Virus record (IMG/VR): IMGVR_UViG_3300035183_000733
Location: 1 to 64,000 of that record
DNA length: 64,000 nucleotides
Reading direction: 5' to 3' (one strand)
Shown: positions 1-64,000 of the stretch, one piece after another
Layout: each line of letters starts with the position of its first letter
Numbering within the stretch: the first letter of the stretch is position 1
Notes under the pieces: model-generated
The model's input: only the letters and a program-made list of their open reading frames with translations
What the model was told of the DNA's origin: nothing
Database searches by the model: none
Program-made: the position numbers and the translations under genes

Positions 1-139
1 GAGATCGGTACCGGGCAAGATCCTGTACAGGTCATTCTCGTGGGACGAGAACAGCGGACAGGGTGACTCTGACGAGTTTGGGGACATCCGTGTAGGCAGG
101 GTGGAATAGAGGTGGAATACAAAAAAAATACTAAAAGAA

Positions 140-1411
140 ATGAAAATTCAGAGGTTCAACGATTTCGTAAACGAGTACAAGAAGTTCGGAGAGTTCGAGG
201 GCGCACTGCGCTTCGGCGACTGGTCCGACTTCGCGAAGAGGCTGTCCGCCACCACGCAGAAGGGCTTCACCACCATAGAGGAGCTCCTCGACGGGCTCGG
301 CATGGACAAGCAGACATACGACAAGGTGAAGCGCAACATGATAGACAACTGGATCGACTCCGTGTCCAAGAGCCTGCTGCACGGCATATCCGGCGTGGAC
401 CTCGAGATACCAGAGAAGGGTGATGTGATATTCAAGGACGAGAAGGCACAGACGAGGTTCATAATAGTCGGCGGACCAGGCGCTGCCACGAGGAGCATCA
501 TGGGCGACGTCAACTCGACAAGGGGCCTCGGCCTCTGGGGCTACCCGAGCATAGTGGACGCCAAGAGCGGCAAGCCTGTGAGCAGGTTCATGATGGATGT
601 ACCGCTGTCGCTCGACTCGAAGAAGCAGGACGCGCTCGACGAGCTGCTACAGTACATCTGGGTCTACGTGTTCTACAACGACCATCTCAAGAAGAGCAAG
701 GGGCTGAAGCTCCCGAAGGTGCTCTACCGCGGTATACGCGTCGCCAACTTATTCGACACGCCAGAGATAAGGGCGGAGCTTGACAAAATCAAGAATTGGG
801 GGGTAGAAGGGGAGTTCAAGCGGGAGAAGAACACCAAGATGTGCACGGACGTCGTGATAAACTACATACTAAAGAACGGGTTATCTAAGATAGCCGACGG
901 CAACTACCTCAGCTTCACAGGAAGCAGGTCGATAGCCGAGTACTTCGCGCACTCGGAGGGCATAATACTCAAGGTGGACCCTAAGAAGGTCCGAGTGGTA
1001 ACCTCGCCGCTGACCGACGAGCAGTTTGCTGAGCCAAACCCGGCCACGGGCAAGAAGGAGCAGGAGTACATAGTCATGCTGCCCGACGACTACAAGTTCG
1101 AGAGGGACGACATCATCATAAGCAGCGAAGAGTACCTCGTTGGTGCCAACAGCCCGCTCGCGGTCGCGTTCTTCGGACACGACAACAAGAAGGCGGAGTA
1201 CGACTTCGAGCACGACGGCAAGAAGTACCACATCGAGACGTGGTACTCGTGGACGAGCAACACGTCAGGCAAGCTGGCATACAAGATCGACGGCAACTGG
1301 ATGGACGGAATAAAGCAGATAAAGAGGGACTACGGGTTCGACCCAACTCCGACCGAGAAGAACCTGGACAAGATAACTAACTTCCAGATAAAGCCGAAGA
1401 AATCCTTTTAA
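140..1411 (+). CDS. ADP-ribosyltransferase-like protein with capsid-targeting-like N-terminus
   Basis: LYRG...YLSFT...AEYF...EQEY R-S-E ART motifs; starts MKIQRFNDFVNE. Confidence 0.65.
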   Translation: MKIQRFNDFVNEYKKFGEFEGALRFGDWSDFAKRLSATTQKGFTTIEELLDGLGMDKQTYDKVKRNMIDNWIDSVSKSLLHGISGVDLEIPEKGDVIFKDEKAQTRFIIVGGPGAATRSIMGDVNSTRGLGLWGYPSIVDAKSGKPVSRFMMDVPLSLDSKKQDALDELLQYIWVYVFYNDHLKKSKGLKLPKVLYRGIRVANLFDTPEIRAELDKIKNWGVEGEFKREKNTKMCTDVVINYILKNGLSKIADGNYLSFTGSRSIAEYFAHSEGIILKVDPKKVRVVTSPLTDEQFAEPNPATGKKEQEYIVMLPDDYKFERDDIIISSEEYLVGANSPLAVAFFGHDNKKAEYDFEHDGKKYHIETWYSWTSNTSGKLAYKIDGNWMDGIKQIKRDYGFDPTPTEKNLDKITNFQIKPKKSF

Positions 1412-1431
1412 ACGAGGACGGTACAATTGAA

Positions 1432-2156
1432 ATGAAGAACATCCTCACGTACGAACTGTTCGAGAAGAAGAAATACCACCAGGAGAGTCTGCCGTGGAGA
1501 AGTTCTTCAGGGTCGATCCGAAGATCAAGAGCATACTCGACAGCGTATTGTTTCCCGCGCAAAACATAGTGAACAAGGGTAGTTCGAGAGTGCCGGCAGT
1601 CAAACACAGGATACACAACAACATGCTTGTCGACTATAAGTTCAAGGGCGGTCCCAACTTCGTGTCAGCAGAGAGATTCAATAAATTAGCGGAGGGCAAG
1701 ACCGTGTTGTACAGGGGCGTACAGAGCGAGAAATACAGGGACGACCTCGAGTACGATAATGCCAAGTTCAGAGGCTCCGTGAACGTGTACCAGGGCACTT
1801 GGGTAACGGACGACAAGGAGTATGCCGCTACATTTCACTACGACAAGGAACCGCTTAGGCTTCTCCTTAAAGACGACACGAAAATAATAGACGACGACGA
1901 GGCTAACAAACTATGGGGTGATTTTGCACAAGAGATGACCCGCGCAGAAAATGCCGGCCTCGAGATGGATGATGAGCGCGAGTCCAAGACAGTGCTGTAT
2001 CAGGCGAAATACTTAAAGGACAACCTCGACCCCACATTCCTCGCTATCATGAAAGGATACGACGCAGTGAGACTATACCAGAACCCGAATAAATCCAAGC
2101 AAGAAGTCACGGTCTATGTCGTATTCAACAGGAGCAAACTAATAATAAGCAGATGA
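1432..2156 (+). CDS. ART-like protein (apparent frameshift near 1490)
   Basis: ATG 1432 MKNILTYELFE; main frame 1494-2156 has LYRGV, GTWVT..YA, KGYDAV, VVFNRSKL. Confidence 0.5.
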
Positions 2157-2538
2157 AGAATTTGAAACTATACGAGGACTTCAGCGTTAACGAGGGCGTG
2201 ACCCACCGTAAGCTCGTGCTGTACCACGGCGTCAAGGATCCGAAGAACGTGACCTCACCAAGATCAAGACCAACTGGAACAACGACCACGCGGTGTCTAC
2301 TATGACCACGCCGAAGTCGGTCGCGAGGTTCTTCGGAAGAAACATAACAATACTGCGCATAGAGTTTGAGGGCAACGTGGGAACACCGGGCGACGCGCGT
2401 TCGTATGCCAGCACGCCTCAACAGTACACCAGGGACGTAGTCGACTCCGGCATAGACGCGGTAATGCTCGACGGAGAGGGCGCAAAGCGGGTGTTCATAT
2501 ACAACACTAAGGCGATAAAAAAAATAACAAAGATGTGA
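2153..2538 (+). CDS. small ART-like protein (frameshift near 2260)
   Basis: MKNLKLYEDFSVNE...VLYHG, continues in ORF 2293-2538. Confidence 0.45.
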
Positions 2539-2756
2539 TGAAGAATATCAAGACATTTGAAAACTTCATGGGTGACCCGCTCGAGATACTCGTGGGTGTA
2601 GCAAGGAAAATCGAGAAGAGTCTCGATAAGTCGAAGCAGATCAATAAGGCAGACCTACAAAAGATAGTGACGGACTCGGGAGAGGCCGCGATGTCGTCGA
2701 AGCAGATAGACATGCTGGCCGACATCCTCACGGACCGCGGATACGAAATAAAATGA
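2538..2756 (+). CDS. small hypothetical protein with capsid-targeting-like leader
   Basis: MKNIKTFENF; ATGA-coupled to neighbours. Confidence 0.7.
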   Translation: MKNIKTFENFMGDPLEILVGVARKIEKSLDKSKQINKADLQKIVTDSGEAAMSSKQIDMLADILTDRGYEIK

Positions 2757-3265
2757 GGCACCTGCAGACATACCAGATGTTCGAGTCGTGGAAGCCTAAG
2801 TTCGACGTAAAGACCATATTCGACGCCATACCATGGTACGACGCAAACCGTGATCTGTACCCGGGATACAGCGAGGAGGAGGACACCAACAAGGCGTCGG
2901 ACGAGTACTGGTTCGACACGAAGGAGAAGACAGAGCAGTACGCAGCGGATCTCATAGACCTGTTCGACTCACTGCCAGATCCGGTGCCCGTGTACAGGGC
3001 GATCAAGGCGAAGTCGGAAGCGGACATAAACCTGGAGATGCCGGGCGAGTCGTGAAGCTTCGACAGGGACTCCGCCGTGAACTTCGGTAGGCACAACGGG
3101 TCCAACTTCCTCCTGACTGTGAAGATAAATAAGGAGGACGTGAACTGGGCCGGAACGATAAAGGCGTACGTGCTCTTCTCGGGTTCGTACTCCGAGGACG
3201 ACGAGAACGAGCTGGTGATAGACGACCAAGATAAGCTGCAGGAAATAAAAAATAGAGAAACTAAG
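2753..3265 (+). CDS. ART-like protein interrupted by in-frame TGA (3053-3055)
   Basis: VYRAI...GES*SFDRDSAVNFG...ENELVI; frame stays open after the TGA. Confidence 0.5.
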
Positions 3266-4300
3266 GTGAAGCACCTCAGGTTATACGAGAACTACGTCAA
3301 CGAGAAGATGGGCGTGCCGGGAGGCCTGGAGAAGCAGGCGGACGGCGTGACCGTGCTCGTCGTGCAGGAGTACGTGGAGATGATCGGCAACGACACCGTA
3401 TACAGGCCGGTGTGGGCGACCGTGGGCGGCGACGGCTACCCGGATGGCGAGATATTTATCAAGCTCTACATAAACAAGAAGGACACGTCGAGGATATACG
3501 TCGAGGGCGGGATCAAGTCCCAGACGATGAAGATTGACAAGGACGGCTTCACCATAGACATGCAGGTGACCATGACAGGCGAGGCCACCGACATCTGGAA
3601 TGCCCGCAAGAGGGGATCGCTCGGCGACCCGTTCGTGCTGGACCCGGCGCTCGAGAAGGAGATAAGGCGCGTGGTCTACCACGAGCTGACCCACGTCTAC
3701 GAGGCATACGTCAGGAAGGCGACCGGCGCGGTGGAGCTGCACAACACGGAGACGATGGTCTACGACGCAATGGCCAAGGAGATACGGAAGCGGTTCGGGT
3801 ACAAGCTCGCGACCAAGCCGATAATGGACTTCATGTTCCTCGTGTACCTGGCGCAGGCGACGGAGGTCTCCGCGAGGGTGCCCGAGGCGTACTCGATAAT
3901 AAAGGACATACCGGACCCGCACGAGCGGGAGAAGATAATAAGGGCATCGTCCATGTGGAAGCAGGCCGAGGACATGATCAACTACAACGCGCAGGACTAC
4001 ATCGACAGGGCCAAGCACGACGTCACGCTCGAGATGTGGCCGGAGTTCAGGAGGCTGATGTCCGACAACATGGGCGCGCTCCTGAGCATGATCGACCGCA
4101 AGGCCAAGGACTACATGATCCTGTCCAGGAGGGACGGGCAGGAGGACAGGTTGAAGGCCAGGGAGCTGGTCACGCCGAGCATGCGCAAGGGCCTCGAAGC
4201 GTCGCAGGACATAGAGAGGTTCATGCACCAGTGGCAGGGGATAATAAACAGGGCCGGCAGGAAGCTGAGGGCCAAGCTGAGCAAGCTAACAACTATATGA
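3266..4300 (+). CDS. HEXXH zinc-metalloprotease-like virion cargo protein
   Basis: GTG 3266 gives (M)KHLRLYENYVNEKMGVP; VVYHELTHVYE; paralog of 37877-38986. Confidence 0.6.
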   Translation: MKHLRLYENYVNEKMGVPGGLEKQADGVTVLVVQEYVEMIGNDTVYRPVWATVGGDGYPDGEIFIKLYINKKDTSRIYVEGGIKSQTMKIDKDGFTIDMQVTMTGEATDIWNARKRGSLGDPFVLDPALEKEIRRVVYHELTHVYEAYVRKATGAVELHNTETMVYDAMAKEIRKRFGYKLATKPIMDFMFLVYLAQATEVSARVPEAYSIIKDIPDPHEREKIIRASSMWKQAEDMINYNAQDYIDRAKHDVTLEMWPEFRRLMSDNMGALLSMIDRKAKDYMILSRRDGQEDRLKARELVTPSMRKGLEASQDIERFMHQWQGIINRAGRKLRAKLSKLTTI

Positions 4301-4329
4301 GATAGGCCGCAGGAAATAAATAAACTGAA

Positions 4330-4759
4330 ATGAGACACATCAAACTATACGAGGACTTCAAGGAGCAGAAGACGTACTACACGACCTCGTCGCCCATGAG
4401 CATATCCGAGTTCGTGGAGACCGAGGTGGAGGATCGCGGCAACTACGAGCAGGACCAGGTCGACGCCTGGATCGAGCAGTACGGGATAACCGACGACTCC
4501 GAGCTGCTGTGGATCACGACTACGCCGTGGATGGCCGCGAGGTACCAGATGAACGCCGAGGACTGGCACGACGCCGAGAGGATATACAACGCCAACAAGA
4601 GTGACTACCCGGTTCAGACGGTCGACGCGTCGGAGGGGACCATAGTGGAGGAATCCGACGACGGCGACGACGGATACATAATGATACTGAAGAAATCACC
4701 TGAGGAAGTACAACGACTTCGCCGACGACGACGGATACATAATGATACTGAAGAAATGA
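4330..4759 (+). CDS. hypothetical cargo protein (fused to next gene via tandem duplication)
   Basis: MRHIKLYEDFKE; natural end DDGYIMILKK seen in the duplicated unit. Confidence 0.55.
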
Positions 4760-4791
4760 ACCACCTGAGGAAGTACAACGACTTCGCCGAC
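4666..4791 (+). repeat. 61/65-bp tandem duplication spanning a stop/start overlap
   Basis: GACGACGGATACATAATGATACTGAAGAAAT(GAAC)CACCTGAGGAAGTACAACGACTTCGCCGAC twice. Confidence 0.9.
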
Positions 4792-5580
4792 GACGGCGAC
4801 GAAATGAAGGTGCACGCTAAGAAGGTGCACGTCGCGCAGAAGGAGGACGAGTCCGTCAAGGCGTTCAACGACGCAGGACCCATGAAGATAGCGAACGGGT
4901 GGATGCTGTACCTCGACGAGGATAAGCAGATGCCGGTTGGTTCCGCCTTCATCAACATCAACACCAACGGCGCGCTCGCGCTGAGGGAGGTTGAGATAGC
5001 GAAGGGGATGCACAACAAGGGCATCGGTACCAAGTTCATGGAGCAACTGTGTAAGGCAGCGGACGACCATGGCTGGAAGATAGTGCTGACGCCGGACACA
5101 TACAAGGGCTCCGCAATGGGCAGGCTCAAGGAGTTCTACAAAAGGTTCGGGTTTGTTGACAACAAGGGGCGCAATAAGGACTGGTCCGTGCGGGAGACGA
5201 TGTACAGGGACGCCGGATCACTGGAGGAGAAGCTGGCGGTCGTGCCGCCGGACATAAGGAAGAAGCGCGTTGAGCAGAACTCGAAGATAGCCAAGGAGCT
5301 CGGACTGCGATTCGAGGGGGACTACGTCCAGCTGTACCACGGGACGAGCAAGGCAAACCTTAGCAAGATATACAAGTCCGGCAAGTTCAAAAGCGGAACG
5401 TGGTTCGCCACAGATCTGGAGACCGCGCAGAAGTACGCGAAGGCCAATCACAACACGAGCGCGGTAGACACCGTGTGGGTGTACATGGGCTCTCTGGTGT
5501 ACAACGGTTACTTCTCGAGTCAGGAGGAACTGTACTTTGGCAACAACAGATATTCGCCGAAGGACATAATATATAAGTAG
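4756..5580 (+). CDS. GNAT acetyltransferase + ART-like domain fusion
   Basis: MNHLRKYNDF leader; KGIGTKFMEQL...FYKRFGF (GNAT); LYHGT...GTWFATDLETAQKYA (ART-like). Confidence 0.65.
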   Translation: MNHLRKYNDFADDGDEMKVHAKKVHVAQKEDESVKAFNDAGPMKIANGWMLYLDEDKQMPVGSAFININTNGALALREVEIAKGMHNKGIGTKFMEQLCKAADDHGWKIVLTPDTYKGSAMGRLKEFYKRFGFVDNKGRNKDWSVRETMYRDAGSLEEKLAVVPPDIRKKRVEQNSKIAKELGLRFEGDYVQLYHGTSKANLSKIYKSGKFKSGTWFATDLETAQKYAKANHNTSAVDTVWVYMGSLVYNGYFSSQEELYFGNNRYSPKDIIYK

Positions 5581-5598
5581 TACTAAACAGATAAAACA

Positions 5599-5892
5599 AT
5601 GAGAGACGACAACTTTGAGGATTTTTTCGACGAGGAACTTAATCACGGGCGAGGTCACACTATGTGGCCAGAGTTCGACAAGCTCAAGACGCAGATATGC
5701 GTGTTCCACTTCCTGTGGGACGAGGGTTACATCAACGAGGGTGAGTTCAAGCCGGAGGTCACCATCGACGAGGTCAACGACGCGGTCGAGGCAGAGTTCG
5801 GCATCAAGAACTACTTCGACGAGGGTCTGGAGTCCGCTACGGATGACATGCTCAACGACATGAGGAACTTCGCCGAAGCGTACATGAGATAA
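5599..5892 (+). CDS. acidic hypothetical protein
   Basis: ORF with A-rich start context. Confidence 0.65.
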   Translation: MRDDNFEDFFDEELNHGRGHTMWPEFDKLKTQICVFHFLWDEGYINEGEFKPEVTIDEVNDAVEAEFGIKNYFDEGLESATDDMLNDMRNFAEAYMR

Positions 5893-5911
5893 AAATAAAG
5901 CGTAGCCACAG

Positions 5912-6704
5912 GTGGGAAACATTAAGAAATTCGGCGATTTCGTGAACGAGCCGAGGAGCCAACTCACGATACCCTTCAAGGAGAAGCGTTAGGGCAAGAC
6001 CGTGCATGGCCACCTCGAGGACGCCTTGATAGACCTGAAGGCAGGCAACCCCAAGAGCTACTTCTCGAAGTCTAACCCGGACGCCGAGAAAAGAGAAACA
6101 TTACGACAAGACGCTTGACAGGGTCATCGACGACCTGGACACGAGCACCGAGTATGTGTACAACTTCCTCGTGAACTACGACCCGAACGACGAGGACTAC
6201 GAGGACTATTACTACAATTGGACGCTCAAGGACGACGAGGACTACCTCGACGGCGACCACACGTTCGACCTGGTCAAGTACCTGGTCGAGAACACCCGGT
6301 ACGTCAAGGACATATTCACCGAGGAGGGATTCAAAGAATTCAAGAAATTATCGATGGGCAAGTTCGACGAGGACATTGCCGACATGCAGTACACGGTGAG
6401 GGACGCTTACGACAAGGACGAGGACGGCCTGATAGACTGCTGGAGGACCGTGTTGTACACCAAGGGCAAAGAGAAGGACATCTACCTGAACATAATGAAG
6501 CACGGAGGTGTAGGATTATACTGAGCATGGGACCAGGATAAGGCCGAAGCCTACTGGGGCGAGTCTGGCGGGCACTCGATAACGCTGCACGGGAAGGTGG
6601 CGGTCGAGGACGTCGACAAGATCCTCGTGATAGGATACCACGACGTCATAGAAAAGTACACGGAATTCGAGGAGCCTTACGTGGTAAAAGTTGGAAACGA
6701 TTAG
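5912..6704 (+). pseudogene. ART-like cargo gene broken by TAG (5990), a frameshift (~6090) and TGA (6522)
   Basis: GTG GNIKKFGDFVNE leader; GVGLY*AWDQDKAEAYWG motif continues to TAG 6702-6704. Confidence 0.45.
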
Positions 6705-6711
6705 ATATATA
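6704..6711 (+). promoter_or_regulatory. phage promoter motif GATATATA
   Basis: same octamer upstream of genes or tRNA operons at 19213, 20519, 23461, 30858, 35843, 42644, 45369, 46534, 50156, 50221, 52223 and on - strand at 37686, 63644. Confidence 0.65.
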
Positions 6712-6739
6712 AACTATACTTAAAAAATATAACACGGAT

Positions 6740-7336
6740 ATGGAAAAGATAACCCTGCAACAGGATGTGTCCAAGAAATTGAAGAACCTGAAAATGTTCG
6801 AGGACTTCAACGTCAACGAAGCCGACGTGGACGCAGTTGCTGCGCGCAAGCTGCGCGTGACAAAGGACTTCAAGGACCAGGTCACCGCTATGATGGAGAT
6901 GTCCAAGAAGTACCAGGCGATGGAGGAGGAGCTCAAGAAGCTCGGGAAGCTGCTCGGGAAGCAAGAGGGCGAGGTACAGAAGGTCCTCGAGAAGTACGGC
7001 GCAGTCTTCGTAGAGATAGACTCTGCGATTGGAAAGATCGCTATAGAGCTCAAGGACAAACCCGGCAAGACCACTAAATCGTACAAGGAGATCTCCGAGG
7101 CGCTCGAGGAGCTGCTGCCTAAGACCGAAGAGGTTGTGAAGCAGACCACGGCGATATACGACAAGTTCACCAAGCACAACCCGGACAAGAAGGAGCTCCA
7201 GTACAAGGTGCAGGAGGGACTCATGGATTGGATCAAGTCCGTCGGCGGATGGTTCAAGAGCGCAATCGACAAGCTCAAGGGGCTTCTCCCTTCGTTCGAG
7301 AAGAGCGCGGACAAACTCAAAAAGGCGGTAGCATGA
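6740..7336 (+). CDS. coiled-coil protein with internal capsid-targeting-like motif
   Basis: LKNLKMFEDFNVNE at residues 14-27; helical K/E-rich. Confidence 0.75.
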   Translation: MEKITLQQDVSKKLKNLKMFEDFNVNEADVDAVAARKLRVTKDFKDQVTAMMEMSKKYQAMEEELKKLGKLLGKQEGEVQKVLEKYGAVFVEIDSAIGKIAIELKDKPGKTTKSYKEISEALEELLPKTEEVVKQTTAIYDKFTKHNPDKKELQYKVQEGLMDWIKSVGGWFKSAIDKLKGLLPSFEKSADKLKKAVA

Positions 7337-7562
7337 AGGACCTAAAACTATTCGAAGAGCACAGCGACGCAATTTTATACAGGAGGAAGTAATGGGATGG
7401 ATGCCGACATTCGGGTACGTTAAGAGCGCTTTCAAGGACAACAAGGAGGCTTTTAAGTTCATGAAGAAAAAGAAGGGCTCGGTTAAAGTTGGGGAGCTCG
7501 GCAAGGCGGCCGAATCCATAAACGCACTGGTAGACGTAAACAAGCAGACTAAGCCGCTATGA
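7333..7562 (+). CDS. small cargo protein (frameshifted)
   Basis: MKDLKLFEE start; second frame runs to TGA 7562. Confidence 0.4.
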
Positions 7563-7627
7563 AGCACTTAAAACTATTTGAGTACTTCTCAATCAACGAA
7601 GATTACAAAAATCGCACTAAAGAATGA
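7559..7627 (+). CDS. 22-aa mini-ORF that is almost only the targeting leader
   Basis: MKHLKLFEYFSINEDYKNRTKE*. Confidence 0.5.
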   Translation: MKHLKLFEYFSINEDYKNRTKE

Positions 7628-7981
7628 AGCACCTGAAACTATACGAGCAGTTCTTAAACGAGAACAAGAAGGTAGCGGGAGATTCAGTAGCCGTAACCGT
7701 CTAACACTGGCACTATACAGGATCCGTCAACAGTAATGAAGCCCGCCTCATAGGGGAAGGCGAAGCAGCTGAAGATGGTTGTATTCGCAGAGGGCAGCTC
7801 GAACATAGACAACCCGGTGTACTTTGTGATGGACGAGGACGAGAACGAGGACAACTACAAGGTGGTAATCGACGAGAAGATGGACCTCTGGTACAACAAC
7901 CCGCATAAGGCCACAAAGGCCGAGATGGATGAGTACTACACGGAGTGGATTCCAAAAAAGGAAATGGTTGAGTACAAATGA
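7624..7981 (+). CDS. small cargo protein (frameshifted; joins ORF 7775-7981)
   Basis: MKHLKLYEQFLNE start; acidic C-terminal ORF. Confidence 0.45.
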
Positions 7982-8088
7982 AGCACCTTAAACTATTCGA
8001 GTTATAGAGATCAGATACTTGGCGACATGCTATAAAGAGTGTCCTTTAGGACCGGCGGGATCAATAGGTATTCGCTACACCTACCCGT

Positions 8089-8112
8089 GAAGACCCGCAT
8101 CGGCGGGTCTTC
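8089..8112. terminator. bidirectional intrinsic terminator
   Basis: GAAGACCCGC-ATCG-GCGGGTCTTC between convergent gene blocks. Confidence 0.7.
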
Positions 8113-8203
8113 TTGTTATATGCGCTGTATGACCTCTGTGACATCAAAGAATTCGCTACTCTTCTCACGAACTCCATACTGGTTTAGCGTAGTGCTTCTA
8201 AGG

Positions 8204-8767
8204 TCATGCGAAGTGTTTTATGTATTGACTTATCATCAGTGAGATCAGCATCATCTGCACCAGCATCAGTACGGAGAACGTGGCGACTGCGAGGAGAATA
8301 CCGCCCGTGGACTTTCTAACCGCAATAGCGACGTCCTCGGCGTCAATAGTGGACATCTGGAAGCCCTTGGCCAGGGCCTGCAGCTTGATGCCTATCACGG
8401 TCGCGCGCAGCGAGTGCCGCCTGCACAGGGCGTACGACAAGAACAGCAGCAGAATCGTCGGCCACAGCATTACGTCGGCCTGCCCATCCGGCATCTGCCC
8501 CTTGTCCTCCATTGCCAGCTTCATGGCGTGCATGTCCACGGCCCTTATGAGCTGCACCACGAATAGGAGCGCACCGAGCACAAGCATTATCAGGCAGTGT
8601 AACAGCGGGCGCCTCGGCGGCGGAACGATGCCGAACAGGAACTCTGTACGCAGGTCGTGCTGTTCCACGCTTACGGCTTCGTCTACGAATGCGCTCACCT
8701 CATCTTTGATGACCTGATCCTCCTCGGGGGTCAGCTGTTGCTTTTGTTCTTCGTTATTCTGGTTCAT
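8204..8767 (-). CDS. membrane protein
   Basis: three hydrophobic segments. Confidence 0.7.
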   Translation of the reverse strand: MNQNNEEQKQQLTPEEDQVIKDEVSAFVDEAVSVEQHDLRTEFLFGIVPPPRRPLLHCLIMLVLGALLFVVQLIRAVDMHAMKLAMEDKGQMPDGQADVMLWPTILLLFLSYALCRRHSLRATVIGIKLQALAKGFQMSTIDAEDVAIAVRKSTGGILLAVATFSVLMLVQMMLISLMISQYIKHFA

Positions 8768-9455
8768 ATTCGAGTATGTTTCTCGCCTCTGTGGCGAAGT
8801 GTTTTTCTATAAGCATTATCTTGTAGTGGCGGTTCCACCCGCCGTACGAGCTGCGCCCGAGTATCTTGTCTATCTTCGGCCACAGGTTGTTGCGCTCGAT
8901 CTTGTTGGAGACCTTGGTTATCTCGCTCTCGAGCTGCGGGTCCAGTAGCAGCGAGTGCGTCTTGTAGTGCGGCTCGACCTTCTGGGCGAACACCCACTCC
9001 TTCTGGAACACCCACTGCCAGTATCCCACCTTCGGGTTCTTCGGGTTGGTCTGCTTCCACATCTGCTGGAACATCCCTTGCTGCCTCGTGGTCAGCAGGC
9101 CATCGGTTACTATCTTGTTCCACGTCTTGTGGTCGATCGGTTTGGTGAAGTGCTGCATCGGCAGCATCTTCTTCGTCTTGTAGTCCTTGTATTGGAACTT
9201 CTTGTCCCTGGAGTACTGTGTGTTCTGTAGGTACTTGAGCAGACCCCGGTAGATGTTGGCTTCGCGGCTCTTGGCGACGTCCTCCCGGAGTACGAAGTAC
9301 CGCTTGTAACCGCTGCGCACCGGCTTCTCGAGCTCCACCAGGCGCATGCTGCGCTTGGCCCTCATCAGGCGCATGTAACGCCTGTAAGTAGATATTAGAT
9401 CCTTCTCCGCCTTTGCCTTGTCGCGCCTCTGGCGCGACTTGTCGATGTCTTTCAT
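8754..9455 (-). CDS. basic hypothetical protein
   Basis: 233-aa K/R-rich ORF coupled to neighbours. Confidence 0.7.
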   Translation of the reverse strand: MKDIDKSRQRRDKAKAEKDLISTYRRYMRLMRAKRSMRLVELEKPVRSGYKRYFVLREDVAKSREANIYRGLLKYLQNTQYSRDKKFQYKDYKTKKMLPMQHFTKPIDHKTWNKIVTDGLLTTRQQGMFQQMWKQTNPKNPKVGYWQWVFQKEWVFAQKVEPHYKTHSLLLDPQLESEITKVSNKIERNNLWPKIDKILGRSSYGGWNRHYKIMLIEKHFATEARNILEYEPE

Positions 9456-10333
9456 TTCTTAGCCTTGTTAACGTGGTCGAGCCAGCTGTCCATCGACATT
9501 ATACCAACCGCGCCCATCTCGACCATCTCGTCCATGGAGTATCTGTCCCCTGCCTCGCTCTTGTAAATATAGCCGTTCTTCGTTTCGATTTTCTCGTACA
9601 GAACGCCGTTGTGCCCGAAGTAGTCCGGCAGCGGCGTGTTCTTGCGGCGCTTCTTCTTGTCGTGCCTAATGTTCACGACCTCCATTATCAGAGAGAACGC
9701 CATTGCCATGTACACGTAACCCTTTGGCACCTCGGTGCCGAGACCGTCGGCAAACAACGAGAAGCCTATGAGGATGAGGAACGACAGCGCGAGGATCTTT
9801 ATAGACGCGTGTTTCTCGACGACCCTGCTGATGGGCGTGAAGAAGAAGTACATGGCTATGATGGCCAGCAGCGTAGCACCGACCTGGATGTACCTGTCGT
9901 TCGACATGCCTATGGCCGTTATTGTGGAGTCAATGCTGAACACGAAGTCTATGAGCGCCATGGTCCCGACTATCTTGCCCATCGTGCCCGCCAGGCTCTG
10001 GTGCGATTCTTCTCTGTGCTCGACTTTGTTGTACAGTTCCTTGACGGCCTTGTACATCAGGAACAGGCCACCGGAAACCATTATCAGGTCGTGCAATGTT
10101 ATTTCCCTATTGACCACAGTGAGCAACGGTTTCTCCACAGCCGACAGGAACCCTGCCATCGAGATGAGTATCGTGTTCATCGCTATGGAGACGAGCACGC
10201 CGATTTTCCGGGCCCCGTTCCTTGTCTTCTTGTCCAGCTTGGACGTTACTATTGATAGGAATATCACGTTGTCCACGCTAAGGACTATCTGGAGCATCGC
10301 CAAGCCGAGGAATGATAGGATGAATTGCTGCAT
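9452..10333 (-). CDS. terC: TerC family membrane protein
   Basis: LQIVLSVDNVIF, DFVFSIDS, multiple TM helices. Confidence 0.85.
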   Translation of the reverse strand: MQQFILSFLGLAMLQIVLSVDNVIFLSIVTSKLDKKTRNGARKIGVLVSIAMNTILISMAGFLSAVEKPLLTVVNREITLHDLIMVSGGLFLMYKAVKELYNKVEHREESHQSLAGTMGKIVGTMALIDFVFSIDSTITAIGMSNDRYIQVGATLLAIIAMYFFFTPISRVVEKHASIKILALSFLILIGFSLFADGLGTEVPKGYVYMAMAFSLIMEVVNIRHDKKKRRKNTPLPDYFGHNGVLYEKIETKNGYIYKSEAGDRYSMDEMVEMGAVGIMSMDSWLDHVNKAKK

Positions 10334-10423
10334 ATCTCAAGTTTTGTTCGAGGTCAAAGATACGGATAAAATCCAAACTACGAAAGCCGACGATGGAATC
10401 TGTGGGAACATTTTTCGCTATAC

Positions 10424-11005
10424 TTGTGTCAAACAACAGATAAAATCGTGGATAACAAACCAAACTGGAAGAATAAACGCTACGGGCCAAAACAGCCGGA
10501 GCACAACATCAACAAAGCGATACGTCACCCACAGGTAAGGATCACCGGGGAGGGCGTTGAATCAAAGGTGGTCAGTATACAGGAGGCGCAGCGGATGGCC
10601 GACGAGCTCGGCCTCGACCTGGTGGAAATATCGGCGACGGCGCAACCGCCGGTGTGCAGGATAGTCGAGTACGGGAAATTCCTGTACGAGATGAAGCAGA
10701 AGAAGAAGGAGATAAAGAAGAACACGCAGGAGCAGAAGACCAAAGAGATGCAGCTCACGCCGAACATCGGGGAGGCGGACATACAGACTAAGTGCAAGAA
10801 CGCCCGCGAGTGGCTGGGCGACGGCGACAAGGTGCGCTGCATCGTAATATTCAAGGGCAGGAACATCGTCTACAAGGACAAGGGCGAGATGCTGCTGCTG
10901 AAGGTTTACCAACTACTCGAGGACGTCGCCAAGGCCGAGCATCTGCCCAAACTGGAGGGCAAGCGCATGAGCATGGTGCTGTCACCTAATAGAAAGAAGA
11001 AGTGA
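10424..11005 (+). CDS. infC: translation initiation factor IF-3 (start uncertain, possibly GTG ~10449)
   Basis: INKAIRHPQVR...LGLDLVEIS...PPVCRIVEYGKFLYE...GDKV...FKGR. Confidence 0.95.
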   Translation: MCQTTDKIVDNKPNWKNKRYGPKQPEHNINKAIRHPQVRITGEGVESKVVSIQEAQRMADELGLDLVEISATAQPPVCRIVEYGKFLYEMKQKKKEIKKNTQEQKTKEMQLTPNIGEADIQTKCKNAREWLGDGDKVRCIVIFKGRNIVYKDKGEMLLLKVYQLLEDVAKAEHLPKLEGKRMSMVLSPNRKKK

Positions 11006-11406
11006 TGGAGAATACTGACGAAATAAATGGGCTCAAAGAGAGGCTCAAGCATTGGGAGCGCATGCGCGACGAGGCCGAGGAGGAGGCGCAGAAATGTCGG
11101 AGGGCGTTGAGGGACCTTGATATGAAGAGCGCGCTGGCTCGTAAAAAGGCCGCGGCCAGGAAGTTCATGATGATGAAAACGGGCAAGCAAGACCAAGTGG
11201 TCGCCGCAATCAGGCACATAGGAAAGACCACTACGGCCGGGCCCATCTGTGCGCAACTGAAGAAGTACTACGGGATAGACATACACAACTCGGAATTCGC
11301 TACGAATTACCTTCAGTACATAAAGGACGACCCTCGCATAATCATCACGAAGGTGAACGCCACCAAGAACACCTACTCTCTGAGAGAATGGGAAGGTAAG
11401 AAATGA
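11002..11406 (+). CDS. hypothetical protein (coiled coil + possible winged helix)
   Basis: coupled ORF. Confidence 0.65.
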   Translation: MMENTDEINGLKERLKHWERMRDEAEEEAQKCRRALRDLDMKSALARKKAAARKFMMMKTGKQDQVVAAIRHIGKTTTAGPICAQLKKYYGIDIHNSEFATNYLQYIKDDPRIIITKVNATKNTYSLREWEGKK

Positions 11407-11699
11407 ACGTACTGTTCGTGTGCTCGGCAAACAAGCCGAGGTCGAAGACCGCGGACGATTACTTCTCGGTGAACTTCTCGGAACACACTTTCATGTCCAC
11501 ATGGACGACATTTCTCGAAGGACATGCTGTACCGGACGGACGTGGTGCTGGTCATGGAGGAGAAGCACCAGGACACGGTGAAAATCTGCACAATGTAAAG
11601 GTGCTCGGTATACCGGACGATTTCAGGTACATGCGGAAGGAACTCATAAACGGGAGACAACGAGCGATCATGCCGCATGAGAGCGTCGATGCTGCTTGA
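11403..11699 (+). pseudogene. low-molecular-weight protein tyrosine phosphatase-like, frameshifted
   Basis: VLFVCSANKPRS CX5R motif; alternate frame DVVLVMEEKH; LGIPDDFRYM. Confidence 0.65.
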
Positions 11700-11770
11700 G
11701 CCTGCAAATTTCATGGAAGTAAATTCAAACTATCGCAAATATTAACCGAAACAAAAACTAAATTCGTTAC

Positions 11771-14038
11771 ATGATAGAAAAATACACAGATATTGAACTT
11801 ACGGTAACACGCAACCCGATTCAGTACTACGCGTTCCTCGACATCGTTAACTCGGTAGACGAGGCGCAGAAGAAAAGCATCCAAGAAATACACTTCGAGA
11901 TGCTCAACGAAATTAAAGTCCTCAGAGACAAGAGTGAGAAGATTGATAACGCCGCATCGGACTTCATGCAGGAGTCGAGACAGAATCTCAAACTAAACAG
12001 GGGACTAATCTCCACGCTCGAGCAGGAGGACGATACCTACCAGAAGTTCCACAACGAGCACCTGAACTTCGTAGTCATGCTCGCGAATCTCGTCAAGAGC
12101 ATATCCAAGACTTACAAGGACGTTTACGAGGTAGCGAGTTCTCTCAACCCTCCATCCACTATGACCATAGGTGGAAAACGTAATATCACGAAGACATTCG
12201 ACAATCTCGAACAGCTCATGGGCATGCGCACCGAGATGGACATCAACGGCCCGGCAATTGAGCGTTGGGTGAAAGACCTCGCCATATTCTACACCAATTA
12301 CGACGTAGCTTCACAGCTCGCTGGCGGTTTGTACCAGGTAGTCGATAAGTACTACAAGATGCTTGTACACAGGCATACTAAGGAGGGGATAAAGATACAC
12401 AAGGACGCAATCATAACTGACGTAGCGTACCGCATATTCGAGAACATAGACTCTCATGGAGAGGTGGAGTCTGGCCGTGACGCCAAGACTGTGTCAGCGT
12501 ATACACTGCGCAAAGCTGAGATGCTTACTGCCGCAATAAAAGACGACATGGTATTCGGCTTTATCAGCGAACCGGACACGCTGTTCAAGTTCATCGAGGA
12601 CGCGCTCATACAGCTCGAGGGATTCATGAAAAGGATAACCGAGGTGATGAAGCCGCAGATCAAGCAGGTGTTCGAGAAGTTCACGATGGCCCGCGAGGCG
12701 CCGGACGTGAAGTCGACCCTGAAGAGGTCGCTCGCGGCAATTAAAGACACCAACCCGCTGAACGTGTCGTATGTGGAGTCTACCAAGATGAAAACGGAGA
12801 CCGAAGCGATGGCCGACGATCTCACGAACGAGACCATCGAGAAGATAGTCGACATGCTCACCAACGGCGCGCCGTTTCAGGAGATAGTGCAGTACGTACT
12901 CGGGCGCAAGGCAGAGCTGAAGAAGTTCTTCCACGAGGAGAACAGCTTCTACACATGCAAGATAAGCGAGGGCAACCCGTTCATGGGCCTCGCGCCAGGC
13001 GCGCTCGAGGTTGTGCCTGCTCAGAAGCCAAGAGGCGACATATCGAAGATCCTCGGAAGCGGGTTCGACGAGGTGCGCGAGTTCGCCGACTCGATAAAAT
13101 CCTCCGCCAAATGGCACGACCTGTTCATGGCAACGAGCCCGAGCGGAACCACAGACAAATCGAACATCCTGCTCATAGGACCGCAAGGTTGCGGCAAGAC
13201 CGAGGTGATGAGAGCCATCGGCGCGGCGAAAGATAGCATTGGCATATTCGCACAGGGTTCAGACTTCCAGACATGCTGGAAGGGCGAAGCAGAGAAGAAC
13301 CCTAAGAGATTGTTCGAGGCCGGAGTGAAACTCAACAAAGAGTCAGGCAAGCATGTGCACCTCCTCATCGACGAGATAGATGCAGTTTTAAACAGCGACC
13401 GCGACTTCAGCGGGTCCAACCTGACGCTCGAGTTTCAGATACTCATGGACGGCGTTGTGTCGTACCCTAACCTCAGCGTGTGGGGCGCGACGAACAACCC
13501 TGAGAGAATCCCGATTCCGATGATACGCCGCTTCAGTAAGGTGCTCATTGTGGGCGAGCTCAACCAGATACAGCGAGTGAGACTGCTCAAGGACTTCCTC
13601 GGCTACATGCCGCTCGGAGAAATAGAGGACGCGAAGTGGGAGGAGTGGGGTCGCCAACTCGAAGGAGCAACAGGCGACGTGATACGAAAAATCGCGGACT
13701 ACCTGTGGAGGAAGAAGATGAACCATTTCGTGCACACCAAGCCTACTGAGGCGGAAGCAGTCATGCAGTACCTCACGTCCAAGGGCAAGTTCGAGATAGA
13801 CAAGTTCGACCGGGCCGAGTTCAAGAAGGTGCTCGGCAAGCATTTCCACATAGGCTCGAAGGACATTACCATGTCGGTCGAAGAGAACCTAACCAACATG
13901 GCAGTGCGCTCGGAAATCAAAACCGCGATACAGACGTACGAGAGAGCAAGACAGCTACTCGAGAGCCTGAAAGGCTCTAAGATAGTGGAACCGAAAGAGG
14001 GGATGAAAGTCGCCGAGATGTCCGAGGAGAAGAAGTAG
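11771..14038 (+). CDS. AAA+ ATPase with long helical N-terminus
   Basis: GPQGCGKT, LLIDEID, WGATNNPE...MIRRF. Confidence 0.9.
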   Translation: MIEKYTDIELTVTRNPIQYYAFLDIVNSVDEAQKKSIQEIHFEMLNEIKVLRDKSEKIDNAASDFMQESRQNLKLNRGLISTLEQEDDTYQKFHNEHLNFVVMLANLVKSISKTYKDVYEVASSLNPPSTMTIGGKRNITKTFDNLEQLMGMRTEMDINGPAIERWVKDLAIFYTNYDVASQLAGGLYQVVDKYYKMLVHRHTKEGIKIHKDAIITDVAYRIFENIDSHGEVESGRDAKTVSAYTLRKAEMLTAAIKDDMVFGFISEPDTLFKFIEDALIQLEGFMKRITEVMKPQIKQVFEKFTMAREAPDVKSTLKRSLAAIKDTNPLNVSYVESTKMKTETEAMADDLTNETIEKIVDMLTNGAPFQEIVQYVLGRKAELKKFFHEENSFYTCKISEGNPFMGLAPGALEVVPAQKPRGDISKILGSGFDEVREFADSIKSSAKWHDLFMATSPSGTTDKSNILLIGPQGCGKTEVMRAIGAAKDSIGIFAQGSDFQTCWKGEAEKNPKRLFEAGVKLNKESGKHVHLLIDEIDAVLNSDRDFSGSNLTLEFQILMDGVVSYPNLSVWGATNNPERIPIPMIRRFSKVLIVGELNQIQRVRLLKDFLGYMPLGEIEDAKWEEWGRQLEGATGDVIRKIADYLWRKKMNHFVHTKPTEAEAVMQYLTSKGKFEIDKFDRAEFKKVLGKHFHIGSKDITMSVEENLTNMAVRSEIKTAIQTYERARQLLESLKGSKIVEPKEGMKVAEMSEEKK

Positions 14039-14124
14039 AAGAAGTAAGCACATAAAGACGAAAAGCACGTATTTCCAGTACGTGCTTTTTATTTTGTTAA
14101 AATCTCGTACCTTTACATCTACCA

Positions 14125-15336
14125 ATGAACCAGGGAAGGTACATAATCATAGGAGCCACTCACACCGGCATCCAGCTAACCAAAAAGCTGAAAGGCATCG
14201 CCATATCGGTAGTGCTCGCGGATACTCGCGAATGCCCTGACAGGGACGTCAAGAGCGTATACAAGCAGCTCGACATAATTGAGGATGCTGTTGTGCTCGG
14301 CGGGGATTGTTACTTCGTGACGTTCGACGAGGACAGCGCCAACGTGCGCATGTGCCTATCGATAAACAGGCAGCACAAAGACTCTCAAATATACACGATG
14401 CTCGCGCAGGAATCGCTCGGCGATAAGGTCGCCAAGTGCATGCCGAACTTCAGGTACATAAACCCGGCAAAACAAGCGGCAAAACAGTTCGTGAGGACGG
14501 CCGTGTCGAACCCCCAGCATACAGCGGAAACCAAGTTCAAGTGGCCAAAGTTGAAGTTGAAGTTGAAGCTCGATAGTCTCGTGAAGAAAGCGATAACGTT
14601 CATACTATCGGTCATGCTCGCCTCGACACTGTTCTTTCATTTCTATGACGGGCTGCTCTGGATAGATTCGTTCTACTTCACGGTGACCATGATGGCCACG
14701 GTTGGATTCGGCGACTACTCGCTCAAGGACCACTCTGGCCTCTCAAAAATAGTCGGCAGCCTCATCATGATGTTCGCCGTAACCGGTACGGCCATAATAT
14801 TCGCTCTCGTATCAGACAGCATCATCCGTAGACGGAAAGAGCTGTCCATGGGAAGAACGAGCTACAAGGGGCACGGGCACGTTCTCGTTGTCGGCGGCGG
14901 TTCGGTCGGATTCAATGTGATAAAACTATTGCTCGAGCAGGGTGAGAAACCGGTCATACTCGACAAGACGCTCGACGGCAGATACAGCCAACAGATAGTG
15001 GACCTCGGAGTTCCGTATCTGGTGGGTAACGCGAAGGACGAACAAAACTTATACAGGGCCGGACTCGGCCAATGCAAAGCCCTTATATGCGTTACGCAGG
15101 ACGACCTCACCAACCTCGAGGTCGGACTCGACGCGAGAACCGGCAGGCCGGACTTGCGCGTGGTGCTAAGGATATACGACCAGAATCTCGCGGTCAATCT
15201 CAGGGACGCTGCGGCTATAAAACACACGCTGTCTATGTCAAACATCGCGGCAGAGGAGTTCGTGGAAATGGTATCGACGCCACAGGCGCAGGCGATAATA
15301 CAGATGACAAAAAACTCGATAAAAACAACGATATGA
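14125..15336 (+). CDS. potassium channel with RCK/TrkA domains
   Basis: TM-FYFTVTMMATVGFGD-TM K+ filter; VVGGGSVG Rossmann RCK domain. Confidence 0.9.
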   Translation: MNQGRYIIIGATHTGIQLTKKLKGIAISVVLADTRECPDRDVKSVYKQLDIIEDAVVLGGDCYFVTFDEDSANVRMCLSINRQHKDSQIYTMLAQESLGDKVAKCMPNFRYINPAKQAAKQFVRTAVSNPQHTAETKFKWPKLKLKLKLDSLVKKAITFILSVMLASTLFFHFYDGLLWIDSFYFTVTMMATVGFGDYSLKDHSGLSKIVGSLIMMFAVTGTAIIFALVSDSIIRRRKELSMGRTSYKGHGHVLVVGGGSVGFNVIKLLLEQGEKPVILDKTLDGRYSQQIVDLGVPYLVGNAKDEQNLYRAGLGQCKALICVTQDDLTNLEVGLDARTGRPDLRVVLRIYDQNLAVNLRDAAAIKHTLSMSNIAAEEFVEMVSTPQAQAIIQMTKNSIKTTI

Positions 15337-15590
15337 AAAGCGACTACACGTACAAAATAGACGGCACGGTACTCTTCATAGAAGACAGAGACCTGGGCAG
15401 GATGTCAGTTACCAATAACATCGAGAACGTGCTTGAAGAGATCTCGAAGGAACTGGGCACATCGATCCAGAATTACCAGGTGATATACAGAGATTCTGAC
15501 GGTAACATAGACGGGGTAATAACGCAGGGGGGGGTAAGTTTGATAAGTTCTACTATATTGGTGAGACTGACTTTTATGCGGCCAAACTAA
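15333..15590 (+). CDS. small phage hypothetical protein
   Basis: MKSDYTY...MSVTNNIENVL...IYRDSDG. Confidence 0.6.
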   Translation: MKSDYTYKIDGTVLFIEDRDLGRMSVTNNIENVLEEISKELGTSIQNYQVIYRDSDGNIDGVITQGGVSLISSTILVRLTFMRPN

Positions 15591-15679
15591 AAATTAAGAC
15601 ACAATGATAAAGGCAAGAAAAGACAACCTCGCGATCCTCGGACTGAGCGACGCGCTCGAGCACACAATACTTAAATAAG

Positions 15680-16078
15680 ATGATAACACAGTACACTATA
15701 CACACCTGCATGGGCAAGATCTCCGGAGATTGCCCTCCGTTCCTCACATCAGAGGAGCAGAAAGAATTCGACACCATCGGGCACACCGGCAAGAACAGCC
15801 TTGGCGTTAAGTCGTCATACGGCGAGTACCTCAACAGCCTTGGCAAGGGGGAGTTCTCTATCAAGCAGACGAAAAGCGACACCGGAGACTTCTGCGAGAC
15901 CTTCGAGGTGACATGGGACAAACCGGAACCAGGCGTGAGGGCGAAGGAGGTCTTGAAGGACTGCGCACAGAAGCTTGCGAACCTGGCGGGCATGCCGTAC
16001 GCGTGGGGGGATGTTTACAACCGCCTCGCCGACGGGCAGCCTCTGCCGTTCAACTTCAGAGACGAGGTCCGGAAATAA
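15680..16078 (+). CDS. hypothetical protein
   Basis: ORF with good codon pattern. Confidence 0.65.
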   Translation: MITQYTIHTCMGKISGDCPPFLTSEEQKEFDTIGHTGKNSLGVKSSYGEYLNSLGKGEFSIKQTKSDTGDFCETFEVTWDKPEPGVRAKEVLKDCAQKLANLAGMPYAWGDVYNRLADGQPLPFNFRDEVRK

Positions 16079-16259
16079 AAAAATCACCGGCGGGAACAAA
16101 CGACGCGGCGCTTGCGTAAAAAAATTATCCAAGCGCCTTAGGTTCAATATTATTAACAACCGATAAGGCTATGAATTTTGAAATATACAACGCAAATGGT
16201 CTGGTATTCTGGACCGGCGAGGAGATCCGTCTCCGCCGACACTTTGAAGCTACCTTAAG

Positions 16260-16868
16260 TTGCTCGGCAAGGAGTTCCCAGAGCTGTTCGACAAGTCGGA
16301 GCTCAAGGAGCTGATAGCGGACCATGATGGCGGCACCATAGACAGCGATGAGAAGCGTATAATGATGGGCGCCATGAAGTTCTCTGAGAAGACGGCACAG
16401 GACGTTATCACACCGGCCACGATACTGTTCCACCTGGACGAGGACGTGATAATAACGGAGGCGACGCTCAGGCGCATAAAACACGAGCATTATTCCAGGA
16501 TACCGGTGCACAGTGGGACGAGGGACAGGATAGTCGGCATATTGTACGCGAAGGACCTCATAGGTCTGAACGTTACGGATCTTAAAGAGAATGGGCAGAC
16601 CAAGACAATCGGAGACATGTGCAAGCGTGATGGGCTGCTGTGTATTCGCGAGACCATGCACCTCGACTCCCTCATGAATTATTTCTTGAAGAACAAGACG
16701 CACATGGCCTTCGTATACAACGAGTTCAACATACTCCAGGGTATTGTGACGCTCGAGGACATCATGGAGGAGGTTCTCGACATAGAGATACTCGACGAGT
16801 CGGATACTGTGGCGGACCTGCAGAAGTTGGCGGCCAGCAGGAACAACCAGATAAACTTACAGGACTGA
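16260..16868 (+). CDS. CBS-pair (CNNM/CorC-like) protein, N-terminal membrane domain missing
   Basis: MKFSEKTAQDVITP, YSRIPV, IVGILYAKDL, GIVTLEDIMEE. Confidence 0.8.
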   Translation: MLGKEFPELFDKSELKELIADHDGGTIDSDEKRIMMGAMKFSEKTAQDVITPATILFHLDEDVIITEATLRRIKHEHYSRIPVHSGTRDRIVGILYAKDLIGLNVTDLKENGQTKTIGDMCKRDGLLCIRETMHLDSLMNYFLKNKTHMAFVYNEFNILQGIVTLEDIMEEVLDIEILDESDTVADLQKLAASRNNQINLQD

Positions 16869-16968
16869 TGAAGCTCACCGCCGTGGCAGTTTATCAAGAA
16901 CGAGCTGCACACCGAGACGTCAGACAACCACTATCAGTGATCATTTTTACAAAACATACAAAAGGACG

Positions 16969-17412
16969 ATGAAGAACGAAAAAGGTATAGACAAGCTGTG
17001 GAAGAGGTTTAACGAGGAGGTCAACGACAAAGAGCTCCAGCGCCGATTCGACGGCTTCAAGAATACGGAGAAGCGCCTTGTGGAACAACATAACGAGCTG
17101 GTGCAACCGATAAATGAGAAGCTGTCAGAGAAATCGAGGCTCGAGCACGTGATAGTCGAGTCCGCGAAGCTCGGCATCCTGCACACCGAGGCCGTTGGCA
17201 TGCTCAAGTCTGCCGAGAAGGAGCTCGCCGAGCTGACAACTAAGATAGCCAAGATAGACGAGGATCTCGAGAATGAGCGTCGGCTGATTAAGAAATACGA
17301 GGATGGCACGGAAGCCAAGCTGTTCCATTACTGGGGTATGCTCACCGCGCTCGACAATACGATCAAACCCTGGATTTCGTTCAAAGAGGATTACAGGGAC
17401 AAAATATTTTAA
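16969..17412 (+). CDS. coiled-coil hypothetical protein
   Basis: heptad-rich 147 aa. Confidence 0.7.
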   Translation: MKNEKGIDKLWKRFNEEVNDKELQRRFDGFKNTEKRLVEQHNELVQPINEKLSEKSRLEHVIVESAKLGILHTEAVGMLKSAEKELAELTTKIAKIDEDLENERRLIKKYEDGTEAKLFHYWGMLTALDNTIKPWISFKEDYRDKIF

Positions 17413-17475
17413 AAATGAAACTACTGACACGTGACGCGTTTAGGGAGGGCGTATTCGCAAGTAAACTGAACTATC

Positions 17476-17764
17476 ATGGAACTGATGGGAATAGAGAATA
17501 TGGACAAGGCCGTATACGGCCTTGTCGACTCTGGAATATTCGGCGCGAGGGTTGTCGCCGGTGTGGTGACAGGCATACGTTATACCGAGGAACGACCATT
17601 GTACGAGGTTTCTTTCGGGAAGAACTCCTGGTGGACGCCTGACATCACGGATAAGGTGGAGGAGATATGGAGGAGATAGGTGACATGTTCAAGCTTGCCA
17701 CCATAGACCGGATAAAGGAAACGCACGGTCTTAAGATAAAGTACGAAAATAAATTCCACAAATA
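17476..17764 (+). CDS. hypothetical protein frameshifted by an 11-nt duplication (GGAGGAGATA x2)
   Basis: removing one copy restores EEIGDMFKLATIDRIKETHG... Confidence 0.5.
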
Positions 17765-17799
17765 ATTCTATTTGTAACCGGTTGTTTTTATATTTGGAC

Positions 17800-18621
17800 A
17801 TGAAAGTAAAGGTAATAGATGAGCTCTCGAGGAAACGAGACGTTTCGGTCGAGAAAGTAAAGAAGGCCGAGGAAGGCCTGGCAGTCGAAGCAAAGCAACT
17901 CTTGCTTGGCGCATCGATAGCAGAACGTCAAGTACTCACAAACGCTGGGCTTGACGGTAATATCAAGAAACACGAAGATGCTAAGGGCATCAATCTCGAG
18001 CGCGAGCGCTTCGAGGGGACGTACGGCGAGAAGGTGTTCACCGAAGACGAGGTGAGGGACATCTGCCAGCAGTACGCGCTCAAGCTACTCCCGTCTAAGT
18101 ATTACAAGGGCGGTATCGACCCGGTGCTCGGGGCCAAGATTGTCGAGTTCTTCAAGAAGAACAACATCGACAGTGGCAACTATGAAGCAGCTAACAACCT
18201 CTACATCATGGCGCCACCGAGCGCATTCAGGCTCGCCAAGAAAGTTGACCCCTTCAGGGTTCAGCTCGATCCGGTTCTTTTCTATCGCATAGGCCGCAGG
18301 AACGACACACCGATGTACGTTCCGGTGCACCAGTGGGGCAATGACTTTACAGTGTTCCGCAGGTTGATTGGCGCTGTGAAGTACAATTTTTGGACCAACG
18401 CCGTGTTTGGCACAGCATATAAGGCTGTCATCCTCCTGATGATATTTGCTATGTTCAAGATAAACGTATACAATCCGAGACCGGTGATGATTGCACTTCC
18501 TATCGCGTTCCTCTGGCACTTATTAGTCTATATAGAGATGTACGGTGGCAGCAACGGCGAAAAGCCGATCTCCGGATCGGAGCACAAGTTCAGTCAGCAC
18601 GGGTGGAACAAAGAATTCTAA
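17800..18621 (+). CDS. membrane protein
   Basis: C-terminal TM pair; TATATTTG promoter upstream. Confidence 0.75.
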   Translation: MKVKVIDELSRKRDVSVEKVKKAEEGLAVEAKQLLLGASIAERQVLTNAGLDGNIKKHEDAKGINLERERFEGTYGEKVFTEDEVRDICQQYALKLLPSKYYKGGIDPVLGAKIVEFFKKNNIDSGNYEAANNLYIMAPPSAFRLAKKVDPFRVQLDPVLFYRIGRRNDTPMYVPVHQWGNDFTVFRRLIGAVKYNFWTNAVFGTAYKAVILLMIFAMFKINVYNPRPVMIALPIAFLWHLLVYIEMYGGSNGEKPISGSEHKFSQHGWNKEF

Positions 18622-18625
18622 TAAG

Positions 18626-18931
18626 ATGAGAGCAGTATTAGTATCGTTGGTGTTTGTGCTCGTGATGAGCGCAGGCATCCTGTTGGCCGGCAGTATTACG
18701 TGGCTAAGATATGGGACGCCAGAGCACGTGACCGTTGAGATAGCGGAGCCCGTGCTGAGCGTCAAGGAGGCGAAGTCCAAGAAGTGGCTCAAGTATGACG
18801 CCCGCAAGGACTACTTCTACCAGTCTACCGTGCAGTACACATACAGGAGGGGCACATTCCCGTTCCTGGCGGTCGACACAACTATTGTTGACCCGAAGGA
18901 GCTATGGAGTAAGGATCACAGGAACTACTAA
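18626..18931 (+). CDS. membrane-anchored small protein
   Basis: N-terminal TM helix. Confidence 0.6.
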   Translation: MRAVLVSLVFVLVMSAGILLAGSITWLRYGTPEHVTVEIAEPVLSVKEAKSKKWLKYDARKDYFYQSTVQYTYRRGTFPFLAVDTTIVDPKELWSKDHRNY

Positions 18932-18932
18932 G

Positions 18933-19232
18933 ATGGGAGACTCAATTTCCGCATATCACGACCGGCTCGAAGAAGAAGCGCGGAAGGAGCGCAAGAAGGA
19001 ACTCAAGGCGCTCCTCAATCACTGGCTTGATAATATCGGGGAGTTCGACAATGTCATCAAGAAGGTGGGCGACGGGATAGAATACGTGGACGAACACGCG
19101 ATCGGTGACCGTAACCTGCACTCGAGAATATCAGAGTTAAGCGATAGTTTCCAGACACTTACGACCCTGCCGGAGAAAAAGCTGGAAAAAAGTGAAACAA
19201 AAATTTCGCCGGGATATATAAAGAGTGTATAA
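18933..19232 (+). CDS. hypothetical protein
   Basis: MGDSISAYHDR... Confidence 0.6.
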   Translation: MGDSISAYHDRLEEEARKERKKELKALLNHWLDNIGEFDNVIKKVGDGIEYVDEHAIGDRNLHSRISELSDSFQTLTTLPEKKLEKSETKISPGYIKSV

Positions 19233-19253
19233 GAAGTAAAAAAACAAGAAGTC

Positions 19254-19619
19254 ATGAAGTAGGTTCAAAAACTGTACGTAGTATCGAGGAAAGACCTCGC
19301 ACCAGGTTATCAGATCGCGCAATCAGCGCACGCCATAGCCGATTTCACAATCAAGCATAATCAGCTTGCGGCAGAGTGGCACAAGAATTCCAATTACATC
19401 GTTTGTTTATCCGCTAAGGACGAGTCCGATTTATGTTTGTTATCAGGCAAACTCGAGTCTCGCGGTATTCCTTTTATCCAGTTTGTCGAACCGGATCTCG
19501 GGAACCAGGTAACTTCTATCGCCGCTTACGGCGAGGACGCCGGCAAACTATTCTCCAATCTGCCGCTCGCGTTGAAGGACCTCGGGAAGCAGGAGACTGT
19601 GAAGGGAGGCTTGATATGA
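19254..19619 (+). CDS. pth2: peptidyl-tRNA hydrolase (Pth2 family) with in-frame TAG at codon 3
   Basis: MK*VQKLYVVSRKDLAPGYQIAQSAHA...W...IVCL...FVEPDLGNQVTSIA. Confidence 0.85.
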
Positions 19620-19743
19620 ACTACGTATGCGACAAGAAGGACGGGATAACAACCCGCACACCAAGGGCAGTCTAAAGTTCAGGGGCAAGTTGAGAATCGA
19701 GGATACGGATGGGCAGGCGATAGCCACCATCCATTGATAAAAA

Positions 19744-19813
19744 GGCGATGTGACCGAGTGGTAGGTACAGGTCCGCAAGATCTGGTACGGTGGTTCGAAT
19801 CCATCCATTGCCT
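19744..19813 (+). tRNA. tRNA-Cys(GCA)
   Basis: cloverleaf, loop CC-GCA-AG, U73. Confidence 0.85.
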
Positions 19814-19829
19814 CAGTTCTTTAAAATAC

Positions 19830-19876
19830 GGGGAGACTTAGATGTTGCAGCGGGTGAGAACCCGCGCTCCCCACCA
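19830..19876 (+). ncRNA. 47-nt acceptor/T-arm minihelix ending in ACCA
   Basis: GGGGAG/CTCCCC stem, GCGGG-TGAGAA-CCCGC arm, no D or anticodon arm. Confidence 0.6.
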
Positions 19877-19951
19877 GTCTCGATAGTATAGCGGCAATTA
19901 TACAACGGTCTCTAAAACCGATAGACATGGGTTCGAATCCCATTCGAGGCA
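19877..19951 (+). tRNA. amber suppressor tRNA(CUA)
   Basis: GTCTCGA/TCGAGGC acceptor; CGGT-CT-CTA-AA-ACCG. Confidence 0.9.
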
Positions 19952-20017
19952 CTTTTTTATAGTTTGGTGTCACAGGGAAAAAGAAGCAGAATTAAGAAAT
20001 AAATTAAAACAAAAGCC

Positions 20018-20041
20018 ATGAAGTAGAACAAGCCACCGTAA
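20018..20041 (+). promoter_or_regulatory. MK(amber)NKPP minigene leader
   Basis: AAAACAAAAGCC-ATG AAG TAG, same context as 19254. Confidence 0.55.
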
Positions 20042-20139
20042 GTCGGTTGTCAAAAGAATGAGGGAGACGTTCGCAAACCCGAACCGTTCATAAACGTGAA
20101 CGCCGAGAAATAGCGAACACAACTATAAAACTCAAAACA

Positions 20140-20487
20140 ATGACAACAATGACAACAACAAAAGTTGAGGCAACGCCTCAGAACATCAATGACGCCGTAG
20201 TGCGCATAGCAGAGTACGCCAAAGCAAAGGGGTACCAATTCAACGAATCGGAAGTGCCCTTCCGCGAGCAGAACATCGCGTTCTGGCAGGGCAGGAAATA
20301 CAGGTTCCTGCACTACCTCTGGAGACACGTGATGAAGATGGACGGTCAGTCGCCAAGGGTGGAGTACTCGGAGAGAGAACAGAAGATCAAGGCCGCGCGA
20401 AAGGCCTGGAAGGCCGCTCAGGCGGAGGCGGAGAAGCTCCAGAAGGAGTACAAGGAGATTAAAGGGGACTTCTACAAGTCCAAGTAA
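20140..20487 (+). CDS. hypothetical protein, basic helical C-terminus
   Basis: ORF followed by terminator hairpin ~20490-20514. Confidence 0.75.
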   Translation: MTTMTTTKVEATPQNINDAVVRIAEYAKAKGYQFNESEVPFREQNIAFWQGRKYRFLHYLWRHVMKMDGQSPRVEYSEREQKIKAARKAWKAAQAEAEKLQKEYKEIKGDFYKSK

Positions 20488-20608
20488 CAAAAAGGGACCC
20501 GCAGGTCCCTTTCTCTTCGATATATAAATAAATTTAGAAATCTTCCTAAATGGAGCACCTGATGGAATTCGAATCCTTCAAGAAGTAAATCACAAAACAA
20601 CACAGACA

Positions 20609-20830
20609 ATGGAGAAACCTGTACTCTATTCACTGCCGTGCGGATCTTGCGGCACACTCGAATCGCTCAAGGTAACGGAACTCGGTCACGTAATGGCCAG
20701 GTTCAGGATAGAGGAGGACGGGCACTCCAGGTGGATAAATTACGGCGTCGCGATGGTCGACGACTTGCTTGCGACTAAGAAGATCTTCAACACAAAGAGC
20801 TGGAATAATGAGGAAGTTACAAGGGTTTGA
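20609..20830 (+). CDS. small hypothetical protein
   Basis: CxxC motif. Confidence 0.6.
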   Translation: MEKPVLYSLPCGSCGTLESLKVTELGHVMARFRIEEDGHSRWINYGVAMVDDLLATKKIFNTKSWNNEEVTRV

Positions 20831-21053
20831 TAAGTTCGGTATAAACGAGGACGATGACCAGGAGCTTTTGGCGAAGCTGAGTCTTCCCGTCGAGGACAGG
20901 ACAGACGAACTGACCGGTATTGCCGAGGAAGTATCCAAGCGCGTCGATTACGAGTCCGACCTCGCGAGGTACATCTGCTACAAGATGCTCGCTGATTGCA
21001 ACGACCACGAGCTGGCGCTTAAATTCCTGCGCCTGTGCAACGAAGTAAAATGA
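20808..21053 (+). CDS. small protein with targeting-like leader
   Basis: MRKLQGFDKFGINE. Confidence 0.55.
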   Translation: MRKLQGFDKFGINEDDDQELLAKLSLPVEDRTDELTGIAEEVSKRVDYESDLARYICYKMLADCNDHELALKFLRLCNEVK

Positions 21054-21544
21054 GACATGTTAAGACATATAAGGTTTTCGAAGCCGAGTACGACGTATTT
21101 GCGAACAAGGCTGGCGAGGATTTTTGGGGCGATACTGGGGCCGGAATACTACCCATTTGCAGAGCAACTGGGAGAGTACTGGTTACCTACCGCTCTAAAT
21201 ACGTTAACGAACCTCACTCGTGGGGCGTCGTCGGCGGTAAGCTCGACGACGGCGAGACGGATGTTAAGGATGCTGCGAAGCGGGAGCTCCAGGAGGAACT
21301 GGGGTACGAAGGAGAATTCGAGCTCGTGCCGGCGTATGTATTCAAGAGTCAGGGCGGCGGGTTCGAGTACCACAACTTCATCGGGGTGGTGGAAGAGGAG
21401 TTCGAACCGACGTTAGACTGGGAAACGGAGAAGGCGAAGTGGGTGACGCTCGACGAGCTGATGAAACTTAGGCCGAAGCACTTCGGACTTGAGACGCTGA
21501 TCAAGAACAGCGGTGATATAATTAGGAAGTATGCAATTAAATAG
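21050..21544 (+). CDS. NUDIX hydrolase with targeting-like leader
   Basis: GGKLDDGETDVKDAAKRELQEELG Nudix box; MRHVKTYKVFE. Confidence 0.9.
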   Translation: MRHVKTYKVFEAEYDVFANKAGEDFWGDTGAGILPICRATGRVLVTYRSKYVNEPHSWGVVGGKLDDGETDVKDAAKRELQEELGYEGEFELVPAYVFKSQGGGFEYHNFIGVVEEEFEPTLDWETEKAKWVTLDELMKLRPKHFGLETLIKNSGDIIRKYAIK

Positions 21545-22181
21545 TTTGCATGTCAATCCATCTTTCTTTAGACAGATCTAAACCGTGAGGTTCGAGTTCA
21601 AGTCTCACCTCGCTTATCAACTTTCTATATTCGTCCGCATAGAACCTATCATAAAATTCTATTCCAGAATTTTCCACAAGAGCAGCTTTGCGTAGATCGT
21701 TGTAGTTGAATTTGTAAAGATGTCTTTCGAGTTTGGCATTAGCTTTCACCCACGCTTGGAATGCGTCATTGTTCCTGACCATCCCATAAAATTTACCATC
21801 GCTTATAACATACGCGTTTATCAGATACCAGCCATCCTTTCTGAAGCTACTAAGTGAATATATGGATATGGATGTAGAGTTCTTTACATCGACATATTCT
21901 ATCAACATCGTGTTGCTGTTAACGAAACACAGGTCCCCATTTATGTGGTTGATATTTATAGAATCCATATTATTCTCATCAACGTCCGGAGTGAACCAAA
22001 CCCCTTTGTTGCCAATAGCCTGGCGTTTGAATGCCTCCATGGCGACCTTCTCCCCGTTCTTGCCATAAACTATACGGCCATTCTCCCCGTGCTTTTCCGA
22101 TAAATTGAACGTCCCTACGTAGAGACCGAGCCTTTCCAAAATATTCATATCAGTTTGAATTTTATTATTATATTTGTCCAA
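21537..22181 (-). CDS. AT-rich hypothetical protein
   Basis: 214-aa ORF, visibly lower GC than flanks. Confidence 0.65.
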   Translation of the reverse strand: MDKYNNKIQTDMNILERLGLYVGTFNLSEKHGENGRIVYGKNGEKVAMEAFKRQAIGNKGVWFTPDVDENNMDSININHINGDLCFVNSNTMLIEYVDVKNSTSISIYSLSSFRKDGWYLINAYVISDGKFYGMVRNNDAFQAWVKANAKLERHLYKFNYNDLRKAALVENSGIEFYDRFYADEYRKLISEVRLELEPHGLDLSKERWIDMQTI

Positions 22182-22195
22182 TCAATTAAGTTGCG

Positions 22196-22678
22196 ATGGA
22201 ACTATCACCACACACAGATAAGAAGATATACTGGGAGCATAAGCTCACCGAGCTCTTGAACAAGGACAACCAGGACGGCTCTACCGTACACTTCGAGTAC
22301 GAGCGGATAAACCAGATCGACAACATCTTCAAGCCGAAGCTCACACCGCGCCGCATGGTCCCGATGACCCATACATACGCGCTAAAGGTCAAGACATATA
22401 ACCCCAAGAAGGACGTAATGTTCCTGCTCGTGGAAACAACAGGCAAGAACGAGGGCACTTGCGCGGAGGACGCGTACCAGGAGCTCATACGCATGAGGAA
22501 CCAACAGGGGTACTCCAGCTACACGCTCGAGTGGGGCAAGAAGAACGCGACGAGCACCGGCATCCAGACGTCGTACTTCTTCGCGGCGAACGAGTTCGAG
22601 GTCCTCACCAAGTTCTACTCCGATATGGGGCCGGAGAACGTGGTGTTCTATTCATTGAAGATAAATCCAATAAGCTAA
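22196..22678 (+). CDS. hypothetical protein
   Basis: 160-aa ORF. Confidence 0.7.
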   Translation: MELSPHTDKKIYWEHKLTELLNKDNQDGSTVHFEYERINQIDNIFKPKLTPRRMVPMTHTYALKVKTYNPKKDVMFLLVETTGKNEGTCAEDAYQELIRMRNQQGYSSYTLEWGKKNATSTGIQTSYFFAANEFEVLTKFYSDMGPENVVFYSLKINPIS

Positions 22679-22679
22679 T

Positions 22680-23056
22680 ATGGGAGCAGACGCGCACGCA
22701 TACCTATACCTCGGCGTTAAGTTCGAGGAAGACGTTGATGTGCAGGAGTGCAGGAGTACGATCTCCACGATCCGAAGACCGGGCAGAAGACCGGGCAGGG
22801 CCAAGAGAAGACCAAGTTATTCGTGAACCTCCACACGAAGGAGAAATTTGTCGGCGCCGATAGGTACGACCTGCCGACCGAGAACCTCACGCACGGGTTG
22901 CAGCAGGAATCGGATGACTACATCATTGGGGTAACCGTCGTCAGGATAAGTGAGTCGAACGGTGGATATGAAGAGGTCGACCCCAAAGACCTCGAGAAGG
23001 CGAGAGCCGAGTTCGAGCAGAAAGTCCGCCCGTTCTGCGGGGGATCTCGTGCCTAA
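22680..23056 (+). CDS. hypothetical protein (frameshift near 5' end)
   Basis: ATG 22680 joins ORF 22748-23056. Confidence 0.5.
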
Positions 23057-23138
23057 ATTAGTGTTGAACCTTTACTGGAGTTACTGATGCTGTTAAAGGT
23101 AAGGTGCTAACGTGTGTTCCTGAAATATCAAAGAAAGG

Positions 23139-23375
23139 TTAGTTCAGCCGGTAGTTCTTCCCTTTATCATTGGGGTTTTGTGGTTTAAGCGGGGCCGTCT
23201 TCGATAGTCTTCTGCCGAATTCAGTCATAGACATAGGGACTAACCACATAACGCAGAAGCCAAACTTAACTGCGGTCAGATTCTTGCCTCTCTCTACGCC
23301 CAGTCCTCTCCAAGGACCGAAGTCGAATGCTATTGTGTACATGGCATGACCGGGTTTAATTTTCGGAGCGCCCAA
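23139..23375 (-). CDS. small hypothetical protein
   Basis: 78-aa ORF. Confidence 0.45.
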   Translation of the reverse strand: MGAPKIKPGHAMYTIAFDFGPWRGLGVERGKNLTAVKFGFCVMWLVPMSMTEFGRRLSKTAPLKPQNPNDKGKNYRLN

Positions 23376-23489
23376 ATCTCCTTATACTATATATCTGCAA
23401 TAAGCGCACCGAGTCGTGTTTATACACAGCCACTTAATAAGCAAAGCCGGCCATTTAAAAGATATATAAACAAAATAAAATGCTTAGCT

Positions 23490-23900
23490 ATGCTTTTACA
23501 AATTCTACCTTTGGCCGGACAAATCAGAGACACAGTCGCTACTGCTGCGTCGCAGGGTAGGGGTCTTGAGATAGAACACCTCAACATAGACATACCTGAG
23601 CTGCAGCCCCTTCACTGGATCCTGGCGTACACGGGCCTCGCTGTGCACTTACTGCTGAAGATGGCGGAAACGCCCGGCGGATTGCTCGATGGGTTCACGA
23701 AGAAGGACGTGCTGATAACTCTTGCGTCCATACTCGCCATACCGGCAATACTCATCGTCTGCACGGACACCAGCCTGCGCGAGCTGTTGCCCATCAACTA
23801 TGTTACGGCATTCCTTGCCGGATACCAGACGCAGTCGTTATTGAGGACGTTCGGTGCGATCGGCGGAAAGTACATGGACAAGGCGTCCAAACAGCCGTAA
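23490..23900 (+). CDS. small multi-pass membrane protein (holin-like topology)
   Basis: 3 hydrophobic helices; GATATATA at 23461; terminator after. Confidence 0.65.
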   Translation: MLLQILPLAGQIRDTVATAASQGRGLEIEHLNIDIPELQPLHWILAYTGLAVHLLLKMAETPGGLLDGFTKKDVLITLASILAIPAILIVCTDTSLRELLPINYVTAFLAGYQTQSLLRTFGAIGGKYMDKASKQP

Positions 23901-24105
23901 GCAACGGAAATAAATTGGGAAGCCCGCATCGCTGCGGGCTTTTTATTTGTATAATCGTAGTGTTACCACGTCGCGCTGATAGAAAGCGGCCTCGGAAATA
24001 AAACGAGAAAATTCTGCCATAGAGAAAAAATATTTCTAATTTTGTGAAACATTTTATACTCGGGCGAATATATAGGGTAAGTGAATGTTTGTTCATTGAT
24101 TTATT

Positions 24106-24241
24106 GGGGAAGTAGCCAAACGGTAAAGGCACAAGTCTGTTAAAACTTGCAACACGTACAAAACCATAACGTTACTCTACTTTCTATTGAAAGAACTAAA
24201 TGTTATTTCAGTATCTGGAGGTTCGAATCCTTCCTTCCCCA
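24106..24241 (+). ncRNA. Tyr-like tRNA scaffold with TTCAGTA module in the variable arm
   Basis: GGGGAAG/CTTCCCC acceptor, T arm, 8-nt anticodon loop CTGTTAAA, ~60-nt insert. Confidence 0.75.
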
Positions 24242-24368
24242 CTTTGTTAGTTCATTGATATTTTGAAATTTGATTGGTCGTAAGACGGACAGACAAACAC
24301 ACGCCGCTACGAAAGTAGAATGAATCCTCGGAAGCGTACCGGGCTGTCCCAAGACAGATCAGATAAAT

Positions 24369-24507
24369 GGGGGAGTAGCTAAGTAAGTTACACACCTAAC
24401 GCTACTCTACTCTGGCAACAGAGAACTATGGCGATAGTTCAGTACAAGGTAAAGCAATTGTTTTGGATAACAATCAACCGCTGGTTCAACTCCAGCCTCC
24501 CCCACCA
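24369..24507 (+). ncRNA. tRNA scaffold (Gln-like) with TTCAGTA module in the D loop, encoded CCA
   Basis: GGGGGAG/CTCCCCC-ACCA; insert between AGCTAAGT and GGTAAAGC; distorted anticodon loop. Confidence 0.75.
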
Positions 24508-24530
24508 CTTTAAAGTTCTTTTACAAAATA

Positions 24531-24725
24531 TTGGAAGTAACTCTTCCACAAGCAAAGAGAGAAACTTGGCGAGTTTTCAGTAAAATTAGCTCAACTGGAA
24601 GAGCGTTTGCCTACTAAGCAGAATGTTGCGGGTTCGACTTCCGTATTTTATACCTAACAATTCGCTTCCATATCTCTCCCACACTGCCGATTAAACGGCA
24701 CAGGAGACTAAGTGCACCTTCAGTA
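24531..24725 (+). ncRNA. Arg-like tRNA scaffold (anticodon ACT, 24580-24652) flanked by two TTCAGTA modules
   Basis: cloverleaf GTAAAAT/ATTTTAT; TTTGC-CT-ACT-AA-GCAGA; modules end at 24582 and 24725. Confidence 0.7.
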
Positions 24726-24798
24726 ACAATCTTCGGATGATACCACGGGACACTAAAAACTCCGAACCATTACCCTGGTCGAGCAATCGGTCGGGGTT

Positions 24799-25248
24799 TT
24801 GTTTTTAATGAATAAACCGATGACGATAGAACAAAGAATAACACCAGAAGACATCACCGCGGACTACGTGCTCGCGGGCTGCGGAGCCTTGTGCTTCCTG
24901 TTTGGGTCTAACAAGTCCGGCATACACGGAGGTGGCGCAGCCAACTTCGCGCACAAGGAACTTGGGGCTGAGTGGAGCGTGGCGTTCGGTCCTACCGGTT
25001 ACTGCTTCGCGTTGCCGACTAAGGACTTCAACGTCGTCGACACGCTGCCCGTATCGGAAATAAAGACGTACGTCGACGGGTTCATCGAGCATGCCAGGCT
25101 GACGCCAGGTGTCCGATACCTCGTCACGGAGATAGGCTGCGGGCTCGCCGGCTATGAGCCTAAAGACATTGCGCCGTTGTTCGAAGCCGCGGTGTCAGTG
25201 GACAACATAAGTTTACCACAGAGGTTCTGGGAAATTCTCGGGGGATAG
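24799..25248 (+). CDS. macro-domain-like phage protein (A1S_2505-like)
   Basis: FLFGSNKSGIHGGGAA...FALPTK...VTEIGCGLAG. Confidence 0.7.
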   Translation: MFLMNKPMTIEQRITPEDITADYVLAGCGALCFLFGSNKSGIHGGGAANFAHKELGAEWSVAFGPTGYCFALPTKDFNVVDTLPVSEIKTYVDGFIEHARLTPGVRYLVTEIGCGLAGYEPKDIAPLFEAAVSVDNISLPQRFWEILGG

Positions 25249-25352
25249 TATTCTACATTGTAGGAAATATGAAGCCGGGATTTTCGTCTCGGCTTTTTTT
25301 ATTTTTAGTAATTTCGTTACCTCAGATAAAGATAAAAGAAATAAACAATATC

Positions 25353-26984
25353 ATGAAAGACCTAATAGTATCGAACAAGCAGCTACCTACCATAAAGGAA
25401 GGTATCGTGAAAGGACTCGAAGTTGCAAGCGGCGCGAGATCGTCTGCCACTTACTATCACAAGAAGGGAGAGATGCAAGTCGCAGTTCGCAACTCAGTTA
25501 CGAACTTGTACCAGATAAGCAAGGAGCTCCCATTGTTGCTCGCCGTTCAACACGGGGCAACCGGGTTCTTCATTCAGGAGGCCATCATGAACGAGCTGAA
25601 GCAGACCGAAAAAGGAGGCGCGTGTAATATCGTCAACCCTTCGGACTGGTACGACGAGGGCTTTGGCCAGCACCTGTTGCTTCACGCGCTGTACAACCTC
25701 GATACTGAGGCGGGCATCACATACGTGCTCCGCATGTTCACGCAGTACCGCGATAACAAGATAAACAACGCTCGTGCGAGGAAACTTGCTCTACGTTTCA
25801 TCTGGGGACACCCGAACCTCGAGTTCATCTCCGTGAAATACCGCGGAAAGCTAAGGGAGATCTTGTCGCACGTTTACGGCAAGAAGGTCGCCTATGGAAT
25901 TCTCAAGGCGAGCAAGCGCTACGTCGAGGCCGGTATATTCGACAACGACAAGTCTCGTAAACTGTTGCAGAAGAATATGGCGAGGTTCACGGACAACCTC
26001 GAGCGCTCGGCAAGGATATACATGTTCATATTCGGAAGCGCGAGGAAGGATCACTTCGACGCGTCTTTCAAAATCATAACTCAGTTCTTCGGCGCGCGCC
26101 AAGACATCTTCGGCGCAACTTCGGTTCCCGAGGAGATTCTCGTCGGCATCATCGGCGACAAGTCTCACCCTCAGTACCGCGAGTTCTGGGGTTCCAAGGA
26201 GAAGCGTCAGGACACGCTCAAGCGTATCCGCGAGCGCAACGTTGTCACCACGGCCAACCAGCAGGTTCGTCAGACCAAGAAGAACCAGGAGCTCGGCGTG
26301 ACTAAAGAGGTCGACCTGAAGAAGGTCACGGATTTCCTCGCGTTGTACAAGACCGGATACGAGACGGGATTCGTTCCCGCGCTCAACGAGGCCATTGAGG
26401 ACCTTGCAGGCAAGCGCAGATTGGTCGGATTCGCGTACCAGAACATCGGTATTGTCCTCGACAGGAGCGCGTCCATGACAGGACACAAGCAGGAGTCCAA
26501 GAACACACCACGCGCCATCGCCGAATTCACGGCGCTCGTTCTGCGCAAGTCGGTTAACACTGCCGACGTTGCCATGACCGCTGCCGGTGACAACTCGGAC
26601 ATCGCGTCCGCGTTCCTTGAGTTGGTGGATTCGGATAAGAACTACGAGGCGATATTCATCATCTCGGACGGATACGAGAACAGCTATGACGGATTGCTCA
26701 ACGAGGTGATCAAGGCCTGGAGGGACATGACCGAATCGGCAACGCCGATCTACCACATCTCCCCTGTTGTCGGGGCGGAACTCAATGCCAAAGTTCGCTC
26801 TATGGGCAACCAAATCTCCACCATCGCGGTCAACAGGCCGGAGGCGCTCAACGCTCAGATAAGCGCGAAGCTACTCGAGCAGGACACTAAGCGCTGGCTG
26901 GAGAACCAGTTCCGCATGCTGTCCGAGCAGGTGTCTAAGAGGGCATCTAAATTAAACGCAAACAAAGAAACAGAAACAAGATAA
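25353..26984 (+). CDS. helical N-terminus + C-terminal VWA protein (TROVE/Ro60-like architecture)
   Basis: VLDRSASM MIDAS, IISDGYEN; large alpha-helical N-terminal region. Confidence 0.6.
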   Translation: MKDLIVSNKQLPTIKEGIVKGLEVASGARSSATYYHKKGEMQVAVRNSVTNLYQISKELPLLLAVQHGATGFFIQEAIMNELKQTEKGGACNIVNPSDWYDEGFGQHLLLHALYNLDTEAGITYVLRMFTQYRDNKINNARARKLALRFIWGHPNLEFISVKYRGKLREILSHVYGKKVAYGILKASKRYVEAGIFDNDKSRKLLQKNMARFTDNLERSARIYMFIFGSARKDHFDASFKIITQFFGARQDIFGATSVPEEILVGIIGDKSHPQYREFWGSKEKRQDTLKRIRERNVVTTANQQVRQTKKNQELGVTKEVDLKKVTDFLALYKTGYETGFVPALNEAIEDLAGKRRLVGFAYQNIGIVLDRSASMTGHKQESKNTPRAIAEFTALVLRKSVNTADVAMTAAGDNSDIASAFLELVDSDKNYEAIFIISDGYENSYDGLLNEVIKAWRDMTESATPIYHISPVVGAELNAKVRSMGNQISTIAVNRPEALNAQISAKLLEQDTKRWLENQFRMLSEQVSKRASKLNANKETETR

Positions 26985-26987
26985 GTC

Positions 26988-28076
26988 ATGGTAAATTTCA
27001 AAGACCTACTAAAGGGATGCAGGCTGCACAAAGATGCGGACGGCAACATAATCGTTCAGTCAATCCTGAACATGCAGCTGGTTTGTCTGACCACCGACAG
27101 TGAGTTCAGCCACAACAAGTTCGCTAACCCTATGGACGTGCTTGGTTCTAACCAAAGATACGGGCACCTCAACCTTACCAACCCCGAGAACAAGGACATG
27201 ATAGTCCCTGCTCAGATAGCCGTTCTCACCAAGCAGAGCGCGCAGAACCACGGGATGGTGAAGGCCGCGTACATCCCGTCGAAGTCGAGATCCGACTTCT
27301 ACGACGCTGGGTGTGTGCAGGGATCGCAGCCCGGTTACATCCGCGCTAACAAGAACGACCAGGAGATCCGTTTCCTTCCGTTTGGTGTGCGCGAGTACAT
27401 CTGGAACAAGGTGAACAAGACCGGTAGCCACGATAACATCTACGCAGCCATCGACAAGGTTGGTCGCGATACTGGAGCTAACTCCGGAACGTATATCGAC
27501 CAGTACTTCAAGAAGTTCGATAAGGAGATAAACGAGTTCATCGCGCACTTCGAGCGCCCGAAGAACACCATCGGCACCATCGTGCTCATCGACGGTGAGA
27601 TAATCGCCATCGACAAGTTCCCGAGCTTCGAGTACTGCGAGCAGGTGTGGGACGCGCTGATACGCGACTGCTACGGTGCCATTGCCATTACGCAGGAAAG
27701 GCAGGGCAAGAAGGCCCAGTCACTGTTCACCGAGAACATGTCTAAGCAGAAGCGCAAGGCAAACGAATCGCCGGCAGCGTACCTGAAGAGGATCATGACT
27801 TCCACCAAGAAGTCTATCGAGGACAACGTGCGCGCTAAGCTTGAGGAAATTCTCGAGCTCAGCTTCAGCGAGAGGCAGGACACCGACCTCAATGGCCAGA
27901 ACGGGTACACATCTAAGATCCTCACCGCGGAGGGCTACATAGGACAGAAGATTTCCGAGTCCAACTACCACCACCTGGTGTCTGTTGTGCGCAAGGAGTC
28001 GTTCGACCCGGAGCGTTTCCGCAAGGCAAACGAGATGCGCTCGAAAGCGAGCAAGCAGAGGGGATTCGAGATTTAA
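26988..28076 (+). CDS. ARPP-1/DUF6569-like protein
   Basis: L.N...AQNH...GCVQG; IGTIVLIDGEIIAIDKF...WDALIRDCY. Confidence 0.6.
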   Translation: MVNFKDLLKGCRLHKDADGNIIVQSILNMQLVCLTTDSEFSHNKFANPMDVLGSNQRYGHLNLTNPENKDMIVPAQIAVLTKQSAQNHGMVKAAYIPSKSRSDFYDAGCVQGSQPGYIRANKNDQEIRFLPFGVREYIWNKVNKTGSHDNIYAAIDKVGRDTGANSGTYIDQYFKKFDKEINEFIAHFERPKNTIGTIVLIDGEIIAIDKFPSFEYCEQVWDALIRDCYGAIAITQERQGKKAQSLFTENMSKQKRKANESPAAYLKRIMTSTKKSIEDNVRAKLEEILELSFSERQDTDLNGQNGYTSKILTAEGYIGQKISESNYHHLVSVVRKESFDPERFRKANEMRSKASKQRGFEI

Positions 28077-28317
28077 GAATAGGGTTGTAAGTCCGCACAC
28101 CCACCAGGTAGTCTCGCGGAGTAGCTTGAGTTCCAACTGCGGAACGTGAGGCGGATGGAGCCTGGTAGTACACAAGAAGGTAACCGTGATAAAGGCGCGT
28201 GGCCGATACACCAGTCACGCATCGTGGAACAAAAGCGGTGAAGATATTGTTAGGACATCGGAACCGGAAAAACCGCCGGTCTAACTGAACCATCATGTAG
28301 TGCGGAGAAGGTATTGG

Positions 28318-28347
28318 AGGCGACAGGAAACTGTCGCCTTCTTCATT
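28318..28347 (+). terminator. intrinsic terminator
   Basis: GGAGGCGACAG-GAAA-CTGTCGCCTT then T-rich. Confidence 0.65.
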
Positions 28348-28381
28348 TACAAAATACTCATTTTTCACTTATCTTCGGTAC

Positions 28382-30214
28382 ATGATCGCCGATAATGATA
28401 ATACGCAGATGGAAGAGCAACGCGATGTTGCCGAGGGCGAACAGACCAGGACGGAGGCTGTTGACAACGTGAGGCGACAGCTCGAGGAAATGGTAATGTA
28501 TGAGCCCATAACCGCCACCAACGTTGCGGCGGCGATAGAACTGGCCAGGATTAGCGGCAGCGATACATCCGAACTACGCGCCTTACAAACAACATCATCG
28601 GCAACCTCCGAGTGGGTCTCTATGGAATCGTACGGGGGCGGATACGAATCCGGCCTCGACGATTGGAACAACATTGGCACCGCGGAACCGCAGCCGGTGC
28701 GAGAGGATACCGAGGAGGAGAAAGCGGCCAAGTTCGCCGAGCGGCTCCGACTCGCCGAGGAACTGAAGATTAAAGTATTAAAAACAAAATCGAGGAAAAT
28801 GTCAAGAACACGCACCGTAATACTGGAAGAGATAGCCACCAGCGTCATCAACAACGTAGACAGCGCGCTTGCATCCATAACCGAGCAATCGACCCACGAA
28901 AATTTCGTGAGCTACTTGAGCTACTTGTCCGAGTATATGGACCGGTGCGACACGCACATAGATAACCAGATAAGCAAGGAACAGCTGAAGAAGAAGAAGC
29001 TTGCCGAGTCTATGCTTAGGAATAAGCCGGACATGCGGTCGAAACTGTTCTGTCCGATGGGGATAGAGTACACGTACCATCCAAAGATCAGAAGACCAAA
29101 AATAAAAGAATCTGCTATAAGCGAGAATTCCAGACTAAACAACATAGCCTACGCGGGCGGTAATATAAAGTTCAGGACCTACACAATGACTTTGGATTTA
29201 GATGGATCTCCAAGATTTACTCCTAATCAAATAGAATCCACGGAACAGACCACACCAGAGAACACGGAACGTCAAGAAATACCTGATGACTTATTGTCTG
29301 CGAAGCTTGCTACAGAGGATCCAGTCGCGGAGGAACAACCACAGGAGCCAGAGCCGGTGGCACCTAACCCCAATTACGAGCCATCTGTATTCTCCCGCGG
29401 GAATAGACGAGATACATTGGACAAAATAGTGACGAGGATATTGACGAGGATAAATGAAGTCAAGCGGGCCACCGGTCTCTATCCGGAGGCAAGGGTATAC
29501 GCGGACAACGGCGTCGTAGAGGTGTGCTCTCCGGTGCACCGAGACTGGAAGTCCATGCGAGAATGGTACAGGTGGATGGTGAACGAGCTCGGCTCCTCTG
29601 TGACTGTCATAAACAAGAAGAAGGGTAGCGGTGGCGGACACATCAACTGCGCCATGCCAAAAAAACTGAAGGAGAAGTTCATGTACAACCTGCTCGTGGA
29701 CATCGGCAACAGGCCGTACCTCAACTGGATATTCAATGACCCGAGCGATAACCACACAGCCAACTGCATGTGGGACTCTAAGGATATGCAGCGCATCTAC
29801 GAGCACGTACACAAAAACAAAGAGAAGTGGGACGCCGACGACAGCGACTTCATAAGTACCTTGGGCGAACTGATAACTCTCACCAACTCAAGAGGCTTCG
29901 CCATCAGAGTGAAATCTGAATACCACTTCGAGTTCAGGTGTTTCGACGCCATAAGAAACGAGCGGGACCTCGAGGACATTGTCATATTCGTTAGTGAGTA
30001 CATGCGCAGCATATACTCCATGACAGTAGCGGGTAACATGTTTGACAGCATCGGTGGGACCACGGATGACCTCCCGAATTTTGCGGCCACTGCCCGGACA
30101 GATTTCAACAGGCTGCTGCGGAAAATTGGGCTCGATCCGGAAAATTACCGCAGGTTCATCGACCGCAATTTCGAGGTTCGGCGGAAAGTTTATGGAAAAA
30201 ATAACCTCATTTGA
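28382..30214 (+). CDS. putative amidoligase (COOH-NH2 ligase) with acidic N-terminal extension
   Basis: VEVCSPV, GGGHIN, FEFRCFD; alternative start at ATG ~28800. Confidence 0.55.
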   Translation: MIADNDNTQMEEQRDVAEGEQTRTEAVDNVRRQLEEMVMYEPITATNVAAAIELARISGSDTSELRALQTTSSATSEWVSMESYGGGYESGLDDWNNIGTAEPQPVREDTEEEKAAKFAERLRLAEELKIKVLKTKSRKMSRTRTVILEEIATSVINNVDSALASITEQSTHENFVSYLSYLSEYMDRCDTHIDNQISKEQLKKKKLAESMLRNKPDMRSKLFCPMGIEYTYHPKIRRPKIKESAISENSRLNNIAYAGGNIKFRTYTMTLDLDGSPRFTPNQIESTEQTTPENTERQEIPDDLLSAKLATEDPVAEEQPQEPEPVAPNPNYEPSVFSRGNRRDTLDKIVTRILTRINEVKRATGLYPEARVYADNGVVEVCSPVHRDWKSMREWYRWMVNELGSSVTVINKKKGSGGGHINCAMPKKLKEKFMYNLLVDIGNRPYLNWIFNDPSDNHTANCMWDSKDMQRIYEHVHKNKEKWDADDSDFISTLGELITLTNSRGFAIRVKSEYHFEFRCFDAIRNERDLEDIVIFVSEYMRSIYSMTVAGNMFDSIGGTTDDLPNFAATARTDFNRLLRKIGLDPENYRRFIDRNFEVRRKVYGKNNLI

Positions 30215-30258
30215 GGGAAAAATTTTCACAATTATGTTCACGATTCAAAAAAAGCTCG

Positions 30259-30266
30259 TACATTTG
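30259..30266 (+). promoter_or_regulatory. Bacteroidota housekeeping promoter -7 element TAnnTTTG
   Basis: TACATTTG; also ~17791, 31869, 42081, 46514, 51892. Confidence 0.65.
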
Positions 30267-30298
30267 TATCGTTAAATAATAAACAAAGTTCAGAAACT

Positions 30299-30475
30299 AT
30301 GGCAAAAACAGCTAAAAAGTCGACAGCAAAAAAAGCTAAGGCTACTAAAAAAGCAAAGCCTGCGGCTAAGAAAGCTGCGGTAAAGAAAACTGCTAAACCT
30401 GCGAAGAAGAGCACGCCGAAGGCGAAGGCTACTCCGAAGGCTGAGCCAGCGAAGAAGGAAACTTCACCTCGCTAA
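30299..30475 (+). CDS. 58-aa histone H1-like Lys/Ala/Pro-rich protein
   Basis: MAKTAKKSTAKKAKATKKAKPAAKKAAVKKTAKPAKK...; below ORF-track cutoff. Confidence 0.75.
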   Translation: MAKTAKKSTAKKAKATKKAKPAAKKAAVKKTAKPAKKSTPKAKATPKAEPAKKETSPR

Positions 30476-30650
30476 GCTCAAAAAGGTTGTGTGACGTCGC
30501 TGAGGGAACCCAGTGGACACAGAGGATTATCGTTCCATTCCAGATTGACCATCCTCAAGCAACACTCTCCTGAAAACTGGCGTACGCCCGGAGCAATCCG
30601 GGCCGCGGCCAAGCTGAGTCTCTTAGCCCCCTAAGGCTCAGCGGAACATT

Positions 30651-30777
30651 TGTCGAGTACAACTGGAGGTCAAGCGCTGATCAAAGGTGGTCCTGACGGG
30701 AAGCAGCAGTCTAATTAACTGCTGGAGCCCGATCAAACTCAGCAAAGGAAGTGCGGGTTCGAATCCCGCCTCGACGG
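30651..30777 (+). ncRNA. enlarged tRNA-like RNA (127 nt)
   Basis: TGTCGAG/CTCGACG acceptor, GCGGG-TTCGAAT-CCCGC T arm, multi-hairpin interior. Confidence 0.6.
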
Positions 30778-30958
30778 CAGTGCAAGAACTACGGTGAACA
30801 TGGGTTCGTCCCTCCGCCGTAGTTTTTAAAAATGAATTAAAAACCGAAACAATTCGGGATATATAGAGTATAAAGATAAGATTGTTCTACCTTATTCCCA
30901 ACAAATGGCAGATATACAAACAGGGACTTGCCAGGTAAAATAGTCGAACTAAAAAGAC

Positions 30959-31045
30959 ATGAAGAAGTATAACGCATATCAGCAGTATAATCAAAATCAG
31001 AATCAAAGTTCTGGGCTGAGCGTTATTTCCCCATTTGAAAAGTAG
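30959..31045 (+). CDS. attenuator leader peptide (Tyr/Asn/Gln-rich, 28 aa)
   Basis: MKKYNAYQQYNQNQNQSSGLSVISPFEK*. Confidence 0.85.
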   Translation: MKKYNAYQQYNQNQNQSSGLSVISPFEK

Positions 31046-31065
31046 TAACACACTATACAACGCGT

Positions 31066-31097
31066 AAAAGGCCCAGGACAAAATCCTGGGTCTTTTT
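31066..31097 (+). terminator. attenuator terminator of the Asn/Tyr/Gln tRNA operon
   Basis: GGCCCAGGA-CAAAA-TCCTGGGTC-TTTTT. Confidence 0.85.
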
Positions 31098-31101
31098 ACT
31101 T

Positions 31102-31190
31102 GGGTGGATTACCGTAGAGGCCGAACGGTCCAGACTGTTAATCTGGTGTGACGACGAGTCCCATCGCAGGTTCGAATCCTGCTCCGCCCG
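31102..31190 (+). tRNA. tRNA-Asn(GTT), long variable arm
   Basis: CCAGA-CT-GTT-AA-TCTGG, G73. Confidence 0.9.
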
Positions 31191-31226
31191 CAAAAATAGG
31201 TCCGACACGGGTAGATAGTAAATTAT

Positions 31227-31300
31227 GGACATGTAGCTCAGCAGGTCAGAGCAGCTCACTGTTAATGAGAAGGCCGGGGGTTCGAATCCCTCCTTGTCCG
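31227..31300 (+). tRNA. tRNA-Asn(GTT)
   Basis: cloverleaf. Confidence 0.95.
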
Positions 31301-31305
31301 CAAAT

Positions 31306-31380
31306 TTCTTGGGTGAGTCGGCTGTTTATTACGCGCGCAGCTGACGGTTGGAAGAAGAGGTTCGAGTCCTCCCTAAGGAG
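31306..31380 (+). ncRNA. D-armless tRNA-like element
   Basis: TTCTTGG/CTAAGGA, GAGG-TTCGAGT-CCTC, single GTCGGCTG/CAGCTGAC arm. Confidence 0.4.
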
Positions 31381-31390
31381 CAACAAATAT

Positions 31391-31480
31391 GGGTGTACGG
31401 TCGCGACGGTGGAGCGACCCCAGTCTGTAAAACTGGGACATTTAAAGAAACGCCGGGGGTTCGAAATCCCTCTACACCCA
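31391..31480 (+). tRNA. tRNA-Tyr(GTA)
   Basis: CCAGT-CT-GTA-AA-ACTGG; 8-nt T loop. Confidence 0.85.
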
Positions 31481-31485
31481 CACAT

Positions 31486-31567
31486 TGAGGAGCGCTAACG
31501 TTGGAGAGTTAGACCAGTCTGTAAAACTGGTGCTTCGGCTGAGTGGGTTCGAATCCCATCTCCTCAA
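31486..31567 (+). tRNA. tRNA-Tyr(GTA)
   Basis: cloverleaf with class II arm. Confidence 0.9.
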
Positions 31568-31574
31568 CTTAAAT

Positions 31575-31658
31575 TGTCCGATCGCCTAATGGCATGGCGC
31601 CGGGTTTTGGCCCCGGTGGGAAGTAATTCCTGTGTAGGTTCGACCCCTGCTCGGACAA
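31575..31658 (+). tRNA. tRNA-Gln(TTG), long variable arm
   Basis: CCGGG-TT-TTG-GC-CCCGG; GGGAA-GTAA-TTCCT arm. Confidence 0.9.
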
Positions 31659-31776
31659 CAAGACATCGACAGAGGTACTCGTCCGCAGACGTGTGGAAAA
31701 GTGTGTGCTTGCGACCATTAAAGTCTCTGTGTATCCCAATAGGTAGGAAGTAATTACTCTGAATGATTGGGAATAC

Positions 31777-31849
31777 TGTCCTGTAGTGTAACTGGCAACA
31801 CGTCGGGTTTTGGCCCCGAAGATTCCAGGTTCGAACCCTGGTGGGACAA
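31777..31849 (+). tRNA. tRNA-Gln(TTG)
   Basis: cloverleaf. Confidence 0.95.
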
Positions 31850-31887
31850 CAAAACGAAATTTATTTCGTATCTTTGAAGTATTATAT

Positions 31888-31960
31888 TGTCCTGTAGTTC
31901 AACTGGCAGAGCGCCTGATTCTGGATCAGGATGTTGGAGGTTCGAACCCTCCCGGGACAA
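31888..31960 (+). tRNA. tRNA-Gln(CTG)
   Basis: CCTGA-TT-CTG-GA-TCAGG. Confidence 0.95.
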
Positions 31961-32045
31961 CATGGGAATTAAGAACAACAATTAGTAGATAGATGCTGTA
32001 ATCCTAAATACACACAAAAGACTGGTGGCGGATATATTTGGAAAT

Positions 32046-33587
32046 ATGAGCATAATAACTAAAAAAGATTCGGGGAGGGTACGCGTACGTTTCGCGCCCT
32101 CCCCTACGGGACCCCTGCACTTAGGAGGGATCAGGACCGCATTATACAACTACCTGTTTGCTAAGAAGCACGGCGGCGATTTCATACTTCGCATCGAAGA
32201 TACCGATGCGATGAGGTTCGTGCCAGGCGCCGAAGAGTATATCATCGAAGCGCTGAAGTGGTGCGGTATATCGCCCAACGAAGGCGTTGGATTTGGCGAT
32301 GGTCCGCATGCACCATACAGGCAGTCGGAGAGAAAATCCATTTACAAGGAATACGCTATTAAGCTCGTGGAGCTCGGCCATGCATACTATGCGTTTGATA
32401 CTGGGGTATCGCTCGAAGAGAGACGCGCTGTCAACAAGAATTTTATGTATAACGGGGTGACTCGCGAGTCGCTGAGAAATAGTTTGACGTTGTCTTCTGA
32501 TGAGGTGAAATCGCTATTAGACTCGGAGACGCCGTACGTTATTCGGTTTAAGATACCGCGCAACACCGAGGTCGTGGTTAACGACATAGTTCGTGGTGCA
32601 ATAAGGGTCAACACGAACACGCTCGACGACAAGGTATTGTTCAAGAGTGACGGCATGCCTACTTACCACCTGGCGAACATTGTGGATGACCATCTCATGG
32701 GGATCACCCATGTAATCCGAGGTGAGGAGTGGTTGCCGTCTGCCCCGCTGCACGTTCTTTTGTACGAGGCTCTCGAGTGGGACGCCCCAGAGTTCTGCCA
32801 CCTTGCGTTGATACTTGGGCCTAACGGCAAGATGAGCAAGCGCGACATGGATTCTCTCGGGTTCCCAGTGTACCCGCTTGATTGGACAGATCCCAACACG
32901 GGGGAAAAGGCATCCGGATACCGTGAGATGGGATTCCTACCGGAAGCGTTCATCAACATGCTTGCGTTCATCGGATGGAACCCCGGCAACGGCAAGGAGA
33001 TAATGGGTCTCGACGAGATGGCAGAGGTGTTCGACCTCAGGAAGGTTCAGAGAGCTGGTGCCAAGTTCGACCCAAAGAAGGCGGAGTGGTACAGCAAGGA
33101 GTACATGAGGGTCGCTGACGACGCCGTGCTCGTCGAGAAGTGGATACCGGATCTGTGGGATAACGTTGATAAAAGCATTCCGCTTTCTCGCGTTTCTTCC
33201 GAGTACCGCACGAAGGTCGTCCACTTACTGAAGGAGAAGGTGGCATATCTCGGAAAGTTTTGGGAGAACGGCAGTTACTTCTTTATTGATCCAACCGATA
33301 TGTCGGTGCTCGATGAGTTGGCCGCGTCTAATGATAAGGTAACTCCGTTTATATTAAGCATGATGTCTAAGCTGATCGCCGATGATGTATTCGATATGAC
33401 TACCACTAAGGCTTGCTTTGATTCTGCCATAGCAGAATCCGGCATTGAGCCGCGCGAGGCCGGTAAGGCATTGCGTGCTGCAGTTTGCGGCAACAAAGTG
33501 GGGCCGCCGATGTTCGACATATTGGTGGTGCTCGGAAAGAACACCACGTTGTCTCGTCTTAAGAACTGCGCAACTGCACGAAGCTAA
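32046..33587 (+). CDS. gltX: glutamyl-tRNA synthetase
   Basis: RFAPSPTGPLHLGG, LRIEDTD, HVIRGEEW, KMSKR. Confidence 0.95.
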   Translation: MSIITKKDSGRVRVRFAPSPTGPLHLGGIRTALYNYLFAKKHGGDFILRIEDTDAMRFVPGAEEYIIEALKWCGISPNEGVGFGDGPHAPYRQSERKSIYKEYAIKLVELGHAYYAFDTGVSLEERRAVNKNFMYNGVTRESLRNSLTLSSDEVKSLLDSETPYVIRFKIPRNTEVVVNDIVRGAIRVNTNTLDDKVLFKSDGMPTYHLANIVDDHLMGITHVIRGEEWLPSAPLHVLLYEALEWDAPEFCHLALILGPNGKMSKRDMDSLGFPVYPLDWTDPNTGEKASGYREMGFLPEAFINMLAFIGWNPGNGKEIMGLDEMAEVFDLRKVQRAGAKFDPKKAEWYSKEYMRVADDAVLVEKWIPDLWDNVDKSIPLSRVSSEYRTKVVHLLKEKVAYLGKFWENGSYFFIDPTDMSVLDELAASNDKVTPFILSMMSKLIADDVFDMTTTKACFDSAIAESGIEPREAGKALRAAVCGNKVGPPMFDILVVLGKNTTLSRLKNCATARS

Positions 33588-33605
33588 TGAGTACTATGCC
33601 GTATA

Positions 33606-34271
33606 TCAAGCCGCGCTATTCTTGATTCTTCGAGTCCACTTCTTTCTGACCTTCTTTATGTTCAGTAAAAGATTTCTCTCTTTTTTAATCATGTTGTCGA
33701 CCTTGCTTATTGTGGTACCCAGTTCCTTCGCGATGTCTTTCATTATCACGTCACCCCGATGCTTAAGTATTATGTTTAACGCCGGGTATTTGTTCGGACA
33801 TTTACGTAGCACATGCTTGGCCTTGTCGAGCTTGTCGAGCTGTACATCGTACTTTTTTCGGACCATCTCCTTTACCTGAAAGTGTATGTTTGAGTCTATG
33901 CCGGCATACCTCCTATACACGGACATGGTCTCGTTGCCCGAGAGGTGTAACTTGACATCCTCACATCTGTCGTACTTTGAATCTTGTTTGATCCATTGCA
34001 AGCACTCCATGTATGCTATATGATGCAGCCAAGTGGTGAATTTAGACTTGGTCTTGTCAAATTTTTTATGATACTGTAACAACCGCAAGAATGTCTGCGA
34101 CACTATATCGTCAGCAACTATAGGCCCCACTTTATTTGCTGCAAAATGCCGAATTTTCGACCCGAACACCTCGAACGCCATACCGACGAGCTCGGGGTCC
34201 TCGGCAATGCCATCTTGTATTATCCTTACCTTGTCTTTGTCCATAAGCATTATATCGCGACCATGACGCAT
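33606..34271 (-). CDS. sigma-70 (ECF-like) sigma factor
   Basis: DDIVSQTFLRL...FDKTKSKFTTWLHHIA; C-terminal HTH IAKELG. Confidence 0.8.
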   Translation of the reverse strand: MRHGRDIMLMDKDKVRIIQDGIAEDPELVGMAFEVFGSKIRHFAANKVGPIVADDIVSQTFLRLLQYHKKFDKTKSKFTTWLHHIAYMECLQWIKQDSKYDRCEDVKLHLSGNETMSVYRRYAGIDSNIHFQVKEMVRKKYDVQLDKLDKAKHVLRKCPNKYPALNIILKHRGDVIMKDIAKELGTTISKVDNMIKKERNLLLNIKKVRKKWTRRIKNSAA

Positions 34272-34340
34272 GTTTCGCGTATGAATATTGGTTATATTGG
34301 TAGATAAATATAGGGCGCTGATAAATTAAATACAAACAAC

Positions 34341-34655
34341 ATGGCAAAAGAGATTACAGATTCAAACTTCGCAGAGATTATAGGCCAGGACAAATTGGTC
34401 GTGGTTGACTTCTGGGCGGAATGGTGCGGCCCCTGCCGCATAGTTGGGCCGGTAGTAGAGGACCTCGCCAACGATTACGAGGGACGGGCGGTGATAGGCA
34501 AGGTTGACGTCGATACAAACCCGGAGACGTCTTTGAAGTATGGAATACGTAACATCCCTACGATCCTCTTCATCAAAGACGGACAGGTTGTCGACAAACA
34601 AGTAGGCGTGGCTCCGAAGTCGGTGCTCGAAGAAAAAATAAAGCGGCACCTGTGA
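34341..34655 (+). CDS. trxA: thioredoxin
   Basis: VDFWAEWCGPC. Confidence 0.95.
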   Translation: MAKEITDSNFAEIIGQDKLVVVDFWAEWCGPCRIVGPVVEDLANDYEGRAVIGKVDVDTNPETSLKYGIRNIPTILFIKDGQVVDKQVGVAPKSVLEEKIKRHL

Positions 34656-34924
34656 TGGTCTGGACTGAAGATAAGAAGGAGAAGGCTTAGCCGAACTCAT
34701 TAAGTACTTCGAGAAGCACGGCATCGGTGAGTGCATACAGCAGAGCGACTCTGCCATAATAGAGGCGCCCGATGTTCTAAGCCACATAGCCGATCGGATT
34801 CCCTCTCCCTCTTTCAGAATAAATTATCAGGAAACCGAGGAATATAAAGTCATAGAATCGTGTCGGTACGACCGAGTGCGCGCACGATGACATTAAAAAG
34901 CCCCAGATTGCTCTGGGCTTTTTG

Positions 34925-35809
34925 TTATTTAGTATCCTTGTTAAAATTCTCGAACATCTTCAGGTGCCTCATCTCGTACCTGTGTCCCTCGTGCGCGACC
35001 GGCTCCTTGAAATTTATCACACCGGCCTTCAGTAGGTCAGACCAGGATCCCGCGCTGTCTTCCGCGTCGTCGGTCTGAGGCATCACGCTCCGGTCTGGTG
35101 CGTCCTTAACCGGCTGAGAGGTCTTTTGCATGTTGCTTACGTTGCCCCAGATGTAATCGGCGGACTCGTCTTTGCCGCCATGCTCTATCTTTTTGTTGTC
35201 GTTCAGCACTTGCACCGTGGTGTCCGATATTTTTGAAATGACGTAAGTCTTGAGCTTGCGCTCGCTTATCTTTAGCAGGTTATCGCCCTCCACCCTTGCC
35301 ACTGGGAGATCCTTTAATTTGGCGACTATCGCCATCTGCACGGCCTTCAATACGGTCAGCGGATCCTCGTCAATAGTCATGTTCAGCGCGATCATAGTCG
35401 CATGGTCGTTCATGACGTAAACCCGTGACCACCTGTGGTGACCGTCTATGATATACTTGCCATTCAGTGTTATTATCGGAGCCTTGATGACTATCTCTTT
35501 GCCCTTGAGTATCTCTCCGAGCTGACCCGGGAATTTGCCCTCGAGCTGGAATTTGAGGGACTTGTCCACATCTATCTCGTTCTGCGTGGGGTGCAGTTTC
35601 CTCACCGGTATCTCTATCTTCGTGAACGATACCCTCTCGTCGCCGAGCTTCCCGTCGCGCCTCCCGGCCCTTATGGCGGCAACGATCTTATCGTCGTCGG
35701 CCATCTCGCCGAGCTCCTTTACGAACTCCTCGTAGCTGAGGTTTAGGAGGTTCTTAAGTTTGTGGAGCGCCTCCGGCTTGGCGGTGGCACCTGGTCCTTT
35801 TTCTGCCAT
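34925..35809 (-). CDS. ParB/Srx-like domain protein with C-terminal targeting-like motif
   Basis: LHPTQNEID...YIIDGHHRW; ends MRHLKMFENFNKDTK. Confidence 0.7.
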   Translation of the reverse strand: MAEKGPGATAKPEALHKLKNLLNLSYEEFVKELGEMADDDKIVAAIRAGRRDGKLGDERVSFTKIEIPVRKLHPTQNEIDVDKSLKFQLEGKFPGQLGEILKGKEIVIKAPIITLNGKYIIDGHHRWSRVYVMNDHATMIALNMTIDEDPLTVLKAVQMAIVAKLKDLPVARVEGDNLLKISERKLKTYVISKISDTTVQVLNDNKKIEHGGKDESADYIWGNVSNMQKTSQPVKDAPDRSVMPQTDDAEDSAGSWSDLLKAGVINFKEPVAHEGHRYEMRHLKMFENFNKDTK

Positions 35810-35871
35810 GTTTAACTGGTTCAATTTTATTATATATCCAGCGATATATACATAAATTAACTCAAGCAGAG

Positions 35872-36102
35872 ATGAAGAAACTTGGACAATTACTCGAGAA
35901 TTTCGACCAGACAAGGGTGCTCGAACTCATAGCCCAGATAGAGGCTGCACAGCAGGCAATGCAAGGAGCAGTGGCTTCCGTGAAGCTCGTGGAGGAAGAG
36001 CTCAGGGCAAACGGTCTCGGGTCGGTGGCAGAGAAGCTATCCGCGCTCGACTGGAACACCATCGACAGCATCAAGGAAGAGCTGCGCAATCAAGTCGCTT
36101 AA
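35872..36102 (+). CDS. small helical protein
   Basis: MKKLGQLLENF; GATATATA upstream. Confidence 0.7.
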   Translation: MKKLGQLLENFDQTRVLELIAQIEAAQQAMQGAVASVKLVEEELRANGLGSVAEKLSALDWNTIDSIKEELRNQVA

Positions 36103-36105
36103 ACC

Positions 36106-36429
36106 ATGAAGAACCTCAAGAAATACGAGGGCTTTGCCGGAGAGGATGACAACCTCAGCCACGGCAAGAACTACATGCTCATATCCAACCTCAAGAAGAT
36201 TAAGAGGATGGCATCGTACCTGCTCGACCGTGTTGATGATGAAGCTGACGTGGACGAGTGGGCGAAGGACCACATAGCCACATCGGCGGACGACATCGAG
36301 GAGGTGTACAATTTCATAAAGGGTAAGGAGGACGAGCCTGATGAACTGGTATCCGATTCGGAGAAACTGGATGACATTCCGGCCAGCATACCCGTGTCGA
36401 GCAGGCGAGGGAGACCGCGTATAAACTAA
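36106..36429 (+). CDS. small virion-type protein with targeting-like leader
   Basis: MKNLKKYEGFAGE; WAKDHIATSADDIEEVYNF. Confidence 0.7.
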   Translation: MKNLKKYEGFAGEDDNLSHGKNYMLISNLKKIKRMASYLLDRVDDEADVDEWAKDHIATSADDIEEVYNFIKGKEDEPDELVSDSEKLDDIPASIPVSSRRGRPRIN

Positions 36430-36566
36430 TGGAAGTTGCAAACCATCCGTACAAGGGAACAAATGAAGCACCTAAAGGCACTCCGCGCACGTAGACGAGA
36501 TGGCGATGATTACCAAGAAAGGTAAGAACGTCTACGTCGATAGCAGGCTGATAAAGGGACTCCAAC

Positions 36567-36851
36567 GTGAAGGAGCTCGAGGACAACGTCGCTCTGTATC
36601 ACGAGAAGACCGGTAATTGGATGGTGTCCAAGGGCAAGTTCTGGCTTTGGTTTGTCGACACAACAGAGTGGATAGAGAAGCTCAAGGCCGGGGAGTACGA
36701 CATGCTCATGTTCCCGTGGCGCAGACGGTTCGACTTTACGGCGGCGCCGATAACTGACGTTTGGAAGAAGAGTATGCAGAAGAATACGAGAGGTGCTGAG
36801 CATGTGATAGGACTCGTGGAAGGATTCGCTGACGAGGATAAGACGAAGTGA
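36567..36851 (+). CDS. hypothetical protein (5' part likely frameshifted)
   Basis: ORF followed by terminator. Confidence 0.5.
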   Translation: MKELEDNVALYHEKTGNWMVSKGKFWLWFVDTTEWIEKLKAGEYDMLMFPWRRRFDFTAAPITDVWKKSMQKNTRGAEHVIGLVEGFADEDKTK

Positions 36852-36950
36852 CCGATGGAAATAAGGAAGCCTGACAAAACGTCAGGCTTTTTCATTTGGC
36901 GCAGTTTGTGTATCTTGGTATAAAACTTTTAAAATAAAACTTTTACACAG

Positions 36951-37352
36951 ATGTTCGACGACAAATTTTTCGATGAGGTGTTTGCCAGTTTCGGCAAAAC
37001 CATGAAGTCTATAGAAGACGAGGCCAGCAAGTTCCGGAAGAGAATGGAAGAGCGCATGAAGGAGGTCATGGACCTCCCGCAGATGTTCGGCAAGCCGTAC
37101 AACTACAAGGTTGAGACCGGCGAGGACGCCAACAGCACCTGGAAGCAGGAGACCTGGACGGACAAGTCGGGCATGTTCAAGTACAGCCGCAAGACGGTGA
37201 CGGCCAAGACCGGCTCGAAGATGACCAAGGAGGACGAGGTGAAGGCGCCGACCGTCGACGAGCTTAAGGCCAAGATGGAGGAGCACGCGAAGAACCACGA
37301 GTATGAGAAGGCGGCCGAGCTGAGGGACATCATAAAGGAGATGTCAAAATAA
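36951..37352 (+). CDS. protein with C-terminal UVR (UvrB/C) motif
   Basis: KMEEHAKNHEYEKAAELRDII. Confidence 0.75.
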   Translation: MFDDKFFDEVFASFGKTMKSIEDEASKFRKRMEERMKEVMDLPQMFGKPYNYKVETGEDANSTWKQETWTDKSGMFKYSRKTVTAKTGSKMTKEDEVKAPTVDELKAKMEEHAKNHEYEKAAELRDIIKEMSK

Positions 37353-37533
37353 ATTAAGGGGCTTAACGCCCCTTTATTATTCTATAAGTATCTTGTATCA
37401 TCCCGGATTCGTCCAACCCGAATGCGAGCATCATGGGGTTCTCCAGGTCCTGTGATTTTATCACCACGAGGTAATCCCCTGTGCGTTTGTATATTTCGGC
37501 CCCCCGCTTATCAGTATGACGTGATGGTGCAGC

Positions 37534-37674
37534 TTAGGCTTCAGGACAGTGAAGTCGCCGGTGCCGATGGCTTGGATTAGGCGCACGGAGTTGGAATTTG
37601 GTGGTGTCCTCGGTCCCCGATTTGGCGACCATGGGGGGCAGCGCGAGTGCCAGTATAATGAACAATTTCTTCAT
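37534..37674 (-). CDS. small secreted or membrane peptide (approximate)
   Basis: MKKLFIILALAL signal-like start; promoter motif on - strand at 37686. Confidence 0.35.
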   Translation of the reverse strand: MKKLFIILALALPPMVAKSGTEDTTKFQLRAPNPSHRHRRLHCPEA

Positions 37675-37723
37675 CCCTTTTAATATATATATCGAAAGCA
37701 TTTTAAAATAACCCAACCATGAG

Positions 37724-37870
37724 ATGGCAAAGAAGTCGTTAAGCGCGCCGGTGAGGACACACCTGGCAAAGCCTAAAAAGAAAAGGGCAGGAGTCCACGC
37801 CAAGAGCAAGAGCTCCAAGATTAAGCGCTCGAAAAACTACAAGAAGCCGTACAAGGGACAGGGTAGATAA
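37724..37870 (+). CDS. 48-aa highly basic protein
   Basis: MAKKSL...KKKRAGVHAKSKSSKIKRSKNYKKPYKGQGR*. Confidence 0.7.
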   Translation: MAKKSLSAPVRTHLAKPKKKRAGVHAKSKSSKIKRSKNYKKPYKGQGR

Positions 37871-37876
37871 TACACC

Positions 37877-47535: not shown

Positions 47536-47629
47536 GTGAGATAGGTCAAGGCTCACAAATAGGCGGATACCGTTGGTTGGTAAGTTGCGATTGCATCAAA
47601 CGTGGGTTCGAGCCCCACTCCGCCTACCA
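47536..47629 (+). ncRNA. hairpin + D-armless tRNA-like RNA, copy 1 (CCA end)
   Basis: GTGAG-ATAGGTCAAGG-CTCAC; AGGCGGA/TCCGCCT-ACCA; T arm. Confidence 0.7.
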
Positions 47630-48016
47630 TTTTTCCGTTTTATAAATTTGCATCATGCAAGAACGGATTGCCGAGATACGAGAACTGCTCTGGATATAGG
47701 TGCAGACTCGGTCGGCGCCTCGTCCGCGGCCGGCAGTTGCCATATACCGGTGACCGGGAATATTCGGACAGAATTGGTACCGTACCAGGAGTTTCTATTC
47801 AGGAGCTGCGCGGGTGGACGCCGAGCGTGCAAGCGCCGAACTGTCGTGGCCGATGGAAACATTGAATATCTCGGGACATATTTTTCAAGGCGTGGATAAC
47901 CAACTGGCTCCGTGACTTCGACAATTTCCTCCGTAGGAAGAGAATGTGCGAAATAACGTCTATCTTCGAGAAACGATTGTGGACGCGAACAGCGTGGAGA
48001 ACGCGCAAGATATAAG

Positions 48017-48085
48017 GGCCCGTAGCTCAGTTGGTTAGGTTCAACGAGGACTGGAACGCGTTTAAGCCTCGAGTCATCCGGCCCC
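48017..48085 (+). pseudogene. degenerate tRNA
   Basis: GGGCCCG-TAGCTCAGTTGGTTAG start; no valid anticodon or T arm. Confidence 0.4.
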
Positions 48086-48103
48086 AACCGTGGTGAGGCG
48101 CAC

Positions 48104-48221
48104 GATGGATAGGTCAAGGCCATCAAATTTCGGCAGGTACCGTTGGTGTCTTATACACACTATACACGTAGCTGGTATGTTGAGATCACATCAAACGTGG
48201 GTTCGAGTCCCACCCTGCCGA
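48104..48221 (+). ncRNA. hairpin + D-armless tRNA-like RNA, copy 2
   Basis: GATGG-ATAGGTCAAGG-CCATC; CGGCAGG/CCTGCCG; same conserved linkers as copy 1. Confidence 0.7.
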
Positions 48222-48672
48222 CTTTTCTAATTCGTTCTTTTTATTTAATTTTGCCATTATGTGCAGGCTCGAAGAAATCAGATCATCGCTAATGGCTGAG
48301 GCCAGGGCCCAGGTGGACCGCATGCGTATAAACGTGAGCGTTCCTACGATGGACGGAAGGCCGACGAGCATGTCACGCAGCTGTGTATCGCGAACGAGAA
48401 GAAGTACAAGCTGAACCAGACATTCGACTCCATAGCGCTTCCGAAGCTGACGGTGGACTCGGTTGTTAACCCGTTCGCAGAGGAGGCCAAGCAGATAAAT
48501 AATGCAGCAGGAGGGCGAGTTCTTCAAGGCGTGGATACACAGCTGGCTGCGGTTTCCTTACGCGAGTCAGGAATATCCGTGCAAAAATGAAGTGGTGGAT
48601 ATATTGGCGATCTTTTGCCCTAACACAAAATGGACAGAAGCAAAAAATAAAACGCGCAGATGATTATTTACC

Positions 48673-48747
48673 GGTCCCTTAGCTCAGGTGGTTTAGAGCA
48701 AATCACTCATAATGATAAGGTCGGGGGTTCAAGTCCCTCAGGGACCA
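48673..48747 (+). tRNA. tRNA(CAT), probably Ile2 (lysidine, reads AUA)
   Basis: resembles bacterial Ile2 scaffold (GGTCCCT-TAGCTCAG...CT-CAT-AA); upstream leader uses only ATA for Ile. Confidence 0.85.
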
Positions 48748-48766
48748 CAATTAGAAAAGCAAAAGC

Positions 48767-49072
48767 ATGTCAGATTTTAAAGTAGAGCGGACTTACAAAG
48801 AAGTCGGCGTCATTAAGAAGCAGGGCACAGACCTAACACACCTCGTAACAAAGTTCAATGGTCCCCTCGATGGTCTTAAAACAATGACCGTCAAACCGGG
48901 CGTGGGCGAGTACTCGTGGGTGCAGAGCCTGATAGTCCCGCTCAAGAGCAACGAGACTATATACATTCACCCGGACCAGACCGGCGTCGGCGTCGGATTC
49001 GTCCGCATAATTCATTCCCATTTAAAGGCTATCGCCGTATTCCACAAGTCACATTTCGATACCATATTATGA
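48767..49072 (+). CDS. hypothetical protein
   Basis: 101-aa ORF. Confidence 0.6.
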   Translation: MSDFKVERTYKEVGVIKKQGTDLTHLVTKFNGPLDGLKTMTVKPGVGEYSWVQSLIVPLKSNETIYIHPDQTGVGVGFVRIIHSHLKAIAVFHKSHFDTIL

Positions 49073-49587
49073 AGTGCGTGAGAGTCGGCAAGTCGGCGAT
49101 TGTGGGCAAGGGACTGTTCGCGTGCGAGCCCATAAGACCAGGAGACGAAATCGCGGAATACGTCGGCCGCAAGCTAACCAACAAAGAATTCGACATCTTG
49201 TTCTCCGCGGGCATGTGGCTCTATGCAGTTTCCGTGCCGAACGGCGTTATCGACGCCGCGGGGGCGGAGTGGGACGGTTATCCTGCAAAGTTCAGCAACG
49301 ACGCCATGGGGCTAACAAGAACCGGCGCAAGGAACAACGCGACATTCAGGTACTCCGGCAAGAGGGGCAACTACCGGGTGCACATCGTGGCGACCAGGTA
49401 CATAAAATCCGGCGACGAGATATTCACTTCATACGGCCGGAGCTATTGGAGCAATTTTAAAAATGAGCAAGAACTAAATAGAGCAGCCTGCATTACTACG
49501 GTCTCGGTGAGGACCGGGAGAAGGATCCCCTCGACGACCCCCACTTCTACGACAGGATGCGGAGCATCGGATACACCAAGCGTGTGA
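49069..49587 (+). CDS. SET-domain methyltransferase
   Basis: GKGLFA...IAEYVG...AKFSND...NATF...IKSGDEIFTSYG..YW. Confidence 0.85.
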   Translation: MKCVRVGKSAIVGKGLFACEPIRPGDEIAEYVGRKLTNKEFDILFSAGMWLYAVSVPNGVIDAAGAEWDGYPAKFSNDAMGLTRTGARNNATFRYSGKRGNYRVHIVATRYIKSGDEIFTSYGRSYWSNFKNEQELNRAACITTVSVRTGRRIPSTTPTSTTGCGASDTPSV

Positions 49588-49767
49588 TACCGTTGCCGAT
49601 GAGGTGCGTCTGTATGTATATTACGAGCGACAAACCGGTTCGTCCATTGATGAATTGAAACCGGTATCCGGCCCGCGCAAGCATGAAATGAACGTGTATA
49701 CTGCTCTCGAGTATGTGTTCACCAAGAAGGTGCTTAATCACGAGGAGCTTCGCATATCCATAAAAGA

Positions 49768-50130
49768 ATGATAGGAGATATTTGTTTTTGGACGACCAGA
49801 GACAGCCGGATGAAGTTGTAGGTTACGAAGGCATAGAATGGAGTCGTAAAAAAACGGTCACGAATTCGAAGATTACCTGAACCAGAACGGTATCCCCGAC
49901 GTCATATCGTTTGACCACGACCACGACGACGAACATTACGACATAGACTGGGAGAAGGTATACTTCTTCGGGGAGCTATATTCGTACAAGGAGGACACCG
50001 GTTTGGACTGCCTTAAGAAGCTCATCCGCAGGCTCACAATGAAGGAACCGCATCCGGACAACTGGCCGAGGTGCACGTCGCATTCACTCAATTCGGTAGG
50101 CCGGGCCGAAATAAACAAACTCCTCGAAAC
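49768..50130 (+). pseudogene. cyclic-phosphate-processing receiver-domain gene, frameshifted
   Basis: fragments (F)LDD, GIPDVISFDHD, TGLDC. Confidence 0.5.
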
Positions 50131-50250
50131 TTGGTCGTTTCCTCAATTTGGCCAGGATATATAAGAAAACAACGCCGGAATTCAAGTCAACGCCGGAAGC
50201 ACTTTCTCCTATCCGGACAGGATATATAAGAAAAATATCAATCCTTAAAA

Positions 50251-50730
50251 ATGAAAATATTCAGGTTCGAAGAGTTCTCGGTCAACGAGAAACTAACCGA
50301 CGCTGGTCAGGACTATGTGTCGAAAAAGATCGCGAAGCTCCGCGGTGAGGGTAAGGGCCCAAAGCAGGCGGCGGCCATAGCGTACAGCTACGCAAGGCGC
50401 AAGGGATACAAGGTACCCGCGAAGAAAAACGAGTCGGACAACCCGCTCAACGACGATAACTCTACGCTCGACATCAAGACGATGACGTCGCTCCAGTTCT
50501 ACAAACTGATAGACCTGCTCGAGGCGGACATCACCGCATACGGGCAGGAGGATCTCCAGTACTACGAGGAGATGACTGGGCTCGACACAGGGACCCTGCT
50601 CGACCTCTACACAACATACGGTTACAACCTGCATAAATACGCAGAGACCGAGAAGCTCAAGAGGGCGTATATGAGTCACGCGGGTAAGACCTGGGAGCAA
50701 ATTAAAAAAGAAGCCGAAGAGGCCGAGTAA
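50251..50730 (+). CDS. virion-type protein with targeting-like leader
   Basis: MKIFRFEEFSVNE; tandem GATATATA promoters at 50156 and 50221. Confidence 0.75.
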   Translation: MKIFRFEEFSVNEKLTDAGQDYVSKKIAKLRGEGKGPKQAAAIAYSYARRKGYKVPAKKNESDNPLNDDNSTLDIKTMTSLQFYKLIDLLEADITAYGQEDLQYYEEMTGLDTGTLLDLYTTYGYNLHKYAETEKLKRAYMSHAGKTWEQIKKEAEEAE

Positions 50731-50732
50731 TC

Positions 50733-51533
50733 ATGGCAACAAGAAAAGCATTCCAAGGGGAGAACTACAAGAGGTCCGGCGAGTACGTAGGCAACTACAA
50801 CGGCGGCAGATCCGAGGTTCAGGAAATGACGAGCACCCTCAAGAGAAGGAACGTAAGGTCCATGGCGGGCAACAGCTCATACATCGGCAAGCGCGTCCTG
50901 CTCATACACAACAACGACCTCGAGAAGGCGGTCAAGGTGCTGAAGGAGTTCTACCCGAAGCACTACGCCACAGAGCTCGCGGCAAATCTTAAGAGGGATG
51001 TTGATACAGACAAGAAGATGGGTGTGTTCGAGAGTGGGATGAAGAACCTCATGACCTTTGAGAATTACTCACATAAAAAGGCAGTATTCGGTGATTTTTC
51101 CAAGAAGGACCAAGAGCAGATCGACTACTTTATAGAGAAGTTTGCGACCAAGATGGGTGGCACCACGAGACAATCAGCCGCATGGTGGGTCGATGGCATA
51201 ACAGAGATCAGCGACGATATCAAGCGTGCGGTATGGGCCGGGATACAGGAGTACATACCCAAGAGGCCGTTCCCTCTTAATAAGGCAGACTTACCTGAGT
51301 GGACAAATGAGTCCGAGCTTAAGGATGACAAGGCAGACGAGACTCACATCTCATTGACCGAGGATGACTTCCGTGCACTCGTTGCCGGCGAAATAATTAC
51401 TCCTGAGGACTTCCCGCCGCACCTGGACAAGCTAAAGCTCGCGCTGCAGGACATCGGCCAGGATAACATGATCCGTATAATAACGGACGAGATGTACAAG
51501 GCGCGCAAAGCCGGAGATAAAAATATGAACTAA
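50733..51533 (+). CDS. modular protein with internal targeting-like motif
   Basis: ...GVFESGMKNLMTFENY...WTNESE. Confidence 0.7.
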   Translation: MATRKAFQGENYKRSGEYVGNYNGGRSEVQEMTSTLKRRNVRSMAGNSSYIGKRVLLIHNNDLEKAVKVLKEFYPKHYATELAANLKRDVDTDKKMGVFESGMKNLMTFENYSHKKAVFGDFSKKDQEQIDYFIEKFATKMGGTTRQSAAWWVDGITEISDDIKRAVWAGIQEYIPKRPFPLNKADLPEWTNESELKDDKADETHISLTEDDFRALVAGEIITPEDFPPHLDKLKLALQDIGQDNMIRIITDEMYKARKAGDKNMN

Positions 51534-51606
51534 CCGGGAATCCTGAACCACTCTCACGGCAGAACACGGATGGAAGCACAGGAGCTACTCATAAAATAAT
51601 CATTAC

Positions 51607-51855
51607 ATGAATAAGATAAAGGACGCGCTATACTGGATGACGCACACGAAGCTCGGGTGGCTTTTAATATCGTTCGTGTGGTTCGCCGTGTTCATGGCCA
51701 TAGACAATAACGTGGAAGGATCCTGGGCTTTCTGGACAGCGATGCCCGCCCTCGCATACATAACGGGGCTGACACTCGTGATGATTGCGTACGCCTGGGT
51801 GATAAACCCCATAAGAGAGCACAAGGAAAACAAGAGGCTGCGGGAGGGAAAATAG
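51607..51855 (+). CDS. small two-TM membrane protein
   Basis: two hydrophobic helices. Confidence 0.7.
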   Translation: MNKIKDALYWMTHTKLGWLLISFVWFAVFMAIDNNVEGSWAFWTAMPALAYITGLTLVMIAYAWVINPIREHKENKRLREGK

Positions 51856-51928
51856 TTTTCTGACGGTAGCGTACGGTTAGAATAATTGTGTTATCTTTGT
51901 ATCTGTAACTAATAAAACTGTAAGTAAA

Positions 51929-52177
51929 ATGAAAAACATCTTCGTAAGCAGCTTGCCTTTCAAGCTGACTGAGAGCGAGCTTCAGGCCGCTTTCGAAAAG
52001 CATGGTGAGGTAACCTCTGCCAAAATTATCAAGGACCGCGAAACCAACCGTAGCAAGGGATATGGGTTCGTAGAGATGTCTGACGATGAAGCCGCAACAA
52101 AGGCTATCGCAGCTCTTAACGGTTCTGAGTTTGGTGGTCGTTCCATCATCGTTAATGAGGCACGCCCGAAAGCATAA
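51929..52177 (+). CDS. RRM (RNP-1) RNA-binding protein
   Basis: IFVSSLP...RSKGYGFVEM...IVNEARP. Confidence 0.95.
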   Translation: MKNIFVSSLPFKLTESELQAAFEKHGEVTSAKIIKDRETNRSKGYGFVEMSDDEAATKAIAALNGSEFGGRSIIVNEARPKA

Positions 52178-52237
52178 TAAAGAAAAAACAAAGTAATTGC
52201 AGCCGAAACAAAACGCGCCGCAGATATATAATGTACG

Positions 52238-52318
52238 ATGAAGCAAATGATTAACATAGTTCGAATTAGCAGAAGGCGCTCAGACGTCCTGTCCGGATTA
52301 TGTCCAATCGTAAGCTGA
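52238..52318 (+). CDS. attenuator leader peptide (Ile/Arg, 26 aa)
   Basis: MKQMINIVRISRRRSDVLSGLCPIVS*. Confidence 0.85.
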   Translation: MKQMINIVRISRRRSDVLSGLCPIVS

Positions 52319-52344
52319 TAACATCGCTTTTCTTTTGGGACAAG

Positions 52345-52373
52345 AAACCCGGACCTAATCGTCCGGGTTTTTT
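52345..52373 (+). terminator. attenuator terminator of the Ile/Arg tRNA operon
   Basis: AAACCCGGAC-CTAATC-GTCCGGGTTT-TTT. Confidence 0.85.
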
Positions 52374-52382
52374 ATTTTACAC

Positions 52383-52456
52383 TGGTGTGTGACCAAGCTG
52401 GTTAAGGCACCTCCCTGATACGGAGGAAATCGTGGGTTCGACTCCCACCGCACCAA
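52383..52456 (+). tRNA. tRNA-Ile(GAT)
   Basis: CCTCC-CT-GAT-AC-GGAGG. Confidence 0.9.
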
Positions 52457-52461
52457 CAAAT

Positions 52462-52514
52462 AGTCGCTTAGCTCAGTTGGTTGGTCCCCAGTTCGAGTCT
52501 GGAAGCGACTACCA
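52462..52514 (+). ncRNA. 53-nt tRNA lacking the anticodon arm, CCA end
   Basis: AGTCGCT/AGCGACT-ACCA; GCTCAGTTGGTT joined directly to GGTC-T arm. Confidence 0.55.
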
Positions 52515-52580
52515 AGCCAGTCAATATGCGGGATGGCTTGCATTGTTACCGGACATTAAACCACCCGGGCGTTAGAGAAT

Positions 52581-52654
52581 GCACGCGTAGATCAACTGGA
52601 TAGATCACCTGACTACGGATCAGGAGGCTGGGGGTTCGAATCCTTTCGCGTGTA
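52581..52654 (+). tRNA. tRNA-Arg(ACG)
   Basis: cloverleaf. Confidence 0.95.
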
Positions 52655-52716
52655 CAAAATGCCTCAGTAGTCCCGTCGGCTTCGGAACCGATAGGGCAGA
52701 ATATGAATTAAGATAC

Positions 52717-52789
52717 GGTCCCGTAGCTCAGCGGATAGAGCATTTGCCTTCTAAGCAAAGGGTCACTGGTTCGAATCCAGTCGGGATCA
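52717..52789 (+). tRNA. tRNA-Arg(TCT)
   Basis: TTTGC-CT-TCT-AA-GCAAA. Confidence 0.95.
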
Positions 52790-52803
52790 CAAAAAGTAAA
52801 GTT

Positions 52804-53209
52804 ATGAAACTGAACATCAAAAAAAGTAAAACAGATCCCTAAGGAAGTCAATTCCAAGTTCGGAGTGTGCATATTCGGGGAACCGGATGCTGAGGTGTCC
52901 ACATGGATTGCAGCGCACGGTTTCGAGGTAGAAAAAGTTGGTCCTTATACGAATGTGTACATCGACAAGGACATCGATGAGGTGTTCGAGCCGGCGGGGA
53001 AGTTCCAGTACATGGACGGGTTCAGCCCGAACATGAACAAGCACCTGCACGTTGGCCATCTGTCCAACCTGGTGCTCGCAAAGGCGTTCCTCGGCATGGG
53101 TGTCACCAATGGCACGGTGGCCATACTTGGCGACACTCTCGAGGGCGATGTTTCCAAGGACGAGGCGCTCGATAAGTTCAAGTTGTACGAATGGTCGTCA
53201 ACCGTGTAG
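52804..53209 (+). pseudogene. argS: arginyl-tRNA synthetase N-terminal fragment (frameshifted, truncated)
   Basis: GPYTNVYI...DGFSPNMNKHLHVGHL HIGH region; ends ~53188. Confidence 0.7.
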
Positions 53210-53652
53210 GTCACCCTCGTGCCGAATTGTATGCGCTTGGCGGCCCACTCTTTAAACAGTATCACCGAGTACACTATAGCTGCGGCAACTATGGCTCCGA
53301 CAAACAGAGCTACCGTAACGGCTATCAGTCCGGGAAACCCGAGCGCCCAAGCGAACAACAGCTTGTCCCACCAACCAGCAAATGATGGTTCGGCAAAGAA
53401 CACATCCCAGATGCAGACACCGGTGGCGCAAGCTATCGGCATGGCGAATATGGACAGCAGCAGTGGGAACGGCTTGCTCATTTCGTCTCTCCGGCTTTTC
53501 ATGGTCAGGAAGTTTACGAGAACGCCGATCCACGATATTGGCAGTATTATCACGGCCGTTATACAGGCCATCACATACCAGAAGAGCGTTTCGGGTTTAA
53601 CGCCGAACGTCGCCTGGACGAACAGCGGCCAAAATTTTGATTCTATTTTCAT
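53186..53652 (-). CDS. multi-pass membrane protein (3' end collides with argS fragment)
   Basis: four hydrophobic helices. Confidence 0.6.
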
Positions 53653-53662
53653 TGTATTGTCA

Positions 53663-55090
53663 TTATGCGTACATCTCTTTCAAAGTTATGAATCGCCTGT
53701 GGTCGCCACAGGCGACGAGCAGGTCCTCCTTCTTGAACTCGGAAGGGTGGTGGTACCCGCAAGCGTTGGACATCTCGTGGATCTCTTTGCGCAGCTGCTT
53801 GATGTAGTTAGCTGCGCGGACGGATTTGAGCGTCGGGTCTATGCCGTTCTGCAGCCACTTGTTCTGTGTGGCCACGCCAGACGGACACCTGTTCGTGTGA
53901 CAAACCTGTGCCTGGATACAACCGATGGACATCAGCGCTTCCCTACCGACGTTAACCATATCACAGCCGAGCGCAAATGCCTTTATGGCATTGGCTGGAA
54001 GCCCGAGCTTGCCAGACCCGATGAACACTACGTTGTCGAGCGCCGGGTAAACTCTGAATATTTTTATGATGCTGTGTATTGCCTCGTTGAACGGCAGAGA
54101 CAGGTGGTCTGTGAATGATGGTGGTGCTGCACCAGTGCCGCCCTCGCCGCCGTCTATTGTGATGAAATCCGGGCCGAAACCGGACATGGCCATTTGCGTG
54201 GCGAGCTCCTCCCAGTCTTTTACGCTTCCAATCGCCGCCTTTATACCGACAGGCAGACCGGTTGCGTTTGCTATCTCTTCGATAAAGTTTATCATGCTTG
54301 TCACGTCCTTGAACGCGCTGTGAGTGCTTGGCGACACGGCGGCCTTGCCCATTTCGATGCCCCTGGCGTCTGCGATCTCCTGTGTCATCTTCGCGGCCGG
54401 CAGAATTCCTCCCTTGCCGGGCTTCGCGCCCTGGGACAGCTTTATCTCGATTGCCTTTATGCAGGGATTATCTTGCACGAGTTTCTTCAGCTTCTCGAGC
54501 GAGAACTTACCCTTCTCGTCGCACACTCCGAAGTATCCAGTTCCGAACTGGAACACCACGTCAGCCCCTTGCTTGTGATACACTGACAATCCGCCCTCCC
54601 CAGTGTTGTGGTAACAACCAGCGAGCTTAGCTCCGCCGTTAAGTGACTCTACAGCCTTTGCCGATAACGCGCCGAAGCTCATGCCAGATATGTTCACTAT
54701 AGAGTTTGGTGTGTATGGTTTTGCACGCTTGCCTTTGCCGAGCTGTTTCTTGCATGGCAGGTGACCGATGTTGTCGGAGTGCACCGGCATCATCTTGTGC
54801 TTTATGATTATGTGACCGGGTTCGTTGAAGTCCATGTCTGTACCGAACCCTGTGAGGTTGTTCTCATCCTTCGCCGAGGCATATATCCAAGCTCTGTGTC
54901 GCCTCGAGAATGGAAGCTCCTCTCTATTGTTGGCGATGAAGTACTGCCGGATTTCTGGACCTATCTTCTCGAACAGATAACGGATGTGTCCTATCACCGG
55001 GAAGTTGTGGGTTATTGCGTGTCTGTTTTGCATTATGTCGCGTATGGCAACTACGGCCAGGAAAGCGACGAACAATAATAAATATAACAT
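53663..55090 (-). CDS. FMN-binding glutamate synthase family protein
   Basis: SGMSFGALS, NTGEGG, EIKLSQGAKPGKGG, IDGGEGGTGAAP, CIQAQVCHTNRC. Confidence 0.92.
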   Translation of the reverse strand: MLYLLLFVAFLAVVAIRDIMQNRHAITHNFPVIGHIRYLFEKIGPEIRQYFIANNREELPFSRRHRAWIYASAKDENNLTGFGTDMDFNEPGHIIIKHKMMPVHSDNIGHLPCKKQLGKGKRAKPYTPNSIVNISGMSFGALSAKAVESLNGGAKLAGCYHNTGEGGLSVYHKQGADVVFQFGTGYFGVCDEKGKFSLEKLKKLVQDNPCIKAIEIKLSQGAKPGKGGILPAAKMTQEIADARGIEMGKAAVSPSTHSAFKDVTSMINFIEEIANATGLPVGIKAAIGSVKDWEELATQMAMSGFGPDFITIDGGEGGTGAAPPSFTDHLSLPFNEAIHSIIKIFRVYPALDNVVFIGSGKLGLPANAIKAFALGCDMVNVGREALMSIGCIQAQVCHTNRCPSGVATQNKWLQNGIDPTLKSVRAANYIKQLRKEIHEMSNACGYHHPSEFKKEDLLVACGDHRRFITLKEMYA

Positions 55091-55143
55091 AGGACGAAAC
55101 CTTATCTCATTTTAGAATACAAATATAATCAAAATACGTATCG

Positions 55144-55782
55144 ATGAAGTACTCGTTTGGAGTTCCCCCAAAGTGGGATGTGTCGGAAAATGAGCTCGAG
55201 TGCACGGTCAACTCGCGTGATCTCGACCTGCCGACACAGAATCTCCACGTGCCGTTCTGCAAGAAACAGTACCTCCGACAAGCGGTTGTGAGCGCCGGTC
55301 CGAAGGAGATGGGCAAGATAGCCGAGAAGATAGCCGAGAAGAAGTACGATCTCGACCCGGTCGAGTCCGACGAGTTCGACTACTACATGGACGGCATCAG
55401 GCTGGAAGTTAAGAGCTCTCGGGCTTTCGTCAAGGACAAGAGAAAAGTTCTCGTAAACGCGAAGGACCTCCCGTTCGAGCGCACGTACAACTGCAACATC
55501 CAGCAGATAAAGCGCGGCCTGTTCGACGAACTGATGTACATGATATTCGCGCACGACAAGATCCAGGTGTTCATAATAAAGTCTGACGACATAGAATCCG
55601 CGGACATAGGATACTCGAACAAGCAGCACAGGAACAACGAGGGCGAGGGTCAGTTCCACATACACTCCGGGAATTACTCGATGCACATAGACATGCTGAT
55701 AGGCGAACTCGACTACGCCGAGTGCTACGAGATGCTATCCACGGACAAGGAATCCATGGAATTGCTCGCGAGATTTAATTAG
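55144..55782 (+). CDS. possible PD-(D/E)XK nuclease
   Basis: FDYYMDGIRLEVKSS...IQQIK. Confidence 0.45.
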   Translation: MKYSFGVPPKWDVSENELECTVNSRDLDLPTQNLHVPFCKKQYLRQAVVSAGPKEMGKIAEKIAEKKYDLDPVESDEFDYYMDGIRLEVKSSRAFVKDKRKVLVNAKDLPFERTYNCNIQQIKRGLFDELMYMIFAHDKIQVFIIKSDDIESADIGYSNKQHRNNEGEGQFHIHSGNYSMHIDMLIGELDYAECYEMLSTDKESMELLARFN

Positions 55783-56182
55783 ACCTCACCAGACCGCCGC
55801 TAACGATGTCCCTCACGAAGTAATCCTTGTACTTTGGACCGACCTCGAACGCGTCGCCGGCATCGCTCATGAACGCGTACGATCCCATGTTTGGCTTGGT
55901 CTCGTTTTCGAACCTCGCGTCCATCTCGTAAAGCACATAAAGCTCCATGTTCATCTCACTTGCTATCTCGCGCAAAGCGACCTCGTCCTTCGTGATGTCA
56001 AGATCCCCATACCACACCTTCTCGAACTCCTTGAGTCCGCGCAGTGTCATAACGACGTTTGCGTTGAATATGACTGCGTTCTTTGGGTTCCTCTCCCTGT
56101 AACCTGATTTAGACATCGATATGATGCGCCCGGAGGCTCCGAGCTTCTCGATGAATAGGCTTCTGATTTTACCCTCGTCCAT
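55775..56182 (-). CDS. hypothetical protein
   Basis: MDEGKIRSLF...; 135 aa. Confidence 0.65.
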   Translation of the reverse strand: MDEGKIRSLFIEKLGASGRIISMSKSGYRERNPKNAVIFNANVVMTLRGLKEFEKVWYGDLDITKDEVALREIASEMNMELYVLYEMDARFENETKPNMGSYAFMSDAGDAFEVGPKYKDYFVRDIVSGGLVRSN

Positions 56183-56184
56183 TA

Positions 56185-57675
56185 TTATCTGTGTATTGAT
56201 AGACCAGCAATATAATTGTTTACGGCGAATACGGTATCGTTGTACAGCTCGGCAACCTTGTCGGAATCCGGCTCGTCCATCAGGTCGGCCTGCTCGAACG
56301 CGGTGCCGAGGTCCTTCAACTTCTGTGCTGCGTCGTCCATGAGCTTGTTCAGCTCCACCTTGCCGTACCGTATACTCTTCAGGTACTCGGCCTCCGGCCT
56401 CCTCACTATAATGCCGCGGCCGGCGGCGATGTCCTCGCTCATGTATATGAGGCGCATGCAATGCAGCATGTTCTTGCCGTCGATCTTCTGGTTGTGTCCC
56501 TCAACGTCGATCCACCTCGCCTCGTTACGCTCGCGCCTCCAGGTCATGTACCGGTTGTACAACTTGCAGTGGGACATGAAACCGTCCTTGTTGTAACTCA
56601 TGTAGCACATTGGTACTGCATCCTTAGGCGTCTTGCTTAGACGGATAGTATCCGAGTCGTCGAGCACGATGCCCTTGTACCCGAGCATCTTCAATCCGTG
56701 TGATTTGACCCATTCAAGGGTCCGCTCCGGATCATCGGCGAAGTACGCACTGAACATGCCTCCGTTTAATTCCCCGAGATACCCACGGACTACATCGTTG
56801 TCCTTTATATCTGTCGCAGGTCGAGCCCCCTCTATTATCTCTTTCAGGTACACGATGGTATGTGCGAGTCGGTCGTAATATACGCCATACATGTCGCGCA
56901 TGTGCTCCACAGCGTTCAGCGCGCAGAACCTCTGTTCCATGCCTCTTTCGGAGAGCCACTGCTCTATGGGAACACTACCCTGACCAACGAACGTGTAGCA
57001 GAAGTCGAGTGGACCCTTGCGTTCCATCTTCTCCTTCTCCCAGTTGTTCAGCTTGTCCTGACCGTCGGCCTTGCGTATCTGACTCTCCCCGTAACCGAGG
57101 AACGCCTTGTAACAAAGCTTCGACAGAAACACTTCCGGGCGTTTGAGCAATATGTCCATCTCTGGGTGTTTGTAAACGAGGCAGTCGTCCGGTATGTCGA
57201 AAACCTCGAGCATGTTTGGGTTGTTCACCGCGAGCAGCGATATGAACTTGCGCATCGAGTAGTAAGTGGTCTCCTCGTTGGTTTCCATGTTCTTCTCCTT
57301 TATTTCCTCCCAGTCGGGGTTGAAATCGAACATGGAGTAGTACGAATCCGGGAATATGAACACGGCCTTGTAGTCGGTGTCGGACGTCGGCACGTTGGTG
57401 CCGTATGCCCTGCTGCCGGTTATGTACTTTAGCACGATGTACTGCTCGATGTCCTTTGACGTGAGGGCCTTCCGGAAGTTGTGCCTCGCGTGCCCGTACT
57501 CGAATCTGTACTTGTCGCCAAGGTAATCGACGTAGACGAACCCATCGAGTATGTCGGTAATGGGGAACGCGTAGTCCTTCTTCTCGAACACCCTCGTGCT
57601 GTCGTCGGTCACGCACAGTGCGGACATCTTATTCTCCACCTTGTAGAACTCTCCTATTTTGAGATTTATTAGCAT
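56185..57675 (-). CDS. DNA polymerase beta superfamily nucleotidyltransferase (RlaP/NrdC.11-like)
   Basis: ITGSRAYGTNVPTSDTDYK; NNPNMLE; KNMLHCMRL. Confidence 0.85.
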   Translation of the reverse strand: MLINLKIGEFYKVENKMSALCVTDDSTRVFEKKDYAFPITDILDGFVYVDYLGDKYRFEYGHARHNFRKALTSKDIEQYIVLKYITGSRAYGTNVPTSDTDYKAVFIFPDSYYSMFDFNPDWEEIKEKNMETNEETTYYSMRKFISLLAVNNPNMLEVFDIPDDCLVYKHPEMDILLKRPEVFLSKLCYKAFLGYGESQIRKADGQDKLNNWEKEKMERKGPLDFCYTFVGQGSVPIEQWLSERGMEQRFCALNAVEHMRDMYGVYYDRLAHTIVYLKEIIEGARPATDIKDNDVVRGYLGELNGGMFSAYFADDPERTLEWVKSHGLKMLGYKGIVLDDSDTIRLSKTPKDAVPMCYMSYNKDGFMSHCKLYNRYMTWRRERNEARWIDVEGHNQKIDGKNMLHCMRLIYMSEDIAAGRGIIVRRPEAEYLKSIRYGKVELNKLMDDAAQKLKDLGTAFEQADLMDEPDSDKVAELYNDTVFAVNNYIAGLSIHR

Positions 57676-57752
57676 ACGCGAATATATGAATAAAAAAAGA
57701 AACCCGCGGCCCTTTACGAACCACAGGTTTCCTCCGACTTAGTTGATGGTGA

Positions 57753-57941
57753 TTACTTTTTCTTTATGGTTATCTGGACCTTCTTGTTGGGGTCCGAAAT
57801 GTCTTGCGCGATGAACACGATGTGCTCATCCTTGCTATCATTGGCGAATATCCTGCACTCCGACAGTTCCGCCTTGAAGTTTCCGAAGTCTATTACTACT
57901 TCGGCAGTCGCGTCCTTATGGACTTTAAGTTGTTCTGACAT
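57753..57941 (-). CDS. small hypothetical protein
   Basis: 62-aa ORF. Confidence 0.55.
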   Translation of the reverse strand: MSEQLKVHKDATAEVVIDFGNFKAELSECRIFANDSKDEHIVFIAQDISDPNKKVQITIKKK

Positions 57942-57998
57942 TTGTTCTTTATTTTGTGTGCTGTCGTCTTTATGTGGCCGCCGACTGCCGCGACAGGA

Positions 57999-58205
57999 TT
58001 AGTTCGGGAGAAGTAGAAATACAGACCAAAGAATAGCGCTGCCACAAAGTAGAATATTCCAGTAGTCACCCAATAGCTCCCAGTCAAGTCCAAAATCATT
58101 TTGAACAAGACGTCGAAGCCCAGCGGGTTGAAGAACATCCCGAGCATTAAGCAAATTATGGCGATTCTGTTTCTCACCCTTTATACTGTCATCTTCCATT
58201 TTCAT
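57999..58205 (-). CDS. small membrane protein region (overlapping frames 57896-58205)
   Basis: hydrophobic stretch; frame ambiguous. Confidence 0.4.
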   Translation of the reverse strand: MKMEDDSIKGEKQNRHNLLNARDVLQPAGLRRLVQNDFGLDWELLGDYWNILLCGSAILWSVFLLLPN

Positions 58206-58220
58206 AAAACACCCAGGTGG

Positions 58221-58454
58221 TCACGCTACGTTTTTGAACACAATGTGATCCATCGGAATACCGCTCCTCACCAGCTCCACATAGTTAACGTCGTAGAACA
58301 ACAGGATCTTGGCGAATCCGCTGTCCGGCAGGTAATCAACTATCTTGCCGATTTCCCCCCCCGATCCGTTTGCCGAGTACACCGGACCGCCGTTGACTAT
58401 GTTCCTATCCAGGCCAGTTCCGACCTGCAGATAGTATTGGTTTACCCTGAACAT
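58221..58454 (-). CDS. small hypothetical protein
   Basis: 77-aa ORF. Confidence 0.6.
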   Translation of the reverse strand: MFRVNQYYLQVGTGLDRNIVNGGPVYSANGSGGEIGKIVDYLPDSGFAKILLFYDVNYVELVRSGIPMDHIVFKNVA

Positions 58455-58474
58455 TCTTATTATATATTCAGGAC

Positions 58475-59194
58475 TTACTGAGCAACAGCGTTAGAAACGA
58501 GATTGCTCAGCGTGTTCGAGAACTCGGTGCATAAATCCATGGTAGCAACAACGTCGCCCTCGCAGTATTTCTTTATGCCCTCGTGGTCTCCGGCATAGTA
58601 GCTAAGGTGCACGCGGTTGGCCTGCATCTCAGCCTTAGGCGATGCGATGCCGAACACGGCCGACATTGTGTCGAGCGATGTGAAGCTCTCCTGCCATGCG
58701 CCTCCGCTCCAGAACTTGGCGATGTCCATGAACTTTAGGTCCCAAGGCTTCTTGTCGTACACGGTGATTATGCCGGACGGCTTGATCTTGTTTATGAGCA
58801 TGCGCTTCCAAAGGAACGGAACGTCAAACCTCTCTATGGTGTGCCCACCGAGGGTGTGCCCGGTTGCGTAAGCGTTGTTTAATACGATGTTGGTCTTTTT
58901 GAGAATGTCGAGCTCGTCGCCCCCGTAGAACGAGTTGATCTTGTACTCGCCGGACGAATCCCACTGGCCGAACGTTACGCACACAACACGACCGAACTCG
59001 GGATGCAACCCGGACTTCAACTTCCACATCTCGTCGACCCCGAGATCTTTGTTCTCGGGGTATCTTTCCCTCAGCCAATCTGTTCTTTTGTGCCAGAGCT
59101 CGGCGAGGCGGGGATGAGCGACCGTCAGGTCGTCGTAGGTAGAGACGATACCTGCTGTCTCAATATCTACAATTACGAGTTTCTTTAAATCCAT
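58475..59194 (-). CDS. DEDD 3'-5' exonuclease (PolB-exo-like)
   Basis: VIVDIET, GHTIERFDVPFL, YCEGDV. Confidence 0.85.
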   Translation of the reverse strand: MDLKKLVIVDIETAGIVSTYDDLTVAHPRLAELWHKRTDWLRERYPENKDLGVDEMWKLKSGLHPEFGRVVCVTFGQWDSSGEYKINSFYGGDELDILKKTNIVLNNAYATGHTLGGHTIERFDVPFLWKRMLINKIKPSGIITVYDKKPWDLKFMDIAKFWSGGAWQESFTSLDTMSAVFGIASPKAEMQANRVHLSYYAGDHEGIKKYCEGDVVATMDLCTEFSNTLSNLVSNAVAQ

Positions 59195-59211
59195 GCCCTT
59201 TATACGGCATG

Positions 59212-59499
59212 TCAGAAGAGAGGTCGCGCTTTTATTTCCTTGATGTCGCTGTGAATGTCGACGTAGAACTTGGACTTCTCCGTGTACACCTTAACGTTCT
59301 TGAGTTTGGCACCCGGCGCAAGGCGCAGGAACTTCTTGGACTGGTTGTACCCGTCTATCACATAGAGCTGGTACTTATTGTGGTCGTCGCCGTTCATGTT
59401 CTTGAATACGAGCCGACGGTACACGTTGCCGCGCACGCGCTCGGGCTTGCCGACCGTAACGAGCTCGGCACATATAATACCCATCTGCTGTTTCATCAA
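59212..59499 (-). CDS. OB-fold-like small protein
   Basis: 95-aa beta-rich ORF. Confidence 0.55.
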   Translation of the reverse strand: MMKQQMGIICAELVTVGKPERVRGNVYRRLVFKNMNGDDHNKYQLYVIDGYNQSKKFLRLAPGAKLKNVKVYTEKSKFYVDIHSDIKEIKARPLF

Positions 59500-59578
59500 A
59501 ACAAATATAAGATAAATAAAGTAATGGAAACGCGTATCGGCATATTCGTTTTCTTTTTGTAAATTTACCCATTAAGTT

Positions 59579-59806
59579 ATGTCAATGAAACAACTCATGA
59601 AGCGATTTACGCAAGGCAAAAAATCACCGGCTGTGTTGCCGACTAAGGCCATAGAGAAGGCCAAGGCCGTGATACGTAGCTGCGAGACATCACTGCAACT
59701 GAGCTCGGCACAGAACTACATCGAACTCGTAAACAAAAAAATAGGGTCTAAATGTAACGAACTGGAGGTACTGTACCAGGACCAGCTCCAAAATTTAAAA
59801 GGATGA
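59579..59806 (+). CDS. small hypothetical protein
   Basis: coupled ORF. Confidence 0.6.
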   Translation: MSMKQLMKRFTQGKKSPAVLPTKAIEKAKAVIRSCETSLQLSSAQNYIELVNKKIGSKCNELEVLYQDQLQNLKG

Positions 59807-60225
59807 AAATAATAAACGGGAAATCTTATATTGAGGTTATCGCCATGGAGTCGAAGCTCGGGAAGGTGAGCACGAACGAGGCGACCATGACGCAGTGGAT
59901 GGCGCTCGGCCAGGTAAAAAAATGTGTGGACAAATCGGAGGCGAAGCTACTCGCTAAGCTCGACGAGAAGTGGAAGAAGCTGTCAGAATCTAAGGTAGTC
60001 ATGTACTATTGCGAGGCGGATCGGACGTCCATCAGCGCGCTCGACATAGATTACTCGTATATGGTTGACAGTGCGCCGACGACTGCGTACGAACTCATCA
60101 TGATGGCGCAGCGCAAGGTTGACCGCGAGATATTCGACACCAAGCTGGCTGCTCGGGCCCTCGCACAGAAAGGGTATTCTATATCGACCAACCCCACACC
60201 AACAAAAAAGTACAGCCTACGATGA
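59803..60225 (+). CDS. hypothetical protein
   Basis: coupled ORF. Confidence 0.6.
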   Translation: MKIINGKSYIEVIAMESKLGKVSTNEATMTQWMALGQVKKCVDKSEAKLLAKLDEKWKKLSESKVVMYYCEADRTSISALDIDYSYMVDSAPTTAYELIMMAQRKVDREIFDTKLAARALAQKGYSISTNPTPTKKYSLR

Positions 60226-60340
60226 ACATCATAATTTCGGACCTCTGGGTTCCGGTAAGGGCACACAGGCCAAGCGCATAGCCGCTCTGGGATTCAACCA
60301 TATCTGCAGGGCGACGTGCTGGATGGAACAAACCCAATAG
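60222..60340 (+). pseudogene. adk: adenylate kinase remnant
   Basis: MNIII..GPLGSGKGTQAKRIA..GFNHI, then truncated. Confidence 0.65.
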
Positions 60341-60368
60341 AAATAATATTCAAAAAAAATAAAACAGT

Positions 60369-60995
60369 ATGTCGATAACAAAAAGTAGAAGTTACAGCAA
60401 AGAGCGCGAATCCCTAACGGAAGCTGCGATGAAGAGCATCGTGTTTAATAAAGAATACAGGTGCTTCAAAAAGGGAGAGCGATATGAGTTCAAGCCCGGA
60501 CTGAACCTGCTCGTCGGAGACCAAGGGTGCGGCAAGAGCACGATAATATCCTGCATGCGCGATGACAAGAACGACCAGTGGACTATAGACGTAGACCCGG
60601 TGGAGTTCAGGTTCCTCGACACCGAGAAGATGAACCCGCGCACGGTCGGAAACCTCAATTACGCGAGAGACGTTGGCTACACAATAGCTTCCAACTTCAT
60701 GTCGCACGGACAGATTCTTCTACCGATGGTCGGGGCGTGCAAGGACATGAAGGGATACATCCTGTTTCTCGACGAGCCAGAGGCGGCGTTGTCTATCCGC
60801 AGTCAGATCAAGGTCGCGGACGCTATTGCCGAGTGCGCCAAGCACAACCAGGTGTTCGCGTGCACGCACAACCCATACATAATCCGCAAGGCCAAGGAAG
60901 TGCTCGACCTCGAGCGCAAGATGTGGACCGACGCGGAGGAATTCATAAAGCACCAAGAGAGTAGAAACCCAAGAAAGAAAAAAGTAAACAGGTAA
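60369..60995 (+). CDS. ABC-type ATPase (AAA_21-like)
   Basis: GDQGCGKST, SHGQ signature, FLDEPE, H-loop THN. Confidence 0.85.
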   Translation: MSITKSRSYSKERESLTEAAMKSIVFNKEYRCFKKGERYEFKPGLNLLVGDQGCGKSTIISCMRDDKNDQWTIDVDPVEFRFLDTEKMNPRTVGNLNYARDVGYTIASNFMSHGQILLPMVGACKDMKGYILFLDEPEAALSIRSQIKVADAIAECAKHNQVFACTHNPYIIRKAKEVLDLERKMWTDAEEFIKHQESRNPRKKKVNR

Positions 60996-61136
60996 TCGTA
61001 ATGCGGGCGTAATCGTCCGGATTGCCGTGCGCGCTGATACTCGACGCAGGACTCACAGAATTCGATAAGCCTACGTATACCTGCCATGTCGGTCGGTCCA
61101 GGATGGTCCGACGAAGTAGACGCCGTCACGGGCGGT

Positions 61137-61499
61137 TTATCTCTGCTTTAATGCCGGCGCGTTATCTATTATTCGCTGTATCCGCTCGAGCTGAATGAGA
61201 TTGTATTTGTTAAACCAGGTGTGCAGCAACTCCATCTTCATCTCGTCCTCGAGCGTTGGGATCGGAACAGAGTACTTCAAAACACCATCATCGTAATCGG
61301 CATTCTCCTCGAGTTCTTCCGCTTCGTCCTTTATGGTCGTGATGTTGTCTTCAATCTCTTCAAGCTTGTCGAGCGCTTCGTCCATGAAGTCGTCTATCTC
61401 GCCTTCCTCGTCCTCTCCGGTGAAGTTGTCTTTCAGATCGGTAACAAGTTCGCGCAGGTCTCTTACCGCGTCTTTGATGTCTTCGATTTCGTCTTCCAT
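61137..61499 (-). CDS. acidic coiled-coil protein
   Basis: D/E-rich heptads. Confidence 0.7.
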   Translation of the reverse strand: MEDEIEDIKDAVRDLRELVTDLKDNFTGEDEEGEIDDFMDEALDKLEEIEDNITTIKDEAEELEENADYDDGVLKYSVPIPTLEDEMKMELLHTWFNKYNLIQLERIQRIIDNAPALKQR

Positions 61500-62098
61500 T
61501 ACTGCATATTTTGGAAATCGTCCAGGTGCATCTTAGGTATCATTATCTTAGAGACCGGACTCAGGTTGTAGAATCCAACGTTCTTGTTCGCGAGGGCCCT
61601 GTGCAGCTGCACGTACTCGTTGCTTATGGTCCCCGCCTTCTTAGACAGCGGGTGGTCACCAGTCTTCGCGAAGAAGTGGTTCGGCGTGAAATCAACGCCG
61701 AGAAGCCCAATATTCTTTGCGCCCATCTTGTACGCGAGTATGACCGCTATGTATGGCGAATTGCTCGTGTAGTCGATAGCTGGTTTGTCGAGTTCACACG
61801 CCCCGTACCTGCCGAGAGTTATCACGCACTTCCGGGCGTCGTCAACTTTCATGCCACGTAGGTGCGTGAATATGACCTGTGCTTGAGTGCTCTCTATGAA
61901 AGACCACCTCTGCTGGCTGAAGCTCACCTTGTCGTTGACGACCACGAGGTAGTTCGGCGAAAATAATCGTTGAATATCATTAACACCAATAGTTATATTT
62001 CTATGTGGTTCAACTAACAAAGTAGCGCTTTCACCACATCCACAAACTATTATGTTTGATCCTTTATGTTTGTTTAATATGCTACCTAACTCTATCAT
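61499..62098 (-). CDS. DUF115/Maf-like glycosyltransferase-associated protein
   Basis: IIVCGCGES, IGVND, GAKNIGLLGVDF. Confidence 0.6.
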   Translation of the reverse strand: MIELGSILNKHKGSNIIVCGCGESATLLVEPHRNITIGVNDIQRLFSPNYLVVVNDKVSFSQQRWSFIESTQAQVIFTHLRGMKVDDARKCVITLGRYGACELDKPAIDYTSNSPYIAVILAYKMGAKNIGLLGVDFTPNHFFAKTGDHPLSKKAGTISNEYVQLHRALANKNVGFYNLSPVSKIMIPKMHLDDFQNMQ

Positions 62099-62399
62099 TC
62101 AAATAGTTTATCATATTTTGAAGCATATTGCAGGAGTCACATAGTAATCCTCACCGCGCCTGTCATCCTCACACGTTGAACAAATCTTTTCATGGTTGCG
62201 GATCCAGAATTTCTACCTCCGTGAATGCAGCCAAATGGAGCACATGTTTTTTGTCCTTGTCCAGAACGAGTACATCCCGTCGATATGGTCGAAGAATATA
62301 ATCTCGCCGACCTTATCGGCGCGCATCCTACCGGTACGTGCACGTCTTCAAGCACTTTGATAGGTCTCCCTTGGTACGTCGTAAAGTTTCATGTGTATT

Positions 62400-63599
62400 T
62401 TATTTGAATCCTATGCCCTTCGTTGGTTTTGAGTCCCCAAGTAGTACAGTGTCGTCCTCGTCCTGCCTCAGCGAGAATATGTCGGCCAGACTCATAGGCC
62501 CGGTTGCCGTATGCTTGATCTCATACTTGTCTATCACCCTCTGAGCATCCTCTTTAGACAGCTTGTTGAACTCCTTTATGGAGAGCATGCGCTGTTTTCT
62601 GAGTATCGCTTCGTCTATCATCTTTATGTCGGAGTTGAATGTGGCAAGCACCTGAATGTTCAGGAAGTCGTTGAGTATGCCATCGGACGAGTTGAGTATG
62701 TTGGACACGCCGTCTCCGCCGTACTGGTTTATGTCCCTCTTGATGAGCACGCGCTCGGCGTCCTCTATCACGAGCAGTATGCCTGGCTTCTTCTTGCCGC
62801 CCTCTTCGTCTATCCTGTCATCAGCCCAGTCGAGCAGGAAGTTGTTGAACACCGGGGTTCCTATCATGTCGACCATGTTGTTCGGCATGTACAGGATATT
62901 CTTCTTCGTTTTCGCCAGGTCTCTTATCAGCCTGCGTATGTAGTACGACTTGCCAGTTCCTGGCGTGCCGTACAGGAGTATGATGCCCTTGTTCTTCTCG
63001 CTTATCCTCTTCAGGTTAAGCTCGTGGAACTTGGAAAACCCGTCTCCGTAGTGAATGTCGAGGTCGAACTTCAGGTCCGCGCTTATCATCGGCAGCTCCT
63101 TGGTGTACAATCCGGACTCTGAGTCCTGGCACAACAAGTGAATCCTGTTTATCTCGTCCGACGTCTCGAGCTTTATCTTGTGCAGCGCCTCGACAAGCTC
63201 ATCGGGGACACCCACATACTGATTGTACATGATGTCAACCTCCTGACACACGAGCGTGCCGTGTTCCTTGTCCTTGAACTTCTTCTGCGCCGGCTTTATC
63301 TTGTAGTGATCGTCGTCGGCAGAGTGAGACCTCCTGTTGCGAACGTACACGATGCTGTCCTTGTACTTTATGCGCATGAGGACCTGCTGGTACTCGTCGT
63401 CCTGGTACTTCCAGTCCAGGCTGCAGTCCTCCTTGTAGATGTCCTGTATAACAGATATGAACTGGTTAAACAAGAACGGCCCGTTGATCCGCATCCATGA
63501 CGGTACGACCGAGTTGTCCTTTACGAAGAAGTTTAGCGCGTCAGATTCCTCCTCGTGTATCCTGTGCCCGAGCTTGTCTATCTTTAGTTTATCCATCAT
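62400..63599 (-). CDS. AAA+ ATPase (BCS1-like)
   Basis: LLYGTPGTGKS, VIEDAE, ATFN...DEAILR. Confidence 0.85.
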   Translation of the reverse strand: MMDKLKIDKLGHRIHEEESDALNFFVKDNSVVPSWMRINGPFLFNQFISVIQDIYKEDCSLDWKYQDDEYQQVLMRIKYKDSIVYVRNRRSHSADDDHYKIKPAQKKFKDKEHGTLVCQEVDIMYNQYVGVPDELVEALHKIKLETSDEINRIHLLCQDSESGLYTKELPMISADLKFDLDIHYGDGFSKFHELNLKRISEKNKGIILLYGTPGTGKSYYIRRLIRDLAKTKKNILYMPNNMVDMIGTPVFNNFLLDWADDRIDEEGGKKKPGILLVIEDAERVLIKRDINQYGGDGVSNILNSSDGILNDFLNIQVLATFNSDIKMIDEAILRKQRMLSIKEFNKLSKEDAQRVIDKYEIKHTATGPMSLADIFSLRQDEDDTVLLGDSKPTKGIGFK

Positions 63600-63696
63600 G
63601 TTGTTTTTATTTGATTTATCTGCAATGTTGCGCCTCCCTGTTTTATATATCGGAAAAAATTAGGGGGCTTTTGTCGCCCCCCCTAATAAACTGGTT

Positions 63697-64000
63697 TTAA
63701 ATAGTGTAACCGCCACAGCGGATCTTCTTACCGCGGTGCGTGAAATCTGGAGCCGGCGCTTCATCGTACAGCACCACGAAATTCTGGTCTATGTACCTCC
63801 TGAAGTCTTCGGGCGTTATCAGGTTGATGTTATCGTAAGTGTTCAGCCCGAGCAGGTTGACGTAGAACTGCGCGAACTCACTGCAGATGAACCGGTCGGA
63901 CTTGCCGAGACCGGTAAGGTCTATTCCGGTCTTCTTTATTAAAGCGATGCGCAGCAGCAACGTGTTGTCGTACTTGACCTCCTTGCCGCCCCAATAAGAG
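63697..64000 (-). CDS. permuted papain-like (YiiX/YebB) enzyme, partial
   Basis: RFICSEF...ITPEDF; runs off window end. Confidence 0.55.
   Translation of the reverse strand, partial: SYWGGKEVKYDNTLLLRIALIKKTGIDLTGLGKSDRFICSEFAQFYVNLLGLNTYDNINLITPEDFRRYIDQNFVVLYDEAPAPDFTHRGKKIRCGGYTI

What the first reader, a model, noticed from the sequence alone, without database searches (positions are those of the whole stretch)
30858..52789. Codon-sensing attenuators control four phage tRNA operons (overall system)
SEEN: four times the same layout: GATATATA promoter, a 22-28 aa MK-initiated leader ORF, a strong intrinsic terminator, then tRNA genes. The leader codons match the downstream tRNAs: Y/N/Q with Asn, Tyr and Gln; V/F/P with Phe, Pro and Val; H/W/ATA with Trp, His and CAT(Ile2); I/R with Ile and Arg. 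Each leader contains a 9-11 nt segment complementary to the 5' arm of its own terminator. KNOWN: ribosome-coupled attenuation controls amino-acid biosynthesis operons (trp, his, thr, ilv) and pheST. INFERENCE: the phage measures charged-tRNA supply per codon set and transcribes replacement tRNAs only on demand, e.g. after host anticodon-nuclease attack or starvation. I know of no description of leader-peptide attenuation of tRNA genes in phages.
Basis: partly seen in the sequence, partly recalled or inferred. Interest (0 to 1): 0.97.

Follow-up and report, generated by a model that had tools for sequence, protein, structure and literature searches.

The report
Leader-peptide attenuators controlling phage tRNA operons
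Four tRNA gene clusters of this large phage each follow a tiny gene, whose codons match the tRNAs downstream, and a transcription-stop hairpin, which is the signature of a switch that makes more tRNA only when ribosomes run short of it; the same design occurs in unrelated phages, one of them cultured, and I found no published description.

Summary
Four units (30858-31961, 42644-43458, 46534-47489, 52223-52790) share one layout: GATATATA motif, a 22-28 codon ORF, a strong intrinsic terminator, then tRNA genes. Each ORF is enriched only in codons read by its own downstream tRNAs (P = 1.4e-5, 5e-3, 3.5e-4, 3e-3; all 12 cross-comparisons non-significant).

In all four, a segment just after the control codons can pair either with the control-codon block or with the terminator's 5' arm. 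That is the classical attenuator geometry.

The leaders are conserved in five related metagenomic phages. Substitutions there are synonymous or switch between Arg codons, some helix changes are compensatory, and Pro codons rise from 1 to 3 where Pro tRNAs rise from 1 to 3.

The same architecture, with different leaders that each match their own tRNAs, occurs in:
- the 634-642 kb huge phages LR745206.1, LR756502.1 and LR756504.1;
- the cultured Cellulophaga phage phi4:1.

It is absent from T5 and crAss001. Permuting leaders among clusters never reached the observed match (0 of 200,000).

Best reading: ribosome-mediated attenuation giving negative feedback on charged-tRNA supply. No experiment exists, and the anticodon-nuclease trigger is untested. 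Nine literature searches found no prior description.

The parts
30858..30865 (+). Unit 1 promoter-like motif GATATATA, with GAAACAA 5 nt upstream. It is followed by a conserved 93-nt 5' UTR.
   Evidence: Motif enrichment 16 versus 1.1 expected; context; conserved in L002 and L004.
30959..31045 (+). Leader ORF 1, 28 codons. The TAG stop is followed at once by an in-frame TAA.
   Evidence: Conserved in L002 and, as a variant, in L004.
30968..31006 (+). Unit 1 control codons (codons 4-16): 12 of 13 are Tyr, Asn or Gln. Also acts as segment 1.
   Evidence: 12/14 in codons 4-17, P = 3e-10. Pairs with segment 2 in the MFE structure.
31008..31018 (+). Unit 1 segment 2: pairs either with the control-codon block or with the terminator's 5' arm (9 bp, -14.7 kcal/mol).
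   Evidence: (P = 0.002-0.006).
31067..31097 (+). Unit 1 intrinsic terminator (12-bp stem, -18.3 kcal/mol, T-run).
31102..31961 (+). Operon 1 tRNAs: Asn(GTT) x2, Tyr(GTA) x2, Gln(TTG) x2, Gln(CTG).
42644..42651 (+). Unit 2 promoter-like motif GATATATA, with GAAACAA upstream.
   Evidence: AATATATA at the same place in L007.
42666..42743 (+). Leader ORF 2, 25 codons. Control codons 42687-42716 are 8 of 10 Val, Phe or Pro.
   Evidence: The L007 version has 3 Pro codons and 3 Pro tRNAs.
42722..42732 (+). Unit 2 segment 2: 9-bp complement of the terminator's 5' arm (-19.4 kcal/mol). Also pairs with 42704-42710 in the control block.
   Evidence: (P = 0.001-0.004).
42774..42811 (+). Unit 2 intrinsic terminator (-18.6 kcal/mol, long T-run).
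42813..43458 (+). Operon 2 tRNAs: Phe(GAA), Pro(TGG), Val(TAC), Val(GAC).
46534..46541 (+). Unit 3 promoter-like motif GATATATA, with GAAACAA upstream.
   Evidence: Conserved in L017 and L014.
46558..46626 (+). Leader ORF 3, 22 codons. Control codons 46570-46590 read I(ATA) H I(ATA) H H I(ATA) W.
   Evidence: The same peptide run with synonymous changes in L014 and L017.
46603..46613 (+). Unit 3 segment 2: interrupted complement of the terminator's 5' arm (-11.3 kcal/mol, weak). Pairs with 46587-46595.
   Evidence: (P = 0.11-0.13, not significant alone). Compensatory change in the 1:2 helix.
46654..46686 (+). Unit 3 intrinsic terminator (-20.9 kcal/mol).
   Evidence: Compensatory U-A to C-G change in L017.
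46691..47489 (+). Operon 3 tRNAs: Trp(CCA), His(GTG) x2.
48673..48748 (+). tRNA(CAT), a possible Ile2 (ATA reader). Link to unit 3 is uncertain.
   Evidence: In L014, Ile(TAT) and CAT tRNAs sit in the same cluster. ATA is the commonest Ile codon in the window's genes.
52223..52230 (+). Unit 4 promoter-like motif GATATATA, only 7 nt before the ATG, with GAAACAA upstream.
   Evidence: Conserved in L010, L012 and L014.
52238..52318 (+). Leader ORF 4, 26 codons. Control codons 52262-52279 read R I S R R R (CGA, ATT, AGC, AGA, AGG, CGC).
   Evidence: L014 keeps R I N R R R with different Arg codons.
52290..52297 (+). Unit 4 segment 2: 6-bp complement of the terminator's 5' arm (9 bp in L014). Pairs with 52260-52271.
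   Evidence: (P = 0.04-0.05; L014 P = 0.004).
52345..52374 (+). Unit 4 intrinsic terminator (-16.1 kcal/mol).
52383..52790 (+). Operon 4 tRNAs: Ile(GAT), Arg(ACG), Arg(TCT).

Best explanation
Each unit is a ribosome-mediated (leader-peptide) transcription attenuator placed in front of a tRNA operon. Steps 1-2 are shown at sequence level; steps 3-6 are inferred.

1. Transcription starts at the phage GATATATA-type promoter and the short leader ORF is translated at once.
2. The block of control codons (segment 1) can pair with segment 2 just downstream. Segment 2 can instead pair with the 5' arm of the terminator.
3. If the charged tRNAs that read the control codons are plentiful, the ribosome runs through to the stop codon, 19-33 nt before the hairpin. 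Segment 2 is then covered or re-paired with segment 1, the terminator forms, and the tRNA genes are not transcribed.
4. If any of those charged tRNAs is scarce, the ribosome stalls on the control codons and masks segment 1. Segment 2 captures the terminator's 5' arm, RNA polymerase reads through, and the operon that supplies exactly those tRNAs is made.
5. The result is one negative-feedback loop per codon set. It sums host and phage tRNA supply and therefore switches phage tRNA genes on only when needed.
6. Possible causes of need are host tRNA decay or cleavage, a mismatch between phage codon usage and the host pool (for example the ATA-rich usage here), or amino-acid limitation.
For: - Layout repeated four times.
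- Codon enrichment specific to the unit's own operon: P = 1.4e-5 to 5e-3, with no cross-enrichment.
- Frame specificity over 14 units: 37% cognate codons in the ORF frame against 13% and 12% in the other two frames.
- Segment 2 complement of the terminator's 5' arm: combined P = 4e-10 over 14 units, 8e-7 without the window. It always lies just after the control codons and before the stop.
- Segment 2 pairs with the control-codon block in the pre-terminator MFE of all four window units.
- With a modelled ribosome on the control codons the terminator's 5' arm is sequestered; this drops once the ribosome covers segment 2.
- Conservation in relatives. Control-run substitutions in leader 3 are all synonymous. 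Leader 4 keeps its Arg run while exchanging AGG/CGC/AGA. There are compensatory changes in the 1:2 helix and in the terminator.
- Co-variation with content: 1 Pro codon with 1 Pro tRNA in the window, 3 Pro codons (CCC, CCA, CCG) with Pro(TGG) x2 plus Pro(CGG) in L007. One Arg in the control run (two in the leader) with 1 Arg tRNA in LR745206, two in the run (three in the leader) with 2 Arg tRNAs in LR756502.
- Independent lineages with unrelated leaders that each match their own cluster: LR745206.1 has 7 units, LR756502.1 has 4, LR756504.1 has 1, and Cellulophaga phage phi4:1 has 3.
- Permutation of leaders among clusters: observed 5.15 against 2.16 +/- 0.37, 0 of 200,000 permutations reach it. 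With 19 units z = 9.7.
Against: - No expression data of any kind. Translation of the leaders, the transcription start sites and regulated read-through are all inferred.
- The antiterminator is weak in unit 3 and short in unit 4 of the window.
- In unit 1 (and in L007 unit 2) the stop codon lies about 25 nt beyond segment 2. A terminating ribosome would therefore not cover segment 2, and termination must rely on the 1:2 helix re-forming.
- At equilibrium the antiterminator is predicted even without a ribosome, so the switch must be kinetic.
- Whether transcription and translation are coupled closely enough in the presumed Bacteroidota host is unknown.
- The tRNA identities and wobble rules are predictions.
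Confidence: 0.8

Rival explanations
1. Opposite polarity. The leader is a translation test: a ribosome that translates it quickly follows RNA polymerase closely and suppresses the hairpin, so tRNA operons are read through when the cognate tRNAs are already plentiful and terminated when ribosomes stall. That would be positive feedback or licensing.
For: A ribosome close to a terminator is known to suppress it (abstract of PMC4824070, listed). Stop codons here are only 19-33 nt before the hairpins (coordinates).
Against: - A ribosome at the stop codon reaches only about 12-15 nt downstream, so it falls short of every hairpin.
- This model needs no antiterminator, yet a significant complement of the terminator's 5' arm sits right after the control codons in independent units.
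- Positive feedback on a product that is already abundant has no obvious use.
Confidence: 0.07
2. The RNA, not the ribosome, is the sensor. The leader transcript binds uncharged tRNA or a phage protein (T-box-like or protein-mediated antitermination, for example by the RRM protein encoded next to unit 4), and the ORF is incidental.
For: An RRM-domain gene sits directly upstream of leader 4 in every relative. T-box elements are known to regulate translation-related genes.
Against: - No Rfam family other than tRNA matches anywhere in the window.
- The signal is at the level of in-frame codons for up to nine amino acids, which a single specifier-type RNA sensor cannot explain.
- Arg codons are exchanged between families while the amino acid is kept.
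Confidence: 0.05
3. The small ORFs encode functional peptides, or the hairpins merely end short independent transcripts. The tRNAs would then be transcribed from elsewhere and the codon match would be chance or shared ancestry.
For: Leader 2 is hydrophobic and could be mistaken for a membrane peptide. Leaders 2 and 4 share their first eight codons, which suggests duplication.
Against: - Permutation: 0 of 200,000.
- The signal is frame-specific.
- Unrelated leaders in four other phages show the same match.
- The peptide composition changes with the tRNA set.
- No other promoter-like motif lies between hairpin and tRNAs, which are only 3-12 nt apart.
Confidence: 0.03

Closest known systems
Classical leader-peptide attenuators of amino-acid biosynthesis operons (trpL, hisL, pheL, leuL, thrL; multivalent ilvL/ivbL)
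   Same: A short ORF with clustered regulatory codons. Segment 1:2, 2:3 and 3:4 alternative pairings. An intrinsic terminator before the regulated genes. Sensing of charged tRNA through ribosome speed. Several amino acids sensed by one leader, as in thr and ilv.
   Different: - The regulated genes are tRNAs, not enzymes, so the sensed molecule is the product itself and the loop reports tRNA amount as well as charging.
- The elements are phage-borne.
- Up to nine different amino acids sit in one leader (phi4:1 unit B).
- There is no Shine-Dalgarno sequence, and the 5' UTRs are very short or absent.
- The stop codon is sometimes well beyond segment 2.
pheST (pheM leader) attenuation in E. coli
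   Same: Leader-peptide attenuation applied to a component of the translation apparatus that handles the sensed amino acid. In relatives of this phage, matching synthetase genes lie next to the attenuated tRNA operons.
   Different: The target there is a protein-coding synthetase operon of a bacterium, with a single amino acid sensed.
T-box riboswitches
   Same: They adjust the supply of translation components according to tRNA charging, by terminator/antiterminator choice.
   Different: A T-box binds uncharged tRNA directly and has no ORF. No T-box match is present here, and the signal here lies in translated codons.
tRNA gene arrays of other phages (T5; Bacteroides phage crAss001)
   Same: Large phage-encoded tRNA sets thought to compensate for codon usage or host tRNA loss.
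   Different: With the same detector, T5 (23 tRNAs) and crAss001 (23 tRNAs) have no terminator-plus-leader unit before any tRNA.

Membership tests
Ribosome-mediated (leader-peptide) transcription attenuator | Short ORF at the 5' end of the transcript, upstream of the regulated genes | tested here: met
   ORFs of 22-28 codons lie 7-93 nt after a conserved promoter-like motif. They are conserved in relatives.
Ribosome-mediated (leader-peptide) transcription attenuator | Cluster of regulatory codons cognate to what the operon supplies | tested here: met
   Own-operon enrichment P = 1.4e-5 to 5e-3, with no cross-enrichment. The signal is frame-specific. Permutation over 14 and 19 units.
Ribosome-mediated (leader-peptide) transcription attenuator | Intrinsic terminator between the leader ORF and the regulated genes | tested here: met
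   Hairpins of -16 to -21 kcal/mol plus a T-run, 21-30 nt after the stop codon and 3-12 nt before the first tRNA.
Ribosome-mediated (leader-peptide) transcription antiterminator pairing (segment 2:3) | A leader segment complementary to the terminator's 5' arm, mutually exclusive with the terminator | tested here: met
   Units 1 and 2 are significant alone. Unit 4 is marginal in the window and clear in L014. Unit 3 is weak. Combined P = 4e-10 over 14 units and 8e-7 for the non-window units.
Ribosome-mediated (leader-peptide) transcription attenuator | Segment 1:2 pairing that overlaps the control codons, so that a stalled ribosome frees segment 2 | tested here: met
   In the pre-terminator MFE, segment 2 pairs inside the control block in all four units. 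There is one compensatory pair in each of the leader 3 and leader 4 alignments.
Ribosome-mediated (leader-peptide) transcription attenuator | The leader is translated and read-through rises when the cognate charged tRNA is limiting | not testable with these tools
   Needs ribosome profiling, Term-seq or reporters. Indirect support only: synonymous and Arg-family codon exchanges.
T-box riboswitch | Match to the T-box leader model (specifier loop, T-box sequence) | tested here: not met
   An Rfam gathering-threshold scan of the whole window returns only tRNA.

The most novel reading that the evidence does not exclude
A modular tRNA homeostat is widespread in several lineages of phages that probably infect Bacteroidota. 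The tRNA arsenal is split into operons, each behind its own multi-amino-acid leader peptide. The phage thereby reads out, codon set by codon set, whether the cell can still translate. It answers host tRNA depletion, including cleavage by anticodon-nuclease defence systems, by transcribing exactly the missing tRNAs and, in some genomes, the neighbouring cognate synthetase genes. Under this reading the units are built-in sensors of a defence response as well as economy devices.
Probability: 0.3. Interest if true: 0.95.

Novelty: new variant of a known kind. Interest (0 to 1): 0.88.

Why it matters
- Phage tRNA genes are usually treated as constitutive cargo that corrects codon bias or replaces cleaved host tRNAs. 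Their regulation is essentially unstudied.
- If these units work as the sequence indicates, they extend a textbook mechanism to a new class of target (RNA genes, with the product itself being sensed).
- They show that phages monitor decoding capacity per codon set. They also give a direct, testable link between tRNA-targeting defence or starvation and phage gene expression.
- They explain why the tRNA arrays of these phages are split into small groups with odd amino-acid combinations.
- They offer compact, programmable parts: a leader sequence defines which tRNA shortages switch a gene on.
- A cultured, harmless marine system (Cellulophaga baltica with phage phi4:1) carries three such units, so the idea can be tested at once.

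Tried and rejected
- Close relatives were sought in IMG/VR with a protein and with three DNA patterns. Only the window's own contig (IMGVR_UViG_3300035183_000733) or chance hits without the architecture came back.
- A profile scan of JGI metagenome contigs found nothing. Relatives came only from Logan assemblies through protein look-ups.
- The INPHARED phage collection holds no close relative of the window.
- Rfam gave only tRNAs at gathering thresholds. It gave nothing for the structured RNA at 30480-30830 even at E <= 1.
- My first terminator scanner (perfect stems only) missed three of the four window terminators and was replaced by a fold-based one.
- The equilibrium model of ribosome position shows the expected drop once segment 2 is covered. 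It cannot separate the 'no ribosome' state from the 'stalled' state, so it is weak support only.
- A crude test for TAG recoding (stop-to-stop frame lengths) was inconclusive.
- A tblastn search for the relatives' HisRS, class Ib synthetase and GatB_Yqey genes in the window found only the N-terminal third of the ArgRS-like gene.
- I did not settle whether tRNA(CAT) 48673 is an Ile2 tRNA.
- I did not test whether host chromosomes carry similar units.

Full report
**What the window is**

The window is the first 64 kb of IMG/VR contig IMGVR_UViG_3300035183_000733 (373,759 bp). It is about 50% G+C and carries 23-25 tRNA genes. It also encodes a GluRS-type synthetase, a sigma-70-like protein, a UvrD-type helicase, an RRM protein and a PTH2 peptidyl-tRNA hydrolase. 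The synthetase is about 56% identical to those of Bacteroidia and Flavobacteriales, so the host is probably a member of Bacteroidota (inference). No close relative exists in the INPHARED phage collection.

**The observation**

| Unit | Leader ORF | Length |
|---|---|---|
| 1 | 30959-31045 | 28 aa |
| 2 | 42666-42743 | 25 aa |
| 3 | 46558-46626 | 22 aa |
| 4 | 52238-52318 | 26 aa |

- GATATATA occurs 16 times in the window against 1.1 expected and sits before many ordinary genes, so it is a general promoter-like motif of this phage.
- The four leader copies, and one more at 19213 before the PTH2 gene, also share GAAACAA a few bases upstream.
- Each leader is followed after 21-30 nt by a 10-13 bp G+C-rich hairpin with a T-run (-16 to -21 kcal/mol).
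- The first tRNA starts 3-12 nt after that.
- The other tRNA groups in the window (Cys plus CTA suppressor at 19744, Ser at 24580, Leu plus CTA suppressor at 42100, CAT at 48673) have no such unit.

**Codon match**

I used wobble rules and the codon usage of ten long genes as background.

| Leader | Codons cognate to own operon | Binomial P |
|---|---|---|
| 1 | 12/27 | 1.4e-5 |
| 2 | 9/24 | 5e-3 |
| 3 | 7/21 | 3.5e-4 |
| 4 | 7/25 | 3e-3 |

- All twelve leader-versus-other-operon comparisons are non-significant.
- Within codons 4-17 the figures are 12/14, 8/14, 7/14 and 6/14.
- The Arg codons of leader 4 (CGA, CGC, AGA, AGG) are exactly those read by the Arg(ACG) and Arg(TCT) tRNAs downstream.
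- ATA, used three times in leader 3, is the commonest Ile codon of the phage's genes (3.5%).
- The candidate ATA reader in the window, tRNA(CAT) at 48673, lies 2 kb downstream, so that one link is not secure here.

**RNA architecture**

- In the minimum-energy fold of every unit the terminator forms, and the control-codon block pairs with a segment just downstream, still inside the ORF.
- In the transcript before the terminator, that segment 2 pairs with bases inside the control block in all four units.
- The same segment 2 is the best complement of the terminator's 5' arm:
  - 9 bp at -14.7 kcal/mol in unit 1 (P = 0.002);
  - 9 bp plus 3 more at about -20 kcal/mol in unit 2 (P = 0.004);
  - 6 bp in unit 4 (P = 0.04; 9 bp and P = 0.004 in relative L014);
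  - an interrupted, individually non-significant pairing in unit 3.
- The order is therefore the classical one: control codons (segment 1), segment 2, stop codon, spacer, segments 3:4.
- A simple model with a 30-nt ribosome footprint shows that the terminator's 5' arm is sequestered while the ribosome sits on the control codons, and less so once it covers segment 2. The model cannot reproduce the no-translation state at equilibrium, so the switch must be kinetic.

**Relatives of the window phage**

Protein look-ups found five related metagenomic phages in Logan assemblies.

- Leader 1 recurs in L002 and, with a changed tail, in L004.
- Leader 2 recurs in L007.
- Leader 3 recurs in L017 and the diverged L014.
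- Leader 4 recurs in L010, L012 and L014.
- In leader 3 every substitution inside the control run is synonymous.
- In leader 4 the Arg run is kept while AGG, CGC and AGA are exchanged. This points to selection on what is decoded, not on the nucleotides.
- One His-codon change (CAC to CAT) is compensated in segment 2. One pair in the outer 1:2 helix of leader 4 and one terminator pair also change on both sides.
- Content co-varies. The window has one Pro codon and one Pro tRNA. L007 has three Pro codons (CCC, CCA, CCG), two Pro(TGG) and one Pro(CGG).
- In L014 the leader with three ATA codons is followed by Trp, His, Ile(TAT) and CAT tRNAs in one tight cluster.

**Independent lineages**

I wrote a detector that looks for a terminator within 110 nt before a tRNA and then takes the first ORF ending 0-70 nt before it. 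The ORF is chosen without regard to its codons.

- **Huge phages of Al-Shayeb et al. 2020.** These are the 634-642 kb genomes (PMC7162821; sizes match). The detector finds seven units in LR745206.1, four in LR756502.1 and one in LR756504.1. Examples:
  - a leader with a run of Q before three Gln tRNAs;
  - one with S and R before Arg and Ser tRNAs;
  - one with Y and E before Glu and Tyr tRNAs;
  - one with H, K, F, S, W before His, Phe, Trp and Lys tRNAs;
  - one with N, L, T, V, I, R, M before an 18-tRNA cluster of just those specificities.
- **Cultured Cellulophaga phage phi4:1** (KT962245.1). The tRNA array is cut into three operons by three such units:
  - a leader with the run Q R L H L Q E L E Q P before Pro, Glu, Gln, His, Leu, Leu, Arg;
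  - a leader rich in T, K, G, I, V, D, A, R, Y before Ala, Lys, Ile, Gly, Met, Asp, Thr, Val, Arg, Met. Its annotated start is doubtful; I used an internal GTG;
  - a leader with N, Y, S, W, F before Tyr, Ser, Asn, Trp, Phe.
- The phi4:1 units follow a sequence that looks like the Bacteroidota TTTG / TAnnTTTG promoter only a few bases before the ATG. The consensus is from my own knowledge of the promoter literature; the match is read.
- **Negative controls.** The same detector finds no unit in T5 (23 tRNAs) or in Bacteroides phage crAss001 (23 tRNAs).

**Statistics over units**

- For 14 non-redundant units the sum of own-cluster cognate fractions is 5.15. Permuting leaders among clusters gives 2.16 +/- 0.37 (maximum 4.22), and none of 200,000 permutations reaches the observed value.
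- Centring on cluster size does not change this. With 19 units z = 9.7.
- Cognate codons make up 37% of the ORF frame but 13% and 12% of the two other frames of the same DNA.
- The complement of the terminator's 5' arm is significant over the ten non-window units alone (Fisher P = 8e-7). It always starts at codon 15-27, after the control run and before the stop.
- The gap between stop codon and hairpin is 19-33 nt in all 14 units (coordinates).

**Mechanism**

- Shown at sequence level: the repeated layout, the own-operon and in-frame codon match, the three mutually exclusive pairings in the right order, and conservation and co-variation across lineages.
- Inferred: the promoter, translation of the leader, stalling when a cognate charged tRNA is scarce, antiterminator formation and read-through.
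- The loop is a negative feedback on the very molecules the operon encodes. It would keep phage tRNA genes off while the host pool suffices and open them when it does not.
- Which shortage matters in nature cannot be told from sequence. Candidates are a mismatch with phage codon usage, decay of host tRNA during infection, cleavage by defence nucleases, or amino-acid starvation.
- The main weakness of the model is geometric. In unit 1 and in L007 unit 2 the stop codon lies too far downstream for a terminating ribosome to cover segment 2, so termination must depend on the local 1:2 hairpin re-forming.

**Comparison with what is known**

- The units meet every sequence-level criterion of leader-peptide attenuators and fail the T-box test.
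- They differ from known members in four ways: the target (tRNA genes), being phage-borne, the number of amino acids sensed by one leader (up to nine), and SD-less, nearly leaderless initiation.
- Nine full-text searches with varied terms returned nothing on leader-peptide or attenuator control of tRNA genes, in phages or in cells. The paper describing the huge phages does not contain the word stem 'attenuat'. The library does not cover all subscription journals, so an older description cannot be excluded.

**Verdict**

I rate it a new variant of a known kind of regulator with high interest, the more so because a cultured, harmless phage-host pair carries it.

Noticed in passing
window 30480-30830 (L002 about 6650-7300; L004 about 670-1290): A conserved structured-RNA candidate just upstream of the unit 1 promoter. 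It ends in a T-arm-like GGTTCGAATCC element and a hairpin with a T-run, and it is longer in the relatives. It has no Rfam match even at E <= 1 and was not called as tmRNA by ARAGORN.
   Followed up: partly
window 31102-31191, 31575-31659, 43088-43174, 47316-47401 (and L002, L004): Asn, Gln, Val and His tRNAs occur in pairs: an 85-90 nt copy with an extra arm next to a normal 74-77 nt copy. The long forms are conserved in relatives and score low against the Rfam tRNA model.
   Followed up: no
window 52464-52515, 47555-47630, 48130-48222: tRNA-like pieces that ARAGORN does not call as normal tRNAs. One seems to lack the anticodon arm. Two have odd anticodon loops or D-loop insertions and share a conserved upstream box.
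   Followed up: partly
window 19877-19952, 42187-42258, 19254-19619, 53207: There are two tRNAs with anticodon CTA (amber suppressors). The PTH2 hydrolase gene, driven by the same GAAACAA-GATATATA motif, has TAG as its third codon. An ArgRS-like frame (52814-54115) holds an in-frame TAG. These suggest partial TAG reassignment, but a crude frame-length test was inconclusive.
   Followed up: partly
window 30895-30952; L004 625-670: A conserved about 40-nt element lies inside the long 5' UTR of leader 1 and recurs before the large RNA in L004. It overlaps a small ORF in which the window's TAG corresponds to CAG (Gln) in two relatives.
   Followed up: no
L018 2072-3329; L012 8092-9264; L002 10001-12426; window 32046-33587: Synthetase genes lie beside the matching attenuated operons. 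HisRS-like and class Ib synthetase genes follow the Trp/His tRNAs. An ArgRS-like gene sits among the Arg tRNAs. GluRS, plus a GatB_Yqey protein in relatives, follows the Gln tRNAs. In the window the GluRS gene has its own GATATAT-like motif.
   Followed up: partly
window 51929-52177 (L010 9688-9936, L012 6744-6992, L014 10739-10990): An 82-aa RRM-domain RNA-binding protein gene lies directly upstream of leader 4 in every relative.
   Followed up: no
window 24106-24242, 24580-24654: An intron-containing tRNA-Asn is seen by Rfam and by ARAGORN in intron mode. There is also a tRNA-Ser with the unusual anticodon ACT, which is present in L002 as well.
   Followed up: no
window 30299-30475 and 53663-55090 (minus strand): A 58-aa Lys/Ala-rich, histone-H1-like ORF, and a glutamate-synthase-domain gene, both carried by the phage.
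   Followed up: no
L023 10356-10475 (KT962245.1 87989-88108, Phi4113_075): A 'hypothetical protein' annotated inside the phi4:1 tRNA array is one of the leader ORFs. The other two leader ORFs (L023 9432-9500 and 12138-12236) are unannotated. The position homologous to the ATG of the first unit is ATA in Phi4113_075, so its true start codon is unclear.
   Followed up: partly

Follow-up and report, generated by a model that had tools for sequence, protein, structure and literature searches.

The window analyzed here, a 64-kb stretch (64,000 nucleotides) of the virus record IMGVR_UViG_3300035183_000733, belongs to a huge phage and contains a group of seven tRNA genes preceded by an intrinsic terminator and, upstream of the terminator, by a short open reading frame (ORF) rich in Tyr, Asn, and Gln codons. 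We call this arrangement unit A1, and its features and those of the genes behind it are as follows:

30858-30882, plus strand: promoter-like motif GATATATAGAGTATAAAGATAAG, the candidate transcription start region of A1 (function inferred)
30905-30943, plus strand: small upstream ORF MADIQTGTCQVK in the 5' untranslated region, conserved in close relatives
30959-31045, plus strand: leader ORF, 28 codons plus TAG, translation MKKYNAYQQYNQNQNQSSGLSVISPFEK
30968-31006 (codons 4-16), plus strand: regulatory codon run YNAYQQYNQNQNQ
30979-31003, plus strand: region 1, the regulatory codons that pair with region 2 in minimum-energy folds
31008-31019, plus strand: region 2, inside the leader ORF, whose partner is region 1 or the terminator 5' arm (antiterminator)
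31066-31097, plus strand: intrinsic terminator (5' arm 31066-31078, loop 31079-31083, 3' arm 31084-31092, U-run 31093-31097)
31102-31191, plus strand: tRNA-Asn (GTT), 90 nt with an unusually long variable region (ARAGORN; Rfam 42.3 bits)
31227-31301, plus strand: tRNA-Asn (GTT) (ARAGORN and Rfam)
31391-31481, plus strand: tRNA-Tyr (GTA) (ARAGORN only; nearest Rfam model tRNA-Sec at 35.4 bits, threshold 47)
31486-31568, plus strand: tRNA-Tyr (GTA) (ARAGORN only; nearest Rfam model tRNA-Sec at 33.6 bits, threshold 47)
31575-31659, plus strand: tRNA-Gln (TTG), 85 nt with a long variable region (ARAGORN and Rfam)
31777-31850, plus strand: tRNA-Gln (TTG) (ARAGORN and Rfam)
31888-31961, plus strand: tRNA-Gln (CTG) (ARAGORN and Rfam)
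32046-33587, plus strand: glutamyl-tRNA synthetase (GluRS) gene, directly 3' of the tRNA-Gln genes (Pfam PF00749, 1.3e-90)

The leader ORF runs from the ATG at 30959 to the TAG at 31043-31045, and a TAA lies immediately 3' of the TAG. The first-pass annotation, made from sequence alone, had claimed that 12 of the 13 codons at positions 4 to 16 specify Tyr, Asn, or Gln (Y/N/Q), that CAG and CAA are both used in accordance with CTG and TTG tRNAs, and that the tRNA set downstream is Asn x2, Tyr x2, Gln x3. All three claims held when checked by translation of the ORF, by codon counts and a wobble check, and by ARAGORN, with Rfam confirming the Asn and Gln genes; the Tyr pair (all seven genes span 31102-31961) is absent from the Rfam matches at gathering thresholds. 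The Gln codons of the run are three CAG and two CAA, and under conservative wobble rules each of the 12 Y/N/Q codons can be read by one of the downstream anticodons GTT, GTA, TTG, and CTG. No other stop-free stretch of 13 codons in any of the six frames of the window has more than 9 such codons, and in 200 first-order Markov simulations of 64-kb sequences the peak was likewise 9 per 13 codons, with 12 never reached.

Behind the tRNA-Gln genes, the phage GluRS has its nearest cellular relatives in Bacteroidia and Flavobacteriales (~56% identity). Its gene has its own TATATTTG box at 32033-32040, and a scan for hairpins followed by T-runs found no terminator between the last tRNA-Gln gene and GluRS (31961 to 32046). 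It is possible that GluRS is reached by read-through from A1, though it has its own box.

The promoter-like motif belongs to a class, GATATATA(N)ATATAA, related forms of which are found upstream of all four leaders of the window (see below) and of several ordinary genes; allowing up to three mismatches, we found 19 matches where 3.2 were expected. The A1 copy is unchanged in the relatives L002 and L004 and is also present in L014. The small upstream ORF MADIQTGTCQVK is kept in the close relatives L002 and L004, in L013 the ATG frame of its counterpart is broken by an early stop, and it is missing from the distant relative L014, where the promoter-like motif lies ~35 nt from the leader ATG. A Shine-Dalgarno sequence is absent before the A1 leader, which has an A-rich upstream region as do the phage's other genes, and no Shine-Dalgarno enrichment was found across the genes of the phage as a whole. 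The transcription start and the initiation of the leader without a Shine-Dalgarno sequence are inferred and remain assumptions. A conserved RNA of 350 nt upstream was considered as a candidate tmRNA and was rejected, as it was called by neither ARAGORN nor Rfam at normal thresholds.

The core of the A1 terminator, GGCCCAGGA, loop CAAAA, and TCCTGGGTC, occupies 31070-31092 and is followed by TTTTT. Its stem has nine GC-rich pairs and up to four A-U pairs, is predicted to continue into the U-run (~31094-31096), and has a free energy of about -17 to -20 kcal/mol. A consensus terminator scan missed this hairpin, whose stem extends into the A/U tracts, while the hairpin and T-run scan detected it together with three further terminators that belong to the sister units described below. 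The plus strand of the window has about 14 terminator-like hairpins, four of which lie within 40 nt upstream of a tRNA gene, and all four of these come after a leader that matches the tRNAs. In A1 the U-run ends 4 nt and the stem 7 nt before the first tRNA gene. There is thus no room for a separate promoter, and transcription of the tRNA genes must cross the terminator.

We examined which structures could compete with this terminator. Region 1 pairs with region 2 through 30979-30983 with 31015-31019 and 30997-31003 with 31008-31014 (1:2 pairing). The first-pass annotation had also claimed that 31009-31017 pairs with the terminator arm at 31070-31078, and folds of cut transcripts upheld this: TTCTGGGCT at 31009-31017 forms nine base pairs, including two G-U pairs, with the terminator 5' arm (2:3 pairing). 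The energy of this duplex, -14.7 kcal/mol, was equalled by 12 of 2000 shuffles, and the 1:2 pairing, at about -9 kcal/mol, is weaker. The full-length leader always folded to the terminator (3:4 pairing), even with a stalled ribosome, although the advantage of the terminator state fell from 6.8-8.0 kcal/mol (without a ribosome or with one at the stop codon) to 2.6 kcal/mol with a stalled ribosome. Since equilibrium folding of this kind cannot show antitermination, we used transcripts cut before the terminator 3' arm, and in these the 2:3 pairing was predicted for 12 of the 13 positions at which the ribosome was placed as stalled. The alternative pairings are thereby shown in silico; termination itself and the polarity of the switch are inferred.

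Two features of A1 speak against the attenuator reading. First, in the cut transcripts of A1 and of its sister A2, the 2:3 pairing still forms without a ribosome, so that in the absence of translation the polymerase may read through and not terminate. Second, a caveat already raised in the first-pass annotation, that the pairing segment lies about 26 nt upstream of the stop, held: region 2 ends 25 nt before the stop codon, and a ribosome at the stop codon leaves it uncovered by ~11 nt, unlike in A2 and A3, where such a ribosome would cover region 2. If A1 terminates under replete conditions, it would then have to do so through the 1:2 hairpin, which is conserved but weaker than the 2:3 pairing, through steric hindrance, or through the two combined. 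The first of these features bears on a rival model of reversed polarity, in which efficient translation of the leader leads to read-through and stalling to termination, giving positive feedback. In its favor, the polarity is only inferred, and the antiterminators of A1 and A2 form without a ribosome in cut transcripts. Against it, region 2 lies within the ORF downstream of the regulatory codons, where a moving ribosome would melt or block the antiterminator and a stalled one would expose it. Moreover, 22 nt separate the stop codon from the terminator stem, too far for the ribosome to melt the terminator itself. We consider reversed polarity very unlikely and retain the model in which stalling leads to read-through.

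The window has four leader-terminator-tRNA units, namely A1 and three sisters:

42666-42803, plus strand: sister unit A2 (leader MKKMINIVLVFPVFVSFSGSGRVLR 42666-42743, region 2 42721-42735, terminator 42773-42803)
46558-46683, plus strand: sister unit A3 (leader MKNLIHIHHIWQLSQGPAVYSV 46558-46626, terminator 46655-46683)
52238-52373, plus strand: sister unit A4 (leader MKQMINIVRISRRRSDVLSGLCPIVS 52238-52318, terminator 52342-52373)

The A2 leader has the core VLVFPVFV and precedes tRNA genes for Phe, Pro, Val, and Val (42813-43458); the core of A3, HIHHIW, precedes Trp (46691) and two His genes (47316-47489); and that of A4, INIVRISRRR, precedes Ile, Arg, and Arg (52383-52790). When the four leaders were scored against the four tRNA sets, the true assignment was the best of all permutations (24.2 versus 16.5 for the next best), showing that each leader corresponds to its own tRNAs, although the correspondence in some sister units is, for several codons, one of amino acid only and not of strict wobble. 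The 2:3 duplex of A2 is strong (-20.4 kcal/mol, equalled by 1 of 2000 shuffles), the complementarity is modest in A4 (74 of 2000 shuffles as good), and it is weak in A3 (223 of 2000). With a stalled ribosome, a segment toward the 3' end of the leader ORF pairs with the terminator 5' arm in all four units of the window, and in 10 of 11 units when those of other phages are included. Not every tRNA gene of the window is arranged in this way: those for Cys, Leu, Met, and Ser and two suppressors have no leader, and no matching small ORF was found at Cys/suppressor 19744, at the tRNAs 24106 and 24580, at Leu/suppressor 42100, or at Met 48673.

We then compared A1 with its counterparts in related phages. 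Homologues of the A1 leader, of 25 to 28 codons and with translation inferred, occur in L002, L013, L004, L014, and L016; examples are MKKYNAYQQYNQNQRNPGLSVITQS (L004), MTKMNNNQQNYYQNQERFPGLLVITPC (L014), and MKKSNNIQYNQNQYQSTGLHVYYPNQR (L016). What these relatives share is the N/Q/Y composition, region 2 (CTGGGCTG), and a terminator, while the order of residues and the C terminus vary. In an alignment of six sequences, the 3:4 terminator helix had 92% of cells paired compared with 12-73% when slid, the 2:3 helix 93% compared with 23-57%, and the 1:2 helix 87% compared with 26-50%, with three pairs of the latter changed on both sides. The base for covariation is limited to these six sequences, three of which are nearly identical. 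The pattern of conservation, in which composition, region 2, the terminator, and the helices 1:2, 2:3, and 3:4 are kept, is the signature of an attenuator.

All four units of the window recur in a distant relative, where the leader order is reshuffled and the matching composition is kept. The content of tRNA genes and the content of the leaders vary together: where the Phe/Pro/Val leader of the window has one Pro codon and is followed by one tRNA-Pro gene, that of a relative has three Pro codons and three tRNA-Pro genes. On contig SRR12266081_64755 the true assignment of leaders to tRNA sets was again the best of all permutations (31.4 versus 19.6). Back-translated leader patterns run against IMG/VR returned only the window's own contig and chance matches, and a blastn comparison of the region with 50,697 phage records gave similarity in the tRNA and GluRS genes only and no similar leader. 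The relatives found through the conserved ARPP-1 protein in JGI metagenomes and IMG/VR (55 loci, ~50% identity) were uninformative, with no units and only one or two tRNAs near the gene. In the GluRS relatives L003, L005, and L006, the upstream region or synteny was missing.

The same design is present in two other phages. In Cellulophaga phage phi4:1, which is in culture, 22 tRNAs are divided among three leaders, each unit has a terminator and a region 2, the U-runs behind the three small ORFs lie at about 87,180, 88,160, and 89,915 of the phage record, and the true assignment of leaders to tRNA sets is the best of all permutations (16.9 versus 8.6); two units were found in the 642-kb phage LR756502.1. 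The units are:

phi4:1: leader QRLHLQELEQP, before Pro, Glu, Gln, His, Leu, Leu, Arg
phi4:1: leader TKTGITVIDKTKGARA, before Ala, Lys, Ile, Gly, Met, Asp, Thr, Val, Arg, Met
phi4:1: leader YNNSNWSFSY, before Tyr, Ser, Asn, Trp, Phe
LR756502.1: leader SSRSRSSKS, before Arg, Ser, Arg
LR756502.1: leader ISVGVIAIGAG, before Ile(TAT), Gly

In the last of these, the Ile-ATA codons of the leader match the tRNA-Ile(TAT). All 11 units examined have a terminator with a GC-rich stem of 9-15 bp followed by 5-6 U. The phages phi4:1 and LR756502.1 represent two unrelated lineages and are independent examples of the design. The phages that carry it all have known or predicted Bacteroidota hosts. In the stretches examined of Aeromonas phage AS-zj, Bacillus phage SDFMU_Pbc, and Erwinia phage pEp_SNUABM_01, no terminator-like hairpin lies within 45 nt upstream of any tRNA, a sample of three phages that is too small to prove absence outside Bacteroidota.

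These comparisons address two further rivals. According to the first, A1 is a coincidence: an ordinary small gene encodes a Q/N/Y-rich peptide and has its own terminator, and the tRNAs are made by leaky, unregulated read-through. The codon run is indeed low-complexity DNA (CAA/AAT/CAG-type repeats), and nothing shows that the ORF is translated. However, the run is unique in the window, three sister leaders of quite different composition each match their own tRNAs, relatives conserve composition and not sequence, and the pattern recurs in two unrelated phage lineages, so that coincidence is strongly disfavored. The second accepts a translated ORF in which stalling has an effect, but not on the choice of terminator: stalling might alter how the precursor is processed, how stable it is, or whether Rho can reach it, and the hairpin would serve in processing or stability. 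Precursors of tRNAs are heavily processed, the first tRNA begins only 4-7 nt after the U-run, and the hairpin is always favored in equilibrium folding. Against this, the stem and U-run form a canonical intrinsic terminator in 11 of 11 units, and each unit has its own complementary region 2 in the ORF, which only a terminator/antiterminator switch would require; we regard this rival as very unlikely.

Taken together, these results support the claim of the first-pass annotation that A1 is a leader-peptide attenuator: the elements are all present and in the right order, while regulation and its polarity are inferred. The interpretation is strengthened most by the sister units, by the conservation in a distant relative, and by the examples in phi4:1 and LR756502.1. 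We conclude, on computational grounds only and without experimental data, that A1 is likely a ribosome-mediated transcription attenuator that gates a phage tRNA operon.

We hypothesize that transcription begins upstream, probably at the GATATATA-type motif at 30858, and that the 28-codon leader would be translated while RNA polymerase advances. With charged Asn, Tyr, and Gln tRNAs in ample supply, the ribosome would pass the Y/N/Q codons and region 2 to reach the stop codon; behind it, region 2 would re-pair with region 1 and may also be kept sterically from region 3, the 3:4 hairpin and U-run would form, and transcription would stop 4 nt before tRNA-Asn. When any of these tRNAs is scarce, the ribosome would stall on codons 4-16 and cover region 1, and the freed region 2 (31008-31019) would pair with the terminator 5' arm (31068-31078) ahead of synthesis of the 3' arm. 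The polymerase would then read into the genes for Asn x2, Tyr x2, and Gln x3, and possibly GluRS. The predicted outcome is negative feedback, in which the phage makes tRNAs on demand.

The physiological signal is inferred, and a last rival keeps the same architecture and changes the signal: the leader would report amino-acid starvation or a general slowdown of translation and not a shortage of tRNA molecules, and the tRNA operon would be one more stress-induced gene set. A stalled ribosome cannot distinguish a missing from an uncharged tRNA, several sister units match the amino acid and not the exact codon of the downstream anticodon, and a GluRS gene lies behind the tRNA-Gln genes. But extra tRNA would bring no relief from amino-acid starvation, and the feedback would therefore be futile; the exact partition of tRNAs among leaders and the match of Ile-ATA codons with tRNA-Ile(TAT) in LR756502.1 point instead to tRNA-specific feedback. 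We therefore think this alternative unlikely and favor a tRNA-specific signal.

Classical attenuators include trpL, hisL, pheL, and leuL, and the multi-amino-acid leaders thrL and ilvL. The classical systems, in which leader-peptide attenuation has been modelled (PMC1183508), have the same parts as A1: regulatory codons clustered in a short ORF, 1:2, 2:3, and 3:4 pairings that exclude one another, and, before the regulated genes, an intrinsic terminator. Their signal is ribosome speed, as inferred for A1, and in thrL and ilvL one leader senses several amino acids, as the A1 leader would. They regulate enzymes, whereas A1 would regulate tRNA genes, so that feedback would act through tRNA supply. 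A1 is also phage-borne, has no sequence similarity to them, and differs in that its region 2 is inside the ORF and is not covered by a ribosome at the stop codon. To our knowledge, no described attenuator has targets other than amino-acid biosynthesis enzymes, transporters, or synthetases. In E. coli, pheM-pheST exemplifies leader-peptide control of aminoacyl-tRNA synthetase genes. A His leader precedes hisS/hisZ paralogues in bacilli (PMC2965389), and an ileS leader is reported in Actinobacteria (PMC1262725). These leaders sense the availability of charged tRNA, as A1 is inferred to do, and what they control belongs to the translation apparatus and not to biosynthesis; in the window, too, a synthetase gene, GluRS, lies behind the tRNA-Gln genes. 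But they regulate the charging enzyme, whereas A1 would regulate the tRNA itself, and several species together. T-box riboswitches also use an antiterminator to couple terminator read-through to the state of one particular tRNA, but they bind uncharged tRNA directly via a specifier codon, without translation, and mostly in Firmicutes, whereas A1 would need a translating ribosome. At gathering thresholds, Rfam found only tRNAs over the whole window, with no leader family and no T-box (RF00230), and at E<=1 over 30200-32050 the non-tRNA rows were all sub-threshold (Plastid-psbl-rps4, sX4, and a 13-nt tmRNA fragment), again without a leader or T-box family. The novelty of A1 is thus its target, the seven tRNA genes directly downstream, and not its mechanism, and we found no report of leader-peptide attenuation of tRNA genes in the literature searched (full text).

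The purpose of phage tRNA genes has been debated for ~50 years, with codon compensation and counter-defence against tRNA-cleaving immunity both proposed (PMC10264068). Retron-Eco7 degrades tRNA-Tyr (PMC12673091) and Septu cleaves it (PMC13096335), which gives a reason to replace tRNAs such as Tyr and Asn during infection. These studies address the function of the tRNAs, and their abstracts do not contain a cis-acting sensor that sets expression by demand, as proposed for A1. The regulation of phage tRNA genes is largely unknown. A bolder reading, toward which we lean only slightly, is that A1 exemplifies a general, so far unrecognized circuit in Bacteroidota phages, in which every tRNA operon is headed by a leader spelling the amino acids of its tRNAs. 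The phage would sense shortage codon by codon, whether caused by its own heavy translation, by host shut-off, or by tRNA-cleaving host defences, and would transcribe exactly those replacements. Such a circuit would be both a demand-driven counter-defence and a sensor of translation homeostasis, and the first leader-peptide attenuation of RNA genes.

The idea is testable now because Cellulophaga phage phi4:1 and its host, Cellulophaga baltica, are in culture. The leader-terminator cassettes, being short and modular, could also find use in sensing tRNA availability. The leaders also provide a built-in annotation, indicating which tRNAs share a transcription unit and hinting at the amino acid likely served by odd or undetected tRNA-like genes. 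If the interpretation is true, some phages gauge the supply of tRNA directly and replenish it as needed. A mechanism known from textbooks for enzyme genes and the sensing of amino acids would then also apply to RNA genes and the sensing of tRNA, and phage tRNAs would be linked to tRNA-cleaving defences.

The leader ORF of the Asn/Tyr/Gln unit (A1; 30959-31045) translates to MKKYNAYQQYNQNQNQSSGLSVISPFEK and ends in a TAG stop codon with a TAA immediately 3'. At codons 4 to 16, the regulatory codons, 12 of 13 positions are Tyr, Asn, or Gln and both Gln codons are present, confirming what the first-pass annotation had claimed. The next-best stop-free 13-codon stretches in the six frames of the window contain at most nine such codons, and nine was also the highest count in 200 Markov simulations of the window. 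All 12 of these codons can be read by the downstream anticodons (GTT, GTA, TTG, and CTG). The terminator (31066-31097) is a GC-rich hairpin of nine pairs plus an A-U extension, with a CAAAA loop, a run of five U residues, and a ΔG of about -17 to -20 kcal/mol. The first tRNA-Asn gene begins at 31102, 7 nt past the terminator stem, and the cluster (Asn, Asn, Tyr, Tyr, Gln, Gln, Gln) ends at 31961.

In the minimum-energy fold, region 1 (30979-31003), within the regulatory codons, pairs with region 2 (31008-31019), a segment inside the leader ORF. The alternative partner of region 2 is region 3, the 5' arm of the terminator, which forms the terminator with region 4, the 3' arm. The pairing of 31009-31017 with 31070-31078, proposed earlier from the sequence alone, was confirmed (nine pairs); when the 3' segment of the leader was shuffled 2000 times, only 12 shuffles reached its duplex energy of -14.7 kcal/mol. 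The 2:3 helix (the antiterminator) was predicted for transcripts truncated ahead of region 4 whenever the A site of the ribosome occupied one of the first 12 regulatory codons. Equilibrium folding of the full-length leader preferred the terminator in every case, so antitermination must be kinetic; the advantage of the terminator was 6.8 to 8.0 kcal/mol with no ribosome or a ribosome at the stop codon and 2.6 kcal/mol with a stalled ribosome.

Termination in the replete state, where the antiterminator would have to be avoided during fast translation, is the weakest link of the A1 model. A ribosome at the stop codon (footprint about 31028-31058) leaves region 2 exposed, and termination must therefore depend on the 1:2 hairpin forming behind the ribosome. 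The first-pass caveat that the pairing segment lies upstream of the stop was borne out, as 25 nt separate the end of the segment from the stop codon. Conceivably, though this is only inferred, the ribosome sterically blocks the pairing of segments 11 nt behind and 12 nt ahead of it. The ribosome should be unable to melt the terminator, whose stem begins 22 nt beyond the stop codon; from this and the location of region 2 inside the ORF, 3' of the regulatory codons, the polarity of the switch is inferred.

Scanning small ORFs upstream of every tRNA in the window revealed three sister units.

Sister leader ORFs in the window and the tRNAs downstream
42666-42743, A2 leader MKKMINIVLVFPVFVSFSGSGRVLR; Phe, Pro, Val, Val
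46558-46626, A3 leader MKNLIHIHHIWQLSQGPAVYSV; Trp, then His, His
52238-52318, A4 leader MKQMINIVRISRRRSDVLSGLCPIVS; Ile, Arg, Arg

In each sister unit, a strong hairpin with a U-run comes after the leader and ends 7 to 9 nt before the first tRNA; the ORF also contains a region 2 of its own, complementary to the terminator arm of the same unit. About 14 plus-strand terminator-like hairpins occur in the window, and the four with a tRNA no more than 40 nt downstream are exactly those of the leader-bearing units. When leaders were scored against tRNA sets, the diagonal values were 9.9, 5.1, 4.9, and 4.4 and no off-diagonal value exceeded 1.6, the true assignment ranking best of 24. A GATATATA-type motif, a possible phage promoter, is found upstream of all four leaders and of several ordinary genes (19 matches versus 3.2 expected).

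The sole Leu codon of the A2 leader (42690-42692) is CTC, readable by the phage tRNA-Leu(GAG) encoded at 42100-42184, upstream of the leader and not part of the unit. In the distant relative L014, the corresponding leader has no Leu codon, and no tRNA-Leu was among the ARAGORN calls for L017 5000-20420, which includes the corresponding position.

Three close relatives from Logan assemblies (L002, L013, and L004), whose glutamyl-tRNA synthetase (GluRS) is 77 to 79% identical to that of the window, have the same leader and terminator and an enlarged tRNA cluster (three Asn, three Tyr, and two to four tRNA-Gln in the recovered stretches). The L004 leader retains its N-terminal part as well as region 2, with the C terminus altered after an in-frame 3-nt deletion. 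Two genomes are more distant. In one of them, L016, the leader MKKSNNIQYNQNQYQSTGLHVYYPNQR and a terminator of different sequence precede Asn, Tyr, Gln, and Gln, with a 78-codon ORF (assembly annotation) separating the terminator from the first tRNA. All four units are present in the other and most distant relative, contig SRR12266081_64755, whose neighbouring protein of 610 aa shows only 34% identity.

Leaders of SRR12266081_64755 and the tRNAs downstream
MTKMNNNQQNYYQNQERFPGLLVITPC; Asn x3, Tyr x3, Gln x3
MKNYTNIPVFFPVVVPFGTGRVMYFDDF; Phe x2, Pro x3, Val x3
MKNLIHIHHQIWHSKESSVLYSV; Trp x2, His x2
MNTMVNINRIIRRRRISTSRPGIALTIG; Ile, Arg, Arg

Among the relatives, residue order in the leaders shifts while composition, region 2, and terminator are maintained, as would be expected under selection on the codons and RNA pairing and not under selection on a peptide. 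Leader Pro codons and tRNA-Pro genes number one and one in the window and three and three in SRR12266081_64755. In a six-sequence alignment of the A1 unit, helices 3:4, 2:3, and 1:2 were 92%, 93%, and 87% paired, compared with 12 to 73% in controls with the partners slid by 1 to 3 columns, and three, one, and three pairs, respectively, had changed on both sides. Statistical power is limited since three of the six sequences are nearly identical.

The Asn/Tyr/Gln clusters of L002, L004, L013, L014, and L016 are broken up by inserted small genes, among them Pyr_excise, PDDEXK_5, HNH, and 2OG-Fe(II) oxygenase genes; several of the insertions resemble homing endonuclease genes. Copy number also varies, with three Asn and three Tyr genes in relatives versus two of each in the window.

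A tRNA match pointed to Cellulophaga phage phi4:1 (KC821632.1), a flavobacterium phage in culture, in which terminators made of a hairpin and U-run divide the block of 22 tRNAs into three units. Units were also identified in LR756502.1, a 642-kb uncultured phage.

Leaders in other phages and the tRNAs downstream
phi4:1, unannotated ORF MKIQRLHLQELEQPIISGGTGV; Pro, Glu, Gln, His, Leu-TAG, Leu-TAA, Arg
phi4:1, ORF annotated gp075, core TKTGITVIDKTKGARA; Ala, Lys, Ile, Gly, Met, Asp, Thr, Val, Arg, Met
phi4:1, leader MKTNYCTYNNSNWSFSYDTG...; Tyr, Ser, Asn, Trp, Phe
LR756502.1, leader SSRSRSSKS; Arg, Ser, Arg
LR756502.1, leader ISVGVIAIGAG with ATA codons; Ile(TAT), Gly

In the MKIQRLHLQELEQPIISGGTGV ORF, codons 4 to 14 are readable 11 of 11 by the next seven tRNAs, with both CTA and TTA present, and the true leader-tRNA assignment in phi4:1 was the best among all permutations. 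LR756502.1 has two further, weaker candidate units. The leader-terminator-tRNA feature is real and recurs in at least three phage lineages. No terminator directly upstream of any tRNA was found in the stretches examined of three phages with Aeromonas, Bacillus, and Erwinia hosts; the phage genomes above 634 kb in the study of LR756502.1 were predicted to infect Bacteroidetes (PMC7162821). In this small sample, every phage found so far to carry the device has a known or predicted Bacteroidota host. LR756502.1 also contains a tiny ORF, MKTKRKYKR, ahead of three tRNA-Lys genes (stretch L021, 4396-4665). The hairpin that comes after this ORF lacks a U-run; the ORF could be a minimal Lys leader of another design, or chance.

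The window covers the initial 64 kb of a 373,759-bp IMG/VR contig (IMGVR_UViG_3300035183_000733) of a huge phage. It contains 23 tRNA genes, two of them amber suppressors, and genes for GluRS, a UvrD-like helicase, and AAA ATPases. The GluRS is nearest to Bacteroidia and Flavobacteriales enzymes (about 56% identity), and no Shine-Dalgarno enrichment was found upstream of the phage genes (an SD-like core in 10% of genes versus 19% of random positions); both fit a Bacteroidota host.

Unusual tRNA calls in the window
19877-19952 and 42187-42258, tRNAs with anticodon CTA (amber suppressors), labelled Pyl by ARAGORN
24580-24654, tRNA-Ser with anticodon ACT (ARAGORN)
24106-24241, 136-nt Rfam tRNA match without an ARAGORN call

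Neither CTA-anticodon tRNA stands behind a leader. The two suggest that TAG is perhaps decoded as an amino acid during part of the infection cycle; the TAG stop of the A1 leader has the adjacent TAA as a backup. The Ser identity is doubtful because homologues are called Asp (ATC in L013, GTC in L014), and the 136-nt match may be a tRNA carrying an insertion or intron.

Several further elements lie in or next to the units.

Further elements
30299-30475, plus strand, Lys/Ala-rich 58-aa ORF MAKTAKKSTAKKAKATKKAK..., histone H1-like or HU-like in composition
30484-30830, plus strand, non-coding GC-rich stretch (about 350 nt) separating a gene for a small Lys/Ala-rich protein from the candidate promoter of the attenuator
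31301-31391, conserved spacer element (about 80 nt) between the Asn and Tyr genes, with T-arm-like GAGGTTCGAGTCCTC
32046-33587, phage GluRS gene directly after the tRNA-Gln genes
31102-31191, 31575-31659, 43088-43174, and 47316-47401, tRNA copies of 85 to 91 nt with a long variable region
L019 14972-15058, 15398-15484, and about 20285-20368, long-variable-region copies in the relative

The 30299-30475 ORF is present in all relatives (61-74 aa). The 30484-30830 stretch is 85 to 87% conserved in L002, L004, and L013 and has a folding z-score of -2.6; its 5' and 3' ends pair beside a T-arm-like GCGGGTTCGAATCCCGC, with its own hairpin and U-run at the end. By analogy, this layout resembles the tRNA-like domain of tmRNA; neither ARAGORN nor Rfam called a tmRNA there, and the only tmRNA match was 13 nt long (E=0.29). 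The 31301-31391 spacer (73-87% identity in L002, L004, and L013) was not recognised as a tRNA. Relatives have a GatB/YqeY-domain gene 3' of GluRS (L002 11554-12426; L014 16331-17140) that is absent from the window; together with the position of GluRS after tRNA-Gln, this hints that the phage takes part in the indirect route to Glu-tRNA(Gln). TATATTTG at 32033-32040 fits TAnnTTTG, the -7 promoter box of Bacteroidota.

The long copies belong to tRNAs that normally have a short variable region (Asn, Gln, Val, and His; also Trp and His in the relative, which has in addition a long Ile(GAT)-like gene missed by ARAGORN). Each adjoins a normal 73- to 77-nt copy, and the long Asn copy is kept in all relatives. 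Since some defences cleave the tRNA variable loop (PMC13096335), the long copies are conceivable as decoys or nuclease-resistant variants.

The attenuator interpretation offered by the first-pass annotation is supported, its observation being confirmed in full: A1 shows, in silico, five defining features of the leader-peptide attenuator class and is likely a functional attenuator of its tRNA operon, its response to tRNA shortage being inferred. We propose that attenuation is mediated by the ribosome and that the supply of tRNAs closes a negative feedback loop, in which slow decoding of the listed codons would stall the ribosome, allow the antiterminator to form, and lead to transcription of exactly those tRNAs, while fast decoding would give termination. 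Amino-acid starvation would trigger the switch too because a stalled ribosome cannot tell a missing tRNA from an uncharged one.

Mechanistically, A1-type units fall into one class with the leaders of trp, his, phe, thr, and ilv, but the targets of A1-type units are RNA genes, several tRNA species at once, their carriers are phages, and their sequences are unrelated. No Rfam leader family or T-box matched the A1 element. Its nearest functional relatives are the leader peptides ahead of the synthetase genes pheST and hisS (PMC2965389) and T-boxes; an ileS leader is also known as a case of synthetase-gene control (see PMC1262725). We found no description of leader-peptide control of tRNA genes in the literature searched, and an earlier report cannot be excluded because most subscription journals lie outside that search. 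The novelty lies in the inferred control of tRNA genes by a known attenuation mechanism. For the phage, the benefit, also inferred, may be a tRNA output matched to demand or a means of making good the tRNAs that host shut-off or tRNA-cleaving defences remove (PMC10264068, PMC12673091, PMC13096335).

What the first reader, a model, noticed from the sequence alone, without database searches (positions are those of the whole stretch)
31777..33587. GluRS gene at the end of a Gln-sensing operon with no tRNA-Glu
SEEN: gltX directly follows three tRNA-Gln genes, the leader has no Glu control codons, and an internal TATCTTTG promoter precedes tRNA-Gln(CTG)-gltX. KNOWN: non-discriminating GluRS and GluRS2 charge tRNA-Gln with Glu for GatCAB amidation. 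INFERENCE: this enzyme serves tRNA-Gln, paralleling argS after the Arg tRNAs.
Basis: inference. Interest (0 to 1): 0.6.

Follow-up and report, generated by a model that had tools for sequence, protein, structure and literature searches.

The report
Phage glutamyl-tRNA synthetase beside tRNA-Gln genes
A giant phage from a microbial mat carries an intact, working-looking glutamate-charging enzyme right after its glutamine tRNA genes. Related phages suggest this position is left over from an older cluster of charging enzymes, so it does not prove the enzyme charges glutamine tRNA.

Summary
gltX (32046-33587, +, 513 aa) is a complete bacterial-type GluRS. [quoted passage not shown] These lie downstream of an Asn/Tyr/Gln-rich leader peptide with a textbook attenuator, and no other + strand terminator precedes the gltX stop.

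The window is the first 64 kb of a 373,759-bp phage contig from a microbial mat. The claimed argS parallel is wrong: I found no ArgRS. TATCTTTG is present but not conserved in relatives. A second TAnnTTTG box sits 5 nt before the gltX ATG.

The enzyme belongs to a phage-only GluRS clade (100/100 support) that branches among Bacteroidota GluRS. It is not GluRS2. The two specificity residues (K398, G486) match cellular Bacteroidota, including a putative non-discriminating lineage, so they decide nothing.

In relatives, tRNA-Gln(CUG) always precedes the synthetase block, and the gene after gltX varies:
- A catalytically truncated GatB (the tRNA-Gln/Asn-binding half) in seven loci.
- A true GlnRS in one locus, which also has an AsnRS before gltX.
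- Nothing in this window.

I favour an ordinary tRNA-Glu-charging enzyme whose position is inherited from an ancestral synthetase block (0.45). A tRNA-Gln-charging role that relies on host GatCAB stays open (about 0.3).

The parts
30959..31045 (+). Leader ORF of 28 codons, rich in Asn, Tyr and Gln (MKKYNAYQQYNQNQNQ...)
   Evidence: Nearly identical in L002 and L107. L225 has a different sequence with the same composition.
31064..31099 (+). Intrinsic terminator of the leader. Its 5' arm can instead pair with 31008-31017, which is the antiterminator.
   Evidence: Folds: 3:4 hairpin -20.8 kcal/mol (z -6.5); 2:3 alternative -23.4 kcal/mol. It is the only + strand terminator between 30900 and 33700.
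31102..31301 (+). Two tRNA-Asn(GUU) genes, the first with a long variable arm (90 nt)
31391..31568 (+). Two tRNA-Tyr(GUA) genes
31575..31659 (+). tRNA-Gln(UUG), 85 nt, long variable arm, U1-A72
   Evidence: (49.5 bits)
31777..31850 (+). tRNA-Gln(UUG), 74 nt, U1-A72
31869..31876 (+). TATCTTTG, a Bacteroidota-type -7 box candidate 12 nt before tRNA-Gln(CUG)
   Evidence: Not conserved in relatives.
31888..31961 (+). tRNA-Gln(CUG), 74 nt, U1-A72. A copy of this tRNA precedes the synthetase gene(s) in every relative with upstream sequence.
32033..32040 (+). TATATTTG, a second -7 box candidate, ending 5 nt before the gltX ATG
   Evidence: Same spacing before the first ORF after the tRNA in L002 and L107.
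32046..33587 (+). gltX, a bacterial-type glutamyl-tRNA synthetase of 513 aa. HIGH = HLGG, KMSKS = KMSKR.
   Evidence: dN/dS 0.05-0.07 against relatives.
33606..34271 (-). Convergent sigma-70 region 2 (ECF-like) sigma factor gene. It marks the end of the + strand unit. In sister phages the GatB-tail gene sits between it and gltX.

Best explanation
This is a functional glutamate-activating GluRS. An ancestor of a group of huge phages took it from a Bacteroidota bacterium long ago. It sits in the translation island of a roughly 374-kb phage from a microbial mat.

It lies at the 3' end of a + strand unit that starts with an Asn/Tyr/Gln-codon leader peptide and its attenuator. No terminator lies in between, so read-through transcripts can reach it. 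It probably also has its own promoter box.

I think its most likely job is the ordinary one: making Glu-tRNA-Glu during infection, from host tRNA-Glu and from any phage copy outside the window.

Its position after tRNA-Gln is best explained by history. The ancestral locus carried the Asn/Tyr/Gln tRNA array followed by a block of tRNA-handling genes. That block still exists as AsnRS-GluRS-GlnRS in one relative and as GluRS plus a GatB tail in others. This phage has lost everything after gltX.

Shown: gene identity, intactness, purifying selection, clade membership, synteny, and the fold of the attenuator.

Inferred: the tRNA substrate, co-transcription, and the order of gene losses.
For: Identity and integrity:
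- GluRS family assignments.
- The glutamate-pocket residues of T. thermophilus GluRS (R5, A7, S9, E41, Y187, N191, R205, W209; list from my own knowledge of the solved complex) are all matched in the alignment (R15, A17, S19, E51, Y207, N211, R225, W229).
- dN/dS is 0.05-0.07.

Origin:
- The best cellular relatives are Bacteroidota GluRS at 48-57% identity.
- Nine phage-type sequences form one clade with 100/100 support. Its sisters are a Saprospiraceae and a Chitinophagales sequence.

A historical reason for the position:
- L232, a member of the same clade, has tRNA-Asn x2, Gln x2, Tyr x2 and Gln(CUG), then AsnRS, GluRS and GlnRS.
- In a second huge-phage clade (L018, L023), GlnRS directly follows three tRNA-Gln genes while GluRS lies about 8 kb away. 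GluRS therefore coexists with GlnRS in huge phages.
- The slot after gltX varies from a 354-aa GatB-tail protein to nothing.

Specificity:
- The specificity-linked residues equal those of cellular Bacteroidota GluRS.
- According to PMC3927822, 12 of 14 Bacteroidetes genomes have GlnRS and lack gatCAB.

Transcription:
- No + strand terminator lies between the attenuator and the gltX stop.
Against: - No tRNA-Glu gene appears among about 79 tRNA genes in this clade's sequenced neighbourhoods.
- A copy of tRNA-Gln(CUG) stays next to the synthetase block despite many local rearrangements.
- In seven related loci the gene after gltX is the half of GatB that selects tRNA-Gln and tRNA-Asn and rejects tRNA-Glu (PMC2811023). 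That is odd company for an enzyme that handles only tRNA-Glu.
- 0 of 80 cellular Bacteroidota gltX loci have a tRNA-Gln or a GatB tail within 4 kb.
- The phage clade has lost a YD...W motif that is 88-93% conserved in cellular enzymes, and it carries a 6-7-aa insertion in the anticodon-binding domain.
Confidence: 0.45

Rival explanations
1. The phage GluRS accepts the phage's own tRNA-Gln, either non-discriminating or Gln-preferring. Glu-tRNA-Gln is then amidated by the host's GatCAB. In sister phages the truncated GatB encoded next to gltX acts as a tRNA-Gln-selective helper, like a transamidosome without its catalytic part. This phage has lost that helper.
For: - tRNA-Gln(CUG) lies immediately upstream of gltX or of the synthetase block in the window, L002/L003, L107, L225, L005 and L232.
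- A GatB-tail gene directly follows gltX in L002/L003, L107, L108, L225, L005 and L227, on both main branches of the clade.
- The tail protein aligns to GatB residues about 242-483 at 30-37% identity overall and 40-49% in the tail. [quoted passage not shown]
- Bacteroidota GatB is its closest full-length relative, so hosts with GatCAB exist.
- All three phage tRNA-Gln have U1-A72.
- The leader's Gln codons would then control both the tRNA and its charging enzyme.
- No tRNA-Glu lies nearby.
Against: - No aminoacylation data exist.
- K398 and G486 are the same as in cellular Bacteroidota enzymes.
- The window's contig has no GatB-tail motif (four patterns) and no GatB catalytic motif.
- L232 carries a GlnRS beside the same-clade GluRS.
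- The tail also occurs away from any GluRS, in an NADAR/Macro/RNA-repair context in L228.
- The isolated YqeY domain of Deinococcus GlnRS did not bind tRNA or act in trans (PMC1865053).
- Most Bacteroidetes sampled in PMC3927822 lack gatCAB. In such a host, mischarged tRNA-Gln would be harmful.
Confidence: 0.3
2. The enzyme is a spare GluRS that keeps Glu-tRNA-Glu supply going when the host's own GluRS is shut down, for example by a HipA-type kinase toxin acting as abortive-infection defence. The substrate is still tRNA-Glu. The selective reason is counter-defence rather than tRNA supply.
For: - HipA of E. coli inactivates GltX by phosphorylating the Ser of the KMSKS-type loop (established knowledge, not tested here).
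- The phage clade differs from 89-99%-conserved cellular residues right around that loop: K258G, G268M and a 2-residue shorter loop.
- At least three separate viral GluRS clades exist in IMG/VR, so GluRS is repeatedly kept by large phages.
- The window also carries RNA-repair and ADP-ribosyl-related genes.
Against: - The loop Ser is retained (KMSKR).
- No toxin or kinase link was tested.
- This idea does not explain the tRNA-Gln and GatB-tail linkage.
Confidence: 0.1
3. The protein is a GluRS-derived enzyme with a non-canonical role, such as a GluQRS-like tRNA modifier acting on the Q34 tRNAs (Asn, Tyr) of the same cluster.
For: - tRNA-Asn and tRNA-Tyr, which carry queuosine in bacteria, share the unit.
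- GluQRS models give secondary hits.
Against: - The protein has the full C-terminal anticodon-binding domain that GluQRS lacks.
- It scores 429.7 bits on gltX_bact against 180.8 bits on GluQRS, whose cut-off is 276.7.
Confidence: 0.03

Closest known systems
Bacteroidota GluRS (solved: Elizabethkingia GluRS, PDB 6B1Z and 6BRL)
   Same: Same domain order and length. phmmer E 1.4e-159 over residues 11-507. HIGH, KMSKS and the glutamate pocket are conserved. A basic residue sits at the T. thermophilus R358 position and Gly at the T444 position.
   Different: - The phage enzyme belongs to a separate phage-only clade.
- It has a shorter KMSKS loop, a 6-7-aa insertion at 377-382, and has lost the YD...W motif.
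- It sits next to tRNA-Gln, which none of 80 cellular loci do.
Non-discriminating GluRS with GatCAB, and the Thermotoga maritima glutamine transamidosome (PDB 3AL0)
   Same: It is a bacterial-type GluRS encoded beside tRNA-Gln. In sister phages it is also encoded beside the GatB part that holds the tRNA elbow in the transamidosome (PMC2811023).
   Different: - No catalytic GatB, GatA or GatC was seen.
- The GatB piece lacks the cradle domain.
- This phage lacks even that piece.
- Activity on tRNA-Gln is untested.
GluRS2 of Helicobacter pylori and Acidithiobacillus (tRNA-Gln-specific)
   Same: The proposed role would be the same. Gly sits at the position equivalent to H. pylori G417 (position mapping from my own knowledge).
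   Different: - The HIGH motif is HLGG, not the H-phi-G-N that PMC3927822 reports for most GluRS2.
- It branches with Bacteroidota GluRS.
- Lys, not Glu, sits at the R358/E334 position.
Deinococcus radiodurans GlnRS with an appended YqeY/GatB-like domain
   Same: A GatB/YqeY-type module is associated with a Glx-tRNA synthetase and raises affinity for tRNA-Gln (PMC1865053).
   Different: - There the module is fused to a GlnRS and works only in cis.
- In the phages it is a separate gene after a GluRS, and it is more like GatB than any fusion protein.
E. coli pheST operon under pheM leader-peptide attenuation
   Same: A synthetase gene lies downstream of a leader peptide plus a terminator/antiterminator (established knowledge).
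   Different: - Here the leader codons (Asn, Tyr, Gln) match the tRNA genes of the unit, not the synthetase's amino acid.
- The main cargo is tRNA genes, and the element is in a phage.
Code-change module of Jade phages (suppressor tRNA, TrpRS, RF1)
   Same: A phage synthetase is encoded with tRNAs in standard-code early genes (bioRxiv 10.1101/2021.08.26.457843).
   Different: The two suppressor tRNA(CUA) genes of this window lie elsewhere, have G1-C72 and a tRNA-Trp-like anticodon arm, and are unlike the tRNA-Gln genes.

Membership tests
Bacterial-type glutamyl-tRNA synthetase (TIGR00464) | Class I catalytic domain with HIGH and KMSKS motifs | tested here: met
   PF00749 1.2e-90. HLGG at residues 25-28 and KMSKR at 262-266.
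Bacterial-type glutamyl-tRNA synthetase (TIGR00464) | Alpha-helical anticodon-binding domain, and a score above the curated equivalog cut-off | tested here: met
   PF19269 1.4e-18. TIGR00464 429.7 bits against a cut-off of 289.95.
Bacterial-type glutamyl-tRNA synthetase (TIGR00464) | Conserved glutamate-binding residues | tested here: met
   R15, A17, S19, E51, Y207, N211, R225 and W229 align with T. thermophilus R5, A7, S9, E41, Y187, N191, R205 and W209 (residue list from my own knowledge).
Bacterial-type glutamyl-tRNA synthetase (TIGR00464) | Glutamylates tRNA-Glu | not testable with these tools
   Needs an aminoacylation assay.
Non-discriminating GluRS | Glutamylates tRNA-Gln as well as tRNA-Glu | not testable with these tools
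   Needs an aminoacylation assay.
Non-discriminating GluRS | Loss of the Arg that reads C36 (T. thermophilus R358) | tested here: inconclusive
   The phage has K398. Among 120 homologues the column is K in 101 and R in 19. Fluviicola-type Bacteroidota have R here, and PMC3927822 lists a Fluviicola species as non-discriminating. The rule therefore does not separate the types in this phylum.
Non-discriminating GluRS | Genome context: GatCAB present and GlnRS absent | tested here: inconclusive
   No GlnRS or gat gene was found among the window ORFs scanned, and no GatB catalytic motif on the contig. The host is unknown. GatA and GatC were not searched.
GluRS2 (tRNA-Gln-specific paralogue) | Branches with GluRS2 sequences and has HIGH motif H-phi-G-N | tested here: not met
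   The motif is HLGG. The protein lies among Bacteroidota GluRS. It scores higher against T. maritima GluRS1 (297.5 bits) than GluRS2 (258.2 bits). Motif rule from PMC3927822.
GlnRS | Beta-barrel anticodon-binding domain and a glnS model score | tested here: not met
   TIGR00440 45.7 bits against a cut-off of 425.8.
GluQRS (YadB) | Catalytic domain only, with no anticodon-binding domain | tested here: not met
   The C-terminal Anticodon_2 domain is present. The GluQRS score of 180.8 bits is below its cut-off of 276.7.
Leader-peptide transcription attenuator (trp/his/pheST type), as the head of the unit | Short ORF with clustered regulatory codons, a downstream intrinsic terminator, and an overlapping antiterminator | tested here: met
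   The 1:2, 2:3 and 3:4 pairings are all predicted. The unit is conserved in L002 and L107, and in L225 with a different peptide of the same composition.
Leader-peptide transcription attenuator (trp/his/pheST type), as the head of the unit | Read-through responds to supply of the charged tRNA and reaches gltX | not testable with these tools
   No intervening terminator was found. No usable RNA data were available.

The most novel reading that the evidence does not exclude
A lineage of huge Bacteroidota phages carries its own entry into the indirect glutamine pathway. A phage-specific GluRS charges the phage's tRNA-Gln with glutamate. It is helped in most members by a stand-alone, catalytically dead GatB fragment that picks out tRNA-Gln. 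Host GatCAB finishes the job. The whole unit is switched on by a leader peptide that senses shortage of charged Asn, Tyr and Gln tRNAs.
Probability: 0.3. Interest if true: 0.75.

Novelty: new variant of a known kind. Interest (0 to 1): 0.5.

Why it matters
Phage-encoded synthetases are known but mostly uncharacterised, and which tRNAs they serve is an open question for huge phages.

This locus gives a concrete, testable case:
- A phage-only GluRS clade is kept under strong purifying selection.
- It is always linked to tRNA-Gln(CUG).
- In most members it is linked to a stand-alone GatB tRNA-binding half. I found no published description of that gene pair.
- The gene also sits at the end of a tRNA unit headed by a leader-peptide attenuator whose codons match the unit's tRNAs. 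I found no report of this arrangement for tRNA genes or for phages.

If the enzyme does charge tRNA-Gln, phages would be shown to tap the indirect amide pathway. If it does not, the locus shows how gene order left by decay of a synthetase block can mimic a functional pairing.

Tried and rejected
- **Complex prediction.** GluRS of L002 (P0002) with its GatB-tail neighbour (P0121) gave no verdict, score 0.00. This is not evidence either way.
- **tRNA-Glu pattern scan.** A Bacteroidota tRNA-Glu (L081) does not even carry that pattern.
- **Other parts of the contig.** The 64-73.6 kb stretch has large minus-strand ORFs and no tRNA.
- **GatB-tail scans.** Scans of IMG/VR found the tail only on L005's contig or nothing. 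The metagenome scan found three small loci. One shows the tail away from GluRS.
- **Origin of the tail.** I tested whether it is a leftover of a GlnRS-YqeY fusion. An exhaustive search found short tail-only proteins and GatB among the best 150, and no GlnRS fusion, so I dropped that idea. Whether L232's GlnRS carries a tail is unknown, because the contig ends.
- **The Arg358 and T444 residue test** proved uninformative in Bacteroidota.
- **GlnRS homologue search.** A search meant to learn which Bacteroidota have GlnRS returned no organism names.
- **Sequencing runs.** Runs are contigs only and probably DNA, so they gave no transcript ends or co-transcription evidence.
- **Stop-codon recoding.** There is no clear lengthening of ORFs under TAG, TGA or TAA reassignment in this window.
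- **Suppressor tRNAs.** The suppressor tRNA(CUA) genes are not tRNA-Gln-like, so I did not pursue a link between gltX and amber suppression.
Full report
**What the window is.** The window equals positions 1-64000 of JGI contig Ga0373637_0000024, also filed as IMGVR_UViG_3300035183_000733, which is 373,759 bp long. Public runs that hold it come from a microbial mat. Relatives at about 90-95% identity occur in wastewater and soil assemblies. The gene content is phage-like: many orphan ORFs, an AAA ATPase, a UvrD helicase, a sigma factor, RNA-repair and ADP-ribosyl-related domains, and a collagen-like protein just beyond the window. There are 25 tRNA genes. Nothing in the ORF lengths argues for stop-codon reassignment in this stretch.

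**Checking the observation.**
- The ORF 32025-33587 has its probable ATG at 32046.
- Its 513-aa product is a bacterial-type GluRS: Pfam tRNA-synt_1c plus Anticodon_2, and NCBIfam gltX_bact 429.7 bits against a cut-off of 289.95.
- GlnRS and GluQRS models score far below their cut-offs.
- HIGH (HLGG), KMSKS (KMSKR) and the glutamate-pocket residues align with T. thermophilus GluRS.
- Against four relatives, dN/dS is 0.05-0.07, so the gene is under purifying selection.
- Three tRNA-Gln genes precede it. All have U1-A72 and the shared acceptor stem TGTCC.../...GGACA.
- The argS parallel is not there. Genes after the Arg tRNAs are on the other strand, and none of the large ORFs is an ArgRS.

**The "Gln-sensing operon".**
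- The leader at 30959-31045 packs 4 Asn, 3 Tyr and 5 Gln codons into its first 16 codons. A strong terminator follows, ending 3 nt before the first tRNA-Asn.
- Folding gives the three classic pairings. The last control codons pair with 31008-31017. That segment can instead pair with the 5' arm of the terminator (-23.4 kcal/mol). Otherwise the terminator itself forms (-20.8 kcal/mol, z -6.5).
- The leader DNA is almost unchanged in L002, although synonymous sites of the neighbouring gltX are saturated.
- In the more distant L225 the peptide is different (MTKMNNNQQNYYQNQ...) but keeps the same composition and the same pairing segments.
- I therefore accept the attenuator as real. It senses Asn, Tyr and Gln together, not Gln alone.
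- Three further units of the same build precede the Phe/Pro/Val, Trp and Ile/Arg tRNA groups.

**Does the attenuated unit reach gltX?** My own scan finds no other + strand hairpin with a U-run between 30900 and 33700, so read-through can reach gltX. Against a simple operon, a second TAnnTTTG box ends 5 nt before the gltX ATG, and L002 and L107 have a box with the same spacing before the first ORF after the tRNA. The motif is only marginally enriched in the window. Co-transcription is therefore plausible but unproven.

**Where the enzyme comes from.**
- Its best cellular relatives are Bacteroidota GluRS at 48-57% identity, spread over all orders.
- Nine phage-type sequences form one clade with 100/100 support: the window, P0002-P0005, P0008, L005, L225 and L227. 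Identities within the clade fall to about 50%. Its sisters are a Saprospiraceae and a Chitinophagales sequence.
- Two other viral GluRS clades exist in IMG/VR.
- The enzyme is not a GluRS2. Its HIGH motif is HLGG rather than H-phi-G-N (PMC3927822), and it scores better against GluRS1-type structures.

**The anticodon-residue test.**
- T. thermophilus R358, whose change to Gln relaxes discrimination (PMC2978374), aligns with K398.
- T444 aligns with G486. I take T444 to correspond to H. pylori GluRS2 G417, from my own knowledge.
- Among 120 homologues the first column is K in 101 and R in 19.
- Fluviicola-type sequences have R and G at these two positions, like everything else in the phylum. 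PMC3927822 names a Fluviicola species as the one Bacteroidetes genome with a non-discriminating GluRS.
- The test therefore cannot separate the two types here.
- The phage clade does differ from strongly conserved cellular residues in other places: around the KMSKS loop, in a 6-7-aa insertion at 377-382, and by loss of a YD...W motif in the anticodon-binding domain. I cannot interpret these changes.

**Gene order in relatives.** This is the most informative evidence.
- A tRNA-Gln(CUG) gene almost identical to the window's lies just upstream of gltX in L002/L003, L107, L225 and L005. The spacers range from 18 to 610 nt and sometimes hold small ORFs.
- None of 80 cellular Bacteroidota gltX loci has a tRNA-Gln within 4 kb.
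- Directly after gltX, seven loci encode a 167-354-aa protein with Pfam GatB_Yqey: L002, L003, L107, L108, L225, L005 and L227.
- That protein aligns to GatB from about residue 242 to the end, including a degenerate version of the YRYFPEPDL motif. It lacks the whole catalytic cradle.
- Its nearest full-length relatives are Bacteroidota GatB at 40-49% identity in the tail.
- An exhaustive search finds only short tail proteins and GatB among the best 150 hits, and no GlnRS fusion.
- The tail gene occurs on both main branches of the clade, so it is ancestral.
- L106 keeps only a 98-aa N-terminal remnant.
- The window has nothing between gltX and the convergent sigma gene. Four conserved tail motifs and two GatB catalytic motifs are absent from its contig in IMG/VR.

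**Evidence pointing the other way.**
- L232, whose GluRS (P0008) is sister to L005's, has tRNA-Asn x2, Gln x2, Tyr x2 and Gln(CUG). These are followed by an AsnRS (NF003037, 414.7 bits), the GluRS, and the N-terminal 261 aa of a GlnRS (TIGR00440, 383 bits for the fragment) before the contig ends.
- In L018 and L023, from another huge-phage clade, a 534-aa GlnRS starts about 15 nt after three tRNA-Gln genes, while GluRS lies about 8 kb upstream.
- Huge phages therefore do place a synthetase right after its cognate tRNAs, but for tRNA-Gln that synthetase is GlnRS, and GluRS coexists with it.
- The tail protein is also found with no GluRS next to it, among NADAR, Macro, HAD (RNA repair), deaminase, SIR2 and PRPP synthetase genes in L228.
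- The isolated YqeY domain of Deinococcus GlnRS neither bound tRNA nor worked in trans (PMC1865053).

**Weighing the readings.**
- The simplest account of all loci is an ancestral arrangement: the Asn/Tyr/Gln tRNA array followed by a block of genes that handle these and related tRNAs (AsnRS, GluRS, and GlnRS or a GatB tail). Lineages then lost different parts of the block.
- On that account, the window's gltX stands next to tRNA-Gln because everything else in the block is gone, and it does what GluRS does elsewhere. I give this reading 0.45.
- The alternative is a real division of labour in which the slot after GluRS holds either GlnRS (direct route) or a GatB tail (indirect route through host GatCAB). 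It fits the complementary pattern and the lack of any tRNA-Glu in about 79 neighbouring tRNA genes. It needs a GatCAB-bearing host and an untested specificity. I give it about 0.3.

**Novelty.** I found no paper describing a phage GluRS paired with a stand-alone GatB fragment. I also found none describing leader-peptide attenuation of tRNA genes. The survey of recoded phages notes that synthetases predicted to serve phage tRNAs are rarely found (bioRxiv 10.1101/2021.08.26.457843). The enzyme itself is a new member of a known family. Its clade and context make it a new variant worth an aminoacylation assay.

Noticed in passing
window 42666-42812, 46558-46690, 52238-52382 (and 30959-31099): There are four units of the same build: a short ORF starting MKK/MKN/MKQ, then a strong terminator ending just before a tRNA group. 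The ORF codons match the tRNAs that follow. MKKMINIVLVFPVFVSF precedes Phe/Pro/Val/Val. MKNLIHIHHIWQ precedes Trp, with His further on. MKQMINIVRISRRRS precedes Ile/Arg/Arg. This looks like leader-peptide attenuation of tRNA genes in a phage.
   Followed up: partly
window 31102-31191, 31575-31659, 43088-43174, 47316-47401: Asn, Gln, Val and His tRNAs occur in a second version with a long variable arm (85-90 nt) beside a normal-length copy. The long Asn and Gln versions recur in L002, L005, L107, L225 and L227. In L227 they are the only two tRNAs near GluRS and the GatB tail.
   Followed up: partly
window 19877-19952 and 42187-42258: There are two suppressor tRNA(CUA) genes. Both have G1-C72 and an anticodon arm almost identical to the window's tRNA-Trp, and neither resembles the tRNA-Gln genes. 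ORF lengths in this window show no clear TAG recoding, so any recoded genes would lie elsewhere on the contig.
   Followed up: partly
L232 1-4814; L018 11143-12993; L023 19035-21464: Other huge phages carry synthetase genes right after tRNA arrays. L232 has AsnRS-GluRS-GlnRS after Asn/Gln/Tyr tRNAs. L018 and L023 have GlnRS starting about 15 nt after three tRNA-Gln genes.
   Followed up: yes
L002 11554-12426, L005 11550-12614, L107 5466-6299, L108 1772-2605, L225 8001-8810, L227 8001-8504, L228 1258-1776: This is a family of stand-alone GatB C-terminal halves (helical plus tail domain, no catalytic cradle) with a conserved LRALICYVEFTDLI motif. In six of these seven loci the gene sits directly after gltX. 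In L228 it sits among NADAR, Macro, RNA-repair HAD, deaminase, SIR2 and PRPP synthetase genes.
   Followed up: yes
window 30480-30830: A roughly 350-nt non-coding stretch ends in a tRNA-like T-arm and acceptor-like strand, followed by a hairpin with a U-run. It has no Rfam family and no tmRNA call. A wastewater relative lacks 30484-30902 (a joint), so it may be an optional or mobile RNA element.
   Followed up: no
window 30905-30943: A mini-ORF (MADIQTGTCQVK) lies just upstream of the leader peptide. It is conserved as MADIQTGTRQV... in L002 and L107.
   Followed up: no
window 31302-31390: The spacer between tRNA-Asn and tRNA-Tyr contains a T-arm-like GGTTCGAGTCC segment. L002 and L107 have a third tRNA-Asn at this place, so this may be a decayed tRNA gene.
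   Followed up: no
window 24106-24242 and 24580-24654: One tRNA-Asn(GUU) call has a 42-nt insert after the anticodon (Rfam tRNA 47.8 bits over 136 nt). A 75-nt tRNA has the unusual anticodon ACU and is also present in L002.
   Followed up: no
window 53663-55090 (-): A 475-aa protein carries the FMN domain of glutamate synthase (PF01645, 1.8e-76), which is an unusual metabolic gene for a phage.
   Followed up: no
window 56185-57675 (-), 26988-28076 (+), 4330-5580 (+), 48916-49587 (+), 14125-15336 (+), 9452-10333 (-): Other notable domains are RlaP (RNA repair), ARPP-1, GNAT with ART-PolyVal, a SET domain, a TrkA-N potassium channel and TerC.
   Followed up: no
window 30301-30477 (+): A 58-aa Lys/Ala-rich, histone-H1-like protein is encoded just upstream of the non-coding element. 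A TACATTTG box lies 42 nt before its start.
   Followed up: no

Follow-up and report, generated by a model that had tools for sequence, protein, structure and literature searches.

A putative leader-peptide attenuator preceding isoleucine and arginine tRNA genes in a huge phage

In a huge phage, a very short coding sequence and a transcription stop signal stand in front of a group of isoleucine and arginine tRNA genes, in an arrangement that would allow ribosomes slowed by a shortage of those tRNAs to permit transcription of the genes. The sequence features themselves are confirmed, and their interpretation as a ribosome-mediated (leader-peptide) transcription attenuator is supported by sequence analysis only. 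We analyzed a window of 64,000 nucleotides (positions 1 to 64,000 of IMG/VR record IMGVR_UViG_3300035183_000733), in which the unit, here termed U4, occupies positions 52205-52790. Full-text literature searches and a term search of the huge-phage paper (PMC7162821) recovered no description of attenuators before tRNA genes, although the literature searched was incomplete. The features of U4 and of the gene remnant that follows it are as follows.

52205-52232 (+), conserved promoter-like upstream boxes, GAAACA (52205-52210) and GATATATAAT (52223-52232), with the ATG following 5 nt later
52238-52318 (+), leader ORF of 26 codons (MKQMINIVRISRRRSDVLSGLCPIVS), stop codon TGA (52316-52318)
52250-52279 (+), regulatory codon block, in which ATT, CGA, ATT, AGA, AGG and CGC are read by the three downstream tRNAs
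52247-52263 (+), region 1, which pairs with region 2 when no ribosome covers it
52291-52311 (+), region 2, the switch segment, which pairs with region 1 or with the 5' arm of the terminator
52336-52354 (+), region 3, the 5' arm of the terminator
52361-52379 (+), region 4, the 3' arm of the terminator plus the U-run (T6 A T4), ending 4 nt before the tRNA
52383-52457 (+), tRNA-Ile (GAT)
52463-52514 (+), tRNA-like minihelix, probably a decayed tRNA gene
52581-52655 (+), tRNA-Arg (ACG)
52717-52790 (+), tRNA-Arg (TCT)
52804-53209 (+), remnant of a compact ArgRS-like gene

To determine whether these elements could be a product of chance, we compared them with the rest of the window. The first-pass annotation had proposed that an Ile/Arg leader precedes the three tRNAs, that its CGN and AGR codons match Arg(ACG) and Arg(TCT) and its ATT codons match Ile(GAT), and that a 9-nt segment pairs with a downstream segment with one mismatch; all of these statements hold. 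CGA and CGC are read by ACG, AGA and AGG by TCT, and ATT by GAT, so that six of ten consecutive leader codons are read by exactly these three tRNAs and all three anticodons are represented, whereas four codons within the block (AAC, ATA, GTT and AGC) are not read by the tRNAs of the operon. Only 3 of 325 small ORFs in the window, the leader included, have at least 6 of 10 consecutive codons read by these three tRNAs. The three tRNAs were called by both ARAGORN and Rfam, with scores of 58-72 bits against an Rfam threshold of 29.

The pairing proposed in the first-pass annotation joins GTCCGGATT (52291-52299) to AACCCGGAC (52346-52354), with 8 of 9 pairs formed, and AACCCGGAC is the 5' arm of a perfect, GC-rich 13-bp hairpin followed by T6-A-T4 (52342-52378, about -21 kcal/mol). 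A general promoter and terminator scan did not list this hairpin and was not relied upon, although folding and our own scan find it clearly. In the latter, only 13 such hairpin-plus-T-run sites lie on the + strand of the 64 kb, and 4 of them end within 10 nt of a tRNA cluster. The same hairpin is also the only terminator downstream of the gene for an RRM protein (51929-52177), so it has at least one ordinary role as well.

We next examined whether mutually exclusive structures could form. In the minimum-energy folds, 52254-52263 pairs with 52294-52303 and 52247-52252 with 52306-52311, giving a 1:2 hairpin that includes the regulatory codons (-22.4 kcal/mol, z -2.8, matched by 4 of 200 shuffles). 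Alternatively, 52291-52305 pairs with 52337-52354 to give a 2:3 antiterminator (-20.0 kcal/mol, z -2.6). The duplex statistics of U4 taken alone are moderate, with p = 0.015 against shuffles for the full arm but 0.067 for the 12-nt arm. In a ribosome-position scan, with the A site on codons 1-14, the 5' arm of the terminator was predicted to be sequestered (probability 0.73, about -20 kcal/mol), and this collapsed from codon 15 onward, just past the last Arg codon. Every anatomical requirement of a ribosome-mediated attenuator is thus fulfilled in U4.

To assess whether this design recurs, we searched the remainder of the window and identified three paralogous units, U1, U2 and U3, whose leaders mirror their own tRNAs.

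30846-31961 (+), U1: boxes, leader 30959-31045 (run of Tyr/Asn/Gln codons), terminator 31064-31099, then tRNAs Asn, Asn, Tyr, Tyr, Gln, Gln, Gln; a GluRS/GlnRS-type gene follows (32025-33587)
42632-43458 (+), U2: leader 42666-42743 (Val/Phe/Pro codons), terminator 42773-42803, then tRNAs Phe, Pro, Val, Val
46523-46763 (+), U3: leader 46558-46626 (His, Trp and ATA codons), terminator 46652-46686, then tRNA-Trp; tRNA-His x2 and tRNA(CAT) lie further downstream with no terminator in between

Own-operon scores were 10, 8, 7 and 6 of 10 codons for U1-U4, each at or near the maximum among the 325 small ORFs, and the coincidence of the end of the cognate run with the loss of the antiterminator was also seen in U1, U2 and U3. 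The two upstream boxes of U4 also stand before U1, U2 and U3, and a similar box stands before the leaders of relatives; their role as a promoter is inferred. In U2-U4 the -10-like box lies 5-8 nt before the ATG, suggesting that the 5' UTR is very short or absent. In U4, no Shine-Dalgarno sequence is present. U2 and U4 are paralogues that align along the whole unit, share an MK-MINIV leader start, and differ chiefly in the codon block. Other tRNA clusters in the window (19744, 24106 and 42100) show no leader-plus-terminator unit.

We then extended the analysis to distant huge phages. Of 92 tRNA clusters in the window plus 34 loci of these phages (designated here by L numbers), 14 have a hairpin and T-run 5-17 nt before the first tRNA, and all 14 carry a 22-37-codon ORF that mirrors the downstream tRNAs. 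Beyond the four units of the window, nine distinct units were scored in the distant phages, and more were seen by eye, including in GenBank records LR745206.1 and LR756504.1. Over the 13 distinct units, the match of leader codons to their own operon scored 104, compared with 45.4 +/- 7.5 when permuted, and 0 of 200,000 permutations reached the observed score. Of 64 operon anticodons, 58 are represented in their own leader, compared with 34.7 +/- 4.2 when permuted (p about 1e-5). Leaders also pair best with their own terminator arm (-158.7 against -112 +/- 8 kcal/mol, p below 5e-6), and the Fisher combination against shuffles gave 8e-11. However, the leader of U4 pairs as well with the similar terminator arm of U2 as with its own, and two of the 13 units (L040+9590 and L054+18099) show no convincing antiterminator by the simple duplex method. 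In the tRNA region of Cronobacter phage GAP32, used as a negative control, none of 16 clusters, comprising 22 tRNAs, has a terminator abutting the first tRNA.

No close relative of this contig exists in the collections searched, so U4 itself has no orthologue for covariation. A degenerate DNA pattern for the MK-MINIV leader start found only the source contig and unrelated genes, and the GluRS/GlnRS-type gene found only the source contig. The ArgRS-like fragment, searched against 5.8 billion proteins, found only itself plus fragments at about 50% identity, and its encoding contigs were the source contig only. A BLAST search of the region against 50,697 phage records gave only tRNA-length hits.

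Taken together, these results are best explained, with fairly high confidence, by a leader-peptide attenuator whose regulated products are the phage's own tRNA genes and, ancestrally, the cognate ArgRS. In the proposed mechanism, transcription starts at the conserved boxes and a ribosome begins to translate the leader. If Ile-tRNA(GAU), Arg-tRNA(ICG) and Arg-tRNA(UCU) are plentiful, the ribosome would run on to the stop codon and cover region 2, the 3:4 hairpin (52336-52379) would form, and RNA polymerase would terminate in the U-run 4-10 nt before tRNA-Ile. If any of these tRNAs is limiting, the ribosome would stall inside 52250-52279 and cover region 1, leaving region 2 free to pair with the 5' arm of the terminator, so that polymerase reads through into Ile-Arg-Arg and the tRNAs are then cut out of the transcript. 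With no translation at all, regions 1 and 2 would pair and termination would be the default. The result would be a homeostat, switched on by a shortage of the very tRNAs it encodes and switched off as they accumulate; leader translation, the transcription start, regulated readthrough and the cause of the shortage in nature are inferred.

Several alternative explanations were weighed against this one. An ordinary terminator ending the RRM-protein mRNA, together with a chance, untranslated ORF and tRNAs made by basal readthrough or from an unseen promoter, would fit the absence of any other terminator before 52342 and the fact that two other small ORFs reach the codon score of U4. This is nevertheless very unlikely, as it does not explain why four units in the window and nine elsewhere carry ORFs whose codons mirror the downstream tRNAs, why the 3' part of the ORF pairs specifically with its own terminator arm, or why the cognate run ends exactly at the antiterminator boundary; in addition, the 4-10 nt between the U-run and the tRNA leave no room for a promoter. 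A translation-independent RNA switch, such as a T-box-like leader that binds tRNA directly, or a functional small peptide, is equally improbable. The leader RNA is well structured (z -4.6 for 52178-52382), but Rfam searches found no T-box or other leader family at the gathering score over the window or at E up to 10 over 52150-52900, the correspondence lies in codons of one reading frame with several synonymous codons per amino acid, which only translation reads, and the peptides have no common sequence beyond their first residues.

It remains possible, though less likely, that the same switch reports amino-acid starvation through tRNA charging, coupling phage tRNA and aaRS output to the nutritional state of the host. 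A stalled ribosome cannot distinguish a missing tRNA from an uncharged one, and two operons include or included an aaRS (the GluRS/GlnRS-type gene after U1 and, in relatives, the ArgRS-like gene after U4); extra synthetase could relieve a charging defect. However, making more tRNA does not cure amino-acid starvation, and the leaders enumerate isoacceptors at the anticodon level, with both CGN and AGR codons for the two tRNA-Arg genes and CAA and CAG for the two tRNA-Gln types, which fits sensing of individual tRNA species better than sensing of an amino acid. It is doubtful that U4 is a decaying relic of a real family. The truncated argS, the tRNA reduced to a minihelix and the non-cognate codons in the block are consistent with erosion, whereas the start codon, the stop codon, both alternative helices and the terminator are intact, the three tRNAs score well above threshold, and all three anticodons are still sampled by the leader.

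The proposed element resembles known attenuators but differs in its output. The E. coli pheST attenuator (pheM leader) is a close parallel, as a leader peptide rich in the cognate codon and an intrinsic terminator appear to control an aminoacyl-tRNA synthetase according to the supply of cognate aminoacyl-tRNA; here, the first and main products are tRNA genes, the leader samples several tRNA species at once, the element belongs to a phage, and no sequence homology was found by Rfam leader search. The multivalent attenuators of amino-acid operons (thr, Thr+Ile; ilvGMEDA, Ile+Leu+Val; also trp, his and leu) seem to share the four-region logic, the position of the regulatory codons just upstream of region 2, the masking of region 2 by a finishing ribosome, and mixed-codon leaders. 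The best weak Rfam look-alike of the U4 hairpin is the Thr_leader terminator (21 bits against a threshold of 55), which is not a membership hit. In the present case the target is a set of tRNA genes rather than biosynthetic enzymes, so the feedback loop closes on the tRNA pool itself, and leaders list up to seven or eight different amino acids that mirror a whole tRNA array. T-box riboswitches of Gram-positive bacteria likewise appear to control aaRS and related genes through terminator/antiterminator choice in response to a specific tRNA, but by binding uncharged tRNA without translation, whereas the specificity here is written in translated codons. In mycobacteria, leaderless polycysteine short ORFs act as Cys-responsive attenuators (bioRxiv 10.1101/834739), similarly placing a short ORF enriched in one kind of codon at or near the 5' end of the transcript, although the organism, target and codon set differ and the leaderless status of the present units is only inferred.

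A broader hypothesis, which we consider slightly more likely than not, is that a clade of huge phages related to the Bacteroidetes-infecting 'Mahaphage' genomes uses a previously undescribed regulon of such attenuators as a codon-by-codon gauge of the tRNA supply of the infected cell. Each tRNA array, sometimes with its cognate synthetase, would be transcribed only when one of its own tRNAs runs short, which could arise when the host pool does not fit phage codon usage or when host tRNAs are degraded or cleaved during infection or by tRNA-targeting defence systems. This would be the first case of attenuation with tRNA genes as the output, and a built-in sensor and counter-measure for tRNA depletion. 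It bears on why large phages carry tRNA arrays and when they use them, since the arrays would be conditional rather than constitutively expressed. The leader also predicts the tRNA content of its operon, including tRNAs that software misses, which may help in annotating the many odd tRNAs of these genomes, and the compact (about 150 nt), modular units are of possible use in synthetic biology.

Finally, we examined the ArgRS-like gene, from which the first-pass annotation had inferred that the cognate synthetase appears co-regulated. This requires amendment, as the gene is not intact here: tblastn with relatives showed a 3'-truncated remnant of residues about 7-128 of about 392, with its first 12 codons (52804-52842) in one frame and the rest (homology 52823-53188) in another, the frames meeting at an A7 run (52819-52825). 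Co-regulation of the synthetase is therefore ancestral rather than current. The ORF 52865-53209 carries the class-I HIGH motif, as HVGH, which is invariant in eight relatives, but with the pieces searched separately it gave only marginal hits, all to ArgRS (Pfam E 0.18, NCBIfam E 0.015, PDB E 0.74). Its identity was settled through intact genes in relatives, which are unusually compact (389-396 aa against about 550-600 aa): the L004 copy matches Pfam tRNA-synt_1d at 25.9 bits against a cut-off of 23.3, and the AlphaFold model (pLDDT 85) has a predicted ArgRS fold, its top 19 PDB fold matches all being ArgRS (E 1e-16 to 1e-12). In L040, a leader with Arg/His/Thr codons precedes His, Arg(ACG), Arg(TCT) and Thr, followed 14 nt later by the intact ArgRS-like gene, and in L037 Arg(ACG), Arg(TCT), Ile(GAT) and Met precede it.

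The missing two thirds of argS are not elsewhere in the window. The in-frame open stretch after the argS TAG (53219-54118) has no ArgRS similarity and lies antisense to a glutamate-synthase-domain gene (Pfam 1.8e-76). The minihelix at 52463-52514, read directly from the sequence, comprises an acceptor stem, the start of the D arm, a T arm and ACCA with no anticodon arm, and was not called by ARAGORN, by its intron mode or by Rfam.

The window comprises the first 64 kb of the 373,759-bp viral contig IMGVR_UViG_3300035183_000733, and window coordinates equal contig coordinates. It carries 23 tRNA genes, all on the + strand (22 by Rfam), together with translation-related genes. The nearest public genomes holding the same ArgRS-like gene are the 634-636-kb 'uncultured phage' records LR745206.1 and LR756504.1. 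The paper on huge phages places all of its genomes above 634 kb in the Mahaphage clade and predicts Bacteroidetes hosts for them (PMC7162821).

To determine whether the proposed Ile/Arg attenuator is supported by the sequence, we first examined each element quoted in the first-pass annotation, and all of them were present. The unit, designated U4, contains the following features:

52238-52318, leader ORF encoding 26 residues
52250-52279, ten-codon run within the leader
52291-52299, GTCCGGATT
52346-52354, AACCCGGAC, the 5' arm of the terminator hairpin
52342-52378 (+), 13-bp hairpin followed by T6-A-T4, about -21 kcal/mol
52383 (+), start of tRNA-Ile(GAT)
52581 (+), start of tRNA-Arg(ACG)
52717 (+), start of tRNA-Arg(TCT)

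Under ordinary wobble rules, ATT is read by GAT, CGA and CGC by ACG (as inosine), and AGA and AGG by TCT. Six of the ten codons are therefore cognate, and each of the three tRNAs is sampled at least twice; the other four codons in the block are non-cognate, and the individual statistics of U4 are moderate. A tRNA-like minihelix lies between tRNA-Ile and tRNA-Arg (52463-52514), with a 7-bp acceptor stem, the start of a D arm, a T arm and a 3' ACCA, but no anticodon arm. It may be a decayed tRNA gene, which could explain some non-cognate codons in the leader, or a deliberate minihelix. Immediately upstream of the attenuator lies the gene for an 82-residue RRM-type RNA-binding protein (51929-52177; Pfam RRM_1 at 6e-24), which has no terminator of its own before the attenuator hairpin.

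We then assessed the alternative structures available to the leader RNA. The free leader is predicted to fold into a hairpin in which 52247-52263, inside the codon block, pairs with 52294-52311 (-22.4 kcal/mol, z -2.8). The same downstream segment, region 2, can instead pair with the terminator's 5' arm, 52291-52305 with 52337-52354 (-20 kcal/mol, z -2.6). To test the spacing of these elements, a ribosome was moved codon by codon along the leader, masking the RNA up to 13 nt past the A site. The terminator's 5' arm was predicted to be sequestered for A-site positions 1-14, and this was lost from codon 15, the codon after the last Arg codon, whereas a ribosome at the stop codon covered region 2 completely. 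This is the geometry of a classical four-region attenuator.

The decisive evidence is that the unit is one of a family. Three more units in the window share the upstream boxes (GAAACA, then GATATATA), a short ORF that starts MK, and a strong hairpin with a T-run abutting the first tRNA.

Table. Paralogous leader units in the window (unit; leader ORF; cognate codons in the leader; downstream tRNAs).
U1; 30959-31045; ten consecutive Tyr/Asn/Gln codons; Asn, Asn, Tyr, Tyr, Gln, Gln, Gln
U2; 42666-42743; Val/Phe/Pro; Phe, Pro, Val, Val
U3; 46558-46626; His, Trp and ATA; Trp, then His, His and a CAT-anticodon tRNA

No terminator lies between the tRNAs of U3. In each unit the cognate run ends where the antiterminator becomes occluded, and U2 and U4 align over the whole unit, differing mainly in the codon block. 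Only 13 hairpin-plus-T-run sites exist on the + strand of the window, and four of them belong to these units. The GATATATA(A) box also recurs before ordinary genes in the window (6704, 20519, 35843, 37693 on the - strand, and 24060) and before leaders in distant relatives (loci L037, L040, L047 and L054), and is thus probably a clade-wide promoter or 5'-UTR element. The -10-like box ends 5-8 nt before the ATG in U2-U4, which suggests a very short or absent 5' UTR. A Bacteroidetes-type TAnnTTTG motif, however, lies just upstream in some cases (46514-46521, about 24040, and in L023, L047 and L054), and the one upstream in U3 would give a UTR of about 30 nt instead.

To investigate whether this design extends beyond the genome, we retrieved 34 loci around the ArgRS-like gene of distant relatives (about 40-55% protein identity, much lower G+C) and screened every same-strand tRNA cluster. 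Of 92 clusters, 14 have a hairpin and T-run 5-17 nt before the first tRNA, and all 14 carry a 22-37-codon ORF whose residues mirror the downstream tRNAs. For example, a leader rich in T, Y, Q, K, P and G stands before Gln, Lys x3, Pro x2, Gly x2, Gln x3, Tyr x2, Thr x2, Gly; a leader rich in T, I, R, N and M stands before Thr, Asn, Thr, Arg, Arg, Ile, Met; and a leader rich in Q, P and D stands before Pro, Asp and Gln tRNAs. GenBank record LR745206.1 has a leader made of T, M, N, L, V, I, C and R before a 19-tRNA array, as well as a second P/Q/D leader, and LR756504.1 has the T/I/R/N/M unit. A further unit was seen by eye in locus L006. In L023, L037, L054 and L006, ORFs of 150-390 codons, some with HNH-like CxxC...H motifs, are inserted between tRNA sub-clusters inside attenuator-controlled arrays, and the leaders still list tRNAs that lie beyond these inserts.

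The correspondence was then quantified over 13 distinct units. The match of leaders to their own operons totalled 104, against 45.4 +/- 7.5 for permuted pairings, a score reached by none of 200,000 permutations. Of 64 operon anticodons, 58 have a codon in their own leader, against 34.7 +/- 4.2 when permuted. Taken over the units, the 3' parts of the leaders paired with their own terminator arms far better than with the other terminators (-158.7 against -112 +/- 8 kcal/mol, p below 5e-6); because this test compares real sequences with each other, it controls for base composition. Against shuffles, the Fisher-combined p was 8e-11, although two of the 13 units lack a clear antiterminator by our simple method, and U4 itself has no close orthologue in the collections searched. 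As a control, the tRNA region of Cronobacter phage GAP32 showed no such terminator in 16 clusters.

We next examined the proposal in the first-pass annotation that the operon ends in an ArgRS-like gene, so that the cognate synthetase appears co-regulated. The ORF at 52865-53209 on its own gave only marginal hits, all of them to ArgRS. Relatives encode an intact protein of 389-396 residues with invariant HVGH, which passes the Pfam ArgRS catalytic-domain threshold and whose predicted structure (pLDDT 85, pTM 0.87) has ArgRS chains as its 19 best PDB matches. In the window, by contrast, homology covers only residues about 7-128 (52823-53188); the first 12 codons (52804-52842) are in a different frame, the frames meet at an A7 run, and the remaining two thirds are absent from the window. 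Beyond 53190 the sequence is antisense to a hydrophobic ORF and to a glutamate-synthase-domain gene on the other strand. The hydrophobic ORF, of 235 codons (52945-53652, - strand), runs antisense into the argS remnant and was not called as a gene by JGI. A 299-codon open frame (53219-54118, + strand) continues in phase after the argS TAG stop, antisense to the glutamate-synthase-domain gene, and is most likely a shadow ORF. Together they mark the rearrangement that truncated argS, which is a remnant here. In L040 and L037, however, the intact gene begins 14 nt after tRNA clusters that hold the same Arg(ACG)-Arg(TCT) pair; L037 also has Ile(GAT), and both clusters sit behind an Arg-rich leader. 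In the window, a GluRS/GlnRS-type synthetase gene (32025-33587; Pfam tRNA-synt_1c at 1e-90, with a GluRS-type anticodon-binding domain) lies directly after the three tRNA-Gln genes of U1, behind the Tyr/Asn/Gln leader, and may encode a Gln-tRNA-directed GluRS. The idea that the cognate synthetase belongs to the regulated unit therefore holds for the family, and held ancestrally for this locus.

The most likely mechanism, inferred from sequence without experimental data, is that a ribosome translating the leader reports the supply of the aminoacyl-tRNAs that the operon itself provides. With ample supply, the ribosome would reach the stop codon, the terminator would form and the tRNA genes would stay silent; a shortage of any one tRNA would stall the ribosome in the block, the antiterminator would form, and the operon would be transcribed and the tRNAs then excised, giving self-limiting, on-demand expression. 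The natural trigger may be codon-usage mismatch, loss of host tRNAs during infection, tRNA-targeting defence or amino-acid starvation, alternatives that sequence alone does not separate, but the anticodon-level listing favours sensing of individual tRNA species.

The device appears to work like the classical attenuators and meets every sequence-level criterion of that class. It appears to resemble the thr and ilv leaders in being multivalent, and pheST in controlling the translation apparatus; it is not a T-box. Three things appear to be new: the output is tRNA genes, the leader acts as a table of contents of a whole tRNA array, and the setting is a clade of huge phages. No prior description was found in the huge-phage paper (PMC7162821) or in the literature searched, the coverage of which was incomplete.

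Two tRNAs with anticodon CTA (amber suppressors; 19877-19952 and 42187-42258) sit in clusters that have no attenuator. TAG stops were noted at 5580, 14038, 21544, 55782, 31045 and 53209; only 4 of 39 long ORFs end in TAG, each with a backup stop 1-8 codons later, and the U1 leader ends TAG-TAA. This suggests stage-specific TAG readthrough or recoding elsewhere in the 374-kb genome. At 31102-31659, 43088-43174, 47316-47401, 24106-24241 and about 24370-24506, tRNAs with the same anticodon come in pairs, one of normal length (72-77 nt) and one of 83-91 nt (Asn, Tyr, Gln, Val, His), and one Rfam tRNA hit spans 136 nt with an insert of about 60 nt. Relatives show the same habit (L006 and L023), so insert- or intron-bearing tRNAs seem to be a clade feature. 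One tRNA (24580-24654) is called as Ser with the unusual anticodon ACT.

Between a lysine/alanine-rich small ORF (30301-30475) and the U1 boxes lies a G+C-rich stretch that looks structured (30500-30830), with two T-arm-like GGTTCGAATCC motifs; it has no Rfam match at E up to 1 and is not called as tRNA or tmRNA. Downstream of the His tRNAs, at about 47500-47640 and about 48020-48230, there are two similar copies of a composite element that ends in a tRNA-like acceptor/T-arm module, neither of which is called by the tRNA finders.
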